Virus record (IMG/VR): IMGVR_UViG_3300033069_002010
Source: a virus
Taxonomy: Duplodnaviria > Heunggongvirae > Uroviricota > Caudoviricetes
Reading direction: 5' to 3' (one strand)
Length of the DNA stretch: 64,000 nt
The translations under genes were made by a program, and so were the position numbers. A model generated the notes under the pieces. The model was not told where the DNA came from. It saw only the letters and a program-made list of their open reading frames with translations, and ran no database searches. Below are positions 1-64,000 of the stretch, piece after piece (within the stretch, counting starts at the first letter, position 1; every line of letters starts with the position of its first letter).

Positions 1-275
1 AAGCAGTCTCGCAAATGCACTTGTTCATCTCTATTGTCTTGAACGTCGGTATGTCCGAAATTATCAGATTGCATTCGGAATGCTTGCAATTCTTTATTAT
101 GAACCGGTGAGGGGACAGCTTGTAGTGAAGAACTTCCTTGATATGGGTCACCCGATTGCCGACCTTGTGGGTCCGGTCAATCTCGATATCACCAATCGAC
201 TGGTCAACGAAAATAGTGCTGACCAACTGGTGTGCGACTGTCAGAGTCGATATTTTCTCAATGATGTGCTGTTGG

Positions 276-875
276 TTAATTGTTGTTGTCATATCCGAGT
301 TCCTTAGCTCTCTGGAAAAACTTTTCCGAGATTTTCAAAAGATTGTTTTTTGTCTTCCTGTATTTATCATTTTCGGACATCCTCATCGAAACCAACGAGG
401 TCTTATAAGCCTCATCCTTATCATCCATTCTTGAGGTGTGGTTTTCAAGAACCTCATCAAAAACATCTCCGCTCCCGTAGAGTTCTATGAGGGAGTTTAT
501 TTTCATCACCTTATCGGAATTCTCCTCAAGTATCGAGAAGTCATTTTTTCTGGACAGATCATCAATTCTGGAGTCAAGGGTCTGCCAATCGGTAATGTAG
601 GATTTCAAAGATTCCAATGTCTTTATCTCGTCCGAAACCCGGTCGCTTTGGATCAGATCTATGAGGGCCTCGGCGAACATTTCCTTTCCCGAAATCGATA
701 TGCTGCTTTCGAGAAGCTCTGTTCTTGCCCCACCATGGGACTGTATTCTCAGAAAACTGTCCATGAGCTTCATTATGCTTGCCTTCATCGCCAGTCTTTC
801 AAGAAGGGCCTTATCCATCTCGACCTTCGGTTCGGCGTTTACGGACTGGTTTGTCATATTGCTGAATTTTTTCAT
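276..875 (-). CDS. hypothetical protein
   Basis: 199 aa complete ORF; no recognisable motif. Confidence 0.45.
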   Translation of the reverse strand: MKKFSNMTNQSVNAEPKVEMDKALLERLAMKASIMKLMDSFLRIQSHGGARTELLESSISISGKEMFAEALIDLIQSDRVSDEIKTLESLKSYITDWQTLDSRIDDLSRKNDFSILEENSDKVMKINSLIELYGSGDVFDEVLENHTSRMDDKDEAYKTSLVSMRMSENDKYRKTKNNLLKISEKFFQRAKELGYDNNN

Positions 876-937
876 AATTCCATTATCGTTTTTGGTATAT
901 ATTAAAAAAAGATACCCGTTTTCGAGTATCTTTTTTA

Positions 938-1168
938 TTAAAGATTGTGTTTGTATTCCTGAACATCATCACGGATCTCTTCAGCTGTCTTTCTCAGGAT
1001 CTGCATGAATTTCCTGACTCTTACACCGGCCGTCTTGTTTCCCTTGATGAAAAACTTTTCGAAATCATCCTTGAGCCTGACCTTTTTCCCATCAATATCG
1101 ATATCCTCCGTTAAGACCTTGATAAGGTAATCATACTTGTCAAGATATTCCATATTCTCATTTCTCAT
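938..1168 (-). CDS. small hypothetical protein
   Basis: 76 aa ORF in the same orientation as its neighbours; charged. Confidence 0.3.
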   Translation of the reverse strand: MRNENMEYLDKYDYLIKVLTEDIDIDGKKVRLKDDFEKFFIKGNKTAGVRVRKFMQILRKTAEEIRDDVQEYKHNL

Positions 1169-1218
1169 ATGTATACTATTTTTTCCAGTATATATACGAA
1201 AACCTTTTTCTCCTCTTT

Positions 1219-2043
1219 TTAGAAATTTTTGACGATTATCTCAACTGTATCTCCTCCCTTTTTTCTGGCCACCTTTTCATAATCATAATCAAGCTCAATT
1301 ATTGTGTACTTTCTGACCCGATCAAGATATGGATTGTCGACTCCCTTATGCTTGAGGAGATTTGACATGACAAACCTGATTCCCCTCGAGTCCAAGTCAT
1401 CTATAAGATCATAGAGTCCTTCCTCCATTTTCTTTGACCAATAAGAGTTGTACCCAGCCTCGGAAATCAGATAGGGTGGATCTAAATAGACAAAATCCTC
1501 TTTTTTAGGGGGATGCTCCCGGAAAAGGGACATATAATCCCCACAGACAAACGAAACATTCTTATCCTTGAGAACATTGCAGTATTCCCTTAGCTTGCCG
1601 ACCGTACTGTCGTTTATTGTTCTCTTACCGAATGACTGGTTGAACTTGAAGGATTTGTTGAATCTCATCAGGTTGTTGGTGCAGGAACTTACAAGGGAAA
1701 AGAAAAGATAAGGATCCGAATTCAGGTTGAATGCTTCCCTAACCTTCAGGAATTGTTCCTGTGAATTCCTATCGATAGAATAAGATTTTATCCTTTCAAT
1801 CTCACTTTCGACATTTCCGGAATCGGAAGCAGATTTAAGTATTGAGTAAAAATCGATCAGAGGCTTGATTATGTCGTTGGATATGACTTTATCATAAGGA
1901 GTGTTAACGGTAACGGAAAGACCCCCAGCAAACACGTCATAAAACGTGTCCACGTCATTCGTGTCGGGGAAATGTTCCAGAAGCTGAGGAATAAGGTCAT
2001 GCTTGCTTCCAGCGTAATTTAGTGGAGATTTCAATATTTTCAT
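1219..2043 (-). CDS. dam: DNA N6-adenine methyltransferase (Dam family)
   Basis: N-terminal NYAGSK plus FAGG motif I (FYDVFAGGLSV) and catalytic DPPY motif IV; 274 aa is typical Dam size. Confidence 0.85.
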   Translation of the reverse strand: MKILKSPLNYAGSKHDLIPQLLEHFPDTNDVDTFYDVFAGGLSVTVNTPYDKVISNDIIKPLIDFYSILKSASDSGNVESEIERIKSYSIDRNSQEQFLKVREAFNLNSDPYLFFSLVSSCTNNLMRFNKSFKFNQSFGKRTINDSTVGKLREYCNVLKDKNVSFVCGDYMSLFREHPPKKEDFVYLDPPYLISEAGYNSYWSKKMEEGLYDLIDDLDSRGIRFVMSNLLKHKGVDNPYLDRVRKYTIIELDYDYEKVARKKGGDTVEIIVKNF

Positions 2044-3167
2044 GAGTCTATCTTAAAGTGTTTCCTGAGTGTTTCCTGGGCAGATTCCCTTGATTTGTTG
2101 AAATACTTGGTCGATGACCCACGTATTATCCCCAAGGAGGAAAAAAGCTTGAGAATGTCAGTGACATCCTTAGGAAGCAAAATTACGGAATTTATCTTAC
2201 ATAAGTCTATTATCGACTTGATGGAAGGCAGTTTGTCGTTTATTTTGGTGTCCTCGGTATACATGATGTTGATGATACTGTTGCAGTAGAACCATTTCTG
2301 ATACATCGGATCGGATTCTATCTTATCCTTGATCTCAAGATAGGAACGATATTTGTAATATTCGTTGAAATAAACCCCTGCCAAAATAACTAGTTCAATA
2401 AGGGTAGATATGATTACGAAAAACAAAGAATTGTTTTTGTTTTCATCCTTTTTCCCCTCTCCGTCGGCCTTAACCTTTGCCTCATAGTCAGATATGACCT
2501 GTTGGTTTTCCTTTTTTAAATCATCTATTTCCTTTTTTATCTGAGAATTCTCATCCTTGATCTCGGACATCTGAGTCTTCAAATCGATAACCCTCTTCCG
2601 ATCTTCCTTCAATGTCGATGATGATTTAAGGGTCATTTCCTTATCTTTTTCGTCAAATTTCTTATTGTTCTCAGAAATCCTATATTCCACCTTTCCTATC
2701 CGAACCGCATAGACGGAGTTGACACTGTCCACATATCTTTTCACATCGGCTTGAATTTGGGTATCTATCTGTTTGGATTTGGACGAAAATTCCTTGGCTC
2801 CCCTGACAGAGGCGTAAAAGGACATCGAAACTATGAGAATGCTTATCAGCATAAGGGGGAAAACATCCTTGTGCTTTAAGGATTGGTGTTTGATCTGCTG
2901 AAGGGAGAACTTGTCGAAAATCTCCCTTTTCAAAAGCTCAAGCCCACCCAAAAGTATGACGGTCGAAACACCGACCAAAATAGGATTGTCTGTGATGGCC
3001 CCGGAAAGTATCTTGGATACCAGGAAGTAAGCCAGGAATATGGATGACACATGTCCGAAAATGGACAGATAGAACATCACCCTATTGATGTTCCTAAAAC
3101 TTTTGGAAAAGTCCTGTTCCTGTATGGATTCTTCCAATTTCTTAAAATCACTTAGTTTCATTTTCAA
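2040..3167 (-). CDS. membrane/coiled-coil protein
   Basis: 375 aa; several hydrophobic segments plus a long charged coiled-coil; 4-nt ATGA overlap with dam suggests translational coupling. Confidence 0.5.
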   Translation of the reverse strand: MKMKLSDFKKLEESIQEQDFSKSFRNINRVMFYLSIFGHVSSIFLAYFLVSKILSGAITDNPILVGVSTVILLGGLELLKREIFDKFSLQQIKHQSLKHKDVFPLMLISILIVSMSFYASVRGAKEFSSKSKQIDTQIQADVKRYVDSVNSVYAVRIGKVEYRISENNKKFDEKDKEMTLKSSSTLKEDRKRVIDLKTQMSEIKDENSQIKKEIDDLKKENQQVISDYEAKVKADGEGKKDENKNNSLFFVIISTLIELVILAGVYFNEYYKYRSYLEIKDKIESDPMYQKWFYCNSIINIMYTEDTKINDKLPSIKSIIDLCKINSVILLPKDVTDILKLFSSLGIIRGSSTKYFNKSRESAQETLRKHFKIDS

Positions 3168-3480
3168 TAATTAATTTTCCGGTCCATCTTTCTTTCCAAG
3201 ACAGGTCCCTATTTCTGAAGGAACTCAATTTGTTTTCCAAATCGGCCTTTTCCGACAGAATCCTATTGACCGTTTCCGAATTGGACCTCAACGTCTCATC
3301 AAGTTCTCTAGACTTAATCTCAACTTGACCCCTGAGAACATCATTCTTACCAGCAACAACCCTGTAGTAGTTCCTGAACTGGTAAAGTAGGAACCTAAAC
3401 TCGTCAGGGGTAAGTCCGTCGTTGAATTCCGACGTAAGAAGGTAATTCAATATTTCAGTATCCGATAAATTGTCAATCAT
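3148..3480 (-). CDS. hypothetical coiled-coil protein
   Basis: 110 aa ORF; overlaps the upstream gene by 20 nt. Confidence 0.4.
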   Translation of the reverse strand: MIDNLSDTEILNYLLTSEFNDGLTPDEFRFLLYQFRNYYRVVAGKNDVLRGQVEIKSRELDETLRSNSETVNRILSEKADLENKLSSFRNRDLSWKERWTGKLIIENETK

Positions 3481-3494
3481 ATTCGGGTATATAT

Positions 3495-4640
3495 TTATTT
3501 GAATCCTATCTCGTCCTGCTGGGAAGAAAATTCCCTTTTCCTGATCACGTCAATAAGCTTGGTGGGACCCTTGATCTTCGACTTGCTCCCGACCGATTTG
3601 GCCAATTCGAGGGATTTCGTCTTGGAAAGACAGTCGACCTCTATGACATCAATAAGGTTGTTGCAGTCCAGGATTGTCTCATCAATCTCCGAAAGGTGAT
3701 CCACATTCAAAACCATTATTATGTTCAGGTTGAGTTCGTCGGACTGGTATCCGTCGATAAGCTGAAGGATGTTGTTTGTGAAAACGTTTGATTTGGTGTA
3801 GAACTGACTGAAGTAAAGTTCCGAATCGTCGATCACGACAACAGAGTTCTTGAATCTCTTCAGAAGATTCTTAAATTCAGGATTGTTGATGCTGATCTCA
3901 ATCATCGAACTCGGTATGTAGACAAAAGGCTTTTCAAGACATGACGCCATGTATCCGACGAGTCCGGTCTTTCCAGTTCCCCTTTGCCCGTAAATCAGAC
4001 TCAATCCCTTATTTGACTTTCTGATGTTTTTTATCAGTTTTTCAGTCCTCTTCAAAACGTTGTCGTTGAAATACATCTCGATATTCTCGAGATCCAATTT
4101 CATCGGAACCAGAGGCTCGACCTCAAACCCGTTTTGGGTGAATATCGTCGAGAACATCCGGGTTGAGTCACCCTCGTCGTCAAATCCCTCATGGAACTGT
4201 TCGAGATTGGAGATAATTTCGTTCAGTTTTTCGGCGGATCCGCTCTTATAGAAGAAAACAACATCCCCGATTACAGACTCGTCGACAAGCTTGTCGAAAT
4301 GGGTATATGAAAGATAAATCGATTCATCGATCTTAACAAGGACCTTTTCGTTTATCATAACATCGTCCTGAGCGGGAATGGCCTCCGTGAAAACCACACT
4401 GGTCTCGGAATCCCCAATGTATTTGATGAAACTATCAACGTTGTAATTGGCGTGAAGGACATATTTGTTGGGCCTCGATCCGAAGACGGACCAACAATGC
4501 AGATAATCGTTTATTTCGTTCTCATCCCGATTGATGTTTATATTCAAGGGGATTGAGGGTATTATGTTGTTTTTCATAAAAATTACATTTTGAATTTTAT
4601 ATATACCGTAATAATATTTGTTTCGACAATATGAACCCAA
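3495..4640 (-). CDS. P-loop NTPase (AAA-like ATPase)
   Basis: Walker A GQRGTGKTG and Walker B-like VVVIDDSE; 381 aa. Confidence 0.6.
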   Translation of the reverse strand: MGSYCRNKYYYGIYKIQNVIFMKNNIIPSIPLNININRDENEINDYLHCWSVFGSRPNKYVLHANYNVDSFIKYIGDSETSVVFTEAIPAQDDVMINEKVLVKIDESIYLSYTHFDKLVDESVIGDVVFFYKSGSAEKLNEIISNLEQFHEGFDDEGDSTRMFSTIFTQNGFEVEPLVPMKLDLENIEMYFNDNVLKRTEKLIKNIRKSNKGLSLIYGQRGTGKTGLVGYMASCLEKPFVYIPSSMIEISINNPEFKNLLKRFKNSVVVIDDSELYFSQFYTKSNVFTNNILQLIDGYQSDELNLNIIMVLNVDHLSEIDETILDCNNLIDVIEVDCLSKTKSLELAKSVGSKSKIKGPTKLIDVIRKREFSSQQDEIGFK

Positions 4641-4743
4641 ATTACATCGACTCGATTCTTACAGCAAACCTTTATCTCATCTTCTGCAAGATGATCGGAT
4701 GCAAAAAAGGTCTGATGTCGACAGAGGCATCCTGAATCAGAGA

Positions 4744-4784
4744 ATAAAAAAAGTGTTGAACCAAAGAAAGAATTCAACACCTTT
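4744..4784 (-). terminator. intrinsic terminator
   Basis: 8-bp stem GTGTTGAA/TTCAACAC flanked by an A-run on plus (T-run on minus), immediately downstream of the 4788..5042 gene. Confidence 0.5.
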
Positions 4785-4787
4785 AAA

Positions 4788-5042
4788 TTAAATCTGAGGA
4801 CCCGGTCCCGAAGGAATCGGACCTGTCAACGGACCAGTTAGAGGTCCTGTCAGAGGACCACCTAGCGGGATTACAGGGGAATTGAACATTCCAGAATTTT
4901 TTTCCCTCTCAATAAGCTTCATCAACATTTCCTTATGCTGATCCTGCGCCTTTTTCTGCAGTTTTTTGATTTCCTGGTTTCTCTTTTCGATTTTCTTTCT
5001 GTGTTCCTTGGCTTTCTTACCCATAAAAAAATACTTTTTCAT
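4788..5042 (-). CDS. small basic protein with GPLT tandem repeats
   Basis: 84 aa; lysine-rich N-terminal helix; C-terminal GPLTGPLTGPLTGP encoded by a 12-nt tandem repeat. Confidence 0.4.
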   Translation of the reverse strand: MKKYFFMGKKAKEHRKKIEKRNQEIKKLQKKAQDQHKEMLMKLIEREKNSGMFNSPVIPLGGPLTGPLTGPLTGPIPSGPGPQI

Positions 5043-5080
5043 TTATATGAAAAAACCGGCCGTAGTTGAAACAAATCAAT

Positions 5081-5097
5081 ATATAAATAAAAAATAT
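5081..5097 (+). promoter_or_regulatory. TATATAAATAAAAAATA promoter-like element
   Basis: Contains TATAAATA (the T4 late promoter core) 7 nt upstream of the ATG at 5105. The identical 17-mer recurs upstream of the minus-strand gene 19073..20233. Confidence 0.45.
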
Positions 5098-5104
5098 CAT
5101 AGAC

Positions 5105-6193
5105 ATGAGCTGTTTTGACTTAAAAGACATCAATTCGGAACTCAACAGGGTGAAAAACGCCATCTACAAACTTCCACTGAACTACGGTAGTATCGATCTG
5201 AGCTCGAAATTCATGAAAGACAGGCAGATAGCCAAGAAGATAATGAAGGCCAAGTTTCCCAAAAAAGGAAGGTCGGAAACCGAAATAGATGACGATCTGA
5301 ACAGGATCGTCTACGGCATAGACATCAGGAAAAGACTCGGACAGTCCTACAAGCCATATATCAGCGAGGCCGAATTCGAAGACGATGCAGACCAAAGGGC
5401 CGACAATCTTGAGGTGAGCGAAGACGGGTTTGTTCCCATCCTTAGGGATAATCCGATATTCGACGACATCGCCCTACTGAAGAGCGAAATAAGAATAGCC
5501 GCTTTCCAATTGGGAGAAAAGGGACAGTCCCTCGTCAAGGACATCGTTTCACTGACATCGCTTCTGGCGTCATCCCTACCGACGATGGCAGCCCTTATCG
5601 TGACCATCCCAATACCCAACATATCGGGAGCCTTGTCGATACTACTGATAGTCCTAAAGGCCATCGAGGATTTCTTCAACAAGATAAAGGATATTCTCCC
5701 CTATCTCGACATACTTTCTAAATTGGAACTCGTAATCGGACCAATCTATTTTGACACCATACAGAGCATCCTTTGCAACTACCTGAAGATTCTAGCGGAT
5801 GTCCTCTCAAAACTGAATCAGCTTTCCGCTCCCCTGTCGGCTCTTCTCAAAGGCAAAACACCAAGTGAAAGAATCACGGATGTCAACAATGCGAAAACAG
5901 CTGTTGAGACAGCACAAAAAAACCTGAATGAAGTTGGATGGTTCAAAACAATAGACGAAACAGGAGTTTCTGTTACAGGTGATACCAACACAAGAGGGGG
6001 TGATGCCCCAGCAGTCTACAAAAGCGATTATGGGGACGGATGGATATTGAACTCAAAGAAAAACCTCTACACCACAAACAAGTTCGGATCGAGACCCCCT
6101 AAGGAAATAGATTCACTTTGGAAGGCCGATTTGGAATCCAAATGGAAGGATTATACCGACGCCATCAACAAGGCAAAAAAATTGGCGAGCTAA
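5105..6193 (+). CDS. hypothetical membrane-associated protein
   Basis: 362 aa; central hydrophobic stretch (LTSLLASSLPTMAALIVTIPIP...). Confidence 0.5.
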   Translation: MSCFDLKDINSELNRVKNAIYKLPLNYGSIDLSSKFMKDRQIAKKIMKAKFPKKGRSETEIDDDLNRIVYGIDIRKRLGQSYKPYISEAEFEDDADQRADNLEVSEDGFVPILRDNPIFDDIALLKSEIRIAAFQLGEKGQSLVKDIVSLTSLLASSLPTMAALIVTIPIPNISGALSILLIVLKAIEDFFNKIKDILPYLDILSKLELVIGPIYFDTIQSILCNYLKILADVLSKLNQLSAPLSALLKGKTPSERITDVNNAKTAVETAQKNLNEVGWFKTIDETGVSVTGDTNTRGGDAPAVYKSDYGDGWILNSKKNLYTTNKFGSRPPKEIDSLWKADLESKWKDYTDAINKAKKLAS

Positions 6194-6504
6194 ATAAGCT
6201 TGTTGTAGATCGACACAGGTCGGTTGACCTGAACCCCATGCTGCCAATTTCCGACACGAAGGGCCTGCTTGTTCTGGAACTGACCCCTCAACTGTCCAGT
6301 CTCAAGATCGGTCAGGTAAATGTGGAACTGTTCGACATAATCATTGTCGTCCTCAGGGTCCTTGAAATACTCTGGATTGGATTCGAAATCGTCGATGTGG
6401 GTCATGACCCCCATTCCCCACCCGTGGGATTTCCTGAGGATTCTAATGATCCTGGTATAGTCATACCGATCCTCAAGCCATTCGTTGAATTTCCTGATCG
6501 TCAT
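6190..6504 (-). CDS. small protein, tandem paralogue A (MTIRKFNEWL N-terminus)
   Basis: 104 aa; N-terminus is near-identical to its neighbour 6501..6833; ATGA overlap. Confidence 0.5.
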   Translation of the reverse strand: MTIRKFNEWLEDRYDYTRIIRILRKSHGWGMGVMTHIDDFESNPEYFKDPEDDNDYVEQFHIYLTDLETGQLRGQFQNKQALRVGNWQHGVQVNRPVSIYNKLI

Positions 6505-6833
6505 TTTATTTCGGTTTGATAGAGAAAGAAAAGATCCCTTTTTCCAAATCCTTGGATGATATCATCCATGAATTCCATGACCCTGACATAGGACGGATTG
6601 TCCGTATACGAGTGGTAGTTCCTGACTCCATCCTTAGCCACGGTAAGTTCGAACTCGGTCTTGTATTCCTGGTTTATCAGATCCATATACCTATCCGCCG
6701 CCTTTTCCATGCTTCGGAAAGCCTCGACATCACAAACGTCACCGTACGAATATGTCCTTATCAGAACCACGACATCACCGGTGGAGGATCCTCTTGGGAC
6801 AATCAGTTCCTCGTTGAATTTTCTTATTTTCAT
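6501..6833 (-). CDS. small protein, tandem paralogue B (MKIRKFNEEL N-terminus)
   Basis: 110 aa; shares the N-terminal decapeptide with 6190..6504. Confidence 0.5.
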   Translation of the reverse strand: MKIRKFNEELIVPRGSSTGDVVVLIRTYSYGDVCDVEAFRSMEKAADRYMDLINQEYKTEFELTVAKDGVRNYHSYTDNPSYVRVMEFMDDIIQGFGKRDLFFLYQTEIK

Positions 6834-6835
6834 AT

Positions 6836-8221
6836 CTAATCTGCCGATTTTGAGTTTTCGGAAACTATCTGGTTGAAATTGTCGGCCGGATCGAAACTGT
6901 ACTTGGCGGAAAGCTTTCCGCTCATCTCTCCCCCGGAGAACCTGACCGAGATGTCACATCCTATCATAGGCTTATCCCCAATCTCCATCCTTATCTTTAT
7001 CATGAAATCGTTCATTTCCTCTTCCTTGTCATCGACGACCATTTTTACGTGATAGTCGAATTTGACGTTGATGTCATCATAGTTGTCCCTGAAGAATTTC
7101 CTGGACGGGACCTGATGGAACGAGTTTCCCTTGTTTCCAAGATAGAAGACTGGTCTTTCAAGACATCCGAGCTTCTCGACTATTGACTTGACAAGTTTCA
7201 TCTTGACCCTTCCCTTGGCAAGCTTGAATCCGTCCTCGAGCTTTTCTATGTCCCCCATGCTGGTCGCGGTAAGGGATTCGGTCAGAAGGTGCTCGAGTAT
7301 TTTGGAATTCAGAATGAAAATCTTCTTTTCCATCCATTCGCGGTAGACCCTTTCCGAATCGAGGAAACACTGGTCCCGGTTTTTCCATATCTCGGACATC
7401 AGATCCGAGAATTTAAGTATATTCTTATCAAATTCCCTTATATGCTCACCTAGGTTCTTAAACCTAGGATCCCTGTGTTTCAGTTCGAAATACTCGAAAT
7501 ACCCGAGGGAATCCATTCTCTGGGGTTCTATGAACTTTTCAATGTGTATCTGGATGTTCTTGTTGGCATTCTCATACATGATCTTGACCCAGTCCTGGAC
7601 CAGCTTGTCCCATTTGTTTATGTAGGCTTCCCCATACATCTTCTCGATGTCGCTTCCGATAAGATCGTCGGCAAACGTGTTGAATGATGATGTTTTGGAA
7701 GAACTCACCGATTTGTTCAAAAAGAAACTGAACTGTCTTCCGTCCTTCAGCTCTATCACGATATCCTCATTGTGATCCATATCCTTGTTGGGACCCAACC
7801 AATATATTCTTTTTATAAGCTGCTCGCCGAGCTTCTCATCGGGAAGAAGCTTGTCGATTATGTTCCTGGCGGTTATCCTGGCATCGACAAGGTCATTCCA
7901 GTCTGTCTCTATGTCGAACTTGACGTCGTTGAACACCCCATTTATCTTGGATGTCTCGTCGTCGATGACGCATCTATCATCCACAAACTTTCCGAGATGA
8001 AGACGATTTTTCGATAGGAGAAGATTCTTGAGATCGGTAAGGAAAACCTGTGAGTTTTCAGAATATCTAGCTTTTAATCCTCTGTCAAGAACGTTGTCGA
8101 GGAACTCGTTGTTCAGGAGTATCATGGATACGCAGATTTCGGATATCAGGTTTTTAGAACTGTATTTCTTATTTGGTTCTTTATTTAGTTGTTCTAAAAA
8201 AAATTCATATCTAGTTATCAT
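6836..8221 (-). CDS. hypothetical protein
   Basis: 461 aa ORF; no recognisable motif. Confidence 0.5.
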   Translation of the reverse strand: MITRYEFFLEQLNKEPNKKYSSKNLISEICVSMILLNNEFLDNVLDRGLKARYSENSQVFLTDLKNLLLSKNRLHLGKFVDDRCVIDDETSKINGVFNDVKFDIETDWNDLVDARITARNIIDKLLPDEKLGEQLIKRIYWLGPNKDMDHNEDIVIELKDGRQFSFFLNKSVSSSKTSSFNTFADDLIGSDIEKMYGEAYINKWDKLVQDWVKIMYENANKNIQIHIEKFIEPQRMDSLGYFEYFELKHRDPRFKNLGEHIREFDKNILKFSDLMSEIWKNRDQCFLDSERVYREWMEKKIFILNSKILEHLLTESLTATSMGDIEKLEDGFKLAKGRVKMKLVKSIVEKLGCLERPVFYLGNKGNSFHQVPSRKFFRDNYDDINVKFDYHVKMVVDDKEEEMNDFMIKIRMEIGDKPMIGCDISVRFSGGEMSGKLSAKYSFDPADNFNQIVSENSKSAD

Positions 8222-8321
8222 ATTACTATATATTATTTTTAAATTTTCATTTTAAGAATTTTACTCAGACATTTTACTGGACAATGGACTATATATAATA
8301 TATACTATAAAAACCAAAGTA

Positions 8322-9965
8322 ATGGATATTAAATATTTCGAAGAGGAAATTTATAAAAATAGACCCAACCGATTAAAAGAGGGATTTGTCAAAAATAATT
8401 TTCCTGAGTTCTATGAGTTCATAACTGATAAATTTATCGGAGACACTTTTTTAGAAAAATTATATATTTTCTATAAAGGTATCTCAAAATGTAAATGTGG
8501 GAACAAAAATAAATTCATATCATTCAAAACTGGGTTTAGAAAACACTGTAGTATTAAATGTTCTAGTAACGACGAGTCAACTAGAGATAGGTATAAAAAA
8601 TCATGTCTTTCAAAGTATGGGGTTGAAAATATCTCTAAAAACACAGAAATAAAAAAGAAAAAAGAAGAGACATGTATTAAAAATTATGGAGTAAAATCAT
8701 ATTTTCTCACACAGGAATTAAAAGACATCATATATGAAAAATATGGAACTGATAACGTATTCAAAAACGAGGAAATTAAGAAAAAAATATCAGATTCAAA
8801 TATTAAGAAATATGGAAATAAAGTATCTATACTAAACACACAAATAAAAGAAAAGTCCAAGAAAACACTAATCGATAAATATGGTGTTGACAGTTACTCA
8901 AAAACGGATAGTTTCAAGTTAATGATGAAAAATTATAATGATGAAAAATATAAACAATCACTCGATGATAGTGAATATGAAATTATTCACAGAAATAGAT
9001 ATATTAATACATTAAAGCATATAAAGTGTGGGGAAACATTTGATATACAAACACAACTGATAAGAAAAAGAAACAATTCTAAATCTGAAATTTGCTTAGT
9101 ATGTAATCCATTTCAACCATCATATAAGGAAAGTGAATTATTCACATGGATAAGTGAGATCCACCCAAATGTTATCCATCATTTCAGAATTAAAAAATAT
9201 GAAATAGATATATACCTACCCGATCTAAAAATTGGATTCGAGTATAACGGCCTATATTGGCACTCTGAACTGAATAAAGAAAAAAACTACCACCAGGAAA
9301 AAACAAAATATTTTAAAGAAAATGGTATACAAATATACCATATATGGGAGGATGACTGGAAATATAAACAAGACATAGTAAAATCAATTATACTCAATAA
9401 AATTAGTAAAACCCCCAATAGAATTGGGGCTAGGAAATGTAAGGTAGTTGAGGTTTCCGATAAAATATCAAAAGATTTTCTAAATAAAAACCACCTCCAA
9501 GGATTTTGTGTCTCAAAATACAGACTTGGACTAGTATACGAAGGCAATATAGTAAGTCTAATAACACTTGGTAAAAAAAGAAACGGCAAATCATCCAATA
9601 AAGAATTTGAGTTACTTAGATTTGTATCTCTGATTAATCACAACATAGTTGGTGGGTTTTCAAAATTGATAAGTCATTTTATAAAAAAATACAAACCTAA
9701 TAGAATTGTGACATATTCTGATACATCTATTTCAAATGGGGATTTATATACAAAGGCTGGATTCACATACATATATTCAACAAAACCAAACTATTGGTAT
9801 TTTCTAAAAGACAGAAGATTTAATAGATTTTCATTCAGAAAATCAAATCTTATAAAAGAAGGATTTGATATCAAAAAAACCGAGAAGGAGATAATGTTTG
9901 AACGAGGATACAATAGAATATATGACTGTGGGTCAAATTTTTATGAAATAAATCTTAATATATAA
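8322..9965 (+). CDS. modular homing endonuclease, KYGV-repeat family with Vsr-like PD-(D/E)xK nuclease module
   Basis: Repeated motif of about 33 aa ending ...KYGV(E/D)N/S...; then DIYLPDLKIGFEYNGLYWHSE...IYHIWEDDW (Vsr/DUF559-like); C-terminal ARKC...NHLQGF domain shared with 45018..46916. Strongly AT-rich codon usage compared with its neighbours. Confidence 0.7.
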   Translation: MDIKYFEEEIYKNRPNRLKEGFVKNNFPEFYEFITDKFIGDTFLEKLYIFYKGISKCKCGNKNKFISFKTGFRKHCSIKCSSNDESTRDRYKKSCLSKYGVENISKNTEIKKKKEETCIKNYGVKSYFLTQELKDIIYEKYGTDNVFKNEEIKKKISDSNIKKYGNKVSILNTQIKEKSKKTLIDKYGVDSYSKTDSFKLMMKNYNDEKYKQSLDDSEYEIIHRNRYINTLKHIKCGETFDIQTQLIRKRNNSKSEICLVCNPFQPSYKESELFTWISEIHPNVIHHFRIKKYEIDIYLPDLKIGFEYNGLYWHSELNKEKNYHQEKTKYFKENGIQIYHIWEDDWKYKQDIVKSIILNKISKTPNRIGARKCKVVEVSDKISKDFLNKNHLQGFCVSKYRLGLVYEGNIVSLITLGKKRNGKSSNKEFELLRFVSLINHNIVGGFSKLISHFIKKYKPNRIVTYSDTSISNGDLYTKAGFTYIYSTKPNYWYFLKDRRFNRFSFRKSNLIKEGFDIKKTEKEIMFERGYNRIYDCGSNFYEINLNI

Positions 9966-9983
9966 TTCAAAAATCACCTTTTC

Positions 9984-10964
9984 TTGAAACACATAAAATC
10001 ATACAGGGTAAAATCATACCAGATTTTCGAATCTAGAACAGAGACCAAATTTGTGAACGTGGACTCGCTAGATGAGTTCAAAAAGTCATTTGAAGAGGAA
10101 TTCAAAAACGATCAGGGATGGACGGAAAAATTCGGGATATGGGATAAGTATTTCATAAACGGGACTTTCGAGGAATCGAAATACCTAGTATGTGATGGAG
10201 AAATAGTCGGTGGATTTCTGATCTATCATTCAGACATGTCGACATACTGCGACCACATCAGAAATTCCGAAACCACATCGGATATCAAAATTCACAGGAA
10301 TCCAGATGATTTCAGGGACGAGTCGGGGATCTATCTCGAATACATTTTCGTAAAACCAGAATGGAGAAACCAGGGATTGGGGAAACTGATGATATCCCAC
10401 ATAGAAAGCATCGGATACGATTACATGTGGGAAATGTCGGTTGAAAAGAAAGCATCGGGATACTGGATTGACAAGATAAAACGGGATATCCTGATGGAAT
10501 ACGAGGACTCCACCGAATCATTCGGAAGGACTTTCATGACATATAAGATTCTTGATAAAAAAATACTCGAAATAAAAAAAAATAAATGGAATCAATTCAA
10601 AGATATGTTCATCAAGATAGATGAGGATGAATACGATGATATTAAAGAAAAATGGAGGGATAGGAAGGAACAAATTACTAGATGGGAACTGAAATGGTTA
10701 TCCGATAATGACCTTATAGTAGATAAATATAATGATATATTAGGACGAGAAACATTTAACTACCTGACATTCAGTAAGTGGGGTTATCGTCTGAGCTTGT
10801 CGAAATATGATGATGGTTGGTTTTTAGTAAGGACTGGTAAAAAAAGTGAAACAACAACCGCTGACTTTGGTTTCAGAAAATACTTCAAGTGCGATCAATT
10901 TGATGGATTAAAAGCTTTGGTTAGGGAATGGATTAAGGTAAGGGGCAACCTGAAAAGTAAATAG
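9984..10964 (+). CDS. GNAT-family acetyltransferase domain protein
   Basis: Motif A-like FVKPEWRNQGLGKLMISHIE; 326 aa with an extra C-terminal domain. Confidence 0.5.
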   Translation: MKHIKSYRVKSYQIFESRTETKFVNVDSLDEFKKSFEEEFKNDQGWTEKFGIWDKYFINGTFEESKYLVCDGEIVGGFLIYHSDMSTYCDHIRNSETTSDIKIHRNPDDFRDESGIYLEYIFVKPEWRNQGLGKLMISHIESIGYDYMWEMSVEKKASGYWIDKIKRDILMEYEDSTESFGRTFMTYKILDKKILEIKKNKWNQFKDMFIKIDEDEYDDIKEKWRDRKEQITRWELKWLSDNDLIVDKYNDILGRETFNYLTFSKWGYRLSLSKYDDGWFLVRTGKKSETTTADFGFRKYFKCDQFDGLKALVREWIKVRGNLKSK

Positions 10965-10987
10965 TTTGGAAATATAATATATACGAC

Positions 10988-11620
10988 ATGAGATATCTTA
11001 AACCATACCTGAAATACCTGGAATCCCTTCACATCGATCTTTCGATAGTGACCGTCGACATAAACGAATCACTCGGGGTTTTCTACGAGAACATACTCAA
11101 ATCGATAGGAGCCGAGGAGCAGGACATATACGGGACATTCAACCTTCCGAAAGACGACTTTGCCGACAAGCTGAATCTTGACCTCCTGACCAACAATCCC
11201 GAGTTCATAAACTCACTGTCGTCTATAGGACTGAAAAAATCAAACCTTTACAGCACCGAGGATTTTGAGACGTTTGTCAACAAGCCTTCAAGGTTTGTCC
11301 TGATTTATAGGGTTGAGGCAAACGAACTGGAAAATCCGACATTCATACTCTTCCAATCCTACAACCAGACTTTGGACAAGTGGGAGGATTCGAAGCTTTT
11401 CAAGGTCACCGGGGACATAAAGACCTTTTACGACAAGCTTTCCTCAAAGGTTATCGAGGTCGAGGACGGGGACAGCAAATACATCTACAACTCTTCCAAC
11501 GGAAACGAATGGATACTCCAGAATACCGAAAAGGAAAACGACACATTCAAGAAATATTTCAGGAAGGACGAGTTCGAGAAACTGATAAACGACAGGAAAG
11601 TCAAAATAAACATCATATGA
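10988..11620 (+). CDS. hypothetical protein (MRYLKPYLKYLES N-terminus)
   Basis: 210 aa; ends ...II* with the junction ATCATATGAGACAC into the next gene. Confidence 0.5.
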   Translation: MRYLKPYLKYLESLHIDLSIVTVDINESLGVFYENILKSIGAEEQDIYGTFNLPKDDFADKLNLDLLTNNPEFINSLSSIGLKKSNLYSTEDFETFVNKPSRFVLIYRVEANELENPTFILFQSYNQTLDKWEDSKLFKVTGDIKTFYDKLSSKVIEVEDGDSKYIYNSSNGNEWILQNTEKENDTFKKYFRKDEFEKLINDRKVKINII

Positions 11621-12450
11621 GACACGTAGAATCTTTTGAAAGCTTCATATTGGAAACCCTGAAATCGGATGACATAGACCTGGTCGAAAGGAAGCTTGAC
11701 ACCTTCTTCAAATCCAAAGGGTTCAACAAAAAGGACATGTTCAATTACGTCAATTTGCCACATTACACAATCCATTCTGATAGAAGACTAATCAGAAAGG
11801 AGATTGAAAAATTGGAAAATCCGACAGAGGAAACAATTGAACTTTATAAAAAACACAATGTCGACATCAATAAAAGTCTTCAATATTACAAGGATGCCTT
11901 GGAACAACATAAAAAAGGGGATATTTTTATTTTCACGTCACCAACCAAAAAAATAACCCCAGAATTCGTAGACGAATTTCTCAATTTGATAAAAAGCATG
12001 GGATATTTCGTAGCTACAGCCGGATCGTTCGAAACGAAATTGAAGGACAAGACCAAGATCAGGGAATATCTTCTCAGAAAAGGAAGAGGAGGCATACCGA
12101 ACAATATATCAATCTCAATTGAACCTTATTATGACACCCAAATCGAATTCGATGGTGAATATCTCTACCATACGACACCCAAAAAGGCATTGGACAAGAT
12201 AATGAGGGTCGGACTAAATCCCAAGTCAAAAAATACGGTCAGTTTCTATCCCGAAAGGGTTTATCTGTCACCGGATATGGAAAGTATGGAAAACATACTG
12301 CCCCAGTTGAAGGACAAGAAAAAAGATGAGGAATACGTCAGGCTAAGAATAAAGAATTTCCCTGGCTTGAAACTTTATAGGGACGTCAGGTTCAAAGGGG
12401 GATTCTACACATACAACTCAATACACCCGAAATACATAGAGATCATATGA
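11617..12450 (+). CDS. hypothetical protein; weak Tpt1/KptA-like C-terminus
   Basis: Start reassigned to the ATG at 11617 (MRHVESFESF...). The track ORF 11380.. is an upstream in-frame extension across the preceding gene. The C-terminus LYHTT...RVYLS loosely resembles the RNA 2'-phosphotransferase HGT...HLS region. Confidence 0.45.
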   Translation: MRHVESFESFILETLKSDDIDLVERKLDTFFKSKGFNKKDMFNYVNLPHYTIHSDRRLIRKEIEKLENPTEETIELYKKHNVDINKSLQYYKDALEQHKKGDIFIFTSPTKKITPEFVDEFLNLIKSMGYFVATAGSFETKLKDKTKIREYLLRKGRGGIPNNISISIEPYYDTQIEFDGEYLYHTTPKKALDKIMRVGLNPKSKNTVSFYPERVYLSPDMESMENILPQLKDKKKDEEYVRLRIKNFPGLKLYRDVRFKGGFYTYNSIHPKYIEII

Positions 12451-12956
12451 GACACCTGAAACGATTCGAATCCGTCACGACAGTCGAAGATTATCTTTAC
12501 AACCTATACGACACCGATCCTTACTACAAGACCTCGATTGGGGAAGATGTCCTGTATTTCGAGTTCGAATTCGATAGACCGAAGGAAAACATATACGAAA
12601 TATCCGAACAGTATTTCAAATCAAGAAGATTTAGGGATTATGTGGTCACGCACGAGGAGACGGATCTTGGATATCGGGTACTTGTCGTCAAAAAGGATTT
12701 TTACGAAAGACATACAGACTTACTTATCCAGAACATCAGAATGGATCCCCATCCGATAAACAAGGGACTCTCCAAAGAATTCCTGATATTCCCAAATGCG
12801 AAAATTGCCAGGCTCCCGAACAACTGCAGTCTGGCATATGGAATCAACCATTACATCAAGTGGGAATTCTGGCCGATGGACGATGTCGAAGATCCGATCA
12901 CAACCTACAGCGAAATATATCTGCAACTGCTTATTTACAGGCACTGCATCAGATAA
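12447..12956 (+). CDS. hypothetical protein (MRHLKRFES N-terminus)
   Basis: 169 aa; ATGA overlap; its first 27 nt are 24/27 identical to the start of the 44451 gene. Confidence 0.5.
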   Translation: MRHLKRFESVTTVEDYLYNLYDTDPYYKTSIGEDVLYFEFEFDRPKENIYEISEQYFKSRRFRDYVVTHEETDLGYRVLVVKKDFYERHTDLLIQNIRMDPHPINKGLSKEFLIFPNAKIARLPNNCSLAYGINHYIKWEFWPMDDVEDPITTYSEIYLQLLIYRHCIR

Positions 12957-13560
12957 TCTGTTTCTTGATATAGGAAAGTATTATCATTTTTCTGACCTCA
13001 CTGTCCTTCTGCTGATGCCAGTTCCAGGTGAACGTGTTTTCCAGAAAGGCCGATCGGTTCTTGATATCTCCAATCTCACCCTTTATCCGATCCGCCTCGT
13101 CTTCCGATATGTCGAACGGTATGTTAAGCTTGTCGCAGATGCTGAGCATCTTGATAAGATTGTCGGTGTCATAGGCCTGTTGGGCCTCAAGATAAAGACT
13201 GTTCAGATACAAATCGTTTCTCTTGTCGGGATGGGTTGATTTGACAACCGAACGGTATAGGTTTTTTAGTTTCGGATCCTTGGTATTTGAAACATAATCG
13301 CCCTCAATGGGGACGGGATCGGATTCCCGAACGGGAACCTCGACAGTCTTAATGGGATCGGGAAAGTTCCTCTGTGACGTTTTCTCATCAAAAACTGATT
13401 TCAAATCGGGGTGCGATTCCAGAAACAGATTGACATCGTTTATGAATTCCTGATCCAGATGGGTTAGATATTCGGATTTGAACTGGAGATCCGAACTGAC
13501 GAAATCGAATTCCTTTATTAGTCTGGTGACTTCCAATTTTTTTAGGTGTTCCACATCCAT
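12949..13560 (-). CDS. J-domain (DnaJ-like) protein
   Basis: LKNLYRSVVKSTHPDKRND...EAQQAYD contains the HPD tripeptide in a J-domain-like context. Confidence 0.5.
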   Translation of the reverse strand: MDVEHLKKLEVTRLIKEFDFVSSDLQFKSEYLTHLDQEFINDVNLFLESHPDLKSVFDEKTSQRNFPDPIKTVEVPVRESDPVPIEGDYVSNTKDPKLKNLYRSVVKSTHPDKRNDLYLNSLYLEAQQAYDTDNLIKMLSICDKLNIPFDISEDEADRIKGEIGDIKNRSAFLENTFTWNWHQQKDSEVRKMIILSYIKKQII

Positions 13561-13610
13561 ATATATCGAAAACCAACAAATATGATTAAAAAATTTTTAT
13601 ATATAGTTTT

Positions 13611-14171
13611 ATGAATAACATGAATATGGAAGAACTGGTTCAATTAAGAACCAAAATGATCTTGGAAGGCAGGGATGTCACCGATATCAATTTCCTGATC
13701 GATTCGAAGGAAGAGGAATACCTCGACCACATCTTTGAAGGGACTTCAGGAACAGGCGGACCTTCGGGAGCTGCAGGAGCGGCGACCACAGGAATGGGAG
13801 GTGGTGGTGTCGCATACGGAACCGCAGCGGTTTCCGGAATGGGAGCGGTGATCAGCCCACAACCGTCATCACATGCTGGACAGACAATAAGCCCAGGATA
13901 CGAACAGGGAGGAGGAAAAACAGGATCGGGAGACATCGGAGTCCCATACAATACCGGTGGAACCAAGGTATTCCAGAAAGTTCCCGTGGACAACAGAAGA
14001 GGAAACAGCAAAAGAAGGAAAAACAAGATGTTGGCCGGTCTGAAAGGAATGTTTACAAAGAGACAAGATTTCACGGCAGGACAGGGAGAACAGCCTAAAT
14101 CCCCTAAAATAATGAACTTCCAGAACTTCAAAAAGGATGATCTGATGAAGATTAAAAAAGTAAGCCAATAG
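13611..14171 (+). CDS. glycine-rich low-complexity protein
   Basis: 186 aa; a G/A/T-rich segment of about 60 aa followed by a basic C-terminus. Confidence 0.4.
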   Translation: MNNMNMEELVQLRTKMILEGRDVTDINFLIDSKEEEYLDHIFEGTSGTGGPSGAAGAATTGMGGGGVAYGTAAVSGMGAVISPQPSSHAGQTISPGYEQGGGKTGSGDIGVPYNTGGTKVFQKVPVDNRRGNSKRRKNKMLAGLKGMFTKRQDFTAGQGEQPKSPKIMNFQNFKKDDLMKIKKVSQ

Positions 14172-14172
14172 G

Positions 14173-14631
14173 ATGAGACAAATCAAATCATTTTTAGAAT
14201 ACTATGATATTACTTACCACATCGGGGAACCGAAACTCGATTCCAGAAGAAAACAGGACATAGAGACAACCAACAAACAGATGATTACCAAGGATTGGTT
14301 TAAGAGTCACCCATTCCCCGGAGTCACAAAGGTGGTGACCCATGACAAGTCGGTCGACATCTATTTCGGAAGGGATTCGTACATATCAATCTACGCACCG
14401 GGAACAGTCGAATATTCGAAAACCGGAGAAACCGGAACCGTTCGGAAGAAATCCTCACAGGAATCAATCACATGGATGATGCGGGGAAGCGACAAGGATG
14501 ATGTCCTTGACAACAAGGAGGAATTCATATCATGGGTTGACAAGCTTCTCATAAAATTCGGAATGGACAGGAGTGTCCTGAAAGACCTTGATAGGACAAT
14601 AGAAGAAAACAGGCGCATTTACAGACACTAA
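14173..14631 (+). CDS. hypothetical protein (MRQIKSFLEY N-terminus)
   Basis: 152 aa. Confidence 0.45.
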   Translation: MRQIKSFLEYYDITYHIGEPKLDSRRKQDIETTNKQMITKDWFKSHPFPGVTKVVTHDKSVDIYFGRDSYISIYAPGTVEYSKTGETGTVRKKSSQESITWMMRGSDKDDVLDNKEEFISWVDKLLIKFGMDRSVLKDLDRTIEENRRIYRH

Positions 14632-15017
14632 CCGTTCAGCAAATCGTCTATCTTAGAATCCCTTTTACTTTCCAAGACCAGAGCCATTAGGTTCTGGTTT
14701 TTTTCCATATCGGAAAAGACCGGATAAAGACGGAAATAATTGGGATATCTTTCCAAGATTTTCTCAAACTCTTCCAAACTCACATCACCCTGACGATCTA
14801 TCTTGAACGATTCAAACAGGGCCTCTTTTTTTTCGGTCTCCCAGTCTCCTCCTTCGGTTATTTTCCGAAAGAACCCATCAACTATTTCACAATATCCAGA
14901 AATCATTACTAGATGTATCTTAGAATCGAATATCGAAAACTCATGTACCCCAATCTTAATCTCAGGGACAAAAAAATCATCATCTAGTTTGGATTCTAAC
15001 ATACCAATTATAAACAA
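14628..15017 (-). CDS. hypothetical protein
   Basis: 129 aa; convergent with 14173..14631. Confidence 0.4.
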   Translation of the reverse strand: MFIIGMLESKLDDDFFVPEIKIGVHEFSIFDSKIHLVMISGYCEIVDGFFRKITEGGDWETEKKEALFESFKIDRQGDVSLEEFEKILERYPNYFRLYPVFSDMEKNQNLMALVLESKRDSKIDDLLNG

Positions 15018-15053
15018 TAATCGAAATAAAGTTTATAATAAAAAAGCTTCGAA

Positions 15054-15587
15054 ATGCAAAATTCAAAAAACGAAAAAATACTTATTTTGGGAAAATCAGG
15101 ATCGGGAAAGGATCATCTTTTGAGAGGACTAATAAAAATGGGACTCAGATACTCGCCAAAAATAACCACCCGACCGAAAAGGGAGTTGGAAACAGACGGA
15201 GTCGAATATGAATTCACCGACAATCCCACATTCGAAAAAATGCTTGAAGAAAACCGGATTCTGGTCCACCAGAAATTCATCATCGGTGGTGAGACATGGT
15301 ATTACGGAATCTCAAGGGAAAGCTTCTCCGAAAACCAAACATTTATCCTAACCCCACATGAGTTCTCCCAACTTGGGGAATCGGATCTGAAAAACACATT
15401 TGTGGTCTATCTCGACATAGAATCGGAAATAAGAAGAAAAAGAATCCAGAAAAGGGAAGACCATTCGGATTCCATCGACAGGAGAATGGAGGCAGACGAG
15501 ATTGATTTCAGGGAATTCAAGAAATACGATTTGAAGATAACCGACCCGGAATTCGAGGCCGAATGGGTTTACGATCTTATGAATTAA
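15054..15587 (+). CDS. guanylate kinase-like nucleoside monophosphate kinase
   Basis: P-loop GKSGSGKD followed by the GMP-kinase signature TTRPKRELETDGVEYEF. Confidence 0.65.
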   Translation: MQNSKNEKILILGKSGSGKDHLLRGLIKMGLRYSPKITTRPKRELETDGVEYEFTDNPTFEKMLEENRILVHQKFIIGGETWYYGISRESFSENQTFILTPHEFSQLGESDLKNTFVVYLDIESEIRRKRIQKREDHSDSIDRRMEADEIDFREFKKYDLKITDPEFEAEWVYDLMN

Positions 15588-16297
15588 GGTTCGGTCTTCC
15601 CGTCGAAAGTCAATCCTTTCAGACTTCCGTTGATGCTGTTGCAGATGTGTTCGGAATTTGAAATGGTGTTTTCCAAAATCGAGAGCATAATGTTGAGAAT
15701 AGAATATATTTTCAGGAAATTGTTTTCCGACGTGTAGAACTGACTGTTGCATATACCCTCTATCAGGTCAATTGTAAGGGAAATCGTGTCGTTGTTCTTA
15801 ATCTTCATCTTCTCTATGACGACCTTGGGTATCCCGATCGATTCCATTTCCTTCTCGTAATCGTATATTATGTCGTTTATGAGGGAAAGCATGCTTGTCC
15901 AAAGCTCCAAATCGTCCATCTTCTCAAAGGTTCGGTCATTCACGTATTTCTTGATGTTCTCCTTGTGTTTTTTGAGGAATATGGTCAGATACTTTCTGAA
16001 GACCACTGTCCTGTATTCGGTGGAAAACTGTATTGTGGGAACCTTCGAATACATCCAGAAATCGATGTAGTTGAATATGTCATGGTTGAGTATGTCCGAT
16101 TCTGTTATCGACTTGATTGCCGTATCCCGGGTCTTCTTTTTCAGATATGAGTCGATCACCCCATCGCTTATCTTGGTCAATATTCCGGAAAACCAGGATG
16201 ATTTCATCAACAACCAGGCCAGGACCACTAAAAATCCCCCGACCGTTCCCTTGAACCCATACTTTTCCAAAAATTCCAAAATTTCCTTAAATGTCAT
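15584..16297 (-). CDS. hypothetical membrane protein
   Basis: 237 aa; N-terminal TM (GFLVVLAWLLM). Confidence 0.45.
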   Translation of the reverse strand: MTFKEILEFLEKYGFKGTVGGFLVVLAWLLMKSSWFSGILTKISDGVIDSYLKKKTRDTAIKSITESDILNHDIFNYIDFWMYSKVPTIQFSTEYRTVVFRKYLTIFLKKHKENIKKYVNDRTFEKMDDLELWTSMLSLINDIIYDYEKEMESIGIPKVVIEKMKIKNNDTISLTIDLIEGICNSQFYTSENNFLKIYSILNIMLSILENTISNSEHICNSINGSLKGLTFDGKTEP

Positions 16298-16399
16298 CAG
16301 ATGAAATAATTTTTACTCTGATATATATTAAATCCTGATACCCTATTTAATAAAGGCCTTTGAATTTTAATATATATGTGAGAAAAGTTAAAACCAAAC

Positions 16400-18046
16400 A
16401 TGAACCTAACCGAAATTACCTTCAGTAAAGTCAAGAGTCAAATCGAATCATACCTCCAGCAGGAATATTCCAAATCGGGAATCCTGTTCTCGAACGCCTC
16501 GCCGTTCGGACAAATCCTGTCAGTCATCGAAAATCTTTATCAGATGTCGTTTCTATACCTGAAGAATTCGATAATCCAATATGATGTTTCCGATGTCAAT
16601 TCACTGAACCCGAGAGTCATAAGAAACGCCGCAATTTTCGCGGGACACATACCGGGACGAAGCATCAGCGCCACCGGAACACTCATGATTTCGGTCAAAA
16701 CCGACTCGGATCTGCAAAGGGATCTTCCAGGCGGAAGAATAAGCCTAAACAACCGGTCGGCTATAAAGAACAAAACAAACGGACTCGAATACGCCCTTAA
16801 TCTCGGAACCGACAGGCTTACTTACCAAATAACCAAAAACACCCAGTTTTTCGTTTCGATAATACAGGGAAAATGGGAGAGGAAATATTTCACGGGAACC
16901 GGACAGCCAAACCAGACATACCAGGTTGCCATAAGAGGACAACAGAAGGAAGTTGAAAATTTCAACTATGAAATCATAGTCAACGGCGAATACTGGTCGA
17001 TCAAAAAACACCCATATGACATGCTTCCCGACGAAAAGGCATGTGTGGTAAGGACCGGCTTCGACGGAGGAATAGACATCATATTCGGAAATTCGGGATT
17101 CGGGATGATACCACCGATAGCTTCCCCAATAGAGGTAAACTACCTGGTCAGCGACGGATCGTCAGGATCGATATTCAGAAGGACTACAAACGACTGGACG
17201 TTCATAGAACCCCCGACCGACGCAAACGGGAACACTGTCGAAATAAGCAATCTTTTCGACGTATCGATCTATACAGACATCAATTTCGGAGCCGATAGGG
17301 AAAGCACCCAATTCACAAAAAACCTTCTTCCGATATCGACCAACAATTTCGTCCTGGCACTGCCACAACAATACGCCTACCAGATAAAAAGACTCGGGGT
17401 GTTCTCACACGTTAACGCTTATGAGCAGTACGGGACGATATATATTGTGGCAACGCCAAACATACAGCTGTTCAAGAACCAGAATTCCAACTACTTCACA
17501 ATAGACATAAGGGCATTCGAACTTGACGCATATGAGAAAAGCAAGATTGACCTTTACCTAAGAACGGCGGGTAACATATTTTTGAGCAAAAGATACCAAA
17601 TTGACTCCCCAGTCCTTTCGTATTATATCATGAACGTTTTCATCATAACATATTCGGACGCGATAGACGAGAATGTCAATTCGCAAATATATGAGATAGT
17701 ATCAAACTACTTCCTGAATTTCAACAGACTTGACAGGATACCGAAAAGCGACTTGGTGTCACAACTTTCCACCATAAACGAAATCAATTCCGTGGACATT
17801 TCCTTCATTTCTAGAAAGAACGAGGAATTCCGCATACAGAACCCGACCGATACGACAACAACCTTGGGGTTGGACAGGACATTGGGAGACATCGTTTTCG
17901 AGGCAAGCGAAATACCGATAATCAGGGGAGGATGGTATGACAGGAACGAAATTTACTACAGCGACGATTTCGAGAGCAAAGGCCTGAAATCGATAAACAT
18001 AATCAAAAAAGGCACAATCGACGCCTCAAAAAGACAAAGCATCTGA
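16400..18046 (+). CDS. hypothetical protein (possibly structural)
   Basis: 548 aa; no catalytic motifs. Confidence 0.5.
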   Translation: MNLTEITFSKVKSQIESYLQQEYSKSGILFSNASPFGQILSVIENLYQMSFLYLKNSIIQYDVSDVNSLNPRVIRNAAIFAGHIPGRSISATGTLMISVKTDSDLQRDLPGGRISLNNRSAIKNKTNGLEYALNLGTDRLTYQITKNTQFFVSIIQGKWERKYFTGTGQPNQTYQVAIRGQQKEVENFNYEIIVNGEYWSIKKHPYDMLPDEKACVVRTGFDGGIDIIFGNSGFGMIPPIASPIEVNYLVSDGSSGSIFRRTTNDWTFIEPPTDANGNTVEISNLFDVSIYTDINFGADRESTQFTKNLLPISTNNFVLALPQQYAYQIKRLGVFSHVNAYEQYGTIYIVATPNIQLFKNQNSNYFTIDIRAFELDAYEKSKIDLYLRTAGNIFLSKRYQIDSPVLSYYIMNVFIITYSDAIDENVNSQIYEIVSNYFLNFNRLDRIPKSDLVSQLSTINEINSVDISFISRKNEEFRIQNPTDTTTTLGLDRTLGDIVFEASEIPIIRGGWYDRNEIYYSDDFESKGLKSINIIKKGTIDASKRQSI

Positions 18047-18300
18047 TGTATTTAGAAGAACAATCATTACCGGAAATCCACTACATGACACACCTACATG
18101 ATTATGACGAGGATTACGTCAAATATGAGGAAAAGATATTGAACTCAACCCTGAGTCCGTATATGTTCTCCAATGATCTGATGAACGGATTCCTTCAGAG
18201 AATCCAAAGGCTTGTAAGCATACTTTTCGACAACTTCAACATCATAAAAAATTTCAAGAACTACAACGTCGATAAATACTATTACAAACACAAACACTAA
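18046..18300 (+). CDS. small hypothetical protein
   Basis: 84 aa; its start overlaps the stop of the preceding gene. Confidence 0.35.
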   Translation: MYLEEQSLPEIHYMTHLHDYDEDYVKYEEKILNSTLSPYMFSNDLMNGFLQRIQRLVSILFDNFNIIKNFKNYNVDKYYYKHKH

Positions 18301-18331
18301 TAATAATGGATGAAATTTAAAAAACCATTAT

Positions 18332-19006
18332 TTGATAATAATATATAAGAATATAAAAGAAAAATCCTTTAAAATGATAAGAAAAAACGAAGAGACGGGT
18401 AAGGAACCACAGAAAATAAATTCCTTCAAGAGGTTTTCCGAACTGAGCACCAAAACCAAAGAACCCAAGGAAAACCCTTCAACCCCCGTATTGCCTGAAA
18501 CCGACGATGACAGACCGGCCAATCCGAATCTTCCGTATGAAAAAGGAAAGATGGAAAAGCCCGCGTCAACCAAATACCTGAAACCACAGGTTCCCGAAGC
18601 CGAAGCTCCTGAAACCAACGAAAAGACCGATGTAAAGTTCTACGGAAAGATAGCCAAACTCCCTAAAGGAACCAAGGCATCCAAGGGATACAACTTTCTA
18701 GAAAACGTGAAGGTATCCAAATCATCGATTTGGTACATCATGGTCGAAAAAATGGACAACGAGCTCCAGATGGTTAAATACAACCATAAGAAAGGTGTGG
18801 ACCTGAACAAGTTCATCACGGACCTGAAAATCTACTACAAGGAAAAATATTCGGGAAACAAGGAAATGGTCAAGATGATCGAGAACATCCAAATAGACGG
18901 AAACGACAAGTACAGTTGGATAAAAAACATACCCCTGATTGAGGTTGACGGAAGAAAGATGATTTCGAGAATAACCGAAGATCTAATAAAACTTTTAAGC
19001 AAATAA
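18332..19006 (+). CDS. hypothetical protein
   Basis: 224 aa; Pro/Glu-rich N-terminal half. Confidence 0.45.
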   Translation: MIIIYKNIKEKSFKMIRKNEETGKEPQKINSFKRFSELSTKTKEPKENPSTPVLPETDDDRPANPNLPYEKGKMEKPASTKYLKPQVPEAEAPETNEKTDVKFYGKIAKLPKGTKASKGYNFLENVKVSKSSIWYIMVEKMDNELQMVKYNHKKGVDLNKFITDLKIYYKEKYSGNKEMVKMIENIQIDGNDKYSWIKNIPLIEVDGRKMISRITEDLIKLLSK

Positions 19007-19013
19007 ATCAAGA

Positions 19014-19052
19014 TAATAAAAAAAAAACTCAGATTTTCATCTGAGTTTTTTA
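19014..19052. terminator. bidirectional intrinsic terminator
   Basis: A-run, stem AAACTCAGA/TCTGAGTTT with loop TTTTCA, then T-run; sits between convergent genes. Confidence 0.6.
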
Positions 19053-19072
19053 ATGCCCTACGGGATGTTCAT

Positions 19073-20233
19073 TTACATAAAGAACTGGGCATTTGAGTTT
19101 ATCTTCATGATATCATCAGGAGTGAAGGAATTCGGAAATTTCCTAATCGCTTCCTGAAGCTCCTTATATGTAACAGCAGCCTCATCTTTTCTGTTTGTAT
19201 AGAAACAAGCAGCGCTGTGTACCTCGAGTATTTTCCAGACATAAACAGACTCATCGACGAAAAGTAGACGCCCAGGATAAGGATTCTTACCGTGGAAATT
19301 TGACTTGGCAAACTTTGTGTAAAGATAAGCCAGATTCCATTCACCGATTGAAAGGTAGTAGTCGATTATTGCCTTTATCGGTTCGGCCCTAAGGGGATCC
19401 ATCGAATAAGCCTTCAGAAGTTCGTTGTGTGTCTCGTTCCAAGGTTTTTCCAAAGCCTTCATTATGGTTCCTATCCTGAACTGCGAATAAAATCTTTCCT
19501 CCTCATACCCGTCTGTACGACTCACCCTTTCCTTATAGTATTTGAGAGCCCTCCGCAACCTTTCCTCATTCTCGAACTTATTGTCAGGTATAGATGCCGA
19601 ATCATGATATGACTGTGCCGTATAGAATACCCAACGAGCGTTCCTGTCCTTATTGTCGATATAGTCCTCAAGAATCGCTGCATGTTTCTTATACTTATCG
19701 GCAATGTTTCCCTTCCATGATCCGCCATCCATCTGAACGTTTACGTGAAGACCCGACATCAGGTCGGATGTGATGTTCTGCTGCTCGCAGATAATGAACT
19801 CGTGGACCGGTCCATACCACTTAAAGGGTAGTTCGGTTCTCCAACACTCGTTTCGAGTGTATTTCATGTTTCCGATATACGTGTTGAACATATACAGGTC
19901 CTTGTCGAGCTTGTTCTTGTCGAACACCTTGTCGTCGATCACAAGCTGTTCGTCAGCATCGAGCCAAAAAGCGTATTCCGACTTGTCTTTTACCATTTCC
20001 ATGGCATAATTCCTACAATTTTCAAAATTGTCGAACTGCCTATCATAAACAAATGTCGGTATATTGTTGGTCTCTCCCCATTTTCGGATCACATCCTGTG
20101 TTCCATCAGTAGAACCAGTATCGACGATGACAACACAATCGACTATTTTCTTTATTGAGTTCAACATTCTTTCTATCACATGGGACTCGTTCTTGACGAT
20201 TTGAGAAAGTGCTAACTTGTAAGGTTTAGACAT
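19073..20233 (-). CDS. family-2 glycosyltransferase with C-terminal helical-repeat domain
   Basis: N-terminal VVIVDTGSTDGTQDVI (GT2 D-x-D region); 386 aa; TATATAAATAAAAAATA element 10 nt upstream. Confidence 0.65.
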   Translation of the reverse strand: MSKPYKLALSQIVKNESHVIERMLNSIKKIVDCVVIVDTGSTDGTQDVIRKWGETNNIPTFVYDRQFDNFENCRNYAMEMVKDKSEYAFWLDADEQLVIDDKVFDKNKLDKDLYMFNTYIGNMKYTRNECWRTELPFKWYGPVHEFIICEQQNITSDLMSGLHVNVQMDGGSWKGNIADKYKKHAAILEDYIDNKDRNARWVFYTAQSYHDSASIPDNKFENEERLRRALKYYKERVSRTDGYEEERFYSQFRIGTIMKALEKPWNETHNELLKAYSMDPLRAEPIKAIIDYYLSIGEWNLAYLYTKFAKSNFHGKNPYPGRLLFVDESVYVWKILEVHSAACFYTNRKDEAAVTYKELQEAIRKFPNSFTPDDIMKINSNAQFFM

Positions 20234-20277
20234 TAATAAAATTTATTTTTTATTTATATAGACTATCTTATAATAGT

Positions 20278-20646
20278 TTATATTTTATTTTTTTTCTTGG
20301 ATGTACCAACCCAAGAGTCACCCCCTTCATTAAGGTACTTATTTATCATATCTTTCAGATACTCGTCGTTGTCGAATCTCCTGACAGGTTCCTTGACACC
20401 AAGGATTACAATCGTGATATAAAAAACAGTGTCACCTTCGATCAGAAAAGAGGTCTTGGTCCCCATCACAATATAGTCCTGACTATCAATCTCAATGACG
20501 GTTCCCTTAGATGGAATGATTATCGGATTTTCAGTATCTATGTCTTCAAGACCTGAAAAAAGTGAGGCAAGACGGATATCCCGTTTTTTATCGATTGATC
20601 CTGTATCATCGAATCTAAATTGGAGTCGGTAAATAACTTTTTTCAT
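20278..20646 (-). CDS. hypothetical protein
   Basis: 122 aa. Confidence 0.4.
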   Translation of the reverse strand: MKKVIYRLQFRFDDTGSIDKKRDIRLASLFSGLEDIDTENPIIIPSKGTVIEIDSQDYIVMGTKTSFLIEGDTVFYITIVILGVKEPVRRFDNDEYLKDMINKYLNEGGDSWVGTSKKKNKI

Positions 20647-20650
20647 ATAT

Positions 20651-21595
20651 TTATTGGATTGAGTTTAATTCATGAATACTCTTTTTCTGATTGAGAGCCA
20701 TGATCGAATTTGATATGAGTCTGTCACAACTTACATAACAAAGTCGATCATGTAACTTATCAGATTCAATCGTATCGGAGACCAAGAGTTGGGTTATTTT
20801 CGATTTTTCAAGATTCTCCATCGCAGCTCCACTCAATATTCCATGTGTCGCCACACATCTCACTGATTTAGCACCCTTTTCAATCAGAAGATCAGTCGCC
20901 TTTACCATGGTTCCCATGGTGTCAGCCATATCGTCGACTATTATCACGTTCCGATCAGTAACGTCACCAACCAAATCCATCGAATGGATTTCATTGGGTT
21001 TGATTCTCTTCTTGTTTATCATGGCGAATGTGGCATCAGGAAAGGCCTTACAGAAATCAGAAGCTCTTTTAACAGCACCCTGATCAGGAGCCACTATACA
21101 TAGATCAGAAATATTCAATGTCTTGATATGATCAATGAAAATTTTGTTTCCATTAAGGTGAATTACTGGAATATTATAAAATCCCTGAATGGCCGACGCA
21201 TGAAGATCAATCGTAATCAATTGTGTAACTCCAACCTTTTCAAGAACATCAGACAACATCTTGGAACCAATTGACGATCTTAAATGGTCAGTCTTGTCCT
21301 GACGGGAATATGATTGATATGGAGCCACTAAAGTAAATGAACGACATCCTGCCCTCTTGGCAGCATCGACAACCAAAAGAGTCTCGATTATCGAATCAGA
21401 GGTATCAGTGGAATTGATGAAGAAAACATCCTCATCCCTGACCGATTCCCTGAAACAGGGTAGAATTTCCCCATCTGAGAATTTTTCAATTTTAAGGGAC
21501 TTGAAACTAGAATCAGAGATGTCATACACCTTGGAAATCTCCTGGTGTATTCTCGAAGCCAGCTTTGGATTAGACCTACCTGAGTAAATTTTCAT
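20651..21595 (-). CDS. prs: ribose-phosphate pyrophosphokinase (PRPP synthetase)
   Basis: KIYSGRSNPKLASRI...KFSDGE N-terminal Prs signature and PRPP-binding loop VIIVDDMADTMGT. Confidence 0.9.
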   Translation of the reverse strand: MKIYSGRSNPKLASRIHQEISKVYDISDSSFKSLKIEKFSDGEILPCFRESVRDEDVFFINSTDTSDSIIETLLVVDAAKRAGCRSFTLVAPYQSYSRQDKTDHLRSSIGSKMLSDVLEKVGVTQLITIDLHASAIQGFYNIPVIHLNGNKIFIDHIKTLNISDLCIVAPDQGAVKRASDFCKAFPDATFAMINKKRIKPNEIHSMDLVGDVTDRNVIIVDDMADTMGTMVKATDLLIEKGAKSVRCVATHGILSGAAMENLEKSKITQLLVSDTIESDKLHDRLCYVSCDRLISNSIMALNQKKSIHELNSIQ

Positions 21596-21603
21596 ATTAT
21601 CTT

Positions 21604-21870
21604 TTATTTTAAAAAATGATCTATAAGGACATCTCGTTTGTTCTGTTGATGAGGAACAAACTTATCAATCCTCATCTTCAGGAAGTGTTTGAATTTAATA
21701 TTTTGAAAGATCTTCTTATACTTACCCCATTCAAATACAAATCGATATCTTGCCCTCATACTCAGTGAGTTCCACCAAATCAGGTGATTTCCGTGGAGTT
21801 TATTTTCTACAGACTTATACATCTTGAAGTACTTTCTCCGATTCTTTTCTCTGTTTGAAAGGTTTTTCAT
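21604..21870 (-). CDS. small basic protein
   Basis: 88 aa; Lys/Arg-rich. Confidence 0.35.
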   Translation of the reverse strand: MKNLSNREKNRRKYFKMYKSVENKLHGNHLIWWNSLSMRARYRFVFEWGKYKKIFQNIKFKHFLKMRIDKFVPHQQNKRDVLIDHFLK

Positions 21871-21888
21871 GAGACAAAATTACAAAAT

Positions 21889-22191
21889 TCAACCCTCAAT
21901 AACAAATAATCTCCGATTTCCCGTCTTCACAGTAACATCAACTACAGGTATCTTAATAAGATCACCATCTATGACATACTCATCCTCGGAAAGCATCCAT
22001 TTTGATATAAGTCCGAACGACCTATACTTTTCCAAAACACGATTAAATGATGTATAATAACCTCTATCAACGACACCAGCATCGGTGTTGTTCGAAAACA
22101 CAACAAACAGATCCTCCTTCAAATTTACAATATCCGATTCCAATATTTGGTTTCTAGATTTCAGACTGTTAAATAACTGTTCTTTATTCAT
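21889..22191 (-). CDS. hypothetical protein
   Basis: 100 aa. Confidence 0.35.
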   Translation of the reverse strand: MNKEQLFNSLKSRNQILESDIVNLKEDLFVVFSNNTDAGVVDRGYYTSFNRVLEKYRSFGLISKWMLSEDEYVIDGDLIKIPVVDVTVKTGNRRLFVIEG

Positions 22192-22723
22192 GTTCCAATA
22201 TAGATTTTAGGTCTGCTGGACTGTAATTAATAGATTTTAGAACCTTGTTATCGGACTTTCTATACACAATCCATTTTCCGTTGGATTCCTTATAATAACT
22301 TTCAATCCCGTCCTTTTTCATATAATAATCAATGGTCTGAAGAGCCTCTTCCAAAGATGAACATGATTTTGACATGTTGCTTCTTTGAACCTCATCAAAC
22401 ATTTCGACGAATTTCTCACCGAGACCGAACTCCAAAACCGCTCCTGACAGGACATACTGAATATCACACAAGGCATCAGCAATTTCAACAATGTTACGGT
22501 TTCTGATACCATCAACTAACTCGTTCAATTCTTCCTGAAGAAGATTGATTCTAAGTGAACACCTATCCTCTGGAATTTGAGGTTTATCAAGTATGGGAGC
22601 ACCGAAAGTTCGATGAAAATCACCGACTTGGTTAAGTGAATTTAATTTTTCCATACCACTTATATGGAATATGTTAAATGAGTTTTCACTTTTAATATAT
22701 AAAAATGGGAAAAACATACTCAT
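22184..22723 (-). CDS. MazG-like nucleoside triphosphate pyrophosphohydrolase
   Basis: EELNELVDGIRNRNIVEIADALCDIQYVL matches the MazG EExxE...D helix motif. Confidence 0.55.
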   Translation of the reverse strand: MSMFFPFLYIKSENSFNIFHISGMEKLNSLNQVGDFHRTFGAPILDKPQIPEDRCSLRINLLQEELNELVDGIRNRNIVEIADALCDIQYVLSGAVLEFGLGEKFVEMFDEVQRSNMSKSCSSLEEALQTIDYYMKKDGIESYYKESNGKWIVYRKSDNKVLKSINYSPADLKSILEHE

Positions 22724-23743
22724 ATGCAGATCAGAAAATACGAATCATTCATCGAGGAACCAGTAAACGAGGAACTTATCGGGGAAATAATAAAAGCGGC
22801 CAAGGGAGCACTAAAGGGGTTCCTGACCAACATAACCACCCCCTTCAAAAACCTGAAGGATGACTTCAAAAAAGGTCTGAAAACCGAACAAGCGAAGACC
22901 AGATTCATTCAGGGTCTTGACACAATATTGAAAAATGCCACCGATGGTATACAGAAGGCCAAGGACGAAGCCGAAATAAACTCGATGACGGACGCTTTCT
23001 TCAAGCAGATAGCCGAACAGGAAGCCGATTTCGACAAGGAAATAAAATCGATCAAGGAAGGTGCCGAACAGACACCAGGAACTAGAGGACAGGCAAAGAA
23101 CGCGATGATTGCTGGAAAGGTTATGATGGGAATGGTAAAGGACCAGTTTCAAAAGATGAAAGTAGAATTCGACAAGAGGTACGCATCTGCAAAAGACTTG
23201 GCAGCAAAGAAACAGGTAGCCATACAGAGACTAAGGGACACGATTGAAACAACCAAAAAGAAGCTCAACGATCCAAAAACCTTAGAAACAGCAATCCAGA
23301 CATACAAAAACGAAAACAAGATTGATGGTGGATCATCAGCCGGAATTTCAGTTGATATACTAAAGACATACAATTCCACCAAATCGGAAGAATTGGTTGG
23401 AAAGGAAGTCAGATACAAAACCAAAAAATACGACCCCAACAAGAAACCAGAAGAGCAACCGGAAAACATAGGGAAATTGAAAGTTCTTAGAGTAGATTCA
23501 GACGGAATTTTCTTTGATGGGGAAAGGGAAGACTTCAAGAAGCCGTTTGACCAAATCCTCCCCACTACTGAATCGGGAGCGAATGCAAAAAAAGCACAAG
23601 AAGTACTAACAAGAATCAAAAACGATGATGATAAAATGGGAAAGATCGCCAAGTTCGCCGAGTTTGTAGAAAAAGACGAAAATAAGGATAAGGTTGCCGA
23701 AATAGAAAAAATAATAGGGGGATTAACAACCCCAACTGCATAA
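22724..23743 (+). CDS. lysine-rich charged protein (MQIRKYESFIEE N-terminus)
   Basis: 339 aa. Confidence 0.5.
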   Translation: MQIRKYESFIEEPVNEELIGEIIKAAKGALKGFLTNITTPFKNLKDDFKKGLKTEQAKTRFIQGLDTILKNATDGIQKAKDEAEINSMTDAFFKQIAEQEADFDKEIKSIKEGAEQTPGTRGQAKNAMIAGKVMMGMVKDQFQKMKVEFDKRYASAKDLAAKKQVAIQRLRDTIETTKKKLNDPKTLETAIQTYKNENKIDGGSSAGISVDILKTYNSTKSEELVGKEVRYKTKKYDPNKKPEEQPENIGKLKVLRVDSDGIFFDGEREDFKKPFDQILPTTESGANAKKAQEVLTRIKNDDDKMGKIAKFAEFVEKDENKDKVAEIEKIIGGLTTPTA

Positions 23744-23747
23744 AAAA

Positions 23748-24476
23748 ATGGATAGAAACAGGGAGATCACCAAGATCTACAACAAGATTGATACGATTGC
23801 CAGAAAAGGAAAGACAGCAGTCTACCAATATTACAACTACATATCGGAACTTATAGACAACCAGCAATATTACCTTTTCCAGGACGTCATGATGACAAGA
23901 TACGAAATAGACATTCGATACTACAAATCAGTTGATGAAATGAGAAGATTGACCTTTCCCAAAATACGGGAAAAAACCCAACAATCATTCCAGAAACAAC
24001 TAAAAAAACTATTTGACTCAAAAAACGTCTATCCTATAGGATTCCACTTTTTCAACAAAACCAACTCACACTATCTTGGAGACATAGTCGAAGTTGAGGA
24101 ACCACACGCGACTATATTATATCAGGACCCTGAACTAGTCAAGAAACTTTCAGCATCCGAAAATGGGGAAATAAAGATTATAAATCTCGAGGTCTCGAAA
24201 GGACTATCATCATCTATACATGATGCAATACCAAAATTCAACATCGATCCACAATCAGTGTTACAAATATCGACCCAGTCACAAGTAATATTCGAAGGTG
24301 AAATATATGAGTGTGTCCAGTCATACACATGGAGTCTAACTAATCAGATAACTCCGACATATTCAGAATATTGGAGTGTCCAATCCTTCCCAACATATTC
24401 ATTCGCCACTTTCTCAAGCGATTCGGTGACTCTCTACAACAAGTATTCGATGGCGATAGATTACTTAAATACCTGA
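23748..24476 (+). CDS. hypothetical protein
   Basis: 242 aa. Confidence 0.45.
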   Translation: MDRNREITKIYNKIDTIARKGKTAVYQYYNYISELIDNQQYYLFQDVMMTRYEIDIRYYKSVDEMRRLTFPKIREKTQQSFQKQLKKLFDSKNVYPIGFHFFNKTNSHYLGDIVEVEEPHATILYQDPELVKKLSASENGEIKIINLEVSKGLSSSIHDAIPKFNIDPQSVLQISTQSQVIFEGEIYECVQSYTWSLTNQITPTYSEYWSVQSFPTYSFATFSSDSVTLYNKYSMAIDYLNT

Positions 24477-25199
24477 TTTGATCAGGTATTCTTCAAGAAT
24501 ATCTCTGAAATCATGACACTTGTGGACCTTTACATCATTGGGACCGATGTAGAAAATATACCCGACATGAACATCAATCCCGATTTCCTTCAGTATCAGC
24601 GAATACAGTGAAATCTGTATCGAGTATTCGTTAAGATGGCATTTGTCGAATTCCTGAAAAGGATCGAGAAGCTTTTCACCATAATCGTTTACAGTCTCAA
24701 ATTTCTTGTTCGTTTTCCAGTCGACTATTACAACCCTATCCTTGTAAAGGAAAAGGGAATCTATCATACCAGCAATGTTCCATTTTCTAGAAAAGATCCT
24801 TTGTTCGAATTTTACCGGAGTAAGTTTGTGAAGATGGGTTCCAAAAAGAGTATTGAACTTGTTTATCCTGTCTATGACATCTAGGTCAGCAGGTAGTGTC
24901 TGGTAAATTCCGTTGAAATAGTTTTCAATCCAATTATGTGTGGCGGTCCCAACCTCATTCGCCCTGTTGTTGATCTGCTTCCATCTCGAAAGCATCTCAG
25001 CCTGGGTTATACCCTCCTGTTCAGCCTTCTTCTTTGACCAGAAATCCTGATCAAATTCCTTATGAAACCTTGATATGAATTGGGTGACTGATATGTAGTG
25101 ATTACCGTCATACGTGTATTTGTGTTTGACGGGGTCAAACCTGAATTTCGGATCATCATACGATTCTAATAATTTCAAGACAGTTTCTCTCATAAACAT
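24465..25199 (-). CDS. PD-(D/E)xK nuclease (RecB/Cas4-like)
   Basis: GMIDSLFLYKDRVVIVDWKTNKK resembles the RecB-family D...hhhDYKT motif. Confidence 0.5.
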   Translation of the reverse strand: MFMRETVLKLLESYDDPKFRFDPVKHKYTYDGNHYISVTQFISRFHKEFDQDFWSKKKAEQEGITQAEMLSRWKQINNRANEVGTATHNWIENYFNGIYQTLPADLDVIDRINKFNTLFGTHLHKLTPVKFEQRIFSRKWNIAGMIDSLFLYKDRVVIVDWKTNKKFETVNDYGEKLLDPFQEFDKCHLNEYSIQISLYSLILKEIGIDVHVGYIFYIGPNDVKVHKCHDFRDILEEYLIKSGI

Positions 25200-25247
25200 A
25201 TATATGAGAGAAACTGTCTTTTGTTTCTATGACATCATGTTAGACTA

Positions 25248-26558
25248 TCAAAGATCATCAAAGTATCCGATACTCGATCCGATACTCGACCCCACATCAA
25301 CAGGCATCCACCACCGGTTTTTAGGACTGTTAAATTTATTCTTCCTAGCCTCATCCTGAGCCCTTTTCCTTTCAACCCTTGTGTGAATCATTTCCCACTC
25401 GTTCAGATTCGGATCGACATATATCCAATCCCTGAGTTCATCATGGTAAACTGCATCTGTTCTAAGAATATGGGCATCATATATCTCGGAATAAACAACA
25501 CCATTACAAACGGTCCATATCTTCCGGTCCTTGATGTAGACCATCTCACTCGGATACCAATATGTGTGGTTTAGACCGTCCTCACGAAGAAAGTCTCGAG
25601 GCTGACAATACCCATCTCCACTCGAAATGGTTATGATATCAACATTCTCTGGAATGTGATTATATATGGTATTATTACTCCTGTCCAAAAACTTGAAAGT
25701 GTCCATGTAAGGATACATCTCGAAGTCCGAATGGTCAAGCTTGATATGACCACGTATCAACGATTCCTGACCCTTTGAAAGAAAAAACATGGTGTTGTTC
25801 CATTTCTGCTCTTTCTTGTAAATAAAACCATTATCATCAGCATACTTACGAAAATGATACAGATATTCCTCATCGTTTATCGTGTAAATCCTATCGAGGA
25901 CATTATAGGTCTTTTCACCATCTGTCATCCCATGCCACATGAGAGCCCTACCAACGAGAAGGTTCCCGTTCATCATACAAAGCATCTTGACCTGATTGGG
26001 ATTTTGGACGTAAATGTCCATATATTTCTGACACGAACTGTGTTTCATACAGGAGTTACCCAAAGATGATGACTGATCGTAGTAGTTGTGATGATGATAC
26101 CATTTCCTAACATCCTCGCCCTGAACCACTTTAAACTGGAACACAGGAGCCGATTGGATGTTTCGGTAAAGTGTGGAAAAAAGTTCCACCTCCTTGTCGG
26201 AAATGTCTTTGAAAATCTTCCTGACGAAAGAGCCGGGTTTGGCGTAAATACGCTTGCTAGTCCCCCAAACATTATCAGTATCGAATCTGTCTTTAGTTAG
26301 ATATGATATTTTGGTCCTATCAGCAGAAGATACACCTATGTAGTTAACATGGTTGTCGACTAGAATTTCGATAGGAAGTCTCTGTTTGAGAAGCAGTTGA
26401 GCCACTTCAGATGAAGTCATCTGAACTAACACTGATTCAAATTCGGGAGAAATAAAAATATCTGAAGTTTTGCGGATATACGGCATTTGGAAAAGATTTC
26501 TACAAATATAGGTAAAATAGTTATTAAAATTACTTTTCTGAGAAGACCATTTCAACAA
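25248..26558 (-). CDS. hypothetical protein
   Basis: 436 aa. Confidence 0.5.
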   Translation of the reverse strand: MLKWSSQKSNFNNYFTYICRNLFQMPYIRKTSDIFISPEFESVLVQMTSSEVAQLLLKQRLPIEILVDNHVNYIGVSSADRTKISYLTKDRFDTDNVWGTSKRIYAKPGSFVRKIFKDISDKEVELFSTLYRNIQSAPVFQFKVVQGEDVRKWYHHHNYYDQSSSLGNSCMKHSSCQKYMDIYVQNPNQVKMLCMMNGNLLVGRALMWHGMTDGEKTYNVLDRIYTINDEEYLYHFRKYADDNGFIYKKEQKWNNTMFFLSKGQESLIRGHIKLDHSDFEMYPYMDTFKFLDRSNNTIYNHIPENVDIITISSGDGYCQPRDFLREDGLNHTYWYPSEMVYIKDRKIWTVCNGVVYSEIYDAHILRTDAVYHDELRDWIYVDPNLNEWEMIHTRVERKRAQDEARKNKFNSPKNRWWMPVDVGSSIGSSIGYFDDL

Positions 26559-26862
26559 GTTCTAAAACTCGATTCCGATTGTTGATTTTAGAGTTCCCGA
26601 CAAGTTTAATCACTTCCTGTTTAGTCGATCCCGATTTTTTCAATTTAAGGATAGCACTACACATCTTCTCATCCTCCTTAGTAAGCTTTGCAGTATATTT
26701 TTGGTAAACCTCCTTAGGAATTGTTGAGACAGGAGGAGTCCCAACAACAGATTTCTCCTTCAACTGTTCAATAGTAATCCTCTTCGCAGAAGGAACATGA
26801 TTGACTTCAAACTCCTTTGAAATATCCTTAATCCCTAATATTTTCTTTATTATGTTCATCAT
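26530..26862 (-). CDS. hypothetical protein (possible HTH)
   Basis: 110 aa. Confidence 0.35.
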   Translation of the reverse strand: MMNIIKKILGIKDISKEFEVNHVPSAKRITIEQLKEKSVVGTPPVSTIPKEVYQKYTAKLTKEDEKMCSAILKLKKSGSTKQEVIKLVGNSKINNRNRVLELVEMVFSEK

Positions 26863-27347
26863 ATGTGGTTAAATGTTAATAATCTTATTTCCTTGTTGTT
26901 ATGAAGCTTCTTGAAACCATAGTACATCCTCTGACCTTCATTGGTCAAGTCACGGAAACCACATACCCACATCCGGTCGTTCTTATGGAAATAGGTCAGG
27001 TTAGACCACCCGATACAAACTGAGGAGATCAAATTGATTGACTTGTTTTTAAAAAGATCATCTTCGGATGATATGTTCGGAAAATACAACCTATCATATT
27101 CATCATTTATCCTCTGACTTTCTATCAGATTATCCAAATCCTGATCGGAATCCAATTCCGGACGATTGTCTACATCATCTGAATAAAATCCAGGAAGATC
27201 GAGAGTTATGTGAGATAGTTCAGAGTCCACATTCTTGGGTTCGAATGCAATCAAATAAACCATGGTTTTCCCAACATTTCTACCGTGAAAGAAATGACTA
27301 CTCGGATGGGGAAAGTTTACAAAACCACTGTTGTCTTCTTTGAACAT
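26859..27347 (-). CDS. hypothetical protein
   Basis: 162 aa; ATGA overlap with the downstream gene. Confidence 0.4.
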   Translation of the reverse strand: MFKEDNSGFVNFPHPSSHFFHGRNVGKTMVYLIAFEPKNVDSELSHITLDLPGFYSDDVDNRPELDSDQDLDNLIESQRINDEYDRLYFPNISSEDDLFKNKSINLISSVCIGWSNLTYFHKNDRMWVCGFRDLTNEGQRMYYGFKKLHNNKEIRLLTFNHI

Positions 27348-27398
27348 AGAATGTAAAAATATGAAAAATAATACTGAAAAAAAAAATATATATACTCT

Positions 27399-27881
27399 AT
27401 GATTTTAAGATATAGAAAATTCATGGAGGGTTATGACAAAGATATCCTTAAAATGATTAAGGACTTAGCCGATAAGACAAATACCCTTAAAAAATCAATC
27501 ATCAAATCACTTACCCCAAATGAGGTTTATGAGGACTACTTTCTCGAATTTATCGAGAATGAAAGTTTCACTTACCATATCTATAACACACACAATATAT
27601 TAATGACCATTGACCTTAAAAAGAAAATGCATAGACCCAAAAATATCAAATCTGAAACAGAAAGATACCTTAGGAAATCATCGATGATAATCAAAAGACT
27701 GGAAAGCATGTTCCCAGACTCAAGGTGTCATTTCGAGATGAAACTAAACGGAAAGGTTCAGGCTATACAGAGGGGTTATGACCGAAAAGATGATATCCTT
27801 ACATTTACCGGAATCGGAGATCCTAACCCATACGAACCTAAGGGAACCGTAATCGTCAAAATAACCTTCCATATAGCATAA
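27399..27881 (+). CDS. hypothetical protein (MILRYRKFMEGY N-terminus)
   Basis: 160 aa. Confidence 0.45.
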   Translation: MILRYRKFMEGYDKDILKMIKDLADKTNTLKKSIIKSLTPNEVYEDYFLEFIENESFTYHIYNTHNILMTIDLKKKMHRPKNIKSETERYLRKSSMIIKRLESMFPDSRCHFEMKLNGKVQAIQRGYDRKDDILTFTGIGDPNPYEPKGTVIVKITFHIA

Positions 27882-27910
27882 AAAATACCGGTTAGACCGG
27901 TATTTTTTTC
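27881..27910. terminator. bidirectional intrinsic terminator
   Basis: A5, stem TACCGGT/ACCGGTA, then T7, between convergent genes. Confidence 0.6.
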
Positions 27911-29367
27911 ATCATACTACCAATTCTATCCGAAACTTCGGTTTTTGGGAGTATAGACATCACGGTCATAAGATCTGGTCCCGGAACCCCACCCGTAAGG
28001 GCCATCCTCAAGTCAGGCATAACCTTTCCCATCTTGATCCCTAGATCCTGACAAATGTCATGGATTGACTGCTTGATAGAATCAACAGTCCAATCGATTC
28101 CATCAATATTCCCGAGAAAGACATCAAACACCCGAATGAAATCAGGATTTGTCTTATCCGAACTGACCCTGACTGGATTTACGAATATGTCAACCACCGA
28201 TTGGAGATCCGTCGTGAAAACACTTCTTTTCTTAGCAAGGTCAATAATCCTCGATTTGTCGGAGAGACTGAAATCGGTTCCTTTGAAATCGACGCGAGTC
28301 ATCAGGTAATCGTCAGACCTCAGGTTATTGAGATACCACGAGTTGAAATGTTTTGCCTTGTCCATATCGAACCTAGCTCCGTGCTTGTGGACACGATCAA
28401 GGGAGAACTGAGAGATCAGATCATCCATAGAAAATATTTCATTTGTTCCAATAGGAGACCAACCTATAAGACTCAGGTTGTTTATGAACACATCAGCGTC
28501 AAATCCATATTCCTTCCAACCATCAACCCATTTTCCATCGGAATCCACATACCCGATTGGAGAGATCGGAATACCGTATTTGGAGGCTGTCCTCTTGGAA
28601 AGCTTTCCCTTACCATCCGGGTTCATGATAAGGGGAAGATGACCGAAAGTCGGAATATCCCATCCGAAAGCCTTGTAGAGGAGGATATGGAAAGGTGTTG
28701 ACGCGACCCATTCCTGTCCTCTCAGGACATGGGTGACTCCCATATCATGATCGTCGGATGTGTTGGCCATGTGATAACTGGCAATACCGTCGGACTTCAG
28801 GAGAACCTTGTCATCCAACTGATTGGAGCTGATAGTGATATCCCCGAGTATAGCATCGGTGAACGTGATATCAACATCGGTAGGAACCGCGAAACGAACC
28901 ACAAACTTATCTCCACTAGCGAGACGGGAGTCAACATCATCTTTTGCAAGGGTAAAAGAATTTTTCATGCAGAGACGGGTGGCTGCATCATACTTGAAAT
29001 TGGGAACGGACTTGTGGGCCTTATCCAAATCATCCTTAGTATCAAACGCGTAATAAGCAAATCCTTTGTCGATAAGGAACTTGATCTTGTCCGAATAATT
29101 CCTTTCAGTCTGGATGAAGGAACCTATGGTAGGATCTGGGTTCCAATAGGAGGCATCAGGTTGGATTCCTAACCAATCACACATCCTTTTGAAATAATCA
29201 AGGAAATTTGGGTTGTAACGATCACGGTCGGTATCCTCGAGGCGAACCAAAAACCTACCACCCGTCTGTTTGGCAAGGAAATAGTTGTAGAGAAGGGTTC
29301 TAACATTTCCGAGATGAACAAACGGTCCAGTCGGTGACGGCGCTATCCTTGTTACTATTTTACGCAT
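27892..29367 (-). CDS. gltX: glutamyl-tRNA synthetase, bacterial type
   Basis: RIAPSPTGPFVHLGN (HIGH region), THVLRGQEW, GKLSKR (KMSKS); C-terminus GKVMPDLRMALTGGVPGPDL matches the bacterial GluRS tail. Start moved to the internal Met (MRKIVTRIAPSPTG) because the upstream 44 codons are hydrophobic and non-homologous. Confidence 0.9.
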   Translation of the reverse strand: MRKIVTRIAPSPTGPFVHLGNVRTLLYNYFLAKQTGGRFLVRLEDTDRDRYNPNFLDYFKRMCDWLGIQPDASYWNPDPTIGSFIQTERNYSDKIKFLIDKGFAYYAFDTKDDLDKAHKSVPNFKYDAATRLCMKNSFTLAKDDVDSRLASGDKFVVRFAVPTDVDITFTDAILGDITISSNQLDDKVLLKSDGIASYHMANTSDDHDMGVTHVLRGQEWVASTPFHILLYKAFGWDIPTFGHLPLIMNPDGKGKLSKRTASKYGIPISPIGYVDSDGKWVDGWKEYGFDADVFINNLSLIGWSPIGTNEIFSMDDLISQFSLDRVHKHGARFDMDKAKHFNSWYLNNLRSDDYLMTRVDFKGTDFSLSDKSRIIDLAKKRSVFTTDLQSVVDIFVNPVRVSSDKTNPDFIRVFDVFLGNIDGIDWTVDSIKQSIHDICQDLGIKMGKVMPDLRMALTGGVPGPDLMTVMSILPKTEVSDRIGSMMKKIPV

Positions 29368-29419
29368 ATGGGGAACGTTGGTTTTAATGTATAAGAATAC
29401 AAAAATAGTCAAAATTGAC

Positions 29420-30265
29420 ATGAAAACAAAATTTATATACGCCCTAAACGATCCCAACACCCATGAAGTGAAATATATCGGAAAAACAAATAACCTCAAA
29501 AAAAGACTACAGAGTCACCTGTCAAATAATCAGCTATCATCGGCAACAAGGAAAAACAATTGGATCATCTCTCTATTGAGGGATAATAAAATACCCATAA
29601 TCGAACTATTAGACGAAGTGCCTGAAAATGAAATAGACTTCTATGAGATATTCTACATATCATTATTCAGGTCATGGGGATTTAATCTATTAAATGGGAC
29701 AATTGGTGGAGATGGATTCGACTGGACAGGGAGAAAACACGATCCCATATCCAATTTAAAAAACAGAATAAACAGCCCCCATAGGAAATCGGTTGCCAAA
29801 TACGACATGAATGGAAATCTTCTCGATAAATATCATTCCTTGAGAGAGGCCGGTATAGAGAACAATATGGAAAAAGCCAACATATCCCGATGTTGTAGGA
29901 ACATACTTAAAACCTCAGGTGGTTTTAGATGGGAGTTCATAGAAAATATATCGGAACATGTATTCGAAACTCCAATCAATAGAGTTGAGAAAATTAAAAA
30001 ACCGAGACTCGATTCAAGACTGAAAAAAATTGATGTCTATAAGTTAGATGGGACGTTAATAGACACATGTGATAGTTTATCAAAAACTTCAGAAACACAC
30101 AATTGTCATTGGTCTCTAATAAAAAAATGCTGTGATAAAAAATCATTTCACCAGACAAAAAACCTAACATTCAGATTCATGGAGATGCTTTTGACTATAT
30201 CCCCCATAAAAATTATAGGAATGAAAAGACGTATAAAATTCAGATGTTCAAGGACGGAGACTTAG
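29420..30265 (+). CDS. GIY-YIG homing endonuclease with NUMOD1-like DNA-binding repeats; C-terminus frameshifted
   Basis: MKTKFIYALNDP...KYIGKT...R...H (GIY/YIG/Arg); two NUMOD1-like HTH units in frame; AAAATTGA lies immediately upstream. Confidence 0.75.
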   Translation: MKTKFIYALNDPNTHEVKYIGKTNNLKKRLQSHLSNNQLSSATRKNNWIISLLRDNKIPIIELLDEVPENEIDFYEIFYISLFRSWGFNLLNGTIGGDGFDWTGRKHDPISNLKNRINSPHRKSVAKYDMNGNLLDKYHSLREAGIENNMEKANISRCCRNILKTSGGFRWEFIENISEHVFETPINRVEKIKKPRLDSRLKKIDVYKLDGTLIDTCDSLSKTSETHNCHWSLIKKCCDKKSFHQTKNLTFRFMEMLLTISPIKIIGMKRRIKFRCSRTET

Positions 30266-30417
30266 TGATGGAATTTGATTCTCTAAAAGAAGCTGTTTCC
30301 TATACCAGGATAGGAAAACAATATATCTCGAAAAACATGAAAGAAAATATGAAAGAAAACTCAAATAAAATTTTAAAGGGATTTGTATTCAGATTCAAAA
30401 AAAACCCATTCGACTGA
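30139..30417 (+). pseudogene. out-of-frame third NUMOD1 module of the GIY-YIG endonuclease (-1 frame)
   Basis: The -1 frame reads ...KTYKIQMFKDGDLVMEFDSLKEAVSYTRIGKQYISKN...ILKGFVFRFKKNPFD*, a canonical NUMOD1 unit. The shift is probably at the C5/A5 homopolymers at 30201-30210. The frame ends at 30417, abutting the convergent gene that ends at 30419. Confidence 0.5.
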
Positions 30418-30418
30418 A

Positions 30419-30964
30419 TCACTCCAAAATCCTGTCTATCTTGCGTTCCCTTATAATGTGGACCACACTTTCGGGTTTGTATTTGGTCGGGTCGTCCCAT
30501 CTGATTTTTTTAACAGAAAGAACATCATTATTCAAACAAAGTGAAAGTGTTGATGCGTAAATAACCGAACTAGAATATCGGAAGGAAAGGTTGGATCCGG
30601 AATGATCAATCGACCGATACATAGGACATAAAAGTATGATACAGTTGTTGTTTACAGTGGAAGCATTGGACAAGGAACTCAAAATCATTCTCGAATGGGA
30701 TTGGTCACTTACGTTAATGACATTCTCCAAGTCGGACACAAACATCCGATTTTTCAGTTTCATCGTTCTCATGATACCAACATCACTGTCAGACAATCCA
30801 ATACTCTTACCGTTATCGGACACCACAACCCTTGTGAAAAGGGGCTTGTGATATTCCAAAATGGAAAGAATATCGAATCGATCACTGTTGGTGACATACC
30901 CGAAAGTCAAAATACCGTCACACTGGTTCACCCATTCGGGTATCATATTAAATATAGAATTCAT
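30419..30964 (-). CDS. hypothetical protein
   Basis: 181 aa. Confidence 0.4.
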   Translation of the reverse strand: MNSIFNMIPEWVNQCDGILTFGYVTNSDRFDILSILEYHKPLFTRVVVSDNGKSIGLSDSDVGIMRTMKLKNRMFVSDLENVINVSDQSHSRMILSSLSNASTVNNNCIILLCPMYRSIDHSGSNLSFRYSSSVIYASTLSLCLNNDVLSVKKIRWDDPTKYKPESVVHIIRERKIDRILE

Positions 30965-30974
30965 ATCGTTTATA

Positions 30975-31010
30975 TAAAAAAACCAACAGGATTTAAACCC
31001 TGTTGGGTTT
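30975..31010 (-). terminator. intrinsic terminator
   Basis: Stem CCAACAGG/CCTGTTGG with A7 on plus (T7 on minus), downstream of the SPFH gene. Confidence 0.55.
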
Positions 31011-31033
31011 AAATCAAACTAGACCGTGAAGTA

Positions 31034-32911
31034 TTACGATTTCTTGGCCGTTTTCTCAGTCTCCGTTTTTTCCTGAATGATTTCAGGGACCTGTCCCTTC
31101 ATCATCTGCATCAGTTGGAGACCCATAAGTCCATCAAGAGAACCTCCACCGTTAGCCCCTCCCCCGATAAGGACATCAGGAATGACCTTAATCTTGTTGG
31201 CTCCGATCGATTCAGTAACCTTGAACTTGGTGAAGTTGTCCTCACCCATAGCCTCAACAGCCAACCTATAAGCCTCGGCCTCTGACTTACCAATCGCGAG
31301 CTTCTTAGAAGCTTCCGCATTACCAGTAACAGTGATTCGTTCAGCTTCAGCATTTGCTGACAGTTTTGTCGCCTTGGCTTTCGCTTCAGCGTCTAGTTCC
31401 ACAGCCTTAGCCCGACCTTCAGCTGCCTTTACTTCAGCCGCCGCGTTACGTTCGGCTATGTTCACCGACTGTTCAGACTTAACCACTTCCTTCTGCATGT
31501 CGGCTATCGCATTTGCTTTCTCAAACTCCTGACGTTTCGCCTGAGCCATACGCTGGGTATCATATGTGACCTGCTGCTCTTCCGCAATCTTACGGTCGGT
31601 AAGGGTCTTCATCAGACTTTCAGGTGGGGTGATGTCACCAATCAGGGTATCCACCGCATGTACGTTATACTCATCCAACACCATTGAAATATGTGATTTT
31701 GCCGATTCCTGACGCTCCTTACGGGTACTGAGGAACGCGATTACGTCACTGTCCTGGGCCGAGTTACGGAAATAGTTTCCGATTGTAGGTTCCAAAACCT
31801 GACTCACCAGGTTCTTCATGTTACCGAAACGAGCGATAACCTTAGGGGCCTCTGTCGATGGTACGTGAATAATCTGTGAAACATCAAGGTTAAATGGAAA
31901 ACCGTCCTTGGAACGAACCGTGATTGTACACAGTTTCTCATCAAGATTATGAGCCTCTGAACGAGCATTTGCCCAGTTCAATACAAGATTGGTTGTTGGA
32001 ACCAGTTCTACTCGCATCGTATGCGTATTTATAGGATACTTACCCGGACCGAGTGGTTCATTCCAAACACCCTTCTGTCCCTTAGAAACGATGTTTCCGT
32101 GTTTGAAGTCTGTACCAGTTACATCAACCCCGTCATCACCAACATATGATACAACCACACCAACATGTCCGATAGGGATTTCGGTCATTTTTACCTCTTC
32201 AACAATGACCGCCCAAGGGTTAATGTTGTAAGTACCCGCTAGGATGACTTCCTGTTGGAGACCCCTCTGACCCCCATTCTGAAGAAATGAGTCAAAGTCC
32301 TGGAACTTGTTATGATTTGGTACAATATCAGCCGCAATCTGACCCTCCTTGAGGGGAGCTCCATCAAGCGTAGTGACTACACCAACCGCATTATCATTGA
32401 CGGTTGTCTGGTCCGTGATTGAGATATCAAAAAGATGACGGTTGATACGGTAGGAACCTGCTACGAGAATAAGAGCCTGACGTCCTTTAGATCCCCCATT
32501 GGTAAGAAATTTCTCAGCATCCTGAAAAGAGTCGCAATCTACTCTCTTTCCGAGGATCTGACCATTTGACGGAACAACCCCATCCTTGGCTGATATAAGA
32601 CCGATTTTACCCTGAGGAATGACAGTAAAGTCAACTAAATTAATCTCGAACTGCCATGGCCAATATCCAAAATAAAGACCAGGTGCTAGAGTACTGGCCT
32701 GGAAACCAGCTTCACCTTTGGTGGCGATAATTCGCCCATCTGGAAGTGACTTATCCTTACCAAAAAGGACGAATTTTTTGGTAATGAGACCGATTTTCGA
32801 TTCGGGAACGATGACTACACCAAACAGACGGAATACCCATTTATACATTACAAGTGTAAGAACTACAGGAATAATCCACCAGTTGTGGAGAAAGAAATTG
32901 AAAAATGACAT
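31034..32911 (-). CDS. SPFH/band-7 (flotillin/YqiK-like) membrane protein
   Basis: N-terminal TM, SPFH core, and a long Ala/Glu/Lys-rich coiled-coil (EAERITVTGNAEASKKLAIGKSEAEAYRLAVEAMG) typical of the flotillin tail. Confidence 0.8.
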   Translation of the reverse strand: MSFFNFFLHNWWIIPVVLTLVMYKWVFRLFGVVIVPESKIGLITKKFVLFGKDKSLPDGRIIATKGEAGFQASTLAPGLYFGYWPWQFEINLVDFTVIPQGKIGLISAKDGVVPSNGQILGKRVDCDSFQDAEKFLTNGGSKGRQALILVAGSYRINRHLFDISITDQTTVNDNAVGVVTTLDGAPLKEGQIAADIVPNHNKFQDFDSFLQNGGQRGLQQEVILAGTYNINPWAVIVEEVKMTEIPIGHVGVVVSYVGDDGVDVTGTDFKHGNIVSKGQKGVWNEPLGPGKYPINTHTMRVELVPTTNLVLNWANARSEAHNLDEKLCTITVRSKDGFPFNLDVSQIIHVPSTEAPKVIARFGNMKNLVSQVLEPTIGNYFRNSAQDSDVIAFLSTRKERQESAKSHISMVLDEYNVHAVDTLIGDITPPESLMKTLTDRKIAEEQQVTYDTQRMAQAKRQEFEKANAIADMQKEVVKSEQSVNIAERNAAAEVKAAEGRAKAVELDAEAKAKATKLSANAEAERITVTGNAEASKKLAIGKSEAEAYRLAVEAMGEDNFTKFKVTESIGANKIKVIPDVLIGGGANGGGSLDGLMGLQLMQMMKGQVPEIIQEKTETEKTAKKS

Positions 32912-33032
32912 AAAAATGATTTGATGATTTCCTACTCTTTGATGGGATTTTCGGATTACTCCCTGTTATTTTGGCGCCAATAACCTTACAAAGGTAAATT
33001 TTTTATCTTAATAAAACAAAAAACAATAAAAA

Positions 33033-33416
33033 TTAAACCACACCTCTTTTCCTAAGATGTCGAAGACATGGTTCAATAAAAAAATCAGCATATTGTTCAG
33101 CCTCTATCTCATATGGATGATACTTATAAAGATGTATTTCTGATAGACGGTGGTATTTGTCAACATCTTTTTTCCTAGGCATCTGGAGAAAATGTGTGTA
33201 TTCATGAATGATTGTACCAATGATATCCTTACGATGACGACAGGTATTCAGGAATAAAGTAATCTCCTTATTCTCATATTCCCCAAATCTCTGTTTATAC
33301 CTCTTGTCAGTATTTATTTTAAGTTTTGGATACCTCTTTATTGGTGTCCCCAAATGATGACAACACCAGTTGAAGGTTTCCTCTGCTATAAGAGCAGACT
33401 TTTCGTTATATTTCAT
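33033..33416 (-). CDS. SprT-like putative zinc metallopeptidase
   Basis: EITLFLNT...IIGTIIHEYTHF has an HExxH motif in an SprT-like context; 127 aa. Confidence 0.4.
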   Translation of the reverse strand: MKYNEKSALIAEETFNWCCHHLGTPIKRYPKLKINTDKRYKQRFGEYENKEITLFLNTCRHRKDIIGTIIHEYTHFLQMPRKKDVDKYHRLSEIHLYKYHPYEIEAEQYADFFIEPCLRHLRKRGVV

Positions 33417-33462
33417 ACCACAAAGATACGACTTTTTTCCGAAATTACCAAATATTCTTTCA

Positions 33463-33681
33463 CTATGAAAGTATCTGATTTATCAGATCGTGCCTTTTTT
33501 CGTTAATCAAACTAGACTTGTATTGACTCAAAGGAATTAAATCCTCTTCATTGAAGGACTGCTCATGATATTTTTCAGTTACCCAACCACAGTCATAACC
33601 ACCATTAGAATTGGTAGAAATTACCTTCATCTTATTTCCACCCGTTGACTTGATAACAAGATCACCTGGATTGAACTTCAT
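33463..33681 (-). CDS. YodC/DUF2158-like small protein
   Basis: MKFNPGDLVIKSTGGNKMKV...CGW matches the PGDxVxxKSGGPxMTV signature. Confidence 0.45.
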   Translation of the reverse strand: MKFNPGDLVIKSTGGNKMKVISTNSNGGYDCGWVTEKYHEQSFNEEDLIPLSQYKSSLINEKRHDLINQILS

Positions 33682-33719
33682 AAATAAGAAATCATTTTCC
33701 CTATTTATAAAAATGTAGA

Positions 33720-33971
33720 CTATTCCTCAAATAAATTTTTAATAATCTCATCCCTTACAAATTGTATTGGAACAAGATATGTACGATTAACCTTTACCAG
33801 GTTAGAATCGGTTTCAAGTATTAAATCGTTTCCTACCATGCTTTTGACCAAATAGGCAACTCCATCCTTCAGTATTTTAGGGTGACCGTTCTTCTTCCTC
33901 CTAAAGACAACAACCCTATCCCCGATTTCAAAACTGACATTATCCTTGTTCCATATCCTTGTTTTTTCCAT
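33720..33971 (-). CDS. hypothetical protein
   Basis: 83 aa. Confidence 0.35.
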   Translation of the reverse strand: MEKTRIWNKDNVSFEIGDRVVVFRRKKNGHPKILKDGVAYLVKSMVGNDLILETDSNLVKVNRTYLVPIQFVRDEIIKNLFEE

Positions 33972-34785
33972 AGTTCATGATAAGCAGTTCCACACCCTTG
34001 GTCTGTTCCTGGCCAGACTTAGCCATAGCGGCCTTGGCGAAGGCTTTTGATTCCCATCGATATTCATTTTTCGGAAACCACTCCGATAATTCGGGAAAAT
34101 CATAGTAACTGAGAGAAAACCTTCCAGACATTGATTTCAGACAGTCCGCTAGTCTCAGATGTGTATCTATCCCAAACTCATGATTAGCGTAATAGTCTTC
34201 TGTTTTATGATATGGTGGGTCACAGTAAAAATAGGTCTTAGGGGAATCATATTTTTTGACGACATCCTCAAAATCCATATTCTCAACCACATCAATTTTG
34301 GAAAAATAGGCCTGCCATTTCGGATTCCTGAGCTTATCCTTGAATGTGTCGAATTTCGACTTATATTTTCCCCTCAAATCGATGAAACTTCCCCTTTGGG
34401 GATTTGTCCCACTCCAAACCTGGGTAAGGATGTAAGCGTATTTGTACGCTGTCTCATAATCAGGGTTAGTAAGATCGACCTTGAAATCCGGATGGAAAAT
34501 TTCCTGTTGGAAACTTTCAAAAAGTTTCGGATCCTGTGAAGGTATCTGGTCAATAATCAGGGAGAACTTACTATAGTTCCGGATACAGTTGAACAGATTG
34601 ACGTTCAGAGGATTGAAATCGTTATAGACCACCTTTTTCAGGTTGGGATAATTGGTCAGTTCAAGATTGAAAAAAACCCAAAACATACCCGAAAACGACT
34701 CGACATATATCTCTATGTCGTTCGGTATATAATTGCGGATCCATTTCCCAATTTTACTTTTACCACCAATGTAACTTAAAGCCAT
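33940..34785 (-). CDS. DNA N6-adenine methyltransferase (second Dam-family paralogue)
   Basis: N-terminal SYIGGKSK, motif I VESFSGMFWVF, motif IV YCDPPYHKT. Confidence 0.75.
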   Translation of the reverse strand: MALSYIGGKSKIGKWIRNYIPNDIEIYVESFSGMFWVFFNLELTNYPNLKKVVYNDFNPLNVNLFNCIRNYSKFSLIIDQIPSQDPKLFESFQQEIFHPDFKVDLTNPDYETAYKYAYILTQVWSGTNPQRGSFIDLRGKYKSKFDTFKDKLRNPKWQAYFSKIDVVENMDFEDVVKKYDSPKTYFYCDPPYHKTEDYYANHEFGIDTHLRLADCLKSMSGRFSLSYYDFPELSEWFPKNEYRWESKAFAKAAMAKSGQEQTKGVELLIMNYGKNKDMEQG

Positions 34786-34935
34786 TTCAAAATTATATTT
34801 TTTATCCTATTCGGGAAGCCGAAACAGGGTTTCTAGATGAGAAGGTTCCCCTACATCCATATTTTCTTGTCCTACAGGACGATAGAATAGTTACCAAAAG
34901 TAATAGAATGATCTTGTTTTTCATTATTTTCATTT

Positions 34936-35136
34936 TTAGCACCCAACACCTGGTATCCTCATATCTTCCTCACTCAGTGGACTCGAACCCACCCTATTTA
35001 GGAAATCAGTAAGAATACTCATCTCATTTTTATCTAGGGTTATATTCAGAGTTGTATGGGAAAGTTGGTGACATATCTCAAGTCGGTCGATTTCCTTTCT
35101 AAAAGTCAGGTTTTTTAGTTTAATTTGATTCTTCAT
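34936..35136 (-). CDS. small hypothetical protein
   Basis: 66 aa. Confidence 0.3.
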   Translation of the reverse strand: MKNQIKLKNLTFRKEIDRLEICHQLSHTTLNITLDKNEMSILTDFLNRVGSSPLSEEDMRIPGVGC

Positions 35137-35725
35137 TCTTCAGTTGATTTATTCTATCTCTCAATTGAGAAGCGATTTCATACTCCTCGTTTTCCAAAGC
35201 CTTTTCCAACATATTCTGTAGACTCTCCACCGTGACTACATGAGTGTAATCCCTATCCCGATGATTGTTTTTATATTGTTCATCACTGATTGTACCATCA
35301 TCTTCCATCTCAAACCCGTGAAGTTTGATTATTTCTCGATTACAATAGATCGGACACCCATAAAGTAACGATAATGAAATCGCATCCCCAATACCACAAT
35401 CTATCTCAAACTGATCAATCATATTTGAAAGTATGACTTTACAGTAGAATATACCTTCCATGATATTGATGATGTTGACTTCCTGTATATCCGCACCCAA
35501 AGCATCAGTAACACTTTTAACAATATCATGGTACAATGGCATCTTGGGAACTAATCCCTGGAGTTTCATTTCTATATAAAGGGCATCAGATGATTTTATG
35601 ATGACAGGTAGTTTGTTCTTGCCCTCCATCTCACCTAGGACAACAACAAACGATCCCATTTGGGATTGCCCATAAGAAAGTCCTATAACCCTAAGCTCTG
35701 TTTTTTTCATATTGTTTATACTCAT
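35120..35725 (-). CDS. bifunctional nuclease (DUF151/BFN) with C-terminal UVR domain
   Basis: RVIGLSYGQS...VVVLGE...LPVIIKSSDA...IFYCKV matches the BFN fold signature; the C-terminal EYEIASQLRDRINQLKNE is UVR-like. Confidence 0.5.
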   Translation of the reverse strand: MSINNMKKTELRVIGLSYGQSQMGSFVVVLGEMEGKNKLPVIIKSSDALYIEMKLQGLVPKMPLYHDIVKSVTDALGADIQEVNIINIMEGIFYCKVILSNMIDQFEIDCGIGDAISLSLLYGCPIYCNREIIKLHGFEMEDDGTISDEQYKNNHRDRDYTHVVTVESLQNMLEKALENEEYEIASQLRDRINQLKNEESN

Positions 35726-35765
35726 TTTTGTGAATAAGTTGCTTTTATAAAAATAAATAAAATAT

Positions 35766-36419
35766 TTAATCCTGCAAAAGCAGATCTGCAGCCGACGTAG
35801 CAGCCGTTGCCATCGGTTTACTCCAAACCCTATAACCCATCCCCCTTAACCAGGGAACGTAAGTCTTATAGGACAAATTTGATCGGTTCTTAGCAAATCC
35901 CTTACCATCTACCTTTCCCTCAACTGGGTTGAAATCTAAGTGAAGATCAATAAGCTTGTAATCAAAAGACTTCTCATGATCACTAAGAGATATGTTTTCA
36001 ATAACCACATCTTCAGTATGGTAAACATGAGAGTATTTACCACTACACTTATCAAGATGGAACTTATATCTTTTCCTCTCTGAAATAGTCAGATCCTTAC
36101 GGACATAGTGTCCCCTGAGTTCACTATCAAGGAACTCCCCAATCTCTTGAACATACTGTGCCTCCTTGTGAAGCCTTTCGAAGTTGTCACGGATCTTAGT
36201 CACGTTCTCCCTGAAAAAGACAACGTGAGCACCATTTTTGAGATCGGTATTGTACATCATAAGGGTGATCGCGTAAACGGTCTTCCTGCGTCTCTGTATT
36301 GAGTCACATCCAAGTGATATTGTCACATAAGGATCCTTTTCGACATAATCTTTGATGTATTCGACTATATCTGGAATGAAATCCCCACCGAATTTCTTGA
36401 ATCTTTTTCTTACATCCAT
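35766..36419 (-). CDS. hypothetical protein
   Basis: 217 aa. Confidence 0.4.
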   Translation of the reverse strand: MDVRKRFKKFGGDFIPDIVEYIKDYVEKDPYVTISLGCDSIQRRRKTVYAITLMMYNTDLKNGAHVVFFRENVTKIRDNFERLHKEAQYVQEIGEFLDSELRGHYVRKDLTISERKRYKFHLDKCSGKYSHVYHTEDVVIENISLSDHEKSFDYKLIDLHLDFNPVEGKVDGKGFAKNRSNLSYKTYVPWLRGMGYRVWSKPMATAATSAADLLLQD

Positions 36420-36430
36420 TTCATTGAATT

Positions 36431-36646
36431 TTATTTGTTGTCCATTACCTGGACAGTCAGAATTGAGTTCCTAACCACGTCAGGGGGAACCACCATGAAT
36501 CCGTTCGGGAGGTGCATCTCATATCCACCGTCGACGTAGAACCCCTTTGACATTTCGATAATGTCCTTATACTGATCAGGAGTGACCGTCATCGGCTCAG
36601 AGACATACGCCCCGATTCTGTTTTCGAGTTTAAATGTTATTGTCAT
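36431..36646 (-). CDS. small hypothetical protein
   Basis: 71 aa. Confidence 0.3.
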   Translation of the reverse strand: MTITFKLENRIGAYVSEPMTVTPDQYKDIIEMSKGFYVDGGYEMHLPNGFMVVPPDVVRNSILTVQVMDNK

Positions 36647-36697
36647 AATATATGATAAAAAGTGAAACCCCTTTTTGAGAGGGGTTTCAAATCCACG

Positions 36698-37861
36698 TTA
36701 TTTGGAACCAGTAGGTCGGTTGATACGTTTGATGTTTACGAGAACATCTTTGAACGATACCATGAACTTCTTAATCTTCGGGTCGGATACGTCAGGGACG
36801 TTGTCCAACACATGGAGAAGATAAGCGGTGAGTTCGTCATCACCGACCTTTTTCAGGAACTTGGTCACGTTGTCAAGCTGCTTTTCGGAAAGCTTCTTGA
36901 TATCGAACTCCTTGAGGGAGTTGATAAGTTCCGAGTTCTTGTCTCGGTTGTACTTCTCCAGTTCCTTTTCAACCTTATCGAAACGATCGATAATGTCGTG
37001 GATGGTGATGTTAATCATTTCCTGACAGTATTGTAGGAAACGTTGTGCTCCGTTACCAACGTAACCGTGGGCAACTTCCTGAAGATACGGGAGGAACTCA
37101 CGTGGGGAAGCATCCTTACCGAAATTCTTCACAATAAACTGTGACAACATAGTCCATGAACGCGGTGTGGCGTATGCCCTAGTGTTCTCAGTCGCTGGTT
37201 GATAAAGCTTTTCAGGGTAAGCTTTAATGTAGGATACGATTGTCGAGTGACAGTTATCCTTGGCGAAGTTGTCAATCCATTCAGTCGCACCGAGTGTGTG
37301 GTTGAAGTGGATAAGACGGTTGTTAAGAGCCGAGTCGAATTCCTCGACGTCGGTTCCGTCCTCATCACCCAAGTTACCAGATGCCATCATAAGGACGGTA
37401 TCGTTGAACTTGAACTTGGTTCCAATCTGACGCTCCAAAAGGATTTGGAGAGCCGCGTTACGAACAGCAAGGGAAGCACGGTTAAGTTCCTCAAAGTGGA
37501 TTACGGTCGGACGTTCGTTCGCTTCAACAGCCCAACGAGGAACTACGTGGTCGAGACATTCTTCACCATTGAATGTTGCAACCCTTGGATAAAGACCAAC
37601 GTCGGTTTCATCAACCATCGAAAGACGGACGTCCTTATAAACAAACCCCATCTTGTCGGCGATGGATTTGGCGATGGCCGATTTGGCGATACCGGGTTTG
37701 GAGGTGATGTACATAACACCGTACTTCGGCCACATGGTCATGAAATACCTGCGTTCGCGGTCGGTAAGTTGTGACATACGCTCCCTGAGCTCTTTGGGCA
37801 TCGTCGAGAAGTCGGTCACGTGGGATAAATCAATCAGATTTGTCATATTTTCTTTACTCAT
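36698..37861 (-). CDS. MoxR-like AAA+ ATPase
   Basis: MYITSKPGIAKSAIAKSIA (Walker A variant) ... TVIHFEELNRASLAVRNAALQILLERQ (MoxR sensor/arginine region). Confidence 0.8.
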   Translation of the reverse strand: MSKENMTNLIDLSHVTDFSTMPKELRERMSQLTDRERRYFMTMWPKYGVMYITSKPGIAKSAIAKSIADKMGFVYKDVRLSMVDETDVGLYPRVATFNGEECLDHVVPRWAVEANERPTVIHFEELNRASLAVRNAALQILLERQIGTKFKFNDTVLMMASGNLGDEDGTDVEEFDSALNNRLIHFNHTLGATEWIDNFAKDNCHSTIVSYIKAYPEKLYQPATENTRAYATPRSWTMLSQFIVKNFGKDASPREFLPYLQEVAHGYVGNGAQRFLQYCQEMINITIHDIIDRFDKVEKELEKYNRDKNSELINSLKEFDIKKLSEKQLDNVTKFLKKVGDDELTAYLLHVLDNVPDVSDPKIKKFMVSFKDVLVNIKRINRPTGSK

Positions 37862-37921
37862 GTTTTTTTGTTTCTACAAAGATAAGATAAAAATTCTATT
37901 ATCAAAATTATTTTTGAAAAT

Positions 37922-38206
37922 TTATTCAGTGACCGTTTCGGGATACCAACCAGGTGTGTACAGTAAGGGATCGAGACGATTCAATTCCCTTATCTCTAGG
38001 AGCTCCTTTGAATATTTCCACATTGTTGGTTTCCATTCTGGAGAACCAAGCTTTAGTTTTGGGGTATCGAGGACACTGACAAGAATAACTTTTTTCTCGA
38101 AGTCCGATGTGGCAGATTCCATCATCTGTTCAAATGATTCAGGGGTCATGTCGACCGTTCTGGTCAGGTATTTGTCGTAGATTTTATCGTAAAATTCTTT
38201 ATTCAT
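37922..38206 (-). CDS. hypothetical protein
   Basis: 94 aa. Confidence 0.35.
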   Translation of the reverse strand: MNKEFYDKIYDKYLTRTVDMTPESFEQMMESATSDFEKKVILVSVLDTPKLKLGSPEWKPTMWKYSKELLEIRELNRLDPLLYTPGWYPETVTE

Positions 38207-38233
38207 ATAAAATATTTTGAAATTTAAATTGTA

Positions 38234-38854
38234 TTATCCTTTGATAACCTCAACGTTTTTAAGGGAAACCACTGGTTTTACAACCTCCATCATCTTACTG
38301 ACGTGACCGAAATCCTTCAGACGGTCGATAGTACCCTTTGCGATTGTGAATGACTGAACAGCCTTGATGATCTGACCCTTGTCACCATCCTCGATTTCAT
38401 CACATTCCTCGATCAGACGGGAGATAACCTCACCGTATTTCTCAATCATGTCGTTGTCGAAAGAGAAAGTAGTCTTTTCCTCAACGATTTCCTGACCAAA
38501 ATCCTCAATAAGAGACTCCGCACGATCAGCATTGATTGTAATATACCGATCTGTAGGAATGAACATAGTCTGTGCCACATCAAGACCCTTTTTGGCCTCA
38601 ACCATAACCGAACCTGGATTGCGACCTGTCTTTTCATAGAGTTCAACCCACTTCTGTTTTGCGGTCTCCTTAATCTCATCAGAAAGGATATCGGCCTTAG
38701 CCTTGTCACGCTTCATATTGTCATTGAGAACCTCAAGCTTTTGAATTTTATCGAAAAACTCACCATCCTTAACGGTCAGACGGATTTTCTGATCCTTTGG
38801 ATTTGTAGCCTTGGTTGCTGCGGTTGATTTTGCCTTACTGAAGAGATTAGCCAT
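38234..38854 (-). CDS. hypothetical protein
   Basis: 206 aa. Confidence 0.45.
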   Translation of the reverse strand: MANLFSKAKSTAATKATNPKDQKIRLTVKDGEFFDKIQKLEVLNDNMKRDKAKADILSDEIKETAKQKWVELYEKTGRNPGSVMVEAKKGLDVAQTMFIPTDRYITINADRAESLIEDFGQEIVEEKTTFSFDNDMIEKYGEVISRLIEECDEIEDGDKGQIIKAVQSFTIAKGTIDRLKDFGHVSKMMEVVKPVVSLKNVEVIKG

Positions 38855-38940
38855 AGTAGTCGTTTTTTGATTGTTTTGTTACACAAAGATACTGAATATT
38901 TCTTAATCCACCAAATCCGATAGAATTTTCGGACTCCAAA

Positions 38941-39183
38941 TTACTTCCATTTGTTTATTTTTCTTATCCTTGCGTAACTTTTAAATATTTTGTTATAATA
39001 CCTAATTGTTTCTACTTGAAACATTTTCTTACCTATACTTTCAAATTCGAATTCCCTAATATCATATCGTATTTTGTCACTTAGTCTGTTTATTCTTATT
39101 GGGGCAAGAATGTACTTTATTATTTTTCTGAATCTGTACTTCATGGGTTTTTCTGGAACAGAAATACTTAGTCTTAATTTCAA
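38941..39183 (-). CDS. small basic protein
   Basis: 80 aa; Arg/Lys-rich. Confidence 0.3.
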   Translation of the reverse strand: MKLRLSISVPEKPMKYRFRKIIKYILAPIRINRLSDKIRYDIREFEFESIGKKMFQVETIRYYNKIFKSYARIRKINKWK

Positions 39184-39257
39184 GATTCCTGTCCATTATA
39201 TCCAATATTTTTTCTCTTAAAAAGAGTGTTTTCTCATTCATCATTTCTTACCCTTTA

Positions 39258-39869
39258 TTACACAAAGATACCTCCTTTATCCGAATTGGCCAAAATTTGA
39301 TAGATTTTTTTGACCTGAAAATGACAGTCAGATCCCTCTCCGTTGAATACTAGGAAATCTGACAAACGCTTCTTTTCCGTCTCATCCATCTGTTTTCTCA
39401 TCCGAATATCATACTCCTGAGGTAGAATCCCATCCCTTTTGAACACCCGACCTATCCTTACCGAATAGGGAGCGTCGACGAATATAATCCTATCCATCCT
39501 CAAGTTCATCCCCGATTCGAACAGGATGGCACTCTCAGCCAAAACAAATTTCGAATCATGGTTTTCACTACAAAAATCTTCGAAATCCGATATCACATAA
39601 GGATGACATATCTCATTCAATTTTTTAAGACGATCTTCTGCACCCTCAACAAACACAATTTTCCTAACCTTAAATCGGTCCATGTTGCCCTGACTGTCAT
39701 AGACATCCCCAAATTCCCTGATTATCTTCTCCTTCAGATCTGGGATGTTGTTGTTGACCCACCTTGCCCTTTCATCAGAGTTGTAGACAGGAACTCCCTG
39801 TTCTTTGAACAGGGAGCTTATATATGATTTTCCAGACCCCATAAGTCCAGTAATTCCAACTTTTAACAT
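39258..39869 (-). CDS. coaE: dephospho-CoA kinase
   Basis: MLKVGITGLMGSGKSYISSLFKEQGVPVYNSDE is the canonical CoaE N-terminus. Confidence 0.85.
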   Translation of the reverse strand: MLKVGITGLMGSGKSYISSLFKEQGVPVYNSDERARWVNNNIPDLKEKIIREFGDVYDSQGNMDRFKVRKIVFVEGAEDRLKKLNEICHPYVISDFEDFCSENHDSKFVLAESAILFESGMNLRMDRIIFVDAPYSVRIGRVFKRDGILPQEYDIRMRKQMDETEKKRLSDFLVFNGEGSDCHFQVKKIYQILANSDKGGIFV

Positions 39870-39878
39870 AAAATATTT

Positions 39879-40205
39879 TTATAGACTAAAACTCTCACCA
39901 CATCCACACGTTCTCGACGCATTTGGGTTCCTCCATTCAAATCCTCTCCCATTAAGACCATCAGAATAGTCGAGTTCGGTTCCCCACAAATATAGGATAC
40001 TTTTTTTATCACAGACAATTTTAATTCCCCTATCTTCAAAAACCTCATCACCATCCTTTACGTCATGATCGAATTCCATGGAATATCTAATTCCCGAACA
40101 CCCTCCGCCCTTGACTCCAACACGAAGAAAATGTTCCTTTGTAAGTCCATCCTTGACGATCAGTTCATCAATCTTTGTTTTCGCCGATTCACTTATCGTT
40201 ATCAT
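39879..40205 (-). CDS. IscA/ErpA/SufA-family iron-sulfur cluster insertion protein
   Basis: ITISESAKTKI...LRVGVKGGGCSG...CGCGESF contains all three conserved cysteines. Confidence 0.85.
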   Translation of the reverse strand: MITISESAKTKIDELIVKDGLTKEHFLRVGVKGGGCSGIRYSMEFDHDVKDGDEVFEDRGIKIVCDKKSILYLWGTELDYSDGLNGRGFEWRNPNASRTCGCGESFSL

Positions 40206-40216
40206 ACTTCACTTTT

Positions 40217-40498
40217 TTAAAAATCATCATCAAATTCTTCCTCATCGTAATCATCATCTTCCTCATCATCTTCCCCATACATGTCCTCATAGTCGTGATA
40301 CTCTAGGACATCATTTTTCTCGAAAAAAGAGATGAGTTCCTTAACCTCTTTCGGTGTAAGCCCACCGTCCTTTATGCGAATAACATCCTGTTCGGGATTA
40401 GACCAATATATCTTCCCATCATCCTGAAGTCGATTTAACCTATCATAGACAATTTCCGAATCGGAACACTCATCCAAACTGTAATACTTTGCAATCAT
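40217..40498 (-). CDS. acidic hypothetical protein
   Basis: 93 aa; poly-acidic C-terminus. Confidence 0.4.
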   Translation of the reverse strand: MIAKYYSLDECSDSEIVYDRLNRLQDDGKIYWSNPEQDVIRIKDGGLTPKEVKELISFFEKNDVLEYHDYEDMYGEDDEEDDDYDEEEFDDDF

Positions 40499-40528
40499 CT
40501 TTAAGAAATTTTTTTCTATATATCCATT

Positions 40529-40759
40529 TTAAAAATCAGGAACTTGTATCTCAGGACCAACTCTCTCTATATCATCAATATAGATACCCATAGAAGAAGA
40601 ATCCCCCATTCCACCAGGAAGAAAACAACAATCATCATCATATTTGGAATGCATGTACCAACAAGGTGTGGGACTTTCATACCCACGTATCAGAACCCAA
40701 TACCAACCAGACTTGGTTGGAAATTCGACACTCTCAAACACTTTTTTAATTTTAGACAT
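40529..40759 (-). CDS. small hypothetical protein (MSKIKKVFESVEF N-terminus)
   Basis: 76 aa. Confidence 0.35.
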   Translation of the reverse strand: MSKIKKVFESVEFPTKSGWYWVLIRGYESPTPCWYMHSKYDDDCCFLPGGMGDSSSMGIYIDDIERVGPEIQVPDF

Positions 40760-41492
40760 CTTTGAATTTTTTATTTATTAAATAATTTGATAAAATCGGT
40801 TTTTTTTCAGTATCCTCCCATTTACAAGCAACCCTCAAATCATCACCAATAAGAGCCACTGTGATATATGTGTTCTCACCACACCTGAAAGTGGCGGTGG
40901 TTTCCTCAAGCTTGATCGGTTCAATCTCCTTTTCGGGATCACAGTCGAAGTTATCGATTTCCTTGATGAAATCAAAAGTTTCGGTTTTATAGTATTTTCC
41001 CTTCAAAAGTTTCAGAAACGGATCGGTGATTTTCAAAACCTCATTTTTCCTTACCCCATGAACATCCTTATACTTGAATCCTATGGTTATGTGCAGATCT
41101 ATCTCAGGAAGCCCATATCTCTTCCTAACCTCCTGGAGTTTTTCCGAACGGACCACCACAAAATATGCCCGGTTTCCAGACCTTTCCGCAGTTCCGATTC
41201 CCATCATCTGAACATCATCGAATTCGAAATCGAACACCGACTCAAGTGAGTTGACAAACCTATCAGGTCCCATCTCTTTCAAGATTCGGTTGTAATCCAT
41301 GACATTTATTACAGTTATATGATAATGCCCTTGATCCCTGTTTTGCTGATATTGGGTATATACGGTAAATTCCTCGTCACCAAGTATCCCCCTCATCTGT
41401 TCGAGATAAGGATGGATAGAGTCTTTCCAAATGTTTACTCCGACATAATTATTCCCAACTGTGTCCTTAATGTATTCTACTCTGTAAATCAT
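40752..41492 (-). CDS. 2H phosphoesterase (LigT / cyclic phosphodiesterase-like)
   Basis: Two H-x-T-x motifs (GHYHITV and DLHITIG) about 90 aa apart; ATGA overlap with the upstream CCA-adding enzyme gene. Confidence 0.55.
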   Translation of the reverse strand: MIYRVEYIKDTVGNNYVGVNIWKDSIHPYLEQMRGILGDEEFTVYTQYQQNRDQGHYHITVINVMDYNRILKEMGPDRFVNSLESVFDFEFDDVQMMGIGTAERSGNRAYFVVVRSEKLQEVRKRYGLPEIDLHITIGFKYKDVHGVRKNEVLKITDPFLKLLKGKYYKTETFDFIKEIDNFDCDPEKEIEPIKLEETTATFRCGENTYITVALIGDDLRVACKWEDTEKKPILSNYLINKKFKDV

Positions 41493-42697
41493 ACAATCAT
41501 TTTTTTGAATTCCTCAGTCTCAAGTCTCTTAATCTCCTCCCCAAGAGCCTTACCCCTAATTCCACTAGACATGAGGTCATCAGCCGAAACCGTTGGAACA
41601 TATTCGACAAACTTCCGAAACATCCTATCCCTAACAAGGTTACAGTCTAACCATTCAAGGATGACCGAATTGTCGATGTGACACTTTATTTTCCTCTTAT
41701 ACATCTCAAAAACGTTATCAGGAGTCAATCCCAAAAGAGATATCAGGAAAACCGACTTGTCAGCGACATCCCCTTCGATCTTGAATTCCTGGACCAGTTT
41801 CCTTTCCAAGATCTTCGGATCTTCCTTCCTGAAAAGGTTGGCTAATATGACCACCATATTTGACGAATCGATAAGATCTGTGTTTATCAGACATCCGGGA
41901 AAAACTACATCCCAGAGCCCCAAATCGGTGAAATACTGGAGATAACTATTGAAATCAAGAGTCTTCTTCTTGGTATACGAATGTGCCTTCTTGATCTCCT
42001 CCCAAATCCTTTCACGGGAAATGATATTCAGATCGTTCTTCCTGTCACGGATCGCGTCAAGTGATTTCGGATCCACACTGAAACTATATCTGAACGCAAA
42101 CCTGATGAGTCTCAGGATACGCAGAGGATCTTCCTTGATTCTGAGTTCGGGATCACCGAGAAAACGGGCGACACGGTTTTTTATGTCATCCATACCACCA
42201 ACCAAATCGACTATAGATTTGGTGTCCAAATCATAAAACAAAGCGTTGAAAGGTATGTCACGACGCTTAACGTCGTTTTCTATCGTGGTGAACCTCACAT
42301 CAGGATTCCTAGTCGTTCCAAGCACTGCCGAAACACCAGTCTTACCAGCTTCCGAGGCATATATATCCTCCCTGAAAGTGGCGATCTCCATACCCAAAGG
42401 CTGGTCATCGGTATATACTACAACTACCCCGAAAGCCTTACCCTGAAGGTTCGTCGAATATCCTTCAGATTTAAGGATCGAGACAACCTCATCGGGAACA
42501 GCGTCGGTGGCCAAATCAAAATCCTTAGGTTGGTCACCAATAAGGAAATCCCTGACCGAACCCCCAACCACAAAAAGTTTCTTTCCGTTTGATTGGAAAA
42601 TCCGATGGAGTTCCTTGACCGAATCGGGAATAAGATTCCACATATCAGAATCCCTTTGGTTTTCTAGAAATTTTTCGTAATTTACTAATACTTTCAT
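41489..42697 (-). CDS. cca: CCA tRNA nucleotidyltransferase
   Basis: LFVVGGSVRDFLIGDQPKDFDLATDAVPDEV head-domain signature. Start moved to the internal Met (MKVLVNYEKF); the first M at 42775 adds a hydrophobic 26-aa extension that overlaps the divergent gene. Confidence 0.85.
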   Translation of the reverse strand: MKVLVNYEKFLENQRDSDMWNLIPDSVKELHRIFQSNGKKLFVVGGSVRDFLIGDQPKDFDLATDAVPDEVVSILKSEGYSTNLQGKAFGVVVVYTDDQPLGMEIATFREDIYASEAGKTGVSAVLGTTRNPDVRFTTIENDVKRRDIPFNALFYDLDTKSIVDLVGGMDDIKNRVARFLGDPELRIKEDPLRILRLIRFAFRYSFSVDPKSLDAIRDRKNDLNIISRERIWEEIKKAHSYTKKKTLDFNSYLQYFTDLGLWDVVFPGCLINTDLIDSSNMVVILANLFRKEDPKILERKLVQEFKIEGDVADKSVFLISLLGLTPDNVFEMYKRKIKCHIDNSVILEWLDCNLVRDRMFRKFVEYVPTVSADDLMSSGIRGKALGEEIKRLETEEFKKMIV

Positions 42698-42720
42698 TGA
42701 AACAAAGTTAATCAAAATTT

Positions 42721-42736
42721 TTAATATATATATTAA
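42721..42736. promoter_or_regulatory. palindromic TTAATATATATATTAA element in a divergent promoter region
   Basis: Perfect 16-nt palindrome between divergent starts at 42697 (minus) and 42738 (plus). Confidence 0.4.
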
Positions 42737-42737
42737 T

Positions 42738-43235
42738 ATGAAAGACATTAAAAAGTTTGAGGCGTTTGGTGACATTTATCCCGAAACCAGGTTGGACTAC
42801 GACTGGAAAAGGGAATTTCTCGAAATACGGGAACTTTTCTACAACATCGAGGAAAATCTACCCGATGAGAGTTTGGTCGACTTTTCGGCTGGATGGAGGT
42901 CATCGATGAATAACCAAATGTTCCCATGTTACATAAATAAGGCGGGCGAGATTATGGGGAATGACGAAGTGATAGAAAAAACCTGCGGCACATACGCCAA
43001 CTTTCTCATAAGAATCACTATAGAACCGAGATTCAAAACCCGTAACTACTCCCCATTCAAAATCTCAAATTCCGAGTCCTTTTTCGGGGAAAACGCTCAA
43101 ATCGTGGTAGACATAATATCAAGACTCAAATACATAACAAAAGGACTGAACGAATACTCAATGGGGATAACATTCAAAGATAATCTCATCTATATATATT
43201 TTTTAAGAAACAACAACGAAAGAAAACAGATATGA
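42738..43235 (+). CDS. hypothetical protein (MKDIKKFEAF N-terminus)
   Basis: 165 aa. Confidence 0.45.
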   Translation: MKDIKKFEAFGDIYPETRLDYDWKREFLEIRELFYNIEENLPDESLVDFSAGWRSSMNNQMFPCYINKAGEIMGNDEVIEKTCGTYANFLIRITIEPRFKTRNYSPFKISNSESFFGENAQIVVDIISRLKYITKGLNEYSMGITFKDNLIYIYFLRNNNERKQI

Positions 43236-44029
43236 CCGAAAAAATAAAAAAAGCCTATGACCTAGCTAAATGGGCTCACGAAGGACAGACAAGAAAATTT
43301 ACAGGAAAACCGTATTTCGATGAACATGTCGTCAAGGTTTGGGAGGAAACGAAACGATACGGGGCCACCGAAGAAGAGGAATGTGCATCGCTGCTCCACG
43401 ACACGGTTGAGGACCAGCCCGATAAGGTAAGCCTAAAAATGATCGAAGAGGAATTCGGACCAAAAGTCTCTGGATACGTCGGAGAACTGACATCAGACGA
43501 GGATAGAATAAGGGAAATCGGAAAAGCCCAATACATGAAGGAAAAACTTTCCAAAATATCACTAGGATCACTCAAGGTCAAACTAGCCGATAGGAAATGC
43601 AACATTTCCGACATGATGACGGCTCCCGAAAAATTCAGGAACAAATACTACCCAGAGACAAGAACGATGATGGAAGGACTGGAAGGAAGGAATCTTCCCG
43701 AAGCCCAGGAAAAATTGGCCGATGACATAAACCAAATCCTAGACGAGGTTAAGTCGAAATTTTTTGAATCCAAGAAACACTCATTAAAATATATAAAATT
43801 GTACGAAGACTTTAAACAGAACAACATAACCCACGACGATATCATAAAATGTATAGACTCAGGTGGAGTTATATATGCCAACATAGTTAGGAATTTTCCT
43901 GAAAACGTTCCCGAAGAACCTCTTCACCCAGTATCAGTTGATGATGATGGGTTAATAACCGTTGAGAAAGAAGGGAGAAACTATGAAGTAGATATAAGAG
44001 ATGTCAAGAAAATAGAATATAACAAATAA
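43232..44029 (+). CDS. HD-domain (p)ppGpp hydrolase, SpoT/RelA-N-like small alarmone hydrolase
   Basis: AHEGQTRKFTGKPYFDEHVVKV...ASLLHDTVED matches the SpoT HD hydrolase signature (H...GQ.R..G.PY..H...VA...HD..ED). Confidence 0.7.
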   Translation: MTEKIKKAYDLAKWAHEGQTRKFTGKPYFDEHVVKVWEETKRYGATEEEECASLLHDTVEDQPDKVSLKMIEEEFGPKVSGYVGELTSDEDRIREIGKAQYMKEKLSKISLGSLKVKLADRKCNISDMMTAPEKFRNKYYPETRTMMEGLEGRNLPEAQEKLADDINQILDEVKSKFFESKKHSLKYIKLYEDFKQNNITHDDIIKCIDSGGVIYANIVRNFPENVPEEPLHPVSVDDDGLITVEKEGRNYEVDIRDVKKIEYNK

Positions 44030-44448
44030 TGGAATTTCAAACTAAAAGCGGAGGATTAGTCAGGACTGGATATTTTCACTCGAGAATATCAGGAGATCAG
44101 TTTTTTATAACCATAGACCAATCATCAAACATAAATAATGGTGATGATGAAGCTACCCTCGTCCTAACTAACCAGGAAGTTAGAGACCTAATATCACTTC
44201 TCAACAACCACTTAATCTACTCGGAAGGGAAACCGTTTGTCATCCTGGCAGATCCTCTTCTCCACCCCTCAGTTCACATACATGTGGTCACCGATGAGGG
44301 TGAGAAAGAGATAGAAAAGGATCCGGATCTGGTAAACCCCTTCCTGAACGGAACCCAAGAGACAACACCAGGGGAAATACACCTGGATAAGGCAGACTAT
44401 TTCAAAAGCATCCTGCCAAAACTGACCAACGTAAAACCTATTCAATAG
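44029..44448 (+). CDS. hypothetical protein
   Basis: 139 aa. Confidence 0.4.
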   Translation: MEFQTKSGGLVRTGYFHSRISGDQFFITIDQSSNINNGDDEATLVLTNQEVRDLISLLNNHLIYSEGKPFVILADPLLHPSVHIHVVTDEGEKEIEKDPDLVNPFLNGTQETTPGEIHLDKADYFKSILPKLTNVKPIQ

Positions 44449-44450
44449 AC

Positions 44451-45023
44451 ATGAAACACCTGAAACTCTTCGAATCCAAGAACTGGGAAATAGTATTCGA
44501 CCCACACATCACAAGAATAGAATGGAACGGTCTGCCATCTTACCTACGCGACAAAACACTTATCGACTTCACACAGAGAGATATAAAACAAATAATCGGA
44601 TTTTTGGAGCATTTCGTCCCGATGTCAATGATTAAGATGCCCGAAAATACTGACAAAAAATTGGATTATGACCAAGGTAAATTTCGTGGTTCAATAGATG
44701 TGTCAACGGAAAGATCGAGCCGACCCAAAAACTATTATGACAATATCAATATATTGAAGTTAGATGATGAATACTTCATTGTATATTGCACCCACGGATA
44801 CCCAAGCGGACAACGAACCCAGGTATTCAAATGTGACCAAATCGAAGGACTGATCGAACTATTGGGGATGATGTTTGAGGGATATCCCAAAAAGGACTAT
44901 TCGAGCCAAAACTACATAACCAAAATAAAAAATCTAATCAATTCAATAGACATCGAAAAAACAGATCCAAAAAAACTGAAATCACTAGAGGAATTCCTAA
45001 TAAAATGGAAATCTGATTCATGA
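44451..45023 (+). CDS. hypothetical protein (MKHLKLFES N-terminus)
   Basis: 190 aa. Confidence 0.45.
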   Translation: MKHLKLFESKNWEIVFDPHITRIEWNGLPSYLRDKTLIDFTQRDIKQIIGFLEHFVPMSMIKMPENTDKKLDYDQGKFRGSIDVSTERSSRPKNYYDNINILKLDDEYFIVYCTHGYPSGQRTQVFKCDQIEGLIELLGMMFEGYPKKDYSSQNYITKIKNLINSIDIEKTDPKKLKSLEEFLIKWKSDS

Positions 45024-46916
45024 TAAAACCATTTCAAATTTTATCTTACCACAATCCCATATCTTATTGATTCTATTTTTCTCAACATATTTTGATTCAG
45101 TTAAGGTAGTCTTGAGTTTTGATTTTCTAAATCTTGACTTATGGACCCTCTTACCATCCACAACATACTTATAATCTGGATTTGAGAAATTAATAAGTTT
45201 AAAACCTATGGTTTCATATAATTTTCCATTAGACCAGTCCCTGTCAGCATAACTAACTATCCTAGTAGGCCCATAGTTTTTGATGAAATTTTTCAAAAGT
45301 CTAGATGCACCACCAATAACCGATGTATCTATCTTATTACAAAACCTGGACAAATTCCATTCCATATTATCCATTTTTTTCCTACCTTCGGAATGATCAA
45401 ATGTCATAATAGAAACAAGTTCCCCTCTATAGTACAATCCTATTTTAACCACAGAATTCACAAATCCTTGTATGTGATTCTCATCAAGAAAACACCGAAC
45501 TATTTTTGGATCATTTATAACCCTAACTTCACATTTTCTAGCATGAATCATGGTATTAGTAATACCAATCCAATTTCTGATTTGACTCTTAATAATATTT
45601 GTCCTATGCGACCAGTCGTCTTCCCATATATTTATAATATGAATTCCTTTGTCCAAAAAATATTTTCTTTTATTTAAGTGATAATTTCTATCTCTGTATT
45701 TTTCTGAATGCCAGTATAGTCCATTAAACTCAAATCCTATTTTCAAATCGGGAAGATAAATATCTATTTCCAACCCATCTCTATATGATCCAATAACCTC
45801 TCCTTGATATATTGATTTTATATAATTCAGCACTTGTTTTTCCTTTATTGAATATAACTCTCCGACGGGATTACAAATGACACATAAGGGCACTCTACCT
45901 CTTATCCTATTAAAATATAGATCAGTTGATATTTCAAAATTGTGTGGTTTATCTAAATCACATTTGAATAAAGAAACACTATTACCAACATAAGTAATAT
46001 ATGAATCGTGTTTAGTTATTGAAAATTTAATTCTTATTTCATCAGACTGGGAAACATGTTCAACATTATATTTATCAAGATTTGTTTTCCTTACTTTATC
46101 AAGTATAATAGGTGATTGTAATGGTGATTCTACACCATATTTTTCAATATTTGTCTTTTTTATCTGTTCTCTAATCTCGGGTGACTTAAAAACATTATCA
46201 TAGCCATACCTTTCTATATTTGTGTTTCTAATGATCTGCTTACAATCTTCACTTTTTAAGTTTGAGTCAACACCCCACTTTTCTATACTTGATTCTCTTC
46301 TTTTTTTCTGAAATTCTTCACTTTGTGAAACATATTCTACACCATATTTTTTTAAATTTGTCTCTTTGGACCTCCGAATAAAGTCATCTGTGCCAATATA
46401 ATACTCACTACCATATTTCAACATGTTAGTCTCAGTTACCTTAACCTTGAAATCATCGGTTTTCGCATAACTGTCTAATCCATATTTTTCCAAACAAGTA
46501 TTCCTTATTTTTGACTTGACTACATCACTATACATTTGATGTTCAACCCCATGATTCCTGATTAACGTTTGTTTGGACTTCTCTTTAACAGTATTTAATT
46601 GAAATGGATTATCCACACCATATTTGGATTGACATACATCCTTTATTTTCTGATTGGAACATTGATACCTACTACATGATGATTTATTTATATCTTTTAT
46701 AGATAAATTATATCGTTTATAAGGTTGTTTAAATTCCAATCCACAATAATCACATTTTACATCAACAACTATCTTGGATCCAATAGTGATATCTTTGATA
46801 TTAACTGTTATAATATCACCTATTTTTGGATTATCTAAATCATATTTATTTCTTAATTTAAGACAGTTCCTTTTAGTTAAGACTATTTCTACTTTTTCGG
46901 TTAATAGCATAAACAA
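45018..46916 (-). CDS. modular homing endonuclease, KYGV-repeat family with Vsr-like nuclease module
   Basis: Nine or more KYGV(D/E)xxxQ repeats, then LEIDIYLPDLKIGFEFNGLYWHSE...IWEDDW and ARKCEVRVI...NHIQGF, paralogous to 8322..9965. AT-rich. Confidence 0.7.
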   Translation of the reverse strand: MFMLLTEKVEIVLTKRNCLKLRNKYDLDNPKIGDIITVNIKDITIGSKIVVDVKCDYCGLEFKQPYKRYNLSIKDINKSSCSRYQCSNQKIKDVCQSKYGVDNPFQLNTVKEKSKQTLIRNHGVEHQMYSDVVKSKIRNTCLEKYGLDSYAKTDDFKVKVTETNMLKYGSEYYIGTDDFIRRSKETNLKKYGVEYVSQSEEFQKKRRESSIEKWGVDSNLKSEDCKQIIRNTNIERYGYDNVFKSPEIREQIKKTNIEKYGVESPLQSPIILDKVRKTNLDKYNVEHVSQSDEIRIKFSITKHDSYITYVGNSVSLFKCDLDKPHNFEISTDLYFNRIRGRVPLCVICNPVGELYSIKEKQVLNYIKSIYQGEVIGSYRDGLEIDIYLPDLKIGFEFNGLYWHSEKYRDRNYHLNKRKYFLDKGIHIINIWEDDWSHRTNIIKSQIRNWIGITNTMIHARKCEVRVINDPKIVRCFLDENHIQGFVNSVVKIGLYYRGELVSIMTFDHSEGRKKMDNMEWNLSRFCNKIDTSVIGGASRLLKNFIKNYGPTRIVSYADRDWSNGKLYETIGFKLINFSNPDYKYVVDGKRVHKSRFRKSKLKTTLTESKYVEKNRINKIWDCGKIKFEMVLS

Positions 46917-46979
46917 CTCTTCTTTTTATATTCTATATATAAAAAAGAAGAGTTGTTCCACTTAGTCCCTTATTATTTT

Positions 46980-48581
46980 TTATTTATCATCCAAATCAAC
47001 CTTAATCTGCTTGACACGACCGTTTGTCTTCGAAATTGGAACCTCTGTCCCGATTGATATCAAAAGTATGTTACCCTTGATTTGCGACAAGTCAAGACTA
47101 TCACAGTAACCATCGGTCAACACAAGAGTATTGAACTCGTTGAAGTGCTGGGAGACGTAGTTTACAGCCGGTTGAAGAGCTGTACCACCAAGACCTTTGA
47201 TTGGAATACTTTCCAACTTACGCTTTGACTTGATGTTCTGTACCCACTTGACTTGAGTATCCGCCTCAATCAGATTGACCTCTATGTCGTTCCTGTAAAT
47301 ATAGGAAAGAACCCTTTCGAATGTCCCACCCATTGAACCTGACGTATCAAGAATACAGTTGATTTTGGTCTTGATCCTACGGTTTCCTTTCAGACCGTCA
47401 ATCTGACGACGGTTAGGCTTAACGATTGTCTTGGTCTTTTTCGTACCGAAAATCAGGTTCGAAACCGAACGCTTGATGTATTTCAGGTAATCCTTACGCT
47501 TCTTACGGAGCTTGTTGAGTGTCTGTTCGATATTACCAGCTTCCAAACCACGGGCCTGGAGACGGTCCATCGCGTCCTTAACCATTGACTCCCTCATTTC
47601 CTCAGGAACCTCATCGTTCATGTGAACATCAAGATACTGCCCCTGGTTGTTCTCAAGGTTGTCAAGAATTTGGTCGAGAGACCAAGTGTCTATCTTTTCC
47701 TTTTCGTTCTTAGGATTCTTACCATAGGCACCGTAAGATGGTTTTCCAGAAGAATCCTTTCCGCCTTCACCACCTGTACCCTGACAGTCTGGACAATCCT
47801 GACCGGACTGTCCGTGTTGGTGTCCTCCTTGACCCTGTCCGTTCTGACCTTGTTGACCCTGTTGACCCTGTCCGTTCTGACCCTGACTGTCTCCTTCATC
47901 ACCATCCTGACCCTGTCCGTTCTGACCCTGTTGTGGTTGACCTTGGCCCTGCTGTGGCTGACCCTGCTGGGATTGTCCTGTCTTACCCGAACCGTTGCAG
48001 GTTTTGCACTGTCCGTTCTTCTTCTGTTTCTTCTGATGCTTTTCCTGCTCTTCACGAAGCCACTCATAGAGTTCCTCGAAAATCAGCTTTCCTGGATACT
48101 CGGAGGGAACGAAAAGAGCCATGTTGCGTCCATGTTCATCTTTCGGTATCTCGACATAGTTCTGAGGAATGTCCTCCCAAATGATATGATTGATAATCAT
48201 ATCCTGGGCGATGTTGGAAAGCTTGTGATCGTACTGACCTGTAATCGTACGCTTGGGGTGGTTCCACAAAAGGTGGAAATCCTCATGGAGAGTGATGAAA
48301 TTGACCTCTTTCTGGGAAAGTCGGTTCAGGAACTCCGAACTGTAATAGAACTGCATACCCTTGGCAGTCATGTTGACCGCACAGGTATCGATATCCTTTC
48401 TCTCATGGAATGAGATAAACAGGTTGAAATTCCCATAATAGGGAAGTGAAACTCGAGTGTCAATTAACATCTGTTGGATCGACTCCATCAGTTTCTCGTG
48501 GATATTTTTTAAATACATACTTTTAATATTATGATTTATACAAAAATAATGAATTTGGTTTAAATGAACAAAAAATTTCAT
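46980..48581 (-). CDS. DUF2201-type putative metallopeptidase / VWA-domain protein with Gln/Gly-rich repetitive linker
   Basis: N-terminal HEDFHLLWNH (HExxH); central QGQ/GQN low-complexity tract of about 90 aa; C-terminal VWA with MIDAS ILDTSGSMGG...LTDG. Confidence 0.7.
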   Translation of the reverse strand: MKFFVHLNQIHYFCINHNIKSMYLKNIHEKLMESIQQMLIDTRVSLPYYGNFNLFISFHERKDIDTCAVNMTAKGMQFYYSSEFLNRLSQKEVNFITLHEDFHLLWNHPKRTITGQYDHKLSNIAQDMIINHIIWEDIPQNYVEIPKDEHGRNMALFVPSEYPGKLIFEELYEWLREEQEKHQKKQKKNGQCKTCNGSGKTGQSQQGQPQQGQGQPQQGQNGQGQDGDEGDSQGQNGQGQQGQQGQNGQGQGGHQHGQSGQDCPDCQGTGGEGGKDSSGKPSYGAYGKNPKNEKEKIDTWSLDQILDNLENNQGQYLDVHMNDEVPEEMRESMVKDAMDRLQARGLEAGNIEQTLNKLRKKRKDYLKYIKRSVSNLIFGTKKTKTIVKPNRRQIDGLKGNRRIKTKINCILDTSGSMGGTFERVLSYIYRNDIEVNLIEADTQVKWVQNIKSKRKLESIPIKGLGGTALQPAVNYVSQHFNEFNTLVLTDGYCDSLDLSQIKGNILLISIGTEVPISKTNGRVKQIKVDLDDK

Positions 48582-48634
48582 ACCATAATAGGAGGATTAA
48601 TCATTTAATATAATGGTAAAATTATATTTCAAAA

Positions 48635-49507
48635 ATGATTATAACAAAGGTAACACAAATGAGGATAAATAAAAAAAATATTAATCACTTCACGGAATTG
48701 GGATATGAGGTAAATCTGAAGGATGTAATATGTATAGATCCGACCGAATTAAGTAAAGGTTCAAATGTTAGAATCGATGTATCATGTGATAGGTGTGGAT
48801 TAGAAAGGAATATAAAATATCAGTCCTATATATTCAATATAGAGAGAAGTCTTGACGGAAAAACATACACATGTGACCGATGTTCTCATGAAAAGATAAG
48901 GGAAACCAATATTAAAAAATATGGGACCGAATACTATTCAAAAACCAAAGATTTCATCAATAAGATAAAAAAAACATCTATGGAAAGATTCGGACTTGAA
49001 CATTTCTCTAAGACAGAGGATTATATAAAAAATAGAACCAAAACAAATATGGAGAAATATGGGGTGGAAAATCCCTTTCAACTAACAGATCTGATCAAAT
49101 CATCAATGATGGATAAATATGGAGTAGACCATCCGTCAAAAATAAAAGACTTAATCCCAAATAGAGAATTAAAACGCCGAAAAACAAAAGAAAAAAATGG
49201 AAATTGGGTTAAAATTGATGATCTAAAAGACTGGAACATTTATAAGAATAGAGTTAGAACATTAACATCAAGAAATAAAAAGGAACTTTTTGAAAATTGG
49301 GACGGGAAAGACTATTACGATGGAGAATATATTGAGACATACTCAAACCTAAATCATAATGACCCAAAATACCCAACCATTGATCATAGAATATCAATAT
49401 ACCATGGTTTCGTCAACAAAATAGAACCAGAGTTAATATCTGATATATCAAATCTTGTTATCACCAAAAGAATTCTAAATATAAAGAAGTCTAACAAAGA
49501 CATTTAG
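48635..49507 (+). CDS. modular homing endonuclease, KYGV-repeat family with C-terminal HNH nuclease
   Basis: CxxC pair, five or more KYG repeats, then NHNDPKYPTIDHRISIYHGF...N...N (HNH motif). AT-rich. Confidence 0.7.
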   Translation: MIITKVTQMRINKKNINHFTELGYEVNLKDVICIDPTELSKGSNVRIDVSCDRCGLERNIKYQSYIFNIERSLDGKTYTCDRCSHEKIRETNIKKYGTEYYSKTKDFINKIKKTSMERFGLEHFSKTEDYIKNRTKTNMEKYGVENPFQLTDLIKSSMMDKYGVDHPSKIKDLIPNRELKRRKTKEKNGNWVKIDDLKDWNIYKNRVRTLTSRNKKELFENWDGKDYYDGEYIETYSNLNHNDPKYPTIDHRISIYHGFVNKIEPELISDISNLVITKRILNIKKSNKDI

Positions 49508-49567
49508 TTACAGAAAGTGAAATTTGGGACTGTGGCAAAATAAAGTACCAAATTTTAATATATAAAA

Positions 49568-50503
49568 ATGACTAATATGGAAATTGAAAAACTCTCACAC
49601 ATTATTATCCAGGAAAGATTACACATAAATACAAACATGGACAGACTTACCGATTATCTATATGATCGAATAAAAGGAAAAACTGGAATCCATGTGATTA
49701 AAAACAATGTCCCTGAATTGGATATCGACAAGGTAATCTTCGACATCTCCAAGAAATATACCAACACAGGAGAATTAAGTATAAACAAATCATACAAAGG
49801 TAAAAATGGGTGGGTATTTTACGTGTACCTAACTGTTCCGTTCTTTTCCGATACTGTCAAACATGAGATGGACCATGCATTACGACTTATGGTGAAACCT
49901 AGAGAGGACATACTGAATAATCTTAATTTCTTAAAATCAAAAATGATATTCAAAAACGAAAATCAAATAGACTTCTTTTTCTATATGATATACTTATCCT
50001 CAGATGAGGAGATTAACTCAATGATAAAGGAGTCGTATGGTGATGTTAGGGAGTTCATGAAAAATAACTCAGTCTCCTCCCTGAATAGGGATCAATTTAT
50101 TTATATAATAAAGACCACAAGACCATTTCTGAAATCTGAGGATATGATTAATTTCAATCTAAAGAAGTGCTTTGCCAGCTTCACAGTGAACCAGATAAAC
50201 AAATTGTTTTACATATACGAAAATAACAAAAGGGATTTGGATAGGATAAACAGATTTCCATCGTTTTTACGAAAAATAAAACTGATAATAAAAGGATTGA
50301 GAACTTGGCGTAGTCTCCTACTACGTCATTGTGGTGGCCTCTCTCTCTATTTTCGAAGGGTCGCATCATTTTCACCTGTAGACATAGAGAACACCGATAG
50401 TCATATCTATCCAAAATCGAAATTCGACTATGAGAAATATATTAAAAGTCAAGGGTATAAACTGAGAAGATCACTATACAAATTATACGATCACTTCACC
50501 TAA
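49568..50503 (+). CDS. hypothetical protein with HEMDH motif
   Basis: 311 aa; an isolated HExxH (TVKHEMDHAL). Confidence 0.4.
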   Translation: MTNMEIEKLSHIIIQERLHINTNMDRLTDYLYDRIKGKTGIHVIKNNVPELDIDKVIFDISKKYTNTGELSINKSYKGKNGWVFYVYLTVPFFSDTVKHEMDHALRLMVKPREDILNNLNFLKSKMIFKNENQIDFFFYMIYLSSDEEINSMIKESYGDVREFMKNNSVSSLNRDQFIYIIKTTRPFLKSEDMINFNLKKCFASFTVNQINKLFYIYENNKRDLDRINRFPSFLRKIKLIIKGLRTWRSLLLRHCGGLSLYFRRVASFSPVDIENTDSHIYPKSKFDYEKYIKSQGYKLRRSLYKLYDHFT

Positions 50504-51462
50504 AATCCCAAAATCGATTTTATAACCCCCATCTTTTTGGAAGCGATCCTGGAGGCTTTCTCACTACCTATTTTAAGAACTCCATCCAAATAAGTTTTGT
50601 CCTTTATTATCTTATCGTATTCGATTCTCGGCTTTTCGAAATGTTCCATTATCTTTTCGAAAAGGGCCGATTTGGCTTCGGAATACATGATGCCGTCACT
50701 GTATCTCGATTTCATAACCTCAATTTCGGTCTCGTCCGAAAAAAGACTGTAAATTTTGAACACGTTGCAGTTTTCGTAATCCTTGGGATCGTGTATGCCC
50801 GCACTGTTGGTGACTATGCGGTTGATGGTTTTCCTGAGAGTCTTCTCATCGGAAAACGGATCGATGCAGTTGTCGTAGCTTTTCGACATCTTGCGTCCGT
50901 CGATTCCGGGAACAATCATCTGATTCTCGATTATGAACGATTCGGGAACGGTGAAATAATGACCGTATTGGTTGTTGAACTTGGTCGCGATGTCCCTGGT
51001 CATTTCAAGGTGCTGTTTCTGATCCTTTCCGACGGGTATCAGATCCGCGTCGTAGAGAAGAATGTCGGCAGCCATCAGGACAGGATAGGTGAACAGACCC
51101 ACGTTTATGTCGGACAGGTTCTCAGACTTGTCCTTGAAGGAATGGGCTCCCGTCAGCATGGTATAGGGTGTCATGCAGGACAGGTAGAACTGAAGCTCGC
51201 AGACCTGCGGAACGTCGGACTGCTTGAACAGGATGTTGCGTCTGTAGTCGAAACCCAAGGCAAGAAAAGTGGCAAGGGCCGAATGGATATTGTCCTTTCG
51301 GACTTTGGCATCCTTTATTGTGGTCATCGAGTGTATGTCGGCGATGAACAGTATGGTTCTGTTCTCCCGTTTGGAAAAGTCAAGTATCGGTTTTATAGCC
51401 CCGAAATAGTTTCCGAGATGTGGTTTGCCGCTCGATTGGATTCCCGTAAGTATGGTTTTCAT
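50500..51462 (-). CDS. trpS: tryptophanyl-tRNA synthetase
   Basis: ILTGIQSSGKPHLGNYFGAI (HIGH region) and GRKMSKSYDN (KMSKS). Confidence 0.9.
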   Translation of the reverse strand: MKTILTGIQSSGKPHLGNYFGAIKPILDFSKRENRTILFIADIHSMTTIKDAKVRKDNIHSALATFLALGFDYRRNILFKQSDVPQVCELQFYLSCMTPYTMLTGAHSFKDKSENLSDINVGLFTYPVLMAADILLYDADLIPVGKDQKQHLEMTRDIATKFNNQYGHYFTVPESFIIENQMIVPGIDGRKMSKSYDNCIDPFSDEKTLRKTINRIVTNSAGIHDPKDYENCNVFKIYSLFSDETEIEVMKSRYSDGIMYSEAKSALFEKIMEHFEKPRIEYDKIIKDKTYLDGVLKIGSEKASRIASKKMGVIKSILGF

Positions 51463-51467
51463 AAAAC

Positions 51468-51500
51468 AAAGGACAACGGGGTTGAATCCGTTGTCCGCAA
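51468..51500 (-). terminator. intrinsic terminator
   Basis: Stem GGACAACGG/CCGTTGTCC followed on the minus strand by TTTGTTTT, between the 51532 gene and trpS. Confidence 0.5.
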
Positions 51501-51531
51501 ATATAGTTCAATTTTCCGACTAAAAAAATTC

Positions 51532-51846
51532 CTAATAGGATTCGTCGTGTTCCGCGTAGTAGTCCGACCAGTAATCGCGTAGTTCATCAATGGCCTTTGC
51601 CAAGGTATATGAATAATATCTGGTAATATTCAACGGTTCCCTTGAACCGAGTGATTTTTTAACCCTGGCGTTAAGTTCGACATTGAACTCCCCATTCATC
51701 TCATCCGCCCTGGATTTGGACTCCGATTCGGTCGGATACAGCTCAACCACCTCATTGCTGTTGCGATCATAGACGCAGAATACCTCTTCAGGCTTCATGC
51801 CTGATGAAAGGCTTTCGTTGAATTTTTTAATCTTCATATGTGACAT
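51532..51846 (-). CDS. hypothetical protein (MSHMKIKKFNESL N-terminus)
   Basis: 104 aa. Confidence 0.4.
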   Translation of the reverse strand: MSHMKIKKFNESLSSGMKPEEVFCVYDRNSNEVVELYPTESESKSRADEMNGEFNVELNARVKKSLGSREPLNITRYYSYTLAKAIDELRDYWSDYYAEHDESY

Positions 51847-52507
51847 CTATTTCTATATATCCCTCCTTGAACAGACACCAGTTGACTCCGGGAAGGGATT
51901 TTATCTCACTCTCGATCATGAACATCTCGGAAACCTTGAGATTCGAGGAATGTGGTATGATCAGGGTCTTGTCGACACCGGTAGGAAAACCCGAACCTTC
52001 GTACAGAGGAACGATCTCGGTCTTTATCTCAACGGTTTTGACACCGTATTTTTCAAGAATCCCACGGACGTTTTCAACAAGGGTCTTTTCAACCACGGCG
52101 TCTCCGGCGGATTCGTTGATTCTTTCGACAACGGTCTCGAGACTTTCGAAATAAGCCGAATCCATTTTCTTTGCCTTCAAGATATCATAAATATCCAAGG
52201 ATACCCTTTCAAGAGAAGAAACCCTTTCTATCCAATCGGATTCCTCGTTAAGTGGATTAGTCGAATATGACCATCTTATCGGATTGGTAATAAGATCCCG
52301 TTTATCGATCCTGACAACGGTTTCCCTTCTCTGATGACCGATACCCTCATTAAAGAGTCCATTTAGAGTTATTTCAACGAAATACCGGTTTCCGATTGAT
52401 TTCTCAGTAATGTAAACATTCTCGATAAGAGACTTTAGATCGTAGTCGATTTTGTTGATTGACGTTTTTATTTCATGTAAAACCATGTTATCAATATTTT
52501 TTTCCAT
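51827..52507 (-). CDS. hypothetical protein
   Basis: 226 aa. Confidence 0.45.
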   Translation of the reverse strand: MEKNIDNMVLHEIKTSINKIDYDLKSLIENVYITEKSIGNRYFVEITLNGLFNEGIGHQRRETVVRIDKRDLITNPIRWSYSTNPLNEESDWIERVSSLERVSLDIYDILKAKKMDSAYFESLETVVERINESAGDAVVEKTLVENVRGILEKYGVKTVEIKTEIVPLYEGSGFPTGVDKTLIIPHSSNLKVSEMFMIESEIKSLPGVNWCLFKEGYIEIDVTYED

Positions 52508-52528
52508 TTTATATATTAAATTTTATAT

Positions 52529-52565
52529 ATAAAAAAACTCGGATTATCTCCGAGTTTTGTTTTTC
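52529..52565 (-). terminator. intrinsic terminator
   Basis: A7, stem ACTCGGA/TCCGAGT with loop TTATC, then TTTGTTTTT. Confidence 0.55.
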
Positions 52566-53182
52566 CTGACAGCTTCTTCTTCCTGAAGGAGAAGTTTATC
52601 CAAATCCATAAAAATAGACTTTCTTCGTTCCTCCTCACCGAGTTTCATTCGCCTCTCGTTTTCGCCATCAAAAGCAGTTATAACACTTTCTGACAATTTC
52701 TGACCTATCCTTATCTCATATAAACAACTCTTAGTCGAATCAACATCCATTATCGTCATCAGATAATCAACAGAATTAATCGGATTAAGAATAATAACTA
52801 CATTATCCTTTTCAATCTGACGTATCTGGTTCGAAATCGAACTTGTCAGGCTTGTATTTGGATCTTTCAGACAAAGTTTCCAAAGTCGAATTCCCTTTTC
52901 CTGTAACTCAGTTACCTGTTTTTCTTCATCCGAATATGTAAGTCGAGTATCCATTTTGGAGAAAAATCCATTGGTTCTGATATACGTCTTCAAAACAAAA
53001 AATTTGAAGTGTGATAAGGTTCTGAATTTTGACCACACCAACACACTCGAGAGTATAAGGGTGATAAGGTTCAATATCCAGAAATTCATACTAGGTAACC
53101 AGTCCAAAATACCGAGTAGTATTAGAAAACCTGACATGACCAAAGCGATCATAGTCACGAAAACAAATAAGATAAATCTCAT
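52544..53182 (-). CDS. hypothetical membrane protein
   Basis: 212 aa; two or three N-terminal TM segments. Confidence 0.45.
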   Translation of the reverse strand: MRFILFVFVTMIALVMSGFLILLGILDWLPSMNFWILNLITLILSSVLVWSKFRTLSHFKFFVLKTYIRTNGFFSKMDTRLTYSDEEKQVTELQEKGIRLWKLCLKDPNTSLTSSISNQIRQIEKDNVVIILNPINSVDYLMTIMDVDSTKSCLYEIRIGQKLSESVITAFDGENERRMKLGEEERRKSIFMDLDKLLLQEEEAVRKNKTRR

Positions 53183-53186
53183 ATTT

Positions 53187-55214
53187 TTAATCCAACATTA
53201 AATTTTGGTGACCAAGTTTGTTTACTGTATCCTTCAAAAGCTGAAGATCCTTCAGACTACAATGTGTCTGGTATTCAACCGAAGGTTTTATTCCTGCCTT
53301 ACACAGGAAATCAACCACCTGCTCTACATCCCAATGTAAGTCGGTCTTCTCATCCCATATGTCAAACGTGGCCTCCTCGAGCTCCTCGAAACAGTCACCC
53401 AAAGCCTTTATCTCCGGGAATCTGCTCTTCAGCAGATGTTCCAGGTGCTGGTCGTAGGCGATGTTCTTTCCATAGGAAAGAGGATTCACACAAAAGACTA
53501 TTTTCGGGTCTCCGAGCTCGTTGGTGGCATCTTCCTCTTCGTGGATGGCGAAAATGAAATCGTCATCCTTTATGTCACCATACATCTCCTCCATGTCCTC
53601 ATCCCACTCATCATTGTCATCCCAAACAAGATTTCCATCCTTGTCAACCGAAGCCTCGTTGAATTTCTTGATTCGATCTTCTGTTTTCCTTTCGACATGG
53701 GATTCGAAAGAATTGGAACCACACATCTTGTCGAATTCGCTTTCCTGACCGAATCCGAGCTTAATCATCTTCTGGACAATCTCTCCCCAAGACAACTCAC
53801 CGACGTATTTCAATTTCGCTCTCATCACAGCAACATCAGTAACTCCCATCGCCACCATGGCCGCATCGGAAGGATCAATAGGTTCGAGTCGTATGTTCAT
53901 TCCCGCAAGTTGCTTCCTGACCGTCTCAGGCAGAGACTCATAATCCATAATCTCGGTAAGAACACCATCCTGATTCTGACCGATGCGAATCTGATACTCA
54001 CCACTTTCAAATAGTTTCATAAAAGCTTCAGCGTTTATGCCTTTGATTTTCTTGACTTTTGAAAGGATAAGTTCCGAAATTTCGGGTTCTAGATCAACCT
54101 TTTCATTCATTCTTTCAGAAACATTGAAATAATATCCGTTGAAAGGTTCAACAGGTTGAAGGGTTTCAAGTCGGTCCTCAAGAAGTTTGAGTTCTGACTT
54201 GGCTTCCTCAACTTTTTTCTGAGACTGAACCACATCAATCTCAAATTTTGAGACGTCTTTTACCTTCTGGGAAATACGGGACTTGATCTCATCAATCTTT
54301 TCTTGCTTCATCTTAGCAAACGAAGCCTCGAGAGTAGATTGGTAGTTCGGAACCTCTTCAACAACCTCAATTTCAATATCATCCTCATCTATCACCTCAA
54401 CAGATTCCTCATCAAACATCGACATCAGGATATCGAGTTTGGAACCCAGATCTTCCTTGATTTCAGGTGTTTCGACTTCGTCGAAAATGGATGCGAGCTT
54501 GTCTATCGGTCGCTGGTATTCGACCGAAAGGAAAAGAGGAATGGAATATCCCTTGATATGCTGGACAGACTCGAATTCGAGTTCTCGGACACACCACCTC
54601 TGACGATACGAGACAAGTGTCTTGTCGGATATCAGTTCCAACAGACGTCCCCGCTGTTCCGAAGTGGTCATATTCGAACCAACCTCTTCAAAATTGACGG
54701 TTCCCTCATCACATATAGTAAGCTTGAATTTGATTCCGTCATAGTCAAGTCCCGAAAGTTGTTTTCCCTCGATGTAAGCTTCCTTGGATAGGAAATTGAC
54801 ATGGTTGGAACCACCGATGAACTCGATAAACTTGTCCTTGGGTGAAAACTCACCGATTACAAGAGGTTTCAGATCGTCTGACTCTGATTTGGGGTGGAGA
54901 AGAAGACCCCCACCGTCGGGATCGTTGAAATCGGGATCGGTGAAATCGAAGAAATAACCTTCTACGTCAATCCCATCCGACAAAACTCGGACAGTACCTT
55001 TGAAAAGTCGGTTTTCCAAAGAATAGTCATCATCCTTATCATGGGTGATGAGGACGATAGCCTCATCACCGTCTTTCAGGTTCTTGGCCTCATCTAGGGT
55101 AAACAGTTTTCCGTTGTGTAGGGCGTCATTATAATCGGTATAACCGAAAGGAAATGTCATTATGCTCATTTGTAGGTTTTTGTCAAAAGTAAATAAAATT
55201 GATGGACAATCCAA
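53187..55214 (-). CDS. large acidic hypothetical protein
   Basis: 675 aa; coiled-coil centre; Asp/Glu-rich. Confidence 0.5.
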   Translation of the reverse strand: MDCPSILFTFDKNLQMSIMTFPFGYTDYNDALHNGKLFTLDEAKNLKDGDEAIVLITHDKDDDYSLENRLFKGTVRVLSDGIDVEGYFFDFTDPDFNDPDGGGLLLHPKSESDDLKPLVIGEFSPKDKFIEFIGGSNHVNFLSKEAYIEGKQLSGLDYDGIKFKLTICDEGTVNFEEVGSNMTTSEQRGRLLELISDKTLVSYRQRWCVRELEFESVQHIKGYSIPLFLSVEYQRPIDKLASIFDEVETPEIKEDLGSKLDILMSMFDEESVEVIDEDDIEIEVVEEVPNYQSTLEASFAKMKQEKIDEIKSRISQKVKDVSKFEIDVVQSQKKVEEAKSELKLLEDRLETLQPVEPFNGYYFNVSERMNEKVDLEPEISELILSKVKKIKGINAEAFMKLFESGEYQIRIGQNQDGVLTEIMDYESLPETVRKQLAGMNIRLEPIDPSDAAMVAMGVTDVAVMRAKLKYVGELSWGEIVQKMIKLGFGQESEFDKMCGSNSFESHVERKTEDRIKKFNEASVDKDGNLVWDDNDEWDEDMEEMYGDIKDDDFIFAIHEEEDATNELGDPKIVFCVNPLSYGKNIAYDQHLEHLLKSRFPEIKALGDCFEELEEATFDIWDEKTDLHWDVEQVVDFLCKAGIKPSVEYQTHCSLKDLQLLKDTVNKLGHQNLMLD

Positions 55215-55217
55215 ATC

Positions 55218-55625
55218 TTATCCGATAAGATCCGAAATGTTCATGTCCCTCCTCAACAGAACCGCTTCCTCATCGGTAGTGGCTTTGGGAATTTTGTTAC
55301 CGACCGAATCGAAAATAGTCCCACTGTCTATGCACTTATCACCGCTTTCCTCAGCCAAGGACATCAGATCCGGATCCTCTGTCTTCTCATCCATCTGAAG
55401 GTCATACAGAAGCTGAAGTTCAGACTTGTACGGCATTATGTTTGATACCACAAAAGGACTGGTTTCCGAGAAATTCTCGGTGGCCAGTAACAGCAAAAGC
55501 TTCCTTTCCTTTGAGGAAAGGAGGTCCATCCGATCCGTCACCTTGATGACGTTGAAAAGACGGAACAGTTCGATAAACTCGTCGGAAACGACAAGTTTCT
55601 TTTCATCAGTATTTATTTCTTCCAT
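55218..55625 (-). CDS. hypothetical protein
   Basis: 135 aa. Confidence 0.4.
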   Translation of the reverse strand: MEEINTDEKKLVVSDEFIELFRLFNVIKVTDRMDLLSSKERKLLLLLATENFSETSPFVVSNIMPYKSELQLLYDLQMDEKTEDPDLMSLAEESGDKCIDSGTIFDSVGNKIPKATTDEEAVLLRRDMNISDLIG

Positions 55626-55639
55626 ATTTTTCTTGGTTT

Positions 55640-55936
55640 TTAATCAATAAGTTTCGATAGGACATAATCCCTATATTCCTGTTTGGGGACTGAACCGAGT
55701 TCGAACGCCCTTCGGAAGAAGATCTCAAAAAGATGTTCATGACCTAGTTCCTTGGCGGCGATGGCCCTATTTATGGCCTTCCACTCATCTGTGATTTTTC
55801 TAGCCTGAATAAGAGCTAAGGATTTCTGTTTTTCGATATCATCGGTTTTTCCCATGATATCGTTTATACGGGAATAATTCTTCATATATTCCTGTTTGGA
55901 CTGTCCGTTGTACACCGATTTTTGACCCATATACAT
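55640..55936 (-). CDS. hypothetical protein
   Basis: 98 aa. Confidence 0.4.
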   Translation of the reverse strand: MYMGQKSVYNGQSKQEYMKNYSRINDIMGKTDDIEKQKSLALIQARKITDEWKAINRAIAAKELGHEHLFEIFFRRAFELGSVPKQEYRDYVLSKLID

Positions 55937-55937
55937 T

Positions 55938-56327
55938 TTATTTGAAAATCGCTTTAAGTTGGTTGGTGATAGAACGAACCTGTTTCAGGTTCTCATACGT
56001 GTTCATCCATGTACCGATGGGAATAGTTACCGTAAATATGACTTTGGTGAAATACGATTCCGAGAAAAACCTAGAATCACAAGGCTCAAGTATTTCAGAA
56101 CATGTCGGCTCTGTAGTCAGAAGACCACATACCCATAGACCACGACGGTGTTCTAGAAGAACATAAGGATGGTTGAAAACCGGATGCATCAGAACATCCC
56201 CTTTCTTAAATTCGGCCGGACCCCTTTTTCCGGAATAGGTCCCTGGAAGAGACTGGATCCACCCGATAAGCTGTTCGTGACTGTATTTACCACTTTTAAC
56301 CTTTTCAATCAAGTTAGACTTATCCAT
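55938..56327 (-). CDS. hypothetical protein
   Basis: 129 aa. Confidence 0.4.
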   Translation of the reverse strand: MDKSNLIEKVKSGKYSHEQLIGWIQSLPGTYSGKRGPAEFKKGDVLMHPVFNHPYVLLEHRRGLWVCGLLTTEPTCSEILEPCDSRFFSESYFTKVIFTVTIPIGTWMNTYENLKQVRSITNQLKAIFK

Positions 56328-56629
56328 TGTAAGATTGTTGTTAAGATAGTTATAATATTATCATGATGTTACATGAAATTCAAAAAACCAATAAATCGGT
56401 ATAGCCGCGATTCTGTTCTATGAATACATTTATCTATTGCCTCAACCCGTCCTCACAGGGAAACCGACACCCTCGGACTGTTTGAGTTGCAGCTTCTTTG
56501 GTCAAACAAGCTTTCAGTCGATGACCTACTAACTCTTCCAAATTTGGTTTTGCTGTCGCGAACTTCCTCCAGTATCTCTACCGGCGTATTCTCCCGTGTT
56601 TATTGTCCCACAAAGATAGTAAACATTTT

Positions 56630-57109
56630 TCACCCCACCAAATTTCCCAATCTCAGGTCTCTCAGGCAGGTTAGGATAAGCTTTTTCTGATAATGGGATT
56701 CCATGTATGTTTCAAGATAATCCTGCATATTTGAATGAAGACCACCTTCGGGATTTGGGTTTATCGAGATCACCGGACCCAAAAACCTCTCGAAATTACC
56801 AACTATAAGGTCGAAACTTAAATTGATGGACAGTGAAAGATATTTCAATTGGGGTATTATCAAATCGGTTTCGCCCCCCCATATTTTTCTGTATTCGGAA
56901 AGAAACATCTTGAAATCAGCCTCATCCGGTCCCATCAGGTCATCGGTCACGATAGGAGGAAAGCCAATATACCTGGTGTATTTCTCAAGGATGTAATCGG
57001 GGGAGTTCACTTGGAGATGGGCATGGGTAACCCAGGGAGAAAGAAGAAAAGTGAATTTCAGAAGGTTTATGATTTTTTCCAAATTGGGATCCCTATCAAA
57101 ATTGTCCAT
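56630..57109 (-). CDS. hypothetical protein
   Basis: 159 aa. Confidence 0.45.
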   Translation of the reverse strand: MDNFDRDPNLEKIINLLKFTFLLSPWVTHAHLQVNSPDYILEKYTRYIGFPPIVTDDLMGPDEADFKMFLSEYRKIWGGETDLIIPQLKYLSLSINLSFDLIVGNFERFLGPVISINPNPEGGLHSNMQDYLETYMESHYQKKLILTCLRDLRLGNLVG

Positions 57110-57218
57110 GGGACAAAGTTATGAAATAAGAAATGAATTTTAAAAAGGGATCACAAGACCCCTTTTTTTACCGACATTACGGACCTCGGTAGACCAAAGT
57201 CCTAACCACATGGATGGA

Positions 57219-57587
57219 TTAGGATAAGACTTCATTTTCAATCTTGATCTCAATAACAAGCTTGTCTTTCGACATCATGTCCTTTAGTTTGATCATCTTG
57301 AACATTTTGAACAAACTCAATCCACTATATTCAGGATTGGTAGCGATAACGTTTTTTAGGAACCTAAAATCTGAAATCCTTTTTCTAGCAACCTCATTAT
57401 GAGTATAAACATACCTGAATCTAGAATCGACAACTGTTGACTTTAAAACCCTTTCCTGAAAACGGTCATGACTAGCCTGAAGATTATCAATAATCATATC
57501 AATAGTATTACCACGACTTATCATCTGAATAATCCGATTGTCTATATGAGTGAAAAGAAGATCTGTTTTGTTAAAAGTTTCCATCAA
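57219..57587 (-). CDS. hypothetical protein
   Basis: 122 aa. Confidence 0.4.
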   Translation of the reverse strand: MMETFNKTDLLFTHIDNRIIQMISRGNTIDMIIDNLQASHDRFQERVLKSTVVDSRFRYVYTHNEVARKRISDFRFLKNVIATNPEYSGLSLFKMFKMIKLKDMMSKDKLVIEIKIENEVLS

Positions 57588-57990
57588 ATATATTATTTAT
57601 TTTGTAATCCCTAGACCATGTTTTATCTGTCATGGTAAAGGAAATTATGAATCTTGTCAGCCTTATTGATGACCCTGGTTGAAATGGATTTTCAACATCT
57701 ATTGTTTTTGGTTCGGAAACCGACCAGAAGCTGCCTCCCAAAAAGTCCGTTCTTATATTTTTTTTCTTTATCCTCAGATGGTTGGACAGTTTGGAATAGA
57801 ATTCAGTCTTGGGAATGAGAATATTAAAAATTTGATCTGTCTGATTCCAATTGTACCGGATTTTGATGTCGATCCAATCAAACGCATCGGAACACCCGTC
57901 ATGAAACATGGGTATACGGTACGAAACCATAATTTTCCGATGACTCAATTTTGTCACCGTCAGATCGTCAGATTCGAAAATTCTATCCAT
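57571..57990 (-). CDS. hypothetical protein
   Basis: The track ORF starts at 58080 and overlaps the rhomboid 3' end by 98 nt; the internal Met (MDRIFESDD, at 57990) is the more likely start. Confidence 0.35.
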   Translation of the reverse strand: MDRIFESDDLTVTKLSHRKIMVSYRIPMFHDGCSDAFDWIDIKIRYNWNQTDQIFNILIPKTEFYSKLSNHLRIKKKNIRTDFLGGSFWSVSEPKTIDVENPFQPGSSIRLTRFIISFTMTDKTWSRDYKINNIFDGNF

Positions 57991-58573
57991 TCCTGTTTCC
58001 AAAAACCTTTCTCTCAAGGAAATACGCCGACATTCCTGCCATTGCCCCACCAAAGTGGGCCCAGTGACCGATATTGTCATTTACTGCAAAGATACAGCAA
58101 ATAAATTCTATTATGAAAAGAAATCCAACAAGATATTTGGATTTTATCCCGAACGGAAGAAACATTATCGAAAGTTCGGCATTCGGATTCAAAAAAGCGA
58201 ACATCATCACGATTCCCCATACGGCTCCCGACGCCCCCACACACGGACCCTGTGTGAACAGGGACTGCAGTATGCCTCCGACCAGTCCGAAAAGAAGATA
58301 GTAGAAATAGAACTTCTTGGTGGAATTTATGAAACTCTCAACAAAAGGACCCAGGGATATCAGAGCCAACATGTTTCCCAAAAGGTGGAAAATGCCCCCA
58401 TGGACGAATTGCGAGGTTATCAGCTGATACCACCCGAAATTCGGGCTGGTGTAGTTCCAGCAGGCCAAAAACCAAGTCAGGTCGAGTTTAAATAAACTGA
58501 GAACGGACATGAATAGAAAAACTGAAACGTTGATGTAAAATAGGGTCTTGATGCCCGTTGATGATTGAAACAT
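57983..58573 (-). CDS. rhomboid-family intramembrane serine protease
   Basis: Six TM segments; catalytic GASGAVWG (GxSG) and the later TM His in AHFGGAMAG. Confidence 0.75.
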   Translation of the reverse strand: MFQSSTGIKTLFYINVSVFLFMSVLSLFKLDLTWFLACWNYTSPNFGWYQLITSQFVHGGIFHLLGNMLALISLGPFVESFINSTKKFYFYYLLFGLVGGILQSLFTQGPCVGASGAVWGIVMMFAFLNPNAELSIMFLPFGIKSKYLVGFLFIIEFICCIFAVNDNIGHWAHFGGAMAGMSAYFLERKVFGNRNG

Positions 58574-58940
58574 GATATTTATTTTAGAATTTTCTTAAAA
58601 GGTATCTCTGAAGCCAGTCGGAAAGTCCCTTGCTTACCTTAGCAGCTGCCCTCAATTTCCTGATCTCGAGGAACAGACCAATACTATCTGATTCCGATTT
58701 ACCTATATGGGTTTCTGTTATACTCATCGAATTGGTGGATTCGCGCCACTAGAATTACCTTAATGTACCTTAACCGCTTGATTTTGGAAAAAAGTTCCAG
58801 ACTATCTGATTCTTGACACATAATCGACTATGAAAATATTTGACGATTCCCTCCATGCCTTTCGACTCGAAATCAGTTTCCTGTATATGTTTGACATCTT
58901 TCTCTTCTGTTTTATTATCGAGAAAATCCGAACGGTATCC

Positions 58941-58987
58941 ATAAAAACAAAAATAGGATTTTCCCCGATTAAAAAAAAATCCTATTC
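58941..58987 (-). terminator. intrinsic terminator
   Basis: 11-bp stem AATAGGATTTT/AAAATCCTATT followed on the minus strand by TTTGTTTTT; overlaps the stop of 58982..59278. Confidence 0.5.
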
Positions 58988-59278
58988 GTAATCCCGATAA
59001 TCCACCGAATCCGTGGGATACCCTGACAGGTAATCGCTGTAGTTCAGGCTCTGTTCCAATTTCGCGGACAGGTAGTCCGAAAATCTCCTCATCAGGATAT
59101 TTCTTCTTTCCTCCCTTATCAGGGCAAAAAGTTCCATCTCAGAGACTTGGTCTTTCCTCACTGCTATTGAACGGTATTTTTTCACCGACAATCGTTGTTT
59201 CAGTAACCCCCTTGTAGAATTTCGTCTTTCCACATCTCTTACAATTTTTCTTGAGAAGCTCGTCATAGCGACCCACAC
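58982..59278 (-). CDS. hypothetical protein
   Basis: 98 aa. Confidence 0.35.
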   Translation of the reverse strand: MWVAMTSFSRKIVRDVERRNSTRGLLKQRLSVKKYRSIAVRKDQVSEMELFALIREERRNILMRRFSDYLSAKLEQSLNYSDYLSGYPTDSVDYRDYE

Positions 59279-59338
59279 TCTTGACGTATTTCCATCTTGT
59301 CCATCTGTGACCCGTAAAAAGACAGATTATCCATTTCA

Positions 59339-60568
59339 TCATTTAATATTCTTTTTTAATTCGTTCAAATCGTCGAGATACATATCTTTCGGTTCTACCA
59401 AAGACAGGGCCTCCATATCGGATTTTTTTGTCCTGTAATCATCCTTCAGCTTTTCGAAGAGATCTTTGGTTAGAGACCAAATTGGCATCTTTAAAAGATA
59501 ATCAAAAGAATCGTCTATCTGTTCAAGACCGATTTTGACCATCTCATAAACTAGAATGTCTTTCTGTTTATTCTTGACCTCAATCTTCCCATCTAGAATG
59601 TATTTGATAAATCGGCCCTTATTGGCTAGAACTTTCAGTTCAGATCTCATTTTTTCTAGTAGGAAATCTTTACGTTTTATATAATATTTCAATCTGAAAG
59701 TTACGAAATATTCTATTATTTCAGAATCAGATTCAAAAATTTTTAGCTTTCCAGATTCGTCAAGGGTGGAGAAATTTTCGGTCTCTGACTCCTCAAGCTT
59801 CAGAATCTTGATAAGTTTTTCTTCTGTCAAATTTGACAGTGATTCCCTAGTGAATTTTATCGTATAGTCTATATTGTCTCTACAGTTGTCGTCGTATCCG
59901 ACTATGACCTTGTCCTCCAAAAGCTTATCAAGTATAGTCTCATACTTCTCATAAGTCATTGATGGTGGAAGTTCAGTTACCCTTACCGTTGAGGTGTTCG
60001 CCACCTGTACCTTTCCCTGGATAATCCACCTCTTAGGATTCTCGGGATCTCTTATATAATCACCGTTGAAAAAACGGTTATAAGGCTTTATGTCCCCGAT
60101 TTTATTCCCGTTGATTACCTGCTGGCATGCCGTGATTATGTCAGATGGGTTCCGGTTTAGAATGTTGGAAGCGAAACCGACCGCGATGCCAGACGATCCA
60201 TTTATCAGGATCATCGGTATGATAGGAAGAAAGAAATGGGGTTCAATTTCCTGTCCCTCCTCCTGCTTATAGGTTAGAAGATCGAAATCCTTGTAGAGAA
60301 GACGAAAATTTTTGTTGAGTTTGGTCCCGATATACCTGGCCGCTCCGGGCTCAGGGGACCGGAGGGATCCGAACTGACCGACCTCATCCAAAAGACTCAT
60401 GTTGTTCTTGAAGCTTTGGGCCATGGTGACAATCGCGTTTTCCAAAGAACTGTTATGGGTAACTATCATGGAGTCTCCAACAACGAAATTATGGTATTTA
60501 TCAACCGTAATATCATAAAATTTCCTTGGTTTATCCAATTTGTTTACCCTTATTGATTTTATTCTCAT
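59339..60568 (-). CDS. topoisomerase II large subunit (gp52/GyrA-like), C-terminal fragment preceded by a C-intein
   Basis: The first 39 aa (MRIKSIRVNKLDKPRKFYDITVDKYHNFVVGDSMIVTHN) carry intein blocks F and G. The extein resumes SSLENAIVTMAQSF...LLDEVGQFGS...GAARYIGTKL, i.e. the type IIA active-site Tyr region. Confidence 0.85.
   Translation of the reverse strand: MRIKSIRVNKLDKPRKFYDITVDKYHNFVVGDSMIVTHNSSLENAIVTMAQSFKNNMSLLDEVGQFGSLRSPEPGAARYIGTKLNKNFRLLYKDFDLLTYKQEEGQEIEPHFFLPIIPMILINGSSGIAVGFASNILNRNPSDIITACQQVINGNKIGDIKPYNRFFNGDYIRDPENPKRWIIQGKVQVANTSTVRVTELPPSMTYEKYETILDKLLEDKVIVGYDDNCRDNIDYTIKFTRESLSNLTEEKLIKILKLEESETENFSTLDESGKLKIFESDSEIIEYFVTFRLKYYIKRKDFLLEKMRSELKVLANKGRFIKYILDGKIEVKNKQKDILVYEMVKIGLEQIDDSFDYLLKMPIWSLTKDLFEKLKDDYRTKKSDMEALSLVEPKDMYLDDLNELKKNIK
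60452..60568 (-). mobile_element. split intein, C-terminal half (Int-C, 39 aa)
   Basis: Blocks F (FYDITVDKYHNFVV) and G (IVTHN|S). It begins with its own Met in a separate ORF. Confidence 0.75.
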
Positions 60569-61478
60569 ATTTTTTAAGTATAAATTTTTTACAAGATTCT
60601 ATATTATTCCTAACATCTTCATCACTCCAAATTTCCAATATTTCAAACCCATTTGAAATGGCTAAGTTATTCTTAATTCTCCGTCTGTTGATATTCTCTG
60701 AAGCAGTTTCATTCACAAAGGGATTCGACCATACATCATTTTCATTTTTTGCATGAAATGCAACCCCATGAAACTCAATTATTATTTTAAGGGATTTTAT
60801 AGTGAAATCATAGAAAAATATATTTGTTCCACCTTTTAGGAAAAATTCATTTTTGTCTTGATATCCAAAAAATATATCATCTGACAATAGACCAATATGA
60901 ATGCAAAAATTAAAAACATCTAGAAAAACAACCAGTGACTCCTTAGATGCTTTACCAAAAAGGTGAAGACGAGGATCATATCCCAAGTTATTCATAAAAA
61001 TATTATGTATTTCCCACCATTTTTTTTTGAAAAAAAGAGGATCAATGACCATTTTATACCTCATCTTATCCACTTTAGATATTTTAATGGTTTCTGATTT
61101 CGATATATGATCAACACCATATTTCAACATAAGAGTCTTTTTTGATTTTTCCTTAACGGACTCTCTCTGAAAAACATTTATTATTCCCTCATTTTCAATA
61201 AGTCTATCCTCCCATTTTTTTCTAGAAGATGATTCCCCACAAAAATTATGTGTCGAACCACATGATTTAAGATATGATCTCATCTTCAACTCTTCAGCAC
61301 ATTCGGAAGAACAGGTTTGATTTTGTCTGTGATAAAACTCCAAACCACAGTTTTTACATTTTTTATATTTTCTACAATCCGTACAGAAATTACCATATTT
61401 TTCTGGATCTTTCAGTATATATTTCTTACTTATTGAATCTATATTGAAACTCGATCCACATCTTTTACATATACACAT
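60531..61478 (-). CDS. free-standing Vsr-like homing endonuclease lying between the split-intein halves
   Basis: CxxC...CxxC N-terminus; one KYGVDHISKSE repeat; FFYDFTIKSLKIIIEFHGVAFHA...ILEIWSDEDV (Vsr/DUF559-like). Its frame differs from both intein halves; own TATATATA element upstream; AT-rich. Confidence 0.7.
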   Translation of the reverse strand: MCICKRCGSSFNIDSISKKYILKDPEKYGNFCTDCRKYKKCKNCGLEFYHRQNQTCSSECAEELKMRSYLKSCGSTHNFCGESSSRKKWEDRLIENEGIINVFQRESVKEKSKKTLMLKYGVDHISKSETIKISKVDKMRYKMVIDPLFFKKKWWEIHNIFMNNLGYDPRLHLFGKASKESLVVFLDVFNFCIHIGLLSDDIFFGYQDKNEFFLKGGTNIFFYDFTIKSLKIIIEFHGVAFHAKNENDVWSNPFVNETASENINRRRIKNNLAISNGFEILEIWSDEDVRNNIESCKKFILKKYENKINKGKQIG

Positions 61479-61513
61479 TATTTATTTTTATGGTATATAT
61501 AAAATGACCAAAA

Positions 61514-62062
61514 TCACTTTTTATCATCATGGGATAAAATATCCATGATGATATCATCCTCTTTTAGGTTTTCAGCGGTTACCCATCCCCTTTCCGTTAG
61601 GAAAGGGTGATTTGAAGTGCATTTGAATATTTCGCCATTTTCCATTTCAATCTCGAACTCTATGTCAGTGATTTGACCTACCCTTGGAGTATGGCCCTTT
61701 CCAGCGACAAATTGTTTAGTTTCCTCATCAAATGAGATCAAATCCAACTCAATATCTGGAAAATTTTCAAACCATTCAATAATTTTAATAGACGACCCAT
61801 CTATTAATGAGATTTTTGTTTCGGGATCCAAACAGTTTCCGTGGTGGTAGAAAGCGTCCGAAGCCACCTTACCGGCCAACTGGAAAACCTTGAGAGGCTT
61901 CTCGGAACCGTTTTTCCAAATGTCGGAACAGATGTGTATTATTTTTCTCTGTGTCGGCTTGAACCCGTCGATGACCGACGGAATCGCCCTTCCCTCGACC
62001 ACATACATGGCGAAATCCTTGTACTCCGTCGACAGGAATTCGGTTATTGTTTTCTTGTTCAT
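61514..62062 (-). CDS. topoisomerase II large subunit (gp52/GyrA-like), N-terminal fragment fused to an N-intein
   Basis: DGFKPTQRKII...LKVFQLAGKVASDAFYHHG(N) is the conserved type IIA N-terminal region, up to the YHHGE motif. Confidence 0.85.
   Translation of the reverse strand: MNKKTITEFLSTEYKDFAMYVVEGRAIPSVIDGFKPTQRKIIHICSDIWKNGSEKPLKVFQLAGKVASDAFYHHGNCLDPETKISLIDGSSIKIIEWFENFPDIELDLISFDEETKQFVAGKGHTPRVGQITDIEFEIEMENGEIFKCTSNHPFLTERGWVTAENLKEDDIIMDILSHDDKK
61517..61834 (-). mobile_element. split intein, N-terminal half (Int-N, 105 aa)
   Basis: Begins with Cys immediately after YHHGN; block A CLDPETKISLIDGSSIKIIE; block B KCTSNHPFLTERGWVTAENLKEDDII; terminated by TGA at 61514-61516. Confidence 0.75.
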
Positions 62063-62155
62063 GATTTTTATAGTTACTATGTTTCCTTTGTTTTCTATTT
62101 ATATTAGTTTCCTGGTTCCCCTACGAAGAACCGATTCTGAATATATACGGGAATC

Positions 62156-62428
62156 ATGGACACAGAGAACTTTCCCGAATCGTTGGGATTCTTATCCGAC
62201 GGATACGAATGGACCAAGCCGCTTGACGGCGGATACATGGTCATAACAAAACGCCTACTCGATTCGAATCTCTATTCTTTTTCATTCGTCGACGAGGACG
62301 ACGACGAGCTTTTCATCGTGATGAAGGGAACCCCCGAGGACTGCGTGGAACAGATGCGGATATTCGAGAGGGACGAGAAAATAAGAAGGATTCTCGACTT
62401 TGACCAAAAAACCAATATAAAAGGATAA
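62156..62428 (+). CDS. hypothetical acidic protein
   Basis: 90 aa; ATATATAC element upstream; its stop abuts the topoisomerase gene start. Confidence 0.4.
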   Translation: MDTENFPESLGFLSDGYEWTKPLDGGYMVITKRLLDSNLYSFSFVDEDDDELFIVMKGTPEDCVEQMRIFERDEKIRRILDFDQKTNIKG

Positions 62429-62429
62429 T

Positions 62430-64000
62430 ATGAAGAAAATTGAGGAAAAATACAAGGTATTGGACCACATATCCCACGTCCTGCTGAGACCGGGAACATA
62501 TGTCGGGTCCAACAAGCCCCACACCGGAACAAAATGGATCTTCGATTCCGAATCCAAAAGGATGAAGAAGAGGGAAATAACCTACATACCTTCGTTTCTG
62601 AAGATATTCGACGAGATTGTCACCAACTCGTTCGACGAACACAAACGAACCCCGTCACTCAACAAGATAGACGTCGGGGTAAATCCGGAAACCGGAGAGA
62701 TATCGGTAAGGGACAACGGGGGAATACCGGTGGTCATACACAAGGAACACAACCAATACGTTCCCGAGGTGATATTCGGGAACCTCATGTCGGGGGCCAA
62801 CTACGACGACTCCGAGGAAAGGATAGTCGCGGGGACCAACGGATTGGGAGCCAAGCTTACCATAATATTCTCCAAGCAGTTCCAGATATCCACCTGCGAC
62901 GGAAAGACAAGCTTCCACCAGACCTATTCCAACAACATGAGGGACAGGACCCAACCGGTCATCAAGAAGCAGAAGACCAACCACACCGAAATAAGATACG
63001 TTCCCGATTTCGAGAAATTCGAAATGACCGGACTGGACGACGACCACTTCCAGATGATACGGAAAAGGGTGATCGATCTGGCTGGGTGCAACCCGACCTG
63101 CAGGGTCACGTTCAACGGAGATCCGATCGACGTAAAATCATTCGAGGATTATGTCAGACTGTATCGGGAAGACTATTTCTTCGAATCCAACAAGGAAAGG
63201 ACCTGGTCCCTGGCTGTGGCCCCGTCGGACGAAGGATTCCAGCAGGTCAGTTTCGTCAACTCCACCGACACGTATGACGGCGGAACCCATGTCGACTACA
63301 TACTCAACCAAATCATTTCGGAACTACGGGATTTCTTCCAAAAGAAACACAAGACCGACATCAGGCCTTCCGAAATAAAAAACCACATAACTCTGTTTCT
63401 TAACTCGACTGTGGTCAACCCTTCCTTCTCATCACAGACAAAGGAAAAGCTGATAACCGAGACAAAGGACTACGGTTACAAGTACGAGGTGACCGACAAG
63501 ATGATCAAGTCGATACTGAAATCGGAAATAGTCGAGTCGATACTAGATTGGATACAGCAGAAGAAAAGCGCCGACGAGAACAAGCTGGCCAGGGAACTCA
63601 ACAAGAACGCCGGAAAACTGAAGGTCGACAAGCTGATCGACGCCAAGGGAAAGGAAAGGTGGAAATGCTCGCTCGCCATTTTTGAGGGAGATTGTTTACA
63701 TGAAGACACACTTGTAAGAGTCATTCGGGATGGGGATGTAATAGATACAAAAATAAAAAACATAACAACCGAAGATCTAGTCATTACTCATAGTAATTCA
63801 ATATCCAATGTTTATGCTATAACAAAAAAAATAAAGAAAAAAGCAGTTATAAAAATTAAGGATGAGGAAATAACATGTAGCCATGAACATAAATGGTTCG
63901 TTTATGACAGGGAAAAAAATGAATTCTATTTCGAAACAACAAAAAATATAAATAAATCGAAACATAAATTAGTTAAGAACTATTTAGCATTTATGGATTC
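62430..64000 (+). CDS. topoisomerase II ATPase/TOPRIM subunit (gp39/gp60, GyrB-like), partial, interrupted by an intein
   Basis: GHKL ATPase motifs (FDEIVTNSFDE, RDNGGIPV, GTNGLGAKLT), the QTKEKL motif and TOPRIM EGD, followed at 63693 by CLHEDTLVRVIRDG (intein block A) where SA is expected. The ORF runs off the window end. The ORF track missed this gene because it has no stop inside the window. Confidence 0.85.
   Translation, partial: MKKIEEKYKVLDHISHVLLRPGTYVGSNKPHTGTKWIFDSESKRMKKREITYIPSFLKIFDEIVTNSFDEHKRTPSLNKIDVGVNPETGEISVRDNGGIPVVIHKEHNQYVPEVIFGNLMSGANYDDSEERIVAGTNGLGAKLTIIFSKQFQISTCDGKTSFHQTYSNNMRDRTQPVIKKQKTNHTEIRYVPDFEKFEMTGLDDDHFQMIRKRVIDLAGCNPTCRVTFNGDPIDVKSFEDYVRLYREDYFFESNKERTWSLAVAPSDEGFQQVSFVNSTDTYDGGTHVDYILNQIISELRDFFQKKHKTDIRPSEIKNHITLFLNSTVVNPSFSSQTKEKLITETKDYGYKYEVTDKMIKSILKSEIVESILDWIQQKKSADENKLARELNKNAGKLKVDKLIDAKGKERWKCSLAIFEGDCLHEDTLVRVIRDGDVIDTKIKNITTEDLVITHSNSISNVYAITKKIKKKAVIKIKDEEITCSHEHKWFVYDREKNEFYFETTKNINKSKHKLVKNYLAFMD
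63693..64000 (+). mobile_element. intein inserted at the TOPRIM EGD|SA site (partial)
   Basis: Block A CLHEDTLV...; a later TCSHEHKWFV is block-B-like. Markedly more AT-rich than the flanking extein. Confidence 0.65.

Follow-up and report, generated by a model that had tools for sequence, protein, structure and literature searches.

A gp52-like topoisomerase II gene of a tailed phage lies fractured within a predicted split intein, around a Vsr-like endonuclease gene

The window, by which we mean the whole 64,000-nt stretch of Caudoviricetes DNA that was analysed (IMGVR_UViG_3300033069_002010), carries a type IIA topoisomerase gene in two pieces with an endonuclease gene between them, and so raises the question of whether, and by what route, a gene divided in this manner still yields a single enzyme. 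On re-translation, the coordinates and frames that an initial sequence-only reading had given for the three ORFs all hold (start coordinate mod 3 equals 2 for the endonuclease ORF and 1 for both topoisomerase ORFs), and the coordinates also bear out its 39-aa Int-C, its 38-nt overlap between the endonuclease and Int-C ORFs, and its separate-frame endonuclease gene between the halves. Two of its lengths needed adjustment: Int-N has 106 aa rather than 105, and the spliced product would have 446 aa rather than about 447. The locus has the layout known as a 'fractured gene', in which two ORFs each consist of an extein and half an intein, with an endonuclease gene between (Table 1). The first intein residue, Cys1, is residue 77 of the N ORF and directly follows YHHGN, block B (TSNH) occupies residues 149–152, and residues 1–39 of the C ORF end in IVTHN, after which SSLENAIV begins. 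The intein halves are 0.95 kb apart.

Table 1. Features of the divided gp52-like gene and of the adjacent gp39-like gene (window coordinates)
Feature	Coordinates	Strand	Description
N-fragment ORF	61514..62062	minus	182 aa: N-extein (76 aa) plus Int-N (106 aa); ends TGA
N-extein, gp52-like topoisomerase II medium subunit	61835..62062	minus	aa 1–76, ending YHHGN; Pfam and PHROG 551
Int-N	61514..61834	minus	106 aa (CLDPE...HDDKK) plus TGA stop at 61514–61516; TIGR01445
Spacer	61479..61513	minus	35 nt; conserved AT-rich motif TTTTATATATACCAT, core 61493..61502
Endonuclease ORF (free-standing homing endonuclease gene)	60531..61478	minus	315 aa, in a different frame from the two topoisomerase ORFs; Cys-rich N-terminus, DUF7487 helical region, C-terminal Vsr-like (EDxHD-type) nuclease domain
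C-fragment ORF	59339..60568	minus	409 aa: Int-C (39 aa) plus C-extein (370 aa)
Int-C	60452..60568	minus	39 aa (MRIKS...IVTHN); block F FYDITVD, block G HN; TIGR01443
C-extein	59339..60451	minus	370 aa plus stop; starts with +1 Ser (SSLENAIV); contains catalytic Tyr (AARY)
gp39/GyrB-like subunit, divergently transcribed	62430..64000	plus	translation
gp39-like N-extein	62430..63692	plus	421 aa, ending AIFEGD
Second Int-N (CLHEDT...)	from 63693	plus	first 102 aa, running off the window end

Identification of the host gene as a gp52/GyrA-like topoisomerase II subunit, with its active-site Tyr region, had been proposed beforehand and is supported by Pfam, PHROG 551 and alignments to gp52 chains, which agree; the label 'large subunit' was mistaken, since PDB naming makes gp52 the medium one in T4 topoisomerase II. 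Pfam DNA_topoisoIV matches with profile positions 1–50 on the N-extein and 38–429 on the C-extein. PHROG 551 (topoisomerase II) is matched by the N ORF at profile positions 7–81 and by the C ORF at 80–453, so that the exteins join seamlessly. When the product was spliced in silico, its residues 2–443 aligned end to end with the T-even phage gp52 chains 8ylu (positions 4–443, E 3e-69) and 8yo3, a colinear, full-length match of the joined exteins. The catalytic Tyr is Tyr116 of this product, its AARY aligning with the AMRY of E. coli (Tyr122), and the catalytic RY is preserved, as is every topoisomerase motif. The intein site lies exactly between the residues that match Asp82 and Ser83 of E. coli GyrA, the +1 Ser of the C-extein aligning with Ser83, the site of quinolone resistance at the DNA gate. 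The break falls where helix alpha4 of the DNA-gate domain begins, 40 residues upstream of the catalytic Tyr.

Profile searches likewise support an intein with blocks A, B, F and G, which is broken between B and F at the point where endonucleases are canonically inserted. On residues 77–156 of the N ORF, TIGR01445 (intein_Nterm) reaches 39.1 bits, and on residues 17–40 of the C ORF TIGR01443 (intein_Cterm) reaches 37.5 bits, both above the NCBIfam curated cut-offs (24.5 and 15.6, respectively) and well beyond what chance would give; the blocks that the sequence-only reading had placed in the two ORFs, and whose absence it had regarded as fatal, are therefore recovered. Singly, the halves score 27.6 and 27.7 against Pfam Intein_splicing and do not reach the gathering score of 35.8, as expected because each is half a domain. 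Joined, they match solved inteins, among them the naturally split NrdJ-1 (8ubs; E 1.5e-6), in an alignment that covers both halves. The position of the break is indicated by this NrdJ-1 alignment, which spans it, and by a contiguous 144-aa mini-intein at the same site in locus L051, which bridges the same point with a short linker; Int-N ends ∼30 residues past block B. Cys1 and the motif KCTxNHPF are kept at ≥ 90 % across 120 clusters. The intein ends in His-Asn (IVTHN) with Ser at +1, a residue that is Ser in every occupied allele but varies (T, A, Q, S, M or K) where the intein is absent. The net charge is −15 for Int-N and +4 for Int-C. The HINT fold predicted for the assembled halves rests on sequence profiles, and a single-sequence AF2 model of the artificially joined halves (no alignment) had a pLDDT of 33.

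A divided gene in a metagenome could also be a contiguous intein with an in-frame endonuclease domain in which the TGA and the frame change are assembly or sequencing errors. Such assemblies do have indels, and the 3′ end of the window's endonuclease gene differs by 1 nt from its relatives; nevertheless, this explanation is effectively refuted. An independent Logan assembly is 99.98 % identical, with two mismatches and no gaps over 12,487 nt, and in each of seven diverged loci Int-N is followed by a stop (TGA, TAG or TAA) and a spacer of 35–48 nt, with separate ATGs for the endonuclease and for Int-C. Moreover, N fragments of 175–193 aa that stop at the same place and keep Cys1 and TxNH make up at least 120 protein clusters, and read-through of the TGA would meet a TAA 12 codons on. 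An error at the TGA, which had been named as the finding that would overturn the original reading, is excluded by the independent assembly, the diverged contigs and the N-fragment clusters. We also considered an alternative code (TGA as Trp), which extends the N ORF by the 12 codons to the TAA and leaves the ORFs unfused.

The same layout was found in eight other contigs examined at the DNA level; it recurs in L053–L062 (contigs up to 537 kb) and in LR756500.1, and L001–3 have it in common with the window. Although it has gone unremarked, the split form is already abundant in public data, the published huge-phage genome LR756500.1 being one example, and the window's locus belongs to a large, uncharacterised family. 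In ∼45 related loci without the intein, N- and C-extein are adjacent in one frame, exactly at N|S; the closest C-extein relatives of the window are intein-less. The cassette is compositionally foreign to its host gene, with GC3 values of 0.35 for Int-N, 0.23 for the endonuclease and 0.33 for Int-C against 0.70 and 0.47 for the exteins.

All parts of the locus are under purifying selection. By the Nei–Gojobori method, pN/pS was 0.1–0.5 for Int-N, Int-C, endonuclease and exteins (0.08–0.27 for Int-C; 0.03–0.47 for the exteins and both intein halves), values that convey the direction of the ratio as most pairs are synonymously saturated (pS > 0.75), the closest pair, L003–L057, alone being quantitative, with a dN/dS of about 0.1 in every part. 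These ratios bear on the idea that insertion of the endonuclease killed the topoisomerase subunit and that the phage depends on the gyrase or topoisomerase IV of its host. A gene can be inactivated when a homing endonuclease inserts into it, and decay within the cassette is seen to be happening in L004, where the endonuclease is truncated and frameshifted; that decay, however, is confined to the endonuclease and leaves the intein halves and topoisomerase parts intact. Given also the selection on the exteins and both intein halves, the intact catalytic RY and topoisomerase motifs, and a partner gp39-like gene that is maintained likewise, we regard a dead gene as very unlikely.

The free-standing Vsr-like endonuclease gene between the halves is supported by a fold search, which assigns its C-terminal domain to the I-Bth0305I/Vsr fold. 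Searches of the PDB with the single sequence and with a 40-sequence profile gave nothing relevant and no match to 3r3p; the family was resolved by the fold search alone. The model of the Vsr mismatch-repair family, TIGR00632, scores 17.3 bits, far under its cut-off of 97.85; similarity to Vsr is thus weak in sequence, and the endonuclease is Vsr-like in fold only. As candidates for the composite catalytic motif (E, D, H, D) of the EDxHD enzymes, residues D224, E235 and H242 are kept at ≥ 90 % in 103 homologues. The prototype EDxHD (Vsr-like) homing endonuclease, I-Bth0305I (3r3p; PMC3239194), resides in a group I intron and carries NUMOD/HTH repeats, whereas the window's protein has a Cys-rich region and DUF7487 helical repeats at its N-terminus instead. 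A Pfam search of that terminus for NUMOD/HTH DNA-binding repeats found none, only weak DUF7487 beside the Cys-rich stretch, and the putative DNA-binding module is of another type than that of I-Bth0305I. It had further been claimed that a KYGV/Vsr-like family recurs in the window; this holds in part, for the DUF7487 module does recur, in ORFs 45018..46916 and 8322..9965, but alongside a Mom-like domain in the former and a REase_MTES_1575 domain in the latter.

EDxHD endonucleases reside in group I introns too (PMC3239194), and T4 gene 60 uses translational bypass, which together bring into view a repair at the RNA or translational level (group I or II intron, ribosomal bypass or frameshift) that would give one precursor chain. 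We consider the chance of this to be minimal. An Rfam scan of positions 59000–64000 found no family at E up to 1, the 35 nt that are non-coding are too short for an intron core, and the endonuclease ORF overlaps the Int-C ORF. Furthermore, since the type of stop after Int-N varies among loci, no conserved recoding signal is visible.

The endonuclease gene had additionally been described as independently promoted, which was not borne out: all that lies upstream is the conserved AT-rich motif, kept in L001–3, L057 and L061. A sigma-70 scan returned about twice as many promoter-like sites as shuffled sequence, but no convincing one ahead of the endonuclease or of Int-C, and a terminator scan found none after Int-N. 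Allowing at most one mismatch, the window has 19 sites matching TTATATATAC where 4.9 would be expected, and nine of these sites are 3–19 nt upstream of an ORF start, compared with 3.3 % of random positions. The spacer motif can pair weakly with the region of the endonuclease start codon; the hairpin predicted in this 5′ UTR, which would sequester the AUG, has little stability (−6.8 to −7.6 kcal/mol, z −0.7 to −1.3), no more than shuffles have, although its shape is recurrent. In six of seven loci the endonuclease stop overlaps the Int-C ATG by 4 nt (ATGA). A 1-nt deletion in the window has turned this coupling into the 38-nt overlap, and its loss might lower translation of the C fragment.

What was established here directly is how the locus is built, to which families its parts belong, how far it is conserved and distributed, and that its composition is foreign; from this we infer protein splicing and homing. 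As a whole, we hold it to be highly probable that this is a huge phage's fractured gp52-like gene with a trans-spliced mini-intein and a Vsr-like homing endonuclease as passenger. A free-standing EDxHD/Vsr-like endonuclease gene would have broken a mini-intein at the canonical endonuclease-insertion point, such that three proteins would be made: the N fragment with an acidic Int-N, the endonuclease, and the C fragment with a basic Int-C. The two fragments would associate through their intein halves and undergo protein trans-splicing, by an N–S acyl shift at Cys1, attack by the +1 Ser, cyclization of the terminal Asn and an O–N shift, and the exteins of the resulting gp52-like protein would meet at the native junction ...YHHGN-SSLENAIV.... 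Selection and the complementary charges of the two halves lend trans-splicing indirect support. As a selfish passenger, the endonuclease may cut intein-less alleles of co-infecting phages, whereupon repair would copy the entire Int-N/endonuclease/Int-C cassette into the cut alleles.

It could be argued that the intein halves serve as an affinity handle only and that the fragments act as separate chains, for phage enzymes split by endonuclease genes can work as complexes (PMC3045599; discussed in PMC2677866), the models being Aeh1 NrdA split by mobE and the T4 gp39/gp60 pair. Such non-covalent assembly seems improbable here. The splicing residues (Cys1, TxxH, block F, HN and +1 Ser) are all kept over deep divergence, the +1 Ser is fixed in intein-bearing alleles only, and a retained 145-residue HINT domain at the DNA gate would probably block DNA binding.

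Trans-splicing may extend to the other subunit, as the divergent gp39-like gene runs into a second Int-N at the window end. In L063, which provides the continuation, the gp39-like gene consists of three ORFs, with a split intein that lacks an endonuclease at each of the two breaks; its exteins are seamless on the gyrB profile, and the middle fragment (209 aa) carries an Int-C at one terminus and an Int-N at the opposite one. With two ORFs for the gp52-like and three for the gp39-like gene, topoisomerase II is therefore encoded in five ORFs. The charge polarities of the three split inteins are −15/+4, +2/−10 and 0/−5, and the three are presumably mutually orthogonal. We lean slightly towards the view that the enzyme is made from the five ORFs through three coexisting, non-cross-reacting natural split inteins, the gp39-like subunit by tandem three-piece trans-splicing; related phages would keep all stages of the endonuclease life cycle (empty, mini-intein, endonuclease-bearing, decayed and lost) at each of the three sites. 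In a literature search that covered few subscription journals, no account of an enzyme naturally trans-spliced from several pieces came up.

The architecture itself has been known since the fractured genes of Dassa et al. (2009), such as gp41-1, gp41-8, NrdJ-1, IMPDH-1 and NrdA-2 (PMC2677866). Like the window, these have an extein plus Int-N ORF, an own-frame Vsr-like (or GIY-YIG) endonuclease ORF with its 3′ end overlapping the Int-C ORF, and an Int-C plus extein ORF, in a phage setting (PMC2677866). Upstream of their endonuclease is an AT-rich motif or a hairpin with late-promoter-like sequence, the window having the AT-rich motif, and that set includes an endonuclease-free variant, gp41-7, just as the gp39-like split inteins lack endonucleases. 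The hosts named in the text are IMPDH, DnaE, NrdA, NrdJ, DNA ligase and terminase, with gp41 loci in the figures, and the words 'topoisomerase' and 'gyrase' appear zero times (PMC2677866). The present locus is thus the known fractured-gene architecture in a host gene outside that list, and differs further in the great size of its family (at least 120 clusters), in having contiguous mini-intein and decayed-endonuclease alleles, and in the two additional split inteins of its partner. Cyanobacterial DnaE is also a naturally split intein of class 1 in which Int-N is acidic and Int-C basic, and trans-splicing restores an essential replication protein. Its halves, however, are encoded at a distance from each other and have no endonuclease gene between them (PMC2677866), whereas here the endonuclease gene is still in place. 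NrdJ-1 (8ubs), the best match among solved split inteins, is similar in length (Int-N ∼105 aa, Int-C ∼40 aa) and shares class 1, Cys1, the HN end and Ser at +1; its identity is low, however, and its host (ribonucleotide reductase) and insertion site are different.

Bacterial GyrA/ParC-type proteins carry inteins at YHPHGD|x, which have the same motif position and a homologous intein N-terminus (CL..T....DG); among the 150 best representatives at 50 % identity, at least 47 have one. Peptoniphilus porci WP_075660497.1, for instance, has 888 aa with its intein, compared with 724 aa for intein-less members of its cluster. Unlike the window's intein, these are contiguous (cis-splicing), in long cellular-type proteins, with no free-standing endonuclease. 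Mycobacterial GyrA inteins (Mxe GyrA) likewise reside in a type IIA topoisomerase A subunit, but they are contiguous and directly follow the catalytic Tyr (AMRY|C...), 40 residues downstream of the site used in the window, where the NF038098 GyrA_w_intein model matches extein segments only. A literature search on nomenclature for GyrA insertion sites gave nothing specific. The claim that a type IIA topoisomerase is new as a split-intein host stands insofar as no paper describing one was found, which is weak evidence as few subscription journals were covered; it has to be narrowed in that the architecture dates from 2009 (PMC2677866), that contiguous inteins sit at the same site in bacterial GyrA, and that the split form is already in public data.

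With this locus, the natural split inteins gain a family that is large, diverse and evidently functional, and whose host is a phage type IIA topoisomerase. For annotators of huge phages, this means that 'truncated' topoisomerase ORFs may be trans-spliced parts, and three co-resident, presumably orthogonal split inteins are the kind of set sought for multi-fragment protein ligation. Finally, the related loci supply the Dassa model with a series of intermediates that is unusually complete, from split-intein origin through endonuclease invasion to decay and loss, and thereby make that model testable by comparison and experiment.

The gp52-like topoisomerase II gene is divided between two ORFs that flank an endonuclease ORF (table below); 35 nt separate the 182-aa ORF from the endonuclease ORF, and 38 nt are common to the latter and the 409-aa ORF. 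The N fragment reads MNKK...DAFYHHGN, next CLDPETKISLIDG...KCTSNHPFLTERGW...HDDKK, and ends in TGA, and the C fragment begins with MRIKSIRVNKLDKPRKFYDITVDKYHNFVVGDSMIVTHN, followed by SSLENAIVTMAQSF..., and runs onward through the catalytic AARY; the predicted spliced junction reads ...VASDAFYHHGNSSLENAIVTMAQSFK. A sequence-only reading of this DNA had all ORF coordinates, frames and motifs right, and translation adjusted two of its lengths, giving an Int-N of 106 aa (claimed as 105 aa) and joined exteins of 446 aa (claimed as 447 aa). Pfam DNA_topoisoIV matched the 182-aa ORF with profile positions 1-50 and the 409-aa ORF with positions 38-429, and PHROG 551 (DNA topoisomerase II) matched them with positions 7-81 and then 80-453, so that the host protein has no missing or duplicated part. 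Residues 2-443 of the in-silico spliced protein aligned with a T-even phage protein, the 'DNA topoisomerase medium subunit' (residues 4-443; PDB 8ylu, 8yo3; E 3e-69). This end-to-end match makes the host gene gp52-like, as had been proposed; the term 'large subunit' in the earlier title was wrong, gp52 being the medium subunit in the naming of these PDB entries.

Positions of the split topoisomerase II genes, their insertions and other features mentioned in the text
Feature	Locus	Position	Strand	Content
gp52-like N fragment	Window	61514..62062	minus	182 aa; N-extein + Int-N (translation)
Endonuclease ORF	Window	60531..61478	minus	315 aa; other frame (translation)
gp52-like C fragment	Window	59339..60568	minus	409 aa; Int-C + C-extein; frame of the N fragment (translation)
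gp39/GyrB-like gene	Window	62430..64000	plus	Second intein entered at 63693
gp39-like gene, continued	L063	709..3663	minus	Three ORFs; spacers 24, 15 nt
ORF A	L063			583 aa; N-extein + Int-N1
ORF B	L063			209 aa; Int-C1 (...LISHN|SASSAF), 73-aa Toprim segment (...LYTDAD|), Int-N2 (CLEENT...)
ORF C	L063			177 aa; Int-C2 (...ILSHN|CDGNAI) + TOPRIM_C
Vsr-like endonuclease	L028	175..1479	minus	434 aa; between Int-N1 and Int-C1 (EGD|SA site)
Endonuclease remnant	L047	about 3729..3908	minus	~66 aa; EGD|SA site
Methyltransferase ORF	L064	4643..6043	plus	466 aa; between Int-N2 and Int-C2
DUF7487 gene	Window	45018..46916	minus	Joined to Mom-like domain
DUF7487 gene	Window	8322..9965	plus	Joined to REase_MTES_1575 nuclease domain
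tRNA synthetase	Window	27892..29499	minus	Class I Glu/Gln-tRNA synthetase
Polymerase	Window	41489..42775	minus	CCA-adding or poly(A) polymerase-family enzyme
Protease	Window	57983..58573	minus	Rhomboid protease homologue
Motif copies upstream of ORF starts (motif scan)	Window	8296-8305, 10975-10984, 13597-13606, 27386-27395	plus
Motif copies upstream of ORF starts (motif scan)	Window	895-904, 30968-30977, 46933-46942, 52523-52532, 61493-61502	minus

The claim that both halves carry intein blocks was borne out by profile matches above their cut-offs, TIGR01445 (intein N-terminal splicing region) scoring 39.1 bits over residues 77-156 of the 182-aa ORF (cut-off 24.5) and TIGR01443 (C-terminal splicing region) 37.5 bits over residues 17-40 of the 409-aa ORF (cut-off 15.6), as well as by sequence matches of the joined halves to many solved inteins. 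One of these was NrdJ-1, a naturally split intein (8ubs; E 1.5e-6), for which the alignment crosses the break; gp41-1 (6qaz) matched weakly. The halves retain Cys1, TxxH, the block F Asp/His and the terminal His-Asn, and Ser occupies the +1 position. Structure prediction on the joined halves reached a pLDDT of only 33. The net charges of Int-N (-15) and Int-C (+4) have the known polarity of DnaE-type split inteins.

Using an E. coli GyrA reference, the numbering of which reproduces Ser83, Asp87 and Tyr122, we aligned Asn76 with Asp82 and the +1 Ser with Ser83, which places the intein where helix alpha4 of the DNA gate begins. By this alignment the predicted insertion site is 40 residues ahead of the catalytic Tyr and differs from that of the classical mycobacterial GyrA inteins, which are inserted after it. 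Among the best 150 representatives from a library of 1.84 billion proteins, at least 47 long GyrA/ParC-type proteins had a contiguous intein at ...KYHPHGD|CL..T... (the bar marks the insertion point); judged from these proteins, the YHPHGD|C site is not restricted to phages. One cluster (P0299) holds the 888-aa GyrA of Peptoniphilus porci (WP_075660497.1) alongside 724-aa intein-less members, and P0277, P0285 and others are further cellular-type proteins with a contiguous intein at this site. Much longer N-exteins precede the same Int-N in P0261 (802 aa; JGI name 'DNA topoisomerase-2', intein site at residue 700), P0248 (423 aa) and P0257 (355 aa), and these fragments suggest fused GyrB-GyrA-type topoisomerase II genes as a further host of the split intein.

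The three-ORF layout is neither an artefact nor rare. The concern that an assembly error had broken the gene was answered by an independent Logan assembly (L063), which differs from the window by two substitutions and no gaps over 12,487 nt. Three further IMG/VR loci (L001-L003) share the layout at 55-80 % protein identity, and every contig reached through three endonuclease homologues had an N fragment of 180-188 aa, an endonuclease of 305-309 aa and a C fragment of 410-416 aa, on contigs of up to 537 kb. The layout is also present, unannotated, in a published huge-phage genome of 462 kb (LR756500.1). A search of 5.8 billion clusters returned at least 120 that are N fragments of 175-193 aa, one of them bearing the NCBI name 'Intein N-terminal splicing region [uncultured Caudovirales phage]', and Cys1, GHxPRxG and KCTxNHPFxTxRGW were at least 90 % conserved across them. 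Within a phage collection, the intein was found in none of ~1,160 cultured T4-like phages. Other alleles were also identified: in L004 the endonuclease is truncated and frameshifted and the intein halves are intact; the single ORF of L051 (589 aa) contains an unbroken mini-intein, ~144 aa long, at this site; and ~45 loci are free of the insert and run uninterrupted through the exact N|S point. The L008 or L020 junction, for example, reads GCATC..TATCATCATGG.AAC|TC.AG.... The nearest phage-database DNA matches of the window are uncultured phages of 460-640 kb which, together with its tRNA synthetase, CCA-adding or poly(A) polymerase-family and rhomboid genes, point to a huge phage.

Sequence searches of the PDB with the 315-aa endonuclease found nothing, its NCBIfam Vsr match was weak (17.3 bits; cut-off 97.85), and Pfam gave weak matches to DUF559 and DUF7487. 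An AlphaFold2 model built with 40 homologues was confident (pLDDT 89.8), and its C-terminal domain superposed on three structures; YD (223-224), E235 and FH (241-242) were at least 90 % conserved among 103 homologues. From this superposition and these residues, the ORF product is predicted to share its fold and key residues with the EDxHD/Vsr-like homing endonucleases, a class predicted by Dassa et al. (PMC2677866) and characterised by Taylor et al. (PMC3239194). It differs from these enzymes in its N-terminal DNA-binding part, which consists of a Cys-rich region and DUF7487 helices. Two other window genes carry the DUF7487 module, apparently a portable unit for DNA binding.

The endonuclease stop and the Int-C start share the sequence ATGA in six of the seven loci compared. 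Relative to the six related loci, the window has a 1-nt deletion in 60531..60568 that shifts the endonuclease frame and adds 12 codons, hence its longer overlap. The spacer holds a conserved motif, TTTTATATATAC(C)AT. With one mismatch at most, TTATATATAC occurs 19 times in the window (4.9 expected); nine of these copies lie 3-19 nt upstream of an ORF start, and 9/19 fall within 30 nt of a start compared with 3.3 % of random positions. This enrichment implies that the endonuclease bears the phage's own gene-start element. The form found at nine or more ORF starts, a T-run then TATATATAC/G, is probably a promoter or initiation-region motif of this phage group. In every locus the spacer motif can also base-pair with the start region, AUGUGUAUA, to form a weak hairpin (z -0.7 to -1.3). 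These overlap and spacer features would match the fractured-gene description, the motif being a candidate promoter. An Rfam scan of the locus detected no family, and thus no intron.

The gp39-like partner is transcribed divergently and enters its own intein at AIFEGD|CLHEDT..., with the first 102 aa of Int-N1 inside the window. In L063 the gene continues as three ORFs; both split sites (EGD|SA and DAD|CDG) fall within the Toprim domain, and no endonuclease separates the halves. The pieces cover gyrB profile positions 37-424, 422-about 496 and 496-595. With the two gp52-like ORFs added, the enzyme is therefore spread over five ORFs and interrupted by three split inteins, the halves of which share pairwise identities of only 27-38 %. 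Most loci have intein-less alleles at the gp39-like sites. The nuclease domain of the L028 endonuclease is 53 % identical to that of the window, and its N-terminal part is different; together with the remnant in L047, this pattern suggests that the nuclease was retargeted by a domain swap and later decayed. The L064 ORF is an Eco57I/N6-adenine methyltransferase (Pfam Eco57I 6e-24, N6_Mtase 2.6e-18) in place of a homing endonuclease, a cargo that is unusual in fractured genes.

Values of pN/pS were 0.11-0.43 for Int-N, 0.08-0.27 for Int-C and 0.16-0.54 for the endonuclease, those of the exteins were also well below 1, and the pair with the least saturation (L003-L057) had a dN/dS of ~0.1 in each part. 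All intein-bearing alleles have Ser at +1, and intein-less ones have T, A, Q, S, M or K there, which is expected if splicing requires a nucleophile at this position. GC3 in the window was 0.70 and 0.47 for the exteins, 0.35 for Int-N, 0.23 for the endonuclease and 0.33 for Int-C; furthermore, the closest relatives of the C-extein (L008 and L020, 71 %) are intein-less, and intein-bearing loci are 64-68 % identical. Both observations indicate horizontal movement of the cassette.

The layout is that of the fractured genes of Dassa et al. 2009 (PMC2677866), the text of which names IMPDH, DnaE, NrdA, NrdJ, DNA ligase and terminase as hosts and the figures of which show gp41 loci; neither 'topoisomerase' nor 'gyrase' appears anywhere in that paper. 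The last 150 of the 330 profile positions of PHROG 16259 ('DNA helicase') match residues 14-173 of the 182-aa ORF, and this family probably comprises helicase N fragments with a terminal split Int-N (gp41-type fractured genes). Within the literature library that was searched, no paper described a type IIA topoisomerase as host of a split intein; the host is thus probably new, as proposed, tempered by an architecture known since 2009 and by contiguous bacterial GyrA inteins at the same site. The original observation is confirmed and its interpretation supported with minor corrections; from anatomy, conservation and distribution, we infer trans-splicing and homing with high confidence. The architecture was already known; the new and useful points are which gene hosts it, how large the family is, that its evolutionary series is complete and that a single enzyme is split three times.

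Follow-up and report, generated by a model that had tools for sequence, protein, structure and literature searches.

This locus raises the question of why a phage gene for DNA topoisomerase II breaks off inside its catalytic motif. The window (the whole stretch of 64,000 nt that was analysed) belongs to a genome that we describe as that of a huge phage. A first-pass annotation had read, near the window end, a GyrB-like plus-strand gene that reaches the motif E-G-D and then continues into an intein rather than S-A, and had left open whether this intein is contiguous or split. The features of this part of the window are the following.

62063-62155, no strand: divergent intergenic region between the operons of the two topoisomerase subunits, 93 nt (from ORF coordinates).
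62156-62428, plus strand: conserved 90-aa ORF directly upstream of the large-subunit gene (from the ORF list).
62430-63692, plus strand: N-extein of a T4 gp39-type topoisomerase II large subunit, aa 1-421 (PHROG 543, Pfam DNA_gyraseB).
63693-64000, plus strand: first 102 codons of IntN1, very probably the N-terminal half of a naturally split intein (from our reading and from contig L010, described below).

The large-subunit gene has its ATG at 62430, one base past the stop of the 90-aa ORF, and its frame is open to the window end. Residues 2-421 match PHROG 543 ("DNA topoisomerase II large subunit") with an E value of 7e-120, and the SSQTKEKL motif is present, so the GyrB-like assignment with its QTKEKL motif holds. 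Pfam DNA_gyraseB matches too (E 2e-24); the match to HATPase_c is weak (23.8 bits, with a cut-off of 26.4). The N-extein covers the GHKL ATPase, the transducer and the first part of TOPRIM, and stops at the motif that holds the catalytic Glu, E-G-D, where AIFEGD ends at 63692. We assign the protein to the gp39 type by its GHKL ATPase, transducer and TOPRIM domains and by the gp52-type partner encoded nearby. The two subunit genes are indeed arranged head-to-head with one small ORF: the minus-strand gp52-like gene has its start at 62062, across the 93-nt gap. The 90-aa ORF has no match in Pfam or PHROG, and its orthologue occupies the same place in contigs L001, L002, L006 and L010.

From 63693 the frame reads CLHEDTLV..., with Cys1 encoded by TGT at 63693-63695 and followed by LHEDTLVRVIRDG. 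Intein-less orthologues (P0059, P0083 and P0099) read FEGDSASSAF uninterrupted at the exact insertion point. Thus, intein block A does replace S-A after E-G-D, as an in-frame insertion at a conserved motif, and the same insert is found at EGD/SA (the slash marks the junction) in more than 100 homologues. A motif resembling block B, (C)SHEH, is encoded at about 63876-63890. On the 102 intein residues visible in the window alone, Pfam gives Intein_splicing at E 0.056, which is not significant. An abrupt switch to AT-rich sequence at 63693 had been noted, and a composition check confirms it: GC is 0.489 at 62430-63692 vs. 0.27 at 63693-64000, and GC3 is 0.69 in the N-extein vs. 0.265 in the intein. 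Compared with the 97%-identical relative L001, dS is 0.033 for the intein and 0.137 for the extein. Acquisition of the element by horizontal transfer is supported, because GC3 of the intein is low in a high-GC3 gene and its dS relative to L001 is low. The dN/dS of IntN1 (0.08) is close to that of the N-extein (0.066, relative to L002), indicating purifying selection.

Sequence past position 64000 was taken from L010, a contig 99.98% identical to the window rather than the window itself, which was reached by exact-protein look-up of the 90-aa ORF. Over 11,845 bp, L010 differs from window positions 52156-64000 at 2 sites, and it extends 2,092 bp past the window end. Megablast of 62000-64000 against GenBank phages gave no match, nor did exact-pattern scans of viral and JGI metagenome contigs for the junction and window-end strings.

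In L010 the large subunit is encoded in three pieces, at 10275-12026, 12051-12680 and 12696-13229 of that contig. Piece 1 consists of the 421-aa N-extein and an IntN1 of 162 aa in total, ending at a TAG (window-equivalent 64179-64181) that is followed by a 24-nt spacer. Piece 2 has its own ATG 24 nt 3' of piece 1 and comprises IntC1 (45 aa, joined to the extein at ...GLISHN/SASSAF), a middle extein of 73 aa and a second N-terminal half, IntN2 (91 aa), at DAD/CDG. Piece 3 begins 15 nt after piece 2 and comprises IntC2 (55 aa) and a C-extein of 122 aa that is the rest of TOPRIM. The expected C-terminal junction and resumption of TOPRIM are therefore present, and the question of contiguous or split is answered in favour of split: the L010 ORF ends after 162 intein residues and IntC is a separate ORF. 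IntN and IntC are likewise on separate ORFs in L001, L002, L004 and L011. A homing endonuclease within the large-subunit intein, for which the first-pass annotation had proposed a profile search, was not found; there is no embedded, in-frame endonuclease domain before the stop. Splicing of the three pieces in silico yields a 616-aa protein with a complete Toprim domain (35.8 bits in Pfam, with a cut-off of 23.1), and TOPRIM_C is recovered too. For a relative, joining P0002 and P0186 in the same way gives a sequence that agrees with the natural intein-less protein P0059 at 615 of 616 residues.

The residues expected of an intein are conserved. All 12 IntN/IntC pairs that were aligned have C1, S63, H66, the block-F Asp, H206 and N207, and all 24 full-length piece-1 sequences have Cys1 and the Ser and His of block B. 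The N-terminal nucleophile Cys1 is accompanied by S63-H-E-H66, which aligns with CSEEH of the gp41-1 intein, the best PDB sequence match. The C-terminal His-Asn followed by Ser+1 is found past the window end in both L010 and L001 (...GLISHN/SASSAF). Every IntC junction inspected reads HN then Ser, although Ser+1 (Ser then Ala or Pro) was a requirement of the IntC-delimiting pattern with which 19 pairs were built. The profile search for an intein was positive for the joined halves IntN1 and IntC1, which match Pfam Intein_splicing (PF14890) with 25.4 bits and E 1.4e-5, below the gathering score of 35.8. Intein 2 is above it (40.7 vs. 35.8), and some family members have a precomputed PF14890 match. 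The predicted structure of piece 1 has a pLDDT of 71.8, with moderate confidence for the intein part, and IntN1 was modelled alone too. We scored the fold as Hint, with Foldseek matches that are individually not significant (E >= 0.09).

Taken at its most probable reading, the window holds piece 1 of a large-subunit gene broken by naturally split inteins, and we hold this with considerable confidence. Pieces 1, 2 and 3 would each be translated as proteins of their own from separate ORFs. The proposed mechanism is protein trans-splicing: IntN1 and IntC1 would associate to form a Hint domain, in which a thioester at Cys1 would be attacked by Ser+1 and cyclisation of the terminal Asn would leave an EGD-SA peptide bond. 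IntN2 and IntC2 would carry out the same reaction at DAD-CDG. The outcome would be a 616-aa subunit with an intact TOPRIM containing the catalytic Glu and the DxD metal site. The enzyme is expected to be inactive before splicing, because the catalytic Glu and the DxD motif are on different polypeptides.

The partner subunit, for which an intein at the YHHG motif had been reported, carries one at YHHGN/. This intein is also split, by a free-standing putative endonuclease gene.

61835-62062, minus strand: N-extein of the gp52-type subunit, 76 aa, ending ...AFYHHGN (Pfam DNA_topoisoIV, E 1e-12; PHROG 551).
61514-61834, minus strand: IntN of the gp52-type split intein, 106 aa, CLDPETKISL..., with its stop codon (Pfam Intein_splicing, E 3e-6).
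60531-61478, minus strand: free-standing 315-aa putative homing endonuclease between the gp52-type intein halves (PHROG 3339, 559).
60452-60568, minus strand: IntC of the gp52-type split intein, 39 aa, ending ...SMIVTHN (Pfam Intein_splicing, E 2.7e-6, aa 6-39).
59339-60451, minus strand: C-extein of the gp52-type subunit, 370 aa, SSLENAIV... (Pfam DNA_topoisoIV, E 1e-70).

The boundary of this N-extein is the edge of collinearity with L001, where the gp52-type gene is intein-less and uninterrupted (446 aa); in L002 the gp52-type intein is contiguous (140 aa). The 315-aa ORF overlaps the IntC ORF by 38 nt. It matches PHROG 3339 and 559 (homing / HNH endonuclease) with E values of about 1e-7, and DUF7487 and DUF559 weakly. 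Over its C-terminal 125 aa it shares 46% identity (E 8e-30) with the ORF lying between the large-subunit intein halves of L001.

Several allelic states of the locus were identified across relatives: intein-less genes, adjacent halves, halves with a free-standing putative endonuclease gene between them, and dispersed pieces (L008). The ORF between the large-subunit intein halves encodes 437 aa in L001, 438 aa in L004 and 373 aa in L011. The same architecture at the same site is present in LR756500.1, a published 462-kb huge-phage genome. The intervening ORF has conserved motifs (FYDF...IIIEYNG..FH...LEIWSD) and matches PHROG 22677, a family without an annotated function, and DUF559 with E values of 0.03-0.14. 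A PDB search for its endonuclease family returned nothing significant; the second match was I-Bth0305I (3r3p, E 0.09). A group I intron carrying the endonuclease was considered and rejected, because L001 11200-13400 has no Rfam match at E<=1 and spacers of 24-46 nt are too short. In L010 there is no endonuclease gene at the large-subunit intein. The gene appears to have been lost from the copy in the window genome, since only the last 24 nt of the ORF are kept. We therefore place this copy at the "endonuclease lost" stage (gp41-7 type), given that the gene is absent here but present in relatives and in the gp52-type gene. The element very probably had a selfish origin.

The alternative that survives best is that the intein halves no longer splice and only dock non-covalently, keeping the fragments of the topoisomerase assembled. 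We consider it highly unlikely. The T4 proteins gp39 and gp60 are said to assemble without ligation. A further precedent comes from endonuclease-split phage genes such as Aeh1 NrdA, the products of which come together without a covalent link (Crona et al., 2011; PMC3045599). The unusual extra module of IntN1 could also act as an interaction domain. However, a docking role does not account for Cys1, the block-B Ser and His, the block-F Asp and the terminal His-Asn being invariant across diverged sequences, nor for the uniform HN-Ser at the inspected junctions, nor for the dN/dS of 0.08. Further, the break is inside the EGDSA motif, and a retained Hint domain of ~200 aa would occupy the DNA-cleavage site.

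Less probable still is an ordinary intein, contiguous and splicing in cis, perhaps with an endonuclease nested in it, in which the stop is bypassed by read-through or recoding. Stop-codon recoding occurs in some huge phages, and the three pieces in L010 are all in frame 0, separated by TAG plus 8 sense codons and then by TAA plus 5. In contrast, the stop in L002 is TGA and its IntC ORF is in a different frame from IntN, L001 has two consecutive TAGs after IntN and then the 437-aa ORF in another frame, and the pieces in L008 are not adjacent. Recoding is also at odds with the 61 long ORFs of the window, which end in TAA (33), TGA (18) and TAG (10). Among 91 cluster representatives matched at E<=1e-10, nearly all of those that are near-full-length have IntN1 at the C-terminus of a protein of ~570-636 aa, and none looks contiguous. 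No contiguous homologue was seen in a word-indexed search of 5.8 billion sequences or in a profile search of 1.84 billion cluster representatives. A decaying pseudogene or an assembly artefact, as the AT-rich region and the broken look of the gene might suggest, is effectively refuted, because the architecture recurs in more than 100 distinct proteins with intact exteins from independent assemblies (JGI, ENA, Logan, NCBI) and at the same site in LR756500.1, and because dN/dS indicates purifying selection.

A large subunit in three pieces joined by two split inteins, the reading that we prefer, is a rare natural arrangement of a known kind. In "fractured genes" a free-standing homing-endonuclease gene lies between the halves of a split intein, as for gp41-1, NrdJ-1, IMPDH-1 and NrdA-2 (Dassa et al., 2009; PMC2677866). 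As in those genes, phage-type genes of DNA metabolism have IntN and IntC encoded by separate, neighbouring ORFs, and the closest solved sequence is the gp41-1 intein. A free-standing endonuclease ORF is likewise present in some alleles (L001, L004 and L011) and missing in others (cf. gp41-7), and the C-terminal domain of the putative endonuclease may be Vsr-like, with the 3r3p match not being significant. Unlike in the fractured genes, two split inteins are in one protein and a third is in its partner subunit, and related genomes include all of the stages (contiguous, fractured, endonuclease-lost and dispersed). The IntN halves of fractured genes are reportedly about 88-105 aa long, vs. 162 aa with a duplication for IntN1. 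The host, a T4-type topoisomerase II with sites at EGD/SA and DAD/x, is outside the hosts of that paper, in which "topoisomerase" and "gyrase" have 0 occurrences (Dassa et al., 2009; PMC2677866).

The Ssp and Npu DnaE inteins are similar in being naturally split and clade-conserved, with Cys1 and an IntC of about 36-45 aa, in an essential DNA-replication enzyme; the separate loci of the L008 pieces resemble dnaE-n and dnaE-c. In contrast to DnaE, the topoisomerase belongs to a phage and not to a cell, its intein halves lie side by side in the window genome, intein 1 has Ser+1 rather than Cys, IntN is much longer, and endonuclease-bearing alleles still circulate. The T4 topoisomerase II large subunit is itself said to be split into genes 39 and 60 by a mobA endonuclease cassette, so that the same enzyme has been broken by insertion of a free-standing homing endonuclease and its fragments must reassemble. 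Aeh1 nrdA is split by mobE (Crona et al., 2011; PMC3045599). Neither case involves an intein or ligation, whereas the break described here has on either side an intein half whose catalytic residues are intact. A survey lists 33 GyrB inteins and notes a preference of inteins for conserved catalytic motifs (Novikova et al., 2016; PMC4760082). The host of the GyrB inteins is a homologous type IIA topoisomerase subunit, but they are contiguous, cis-splicing and located in cellular gyrB of bacteria and archaea, and no close sequence relationship of intein 1 to them was detectable. In the literature searched, "EGDSA" is never paired with "intein", and neither a topoisomerase II split intein nor natural three-fragment splicing is described.

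IntN1 has a conserved internal duplication of about 45 aa, and this duplicated module of 60 aa, for which we know of no precedent, leads to a more speculative proposal. Topoisomerase II may be made as five polypeptides through three mutually orthogonal trans-splicing reactions, two in the large-subunit TOPRIM and one in the gp52-type subunit, that have become domesticated, with the duplicated module as a cap or pairing determinant. The module would maintain solubility of the fragment and impose either the right partner or the right order of ligation, and topoisomerase activity would be switched on only once all pieces were made. We regard this extension as doubtful.

With these findings, phage topoisomerase II joins the hosts of natural split inteins and of fractured genes, with insertions at both TOPRIM catalytic motifs. 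For a three-piece protein formed via two different split inteins, we found only engineered designs in the literature searched. The Cys1/Ser+1 and Cys1/Cys+1 pairs, together with the third pair of the partner subunit, whose charge polarity is opposite, are candidate tools for orthogonal ligation. Annotation of huge phages that calls ORFs separately would miss the single enzyme product. Every stage of the proposed route from a contiguous intein to a dispersed split intein is represented in closely related genomes. Genomes with 97% identity differ in some of these stages, and the dynamics are therefore open to direct study.

The large-subunit gene (T4 gp39-type topoisomerase II) and its gp52-type partner are arranged head-to-head with a small ORF between them, as the first-pass annotation had described:

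62156-62428, plus strand: conserved 90-aa ORF, directly upstream of the large-subunit start
62430 to the window end (open), plus strand: large-subunit ORF, beginning 1 base past the stop of the 90-aa ORF
62062, opposite strand: start of the gp52-type subunit gene, 93 nt from the 90-aa ORF

PHROG 543 'DNA topoisomerase II large subunit' matches large-subunit residues 2-421 with E 7e-120, as does Pfam DNA_gyraseB with E 2e-24; the GHKL match is weak. The protein contains SSQTKEKL and later CSLAIFEGD, which ends at 63692. Codon 63693-63695 is Cys, followed by LHEDTLVRVIRDG. Across this junction GC drops from 0.489 to 0.27 and GC3 from 0.69 to 0.265, which agrees with the abrupt AT-rich switch reported from 63693. 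The ORF, motifs, composition and gene layout were re-read, and all factual statements of the first-pass annotation are correct.

The 102 intein residues visible in the window match Pfam Intein_splicing at E 0.056, below significance alone. In a protein search, over 100 homologues, each 571-586 aa long, span the query end to end (N-extein and a 162-aa insert, then a stop), and a few of 616-624 aa read FEGDSASSAF uninterrupted. Partner ORFs start MIVENFLELVD...SFLLSNGLISHN/SASSAF. When joined, IntN1 and IntC1, the halves of this intein, match Intein_splicing at E 1.4e-5 (25.4 bits, under the 35.8 gathering score), and in the PDB the gp41-1 intein, itself naturally split, is the best hit by sequence (E 0.008 from one sequence, 0.0018 from a profile). 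An alignment of 12 IntN/IntC pairs shows no variation at Cys1, at block-B Ser63 and His66, at the Asp of block F or at the terminal His-Asn, and HN then Ser is read at every IntC junction inspected. Splicing the homologous proteins P0002 and P0186 in silico yields 616 aa, 1 residue different from the natural intein-less P0059. Comparative evidence for an intein is strong, and the proposed insertion at EGD/SA is borne out by the intein-less homologues.

Whether the intein is contiguous or split had been left as a question. It is split, as read in contig L010 (Logan SRR32380198, 15,690 bp), recovered by searching for proteins identical to that encoded by the window's small ORF. L010 has 2 mismatches in 11,845 bp to window 52156-64000 and runs 2,092 bp beyond. 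TAG ends piece 1, and the IntC1 ORF follows after 24 nt.

Large-subunit pieces in L010, in window-equivalent coordinates (L010 + 52155)
62430-64181: piece 1, N-extein (421 aa) and IntN1 (162 aa), stop TAG; GC 0.49 / 0.28
64182-64205: first spacer, 24 nt; GC 0.08
64206-64835: piece 2, IntC1 (45 aa), middle extein (73 aa, SASSAF...VILYTDAD) and IntN2 (91 aa, CLEENTTILT...), stop TAA; GC 0.30 / 0.52 / 0.27
64836-64850: second spacer, 15 nt; GC 0.27
64851-65384: piece 3, IntC2 (55 aa, ...DIILSHN) and C-extein (122 aa, CDGNAISALL...); GC 0.29 / 0.47

All intein segments in the three pieces are AT-rich and the exteins GC-rich. The joined exteins total 616 aa, with Pfam Toprim at 35.8 bits (vs 23.1) and TOPRIM_C now detected. 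Thus, the piece layout and recovered Toprim identify the window's ORF as the first of three pieces.

A second split intein was identified 73 residues past the first, at the DAD/xDG metal-binding motif (L010 12405-12860, window-equivalent 64560-65015; IntN2 91 aa, IntC2 55 aa, Cys1/Cys+1). Its joined halves score 40.7 bits, above the Pfam gathering threshold. Split inteins interrupt both TOPRIM signature motifs, E-G-D/S-A and D-x-D/x-D-G, which in the Toprim fold provide the catalytic Glu and metal-binding Asp residues. Search matches include about 30 homologous proteins of ~209 aa with the layout IntC1-middle extein-IntN2; therefore, the three-piece form is widespread. Judged from sequence, the window's element is a split intein, which we infer to splice; the large subunit has two such inteins and the whole enzyme three.

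Read-through of the stops was considered and judged unlikely. A caveat is that the three pieces in L010 (10275-13229) share one frame with single stops between them (TAG, then TAA), but this is probably coincidence, as L002 differs: its stop is TGA and its IntC ORF is in a different frame. L001 has two TAGs, then a 437-aa ORF in a different frame, and in L008 the N piece is elsewhere and a methyltransferase-like gene separates the middle and C pieces. Each of the three stop codons closes long ORFs in the window. Regarding an artefact, when 1.84 billion cluster representatives were searched with a profile, 91 matched at E<=1e-10; in nearly all near-full-length representatives IntN1 is the C-terminal end of a ~570-636-aa protein, and no contiguous intein version was apparent among them. 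A few representatives have a shorter IntN (~95 aa). dN/dS between L010 and L002 is 0.08 for IntN1, near the extein value of 0.066. In L001 11200-13400, Rfam identified no intron at E<=1.

IntN2 is 35% identical to the 162-aa IntN1 and stops at the equivalent of its residue 95. What lengthens IntN1 is an internally duplicated stretch: hhalign aligns residues 114-157 to 52-94 (probability 94%, E 1.3e-7). This conserved tandem duplication of the block-B segment covers residues 103-162 (window-equivalent 63999-64178; L010 11844-12023). H129, F141 and N158 are invariant in it, and the predicted structure is a confidently modelled beta-meander; family members with an IntN of ~95 aa lack it. IntC1 has a net charge of -10, which makes it strongly acidic, and polarity is reversed in the gp52 pair (IntN -15, IntC +4). 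This opposite polarity would favour correct pairing.

The gp52-type gene was compared with L001 8293-9633 and L002 3934-5694:

59339-62062, minus strand: gp52-type fractured gene, comprising N-extein and IntN, a 315-aa putative endonuclease ORF, and IntC and C-extein

Relative to L001, the window carries a 1,392-bp insertion at 60443-61834. The intein is contiguous in L002 and L004 (a 140-aa mini-intein in 586-588-aa proteins) and absent from the 97%-identical L001 (446 aa, YHHGN/MSLENA), and empty, contiguous-intein and endonuclease-split states are all observed at this one site. The 315-aa ORF (60531-61478) and the 437-aa ORF of L001 have a common 125-aa C-terminal domain (46% identity, E 8e-30) with the conserved motifs FYDF...IIIEYNG..FH...LEIWSD; its DUF559 and I-Bth0305I matches are suggestive, below significance. 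In LR756500.1, the ORF between the halves of the large-subunit intein resembles the L001 437-aa ORF over its N-terminal 235 aa (37% identity, E 2e-36), but its C-terminal domain is unlike that of L001, HNH-like by eye and without a Pfam match. This pattern suggests that nuclease domains have been exchanged while a shared DNA-binding module was kept. LR756500.1 (L011), a published, unannotated 462-kb uncultured huge phage, has both subunit genes fractured where the window's are (2720-7900), and Leu replaces Asp before the intein (EGL/C).

The window also has two large free-standing ORFs that hit PHROG 3339 'homing endonuclease' (E 1e-120) and carry Pfam DUF7487 together with REase_MTES_1575 or Mom-like domains:

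8322-9965, plus strand
45018-46916, minus strand

Homing-endonuclease-type elements abound in the window's genome. L004 has a related 612-aa ORF between its two topoisomerase genes.

Allelic states of the large-subunit intein were read from syntenic relatives:

Intein-less: L006, L007, P0059
Adjacent halves, without endonuclease: L002, L003, L010
Halves parted by a 437/438-aa ORF: L001, L004
Halves parted by a 373-aa ORF: LR756500.1
Dispersed pieces: L008

The L010 and L002 spacers are the final 24-45 nt of the L001 endonuclease ORF, and therefore the endonuclease-free form is a deletion derivative. The series fits the stepwise model that Dassa et al. (2009) put forward. Across the large-subunit gene, L001 and the window are 97% identical, but L001, unlike the window, has an endonuclease in intein 1 and lacks intein 2 and the gp52-gene intein. 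dS between L001 and the window lineage is 0.033 for IntN1 and 0.137 for the extein, so the intein differs less. In L004, a low-GC relative, extein GC3 equals intein GC3 (~0.20). The dS gap and L004 GC3 suggest a low-GC relative as the source from which the window's lineage gained the intein.

Another indel separates the otherwise collinear genomes: L001 5292-6090 has ~800 bp (a 255-aa plus-strand ORF) extra relative to window 57125-57141. In one relative, P0134 (306 aa) joins the C-terminal ~95 residues of the endonuclease ORF, in frame, to IntC1, middle extein and IntN2; this is either what is left of a decayed endonuclease or a gene call extended too far. L008 (3797-8587 of JGI Ga0265293_10003931, NCBI bin 'Candidatus Muirbacterium halophilum') looks like phage rather than bacterial DNA. 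Its middle topoisomerase piece is apart from the N piece, and a 466-aa N6_Mtase/Eco57I-like gene lies between the middle and C pieces. Just upstream are a TnpB-like fragment and two adjoining IMPDH ORFs of 259 and 223 aa, which may be a further broken gene.

The window is from a large phage encoding several free-standing endonucleases and the following:

16400-18046: baseplate wedge homologue
27892-29499: class I Glu/Gln-type aminoacyl-tRNA synthetase
31034-32911: SPFH/Band-7 protein
41489-42775: CCA-adding enzyme / poly(A) polymerase family protein
57983-58573: rhomboid-like membrane protein (L001 orthologue matches Pfam Rhomboid)

These genes are consistent with a huge tailed phage. In GenBank, the nearest records are huge-phage genomes (635-642 kb) that lack annotation; identity over the N-extein is 64%. 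Family members P0105, P0067, P0080 and P0120 are on contigs listed at 566-770 kb, which could be misassemblies or cellular DNA as alternatives to phage; 770 kb exceeds every phage genome known to us.

The window's element is a naturally split intein, and the 'fractured gene' arrangement is seen in its relatives. GyrB inteins that splice in cis are known from bacteria (Novikova et al., 2016; PMC4760082). The words 'topoisomerase' and 'gyrase' are absent from the founding fractured-gene paper (Dassa et al., 2009; PMC2677866), and the literature searched yielded no description of a phage topoisomerase II with a split intein, or of a protein naturally trans-spliced from three pieces. Split inteins and fractured genes are known; what appears new is their host, a phage topoisomerase II, whose splicing we infer from sequence.
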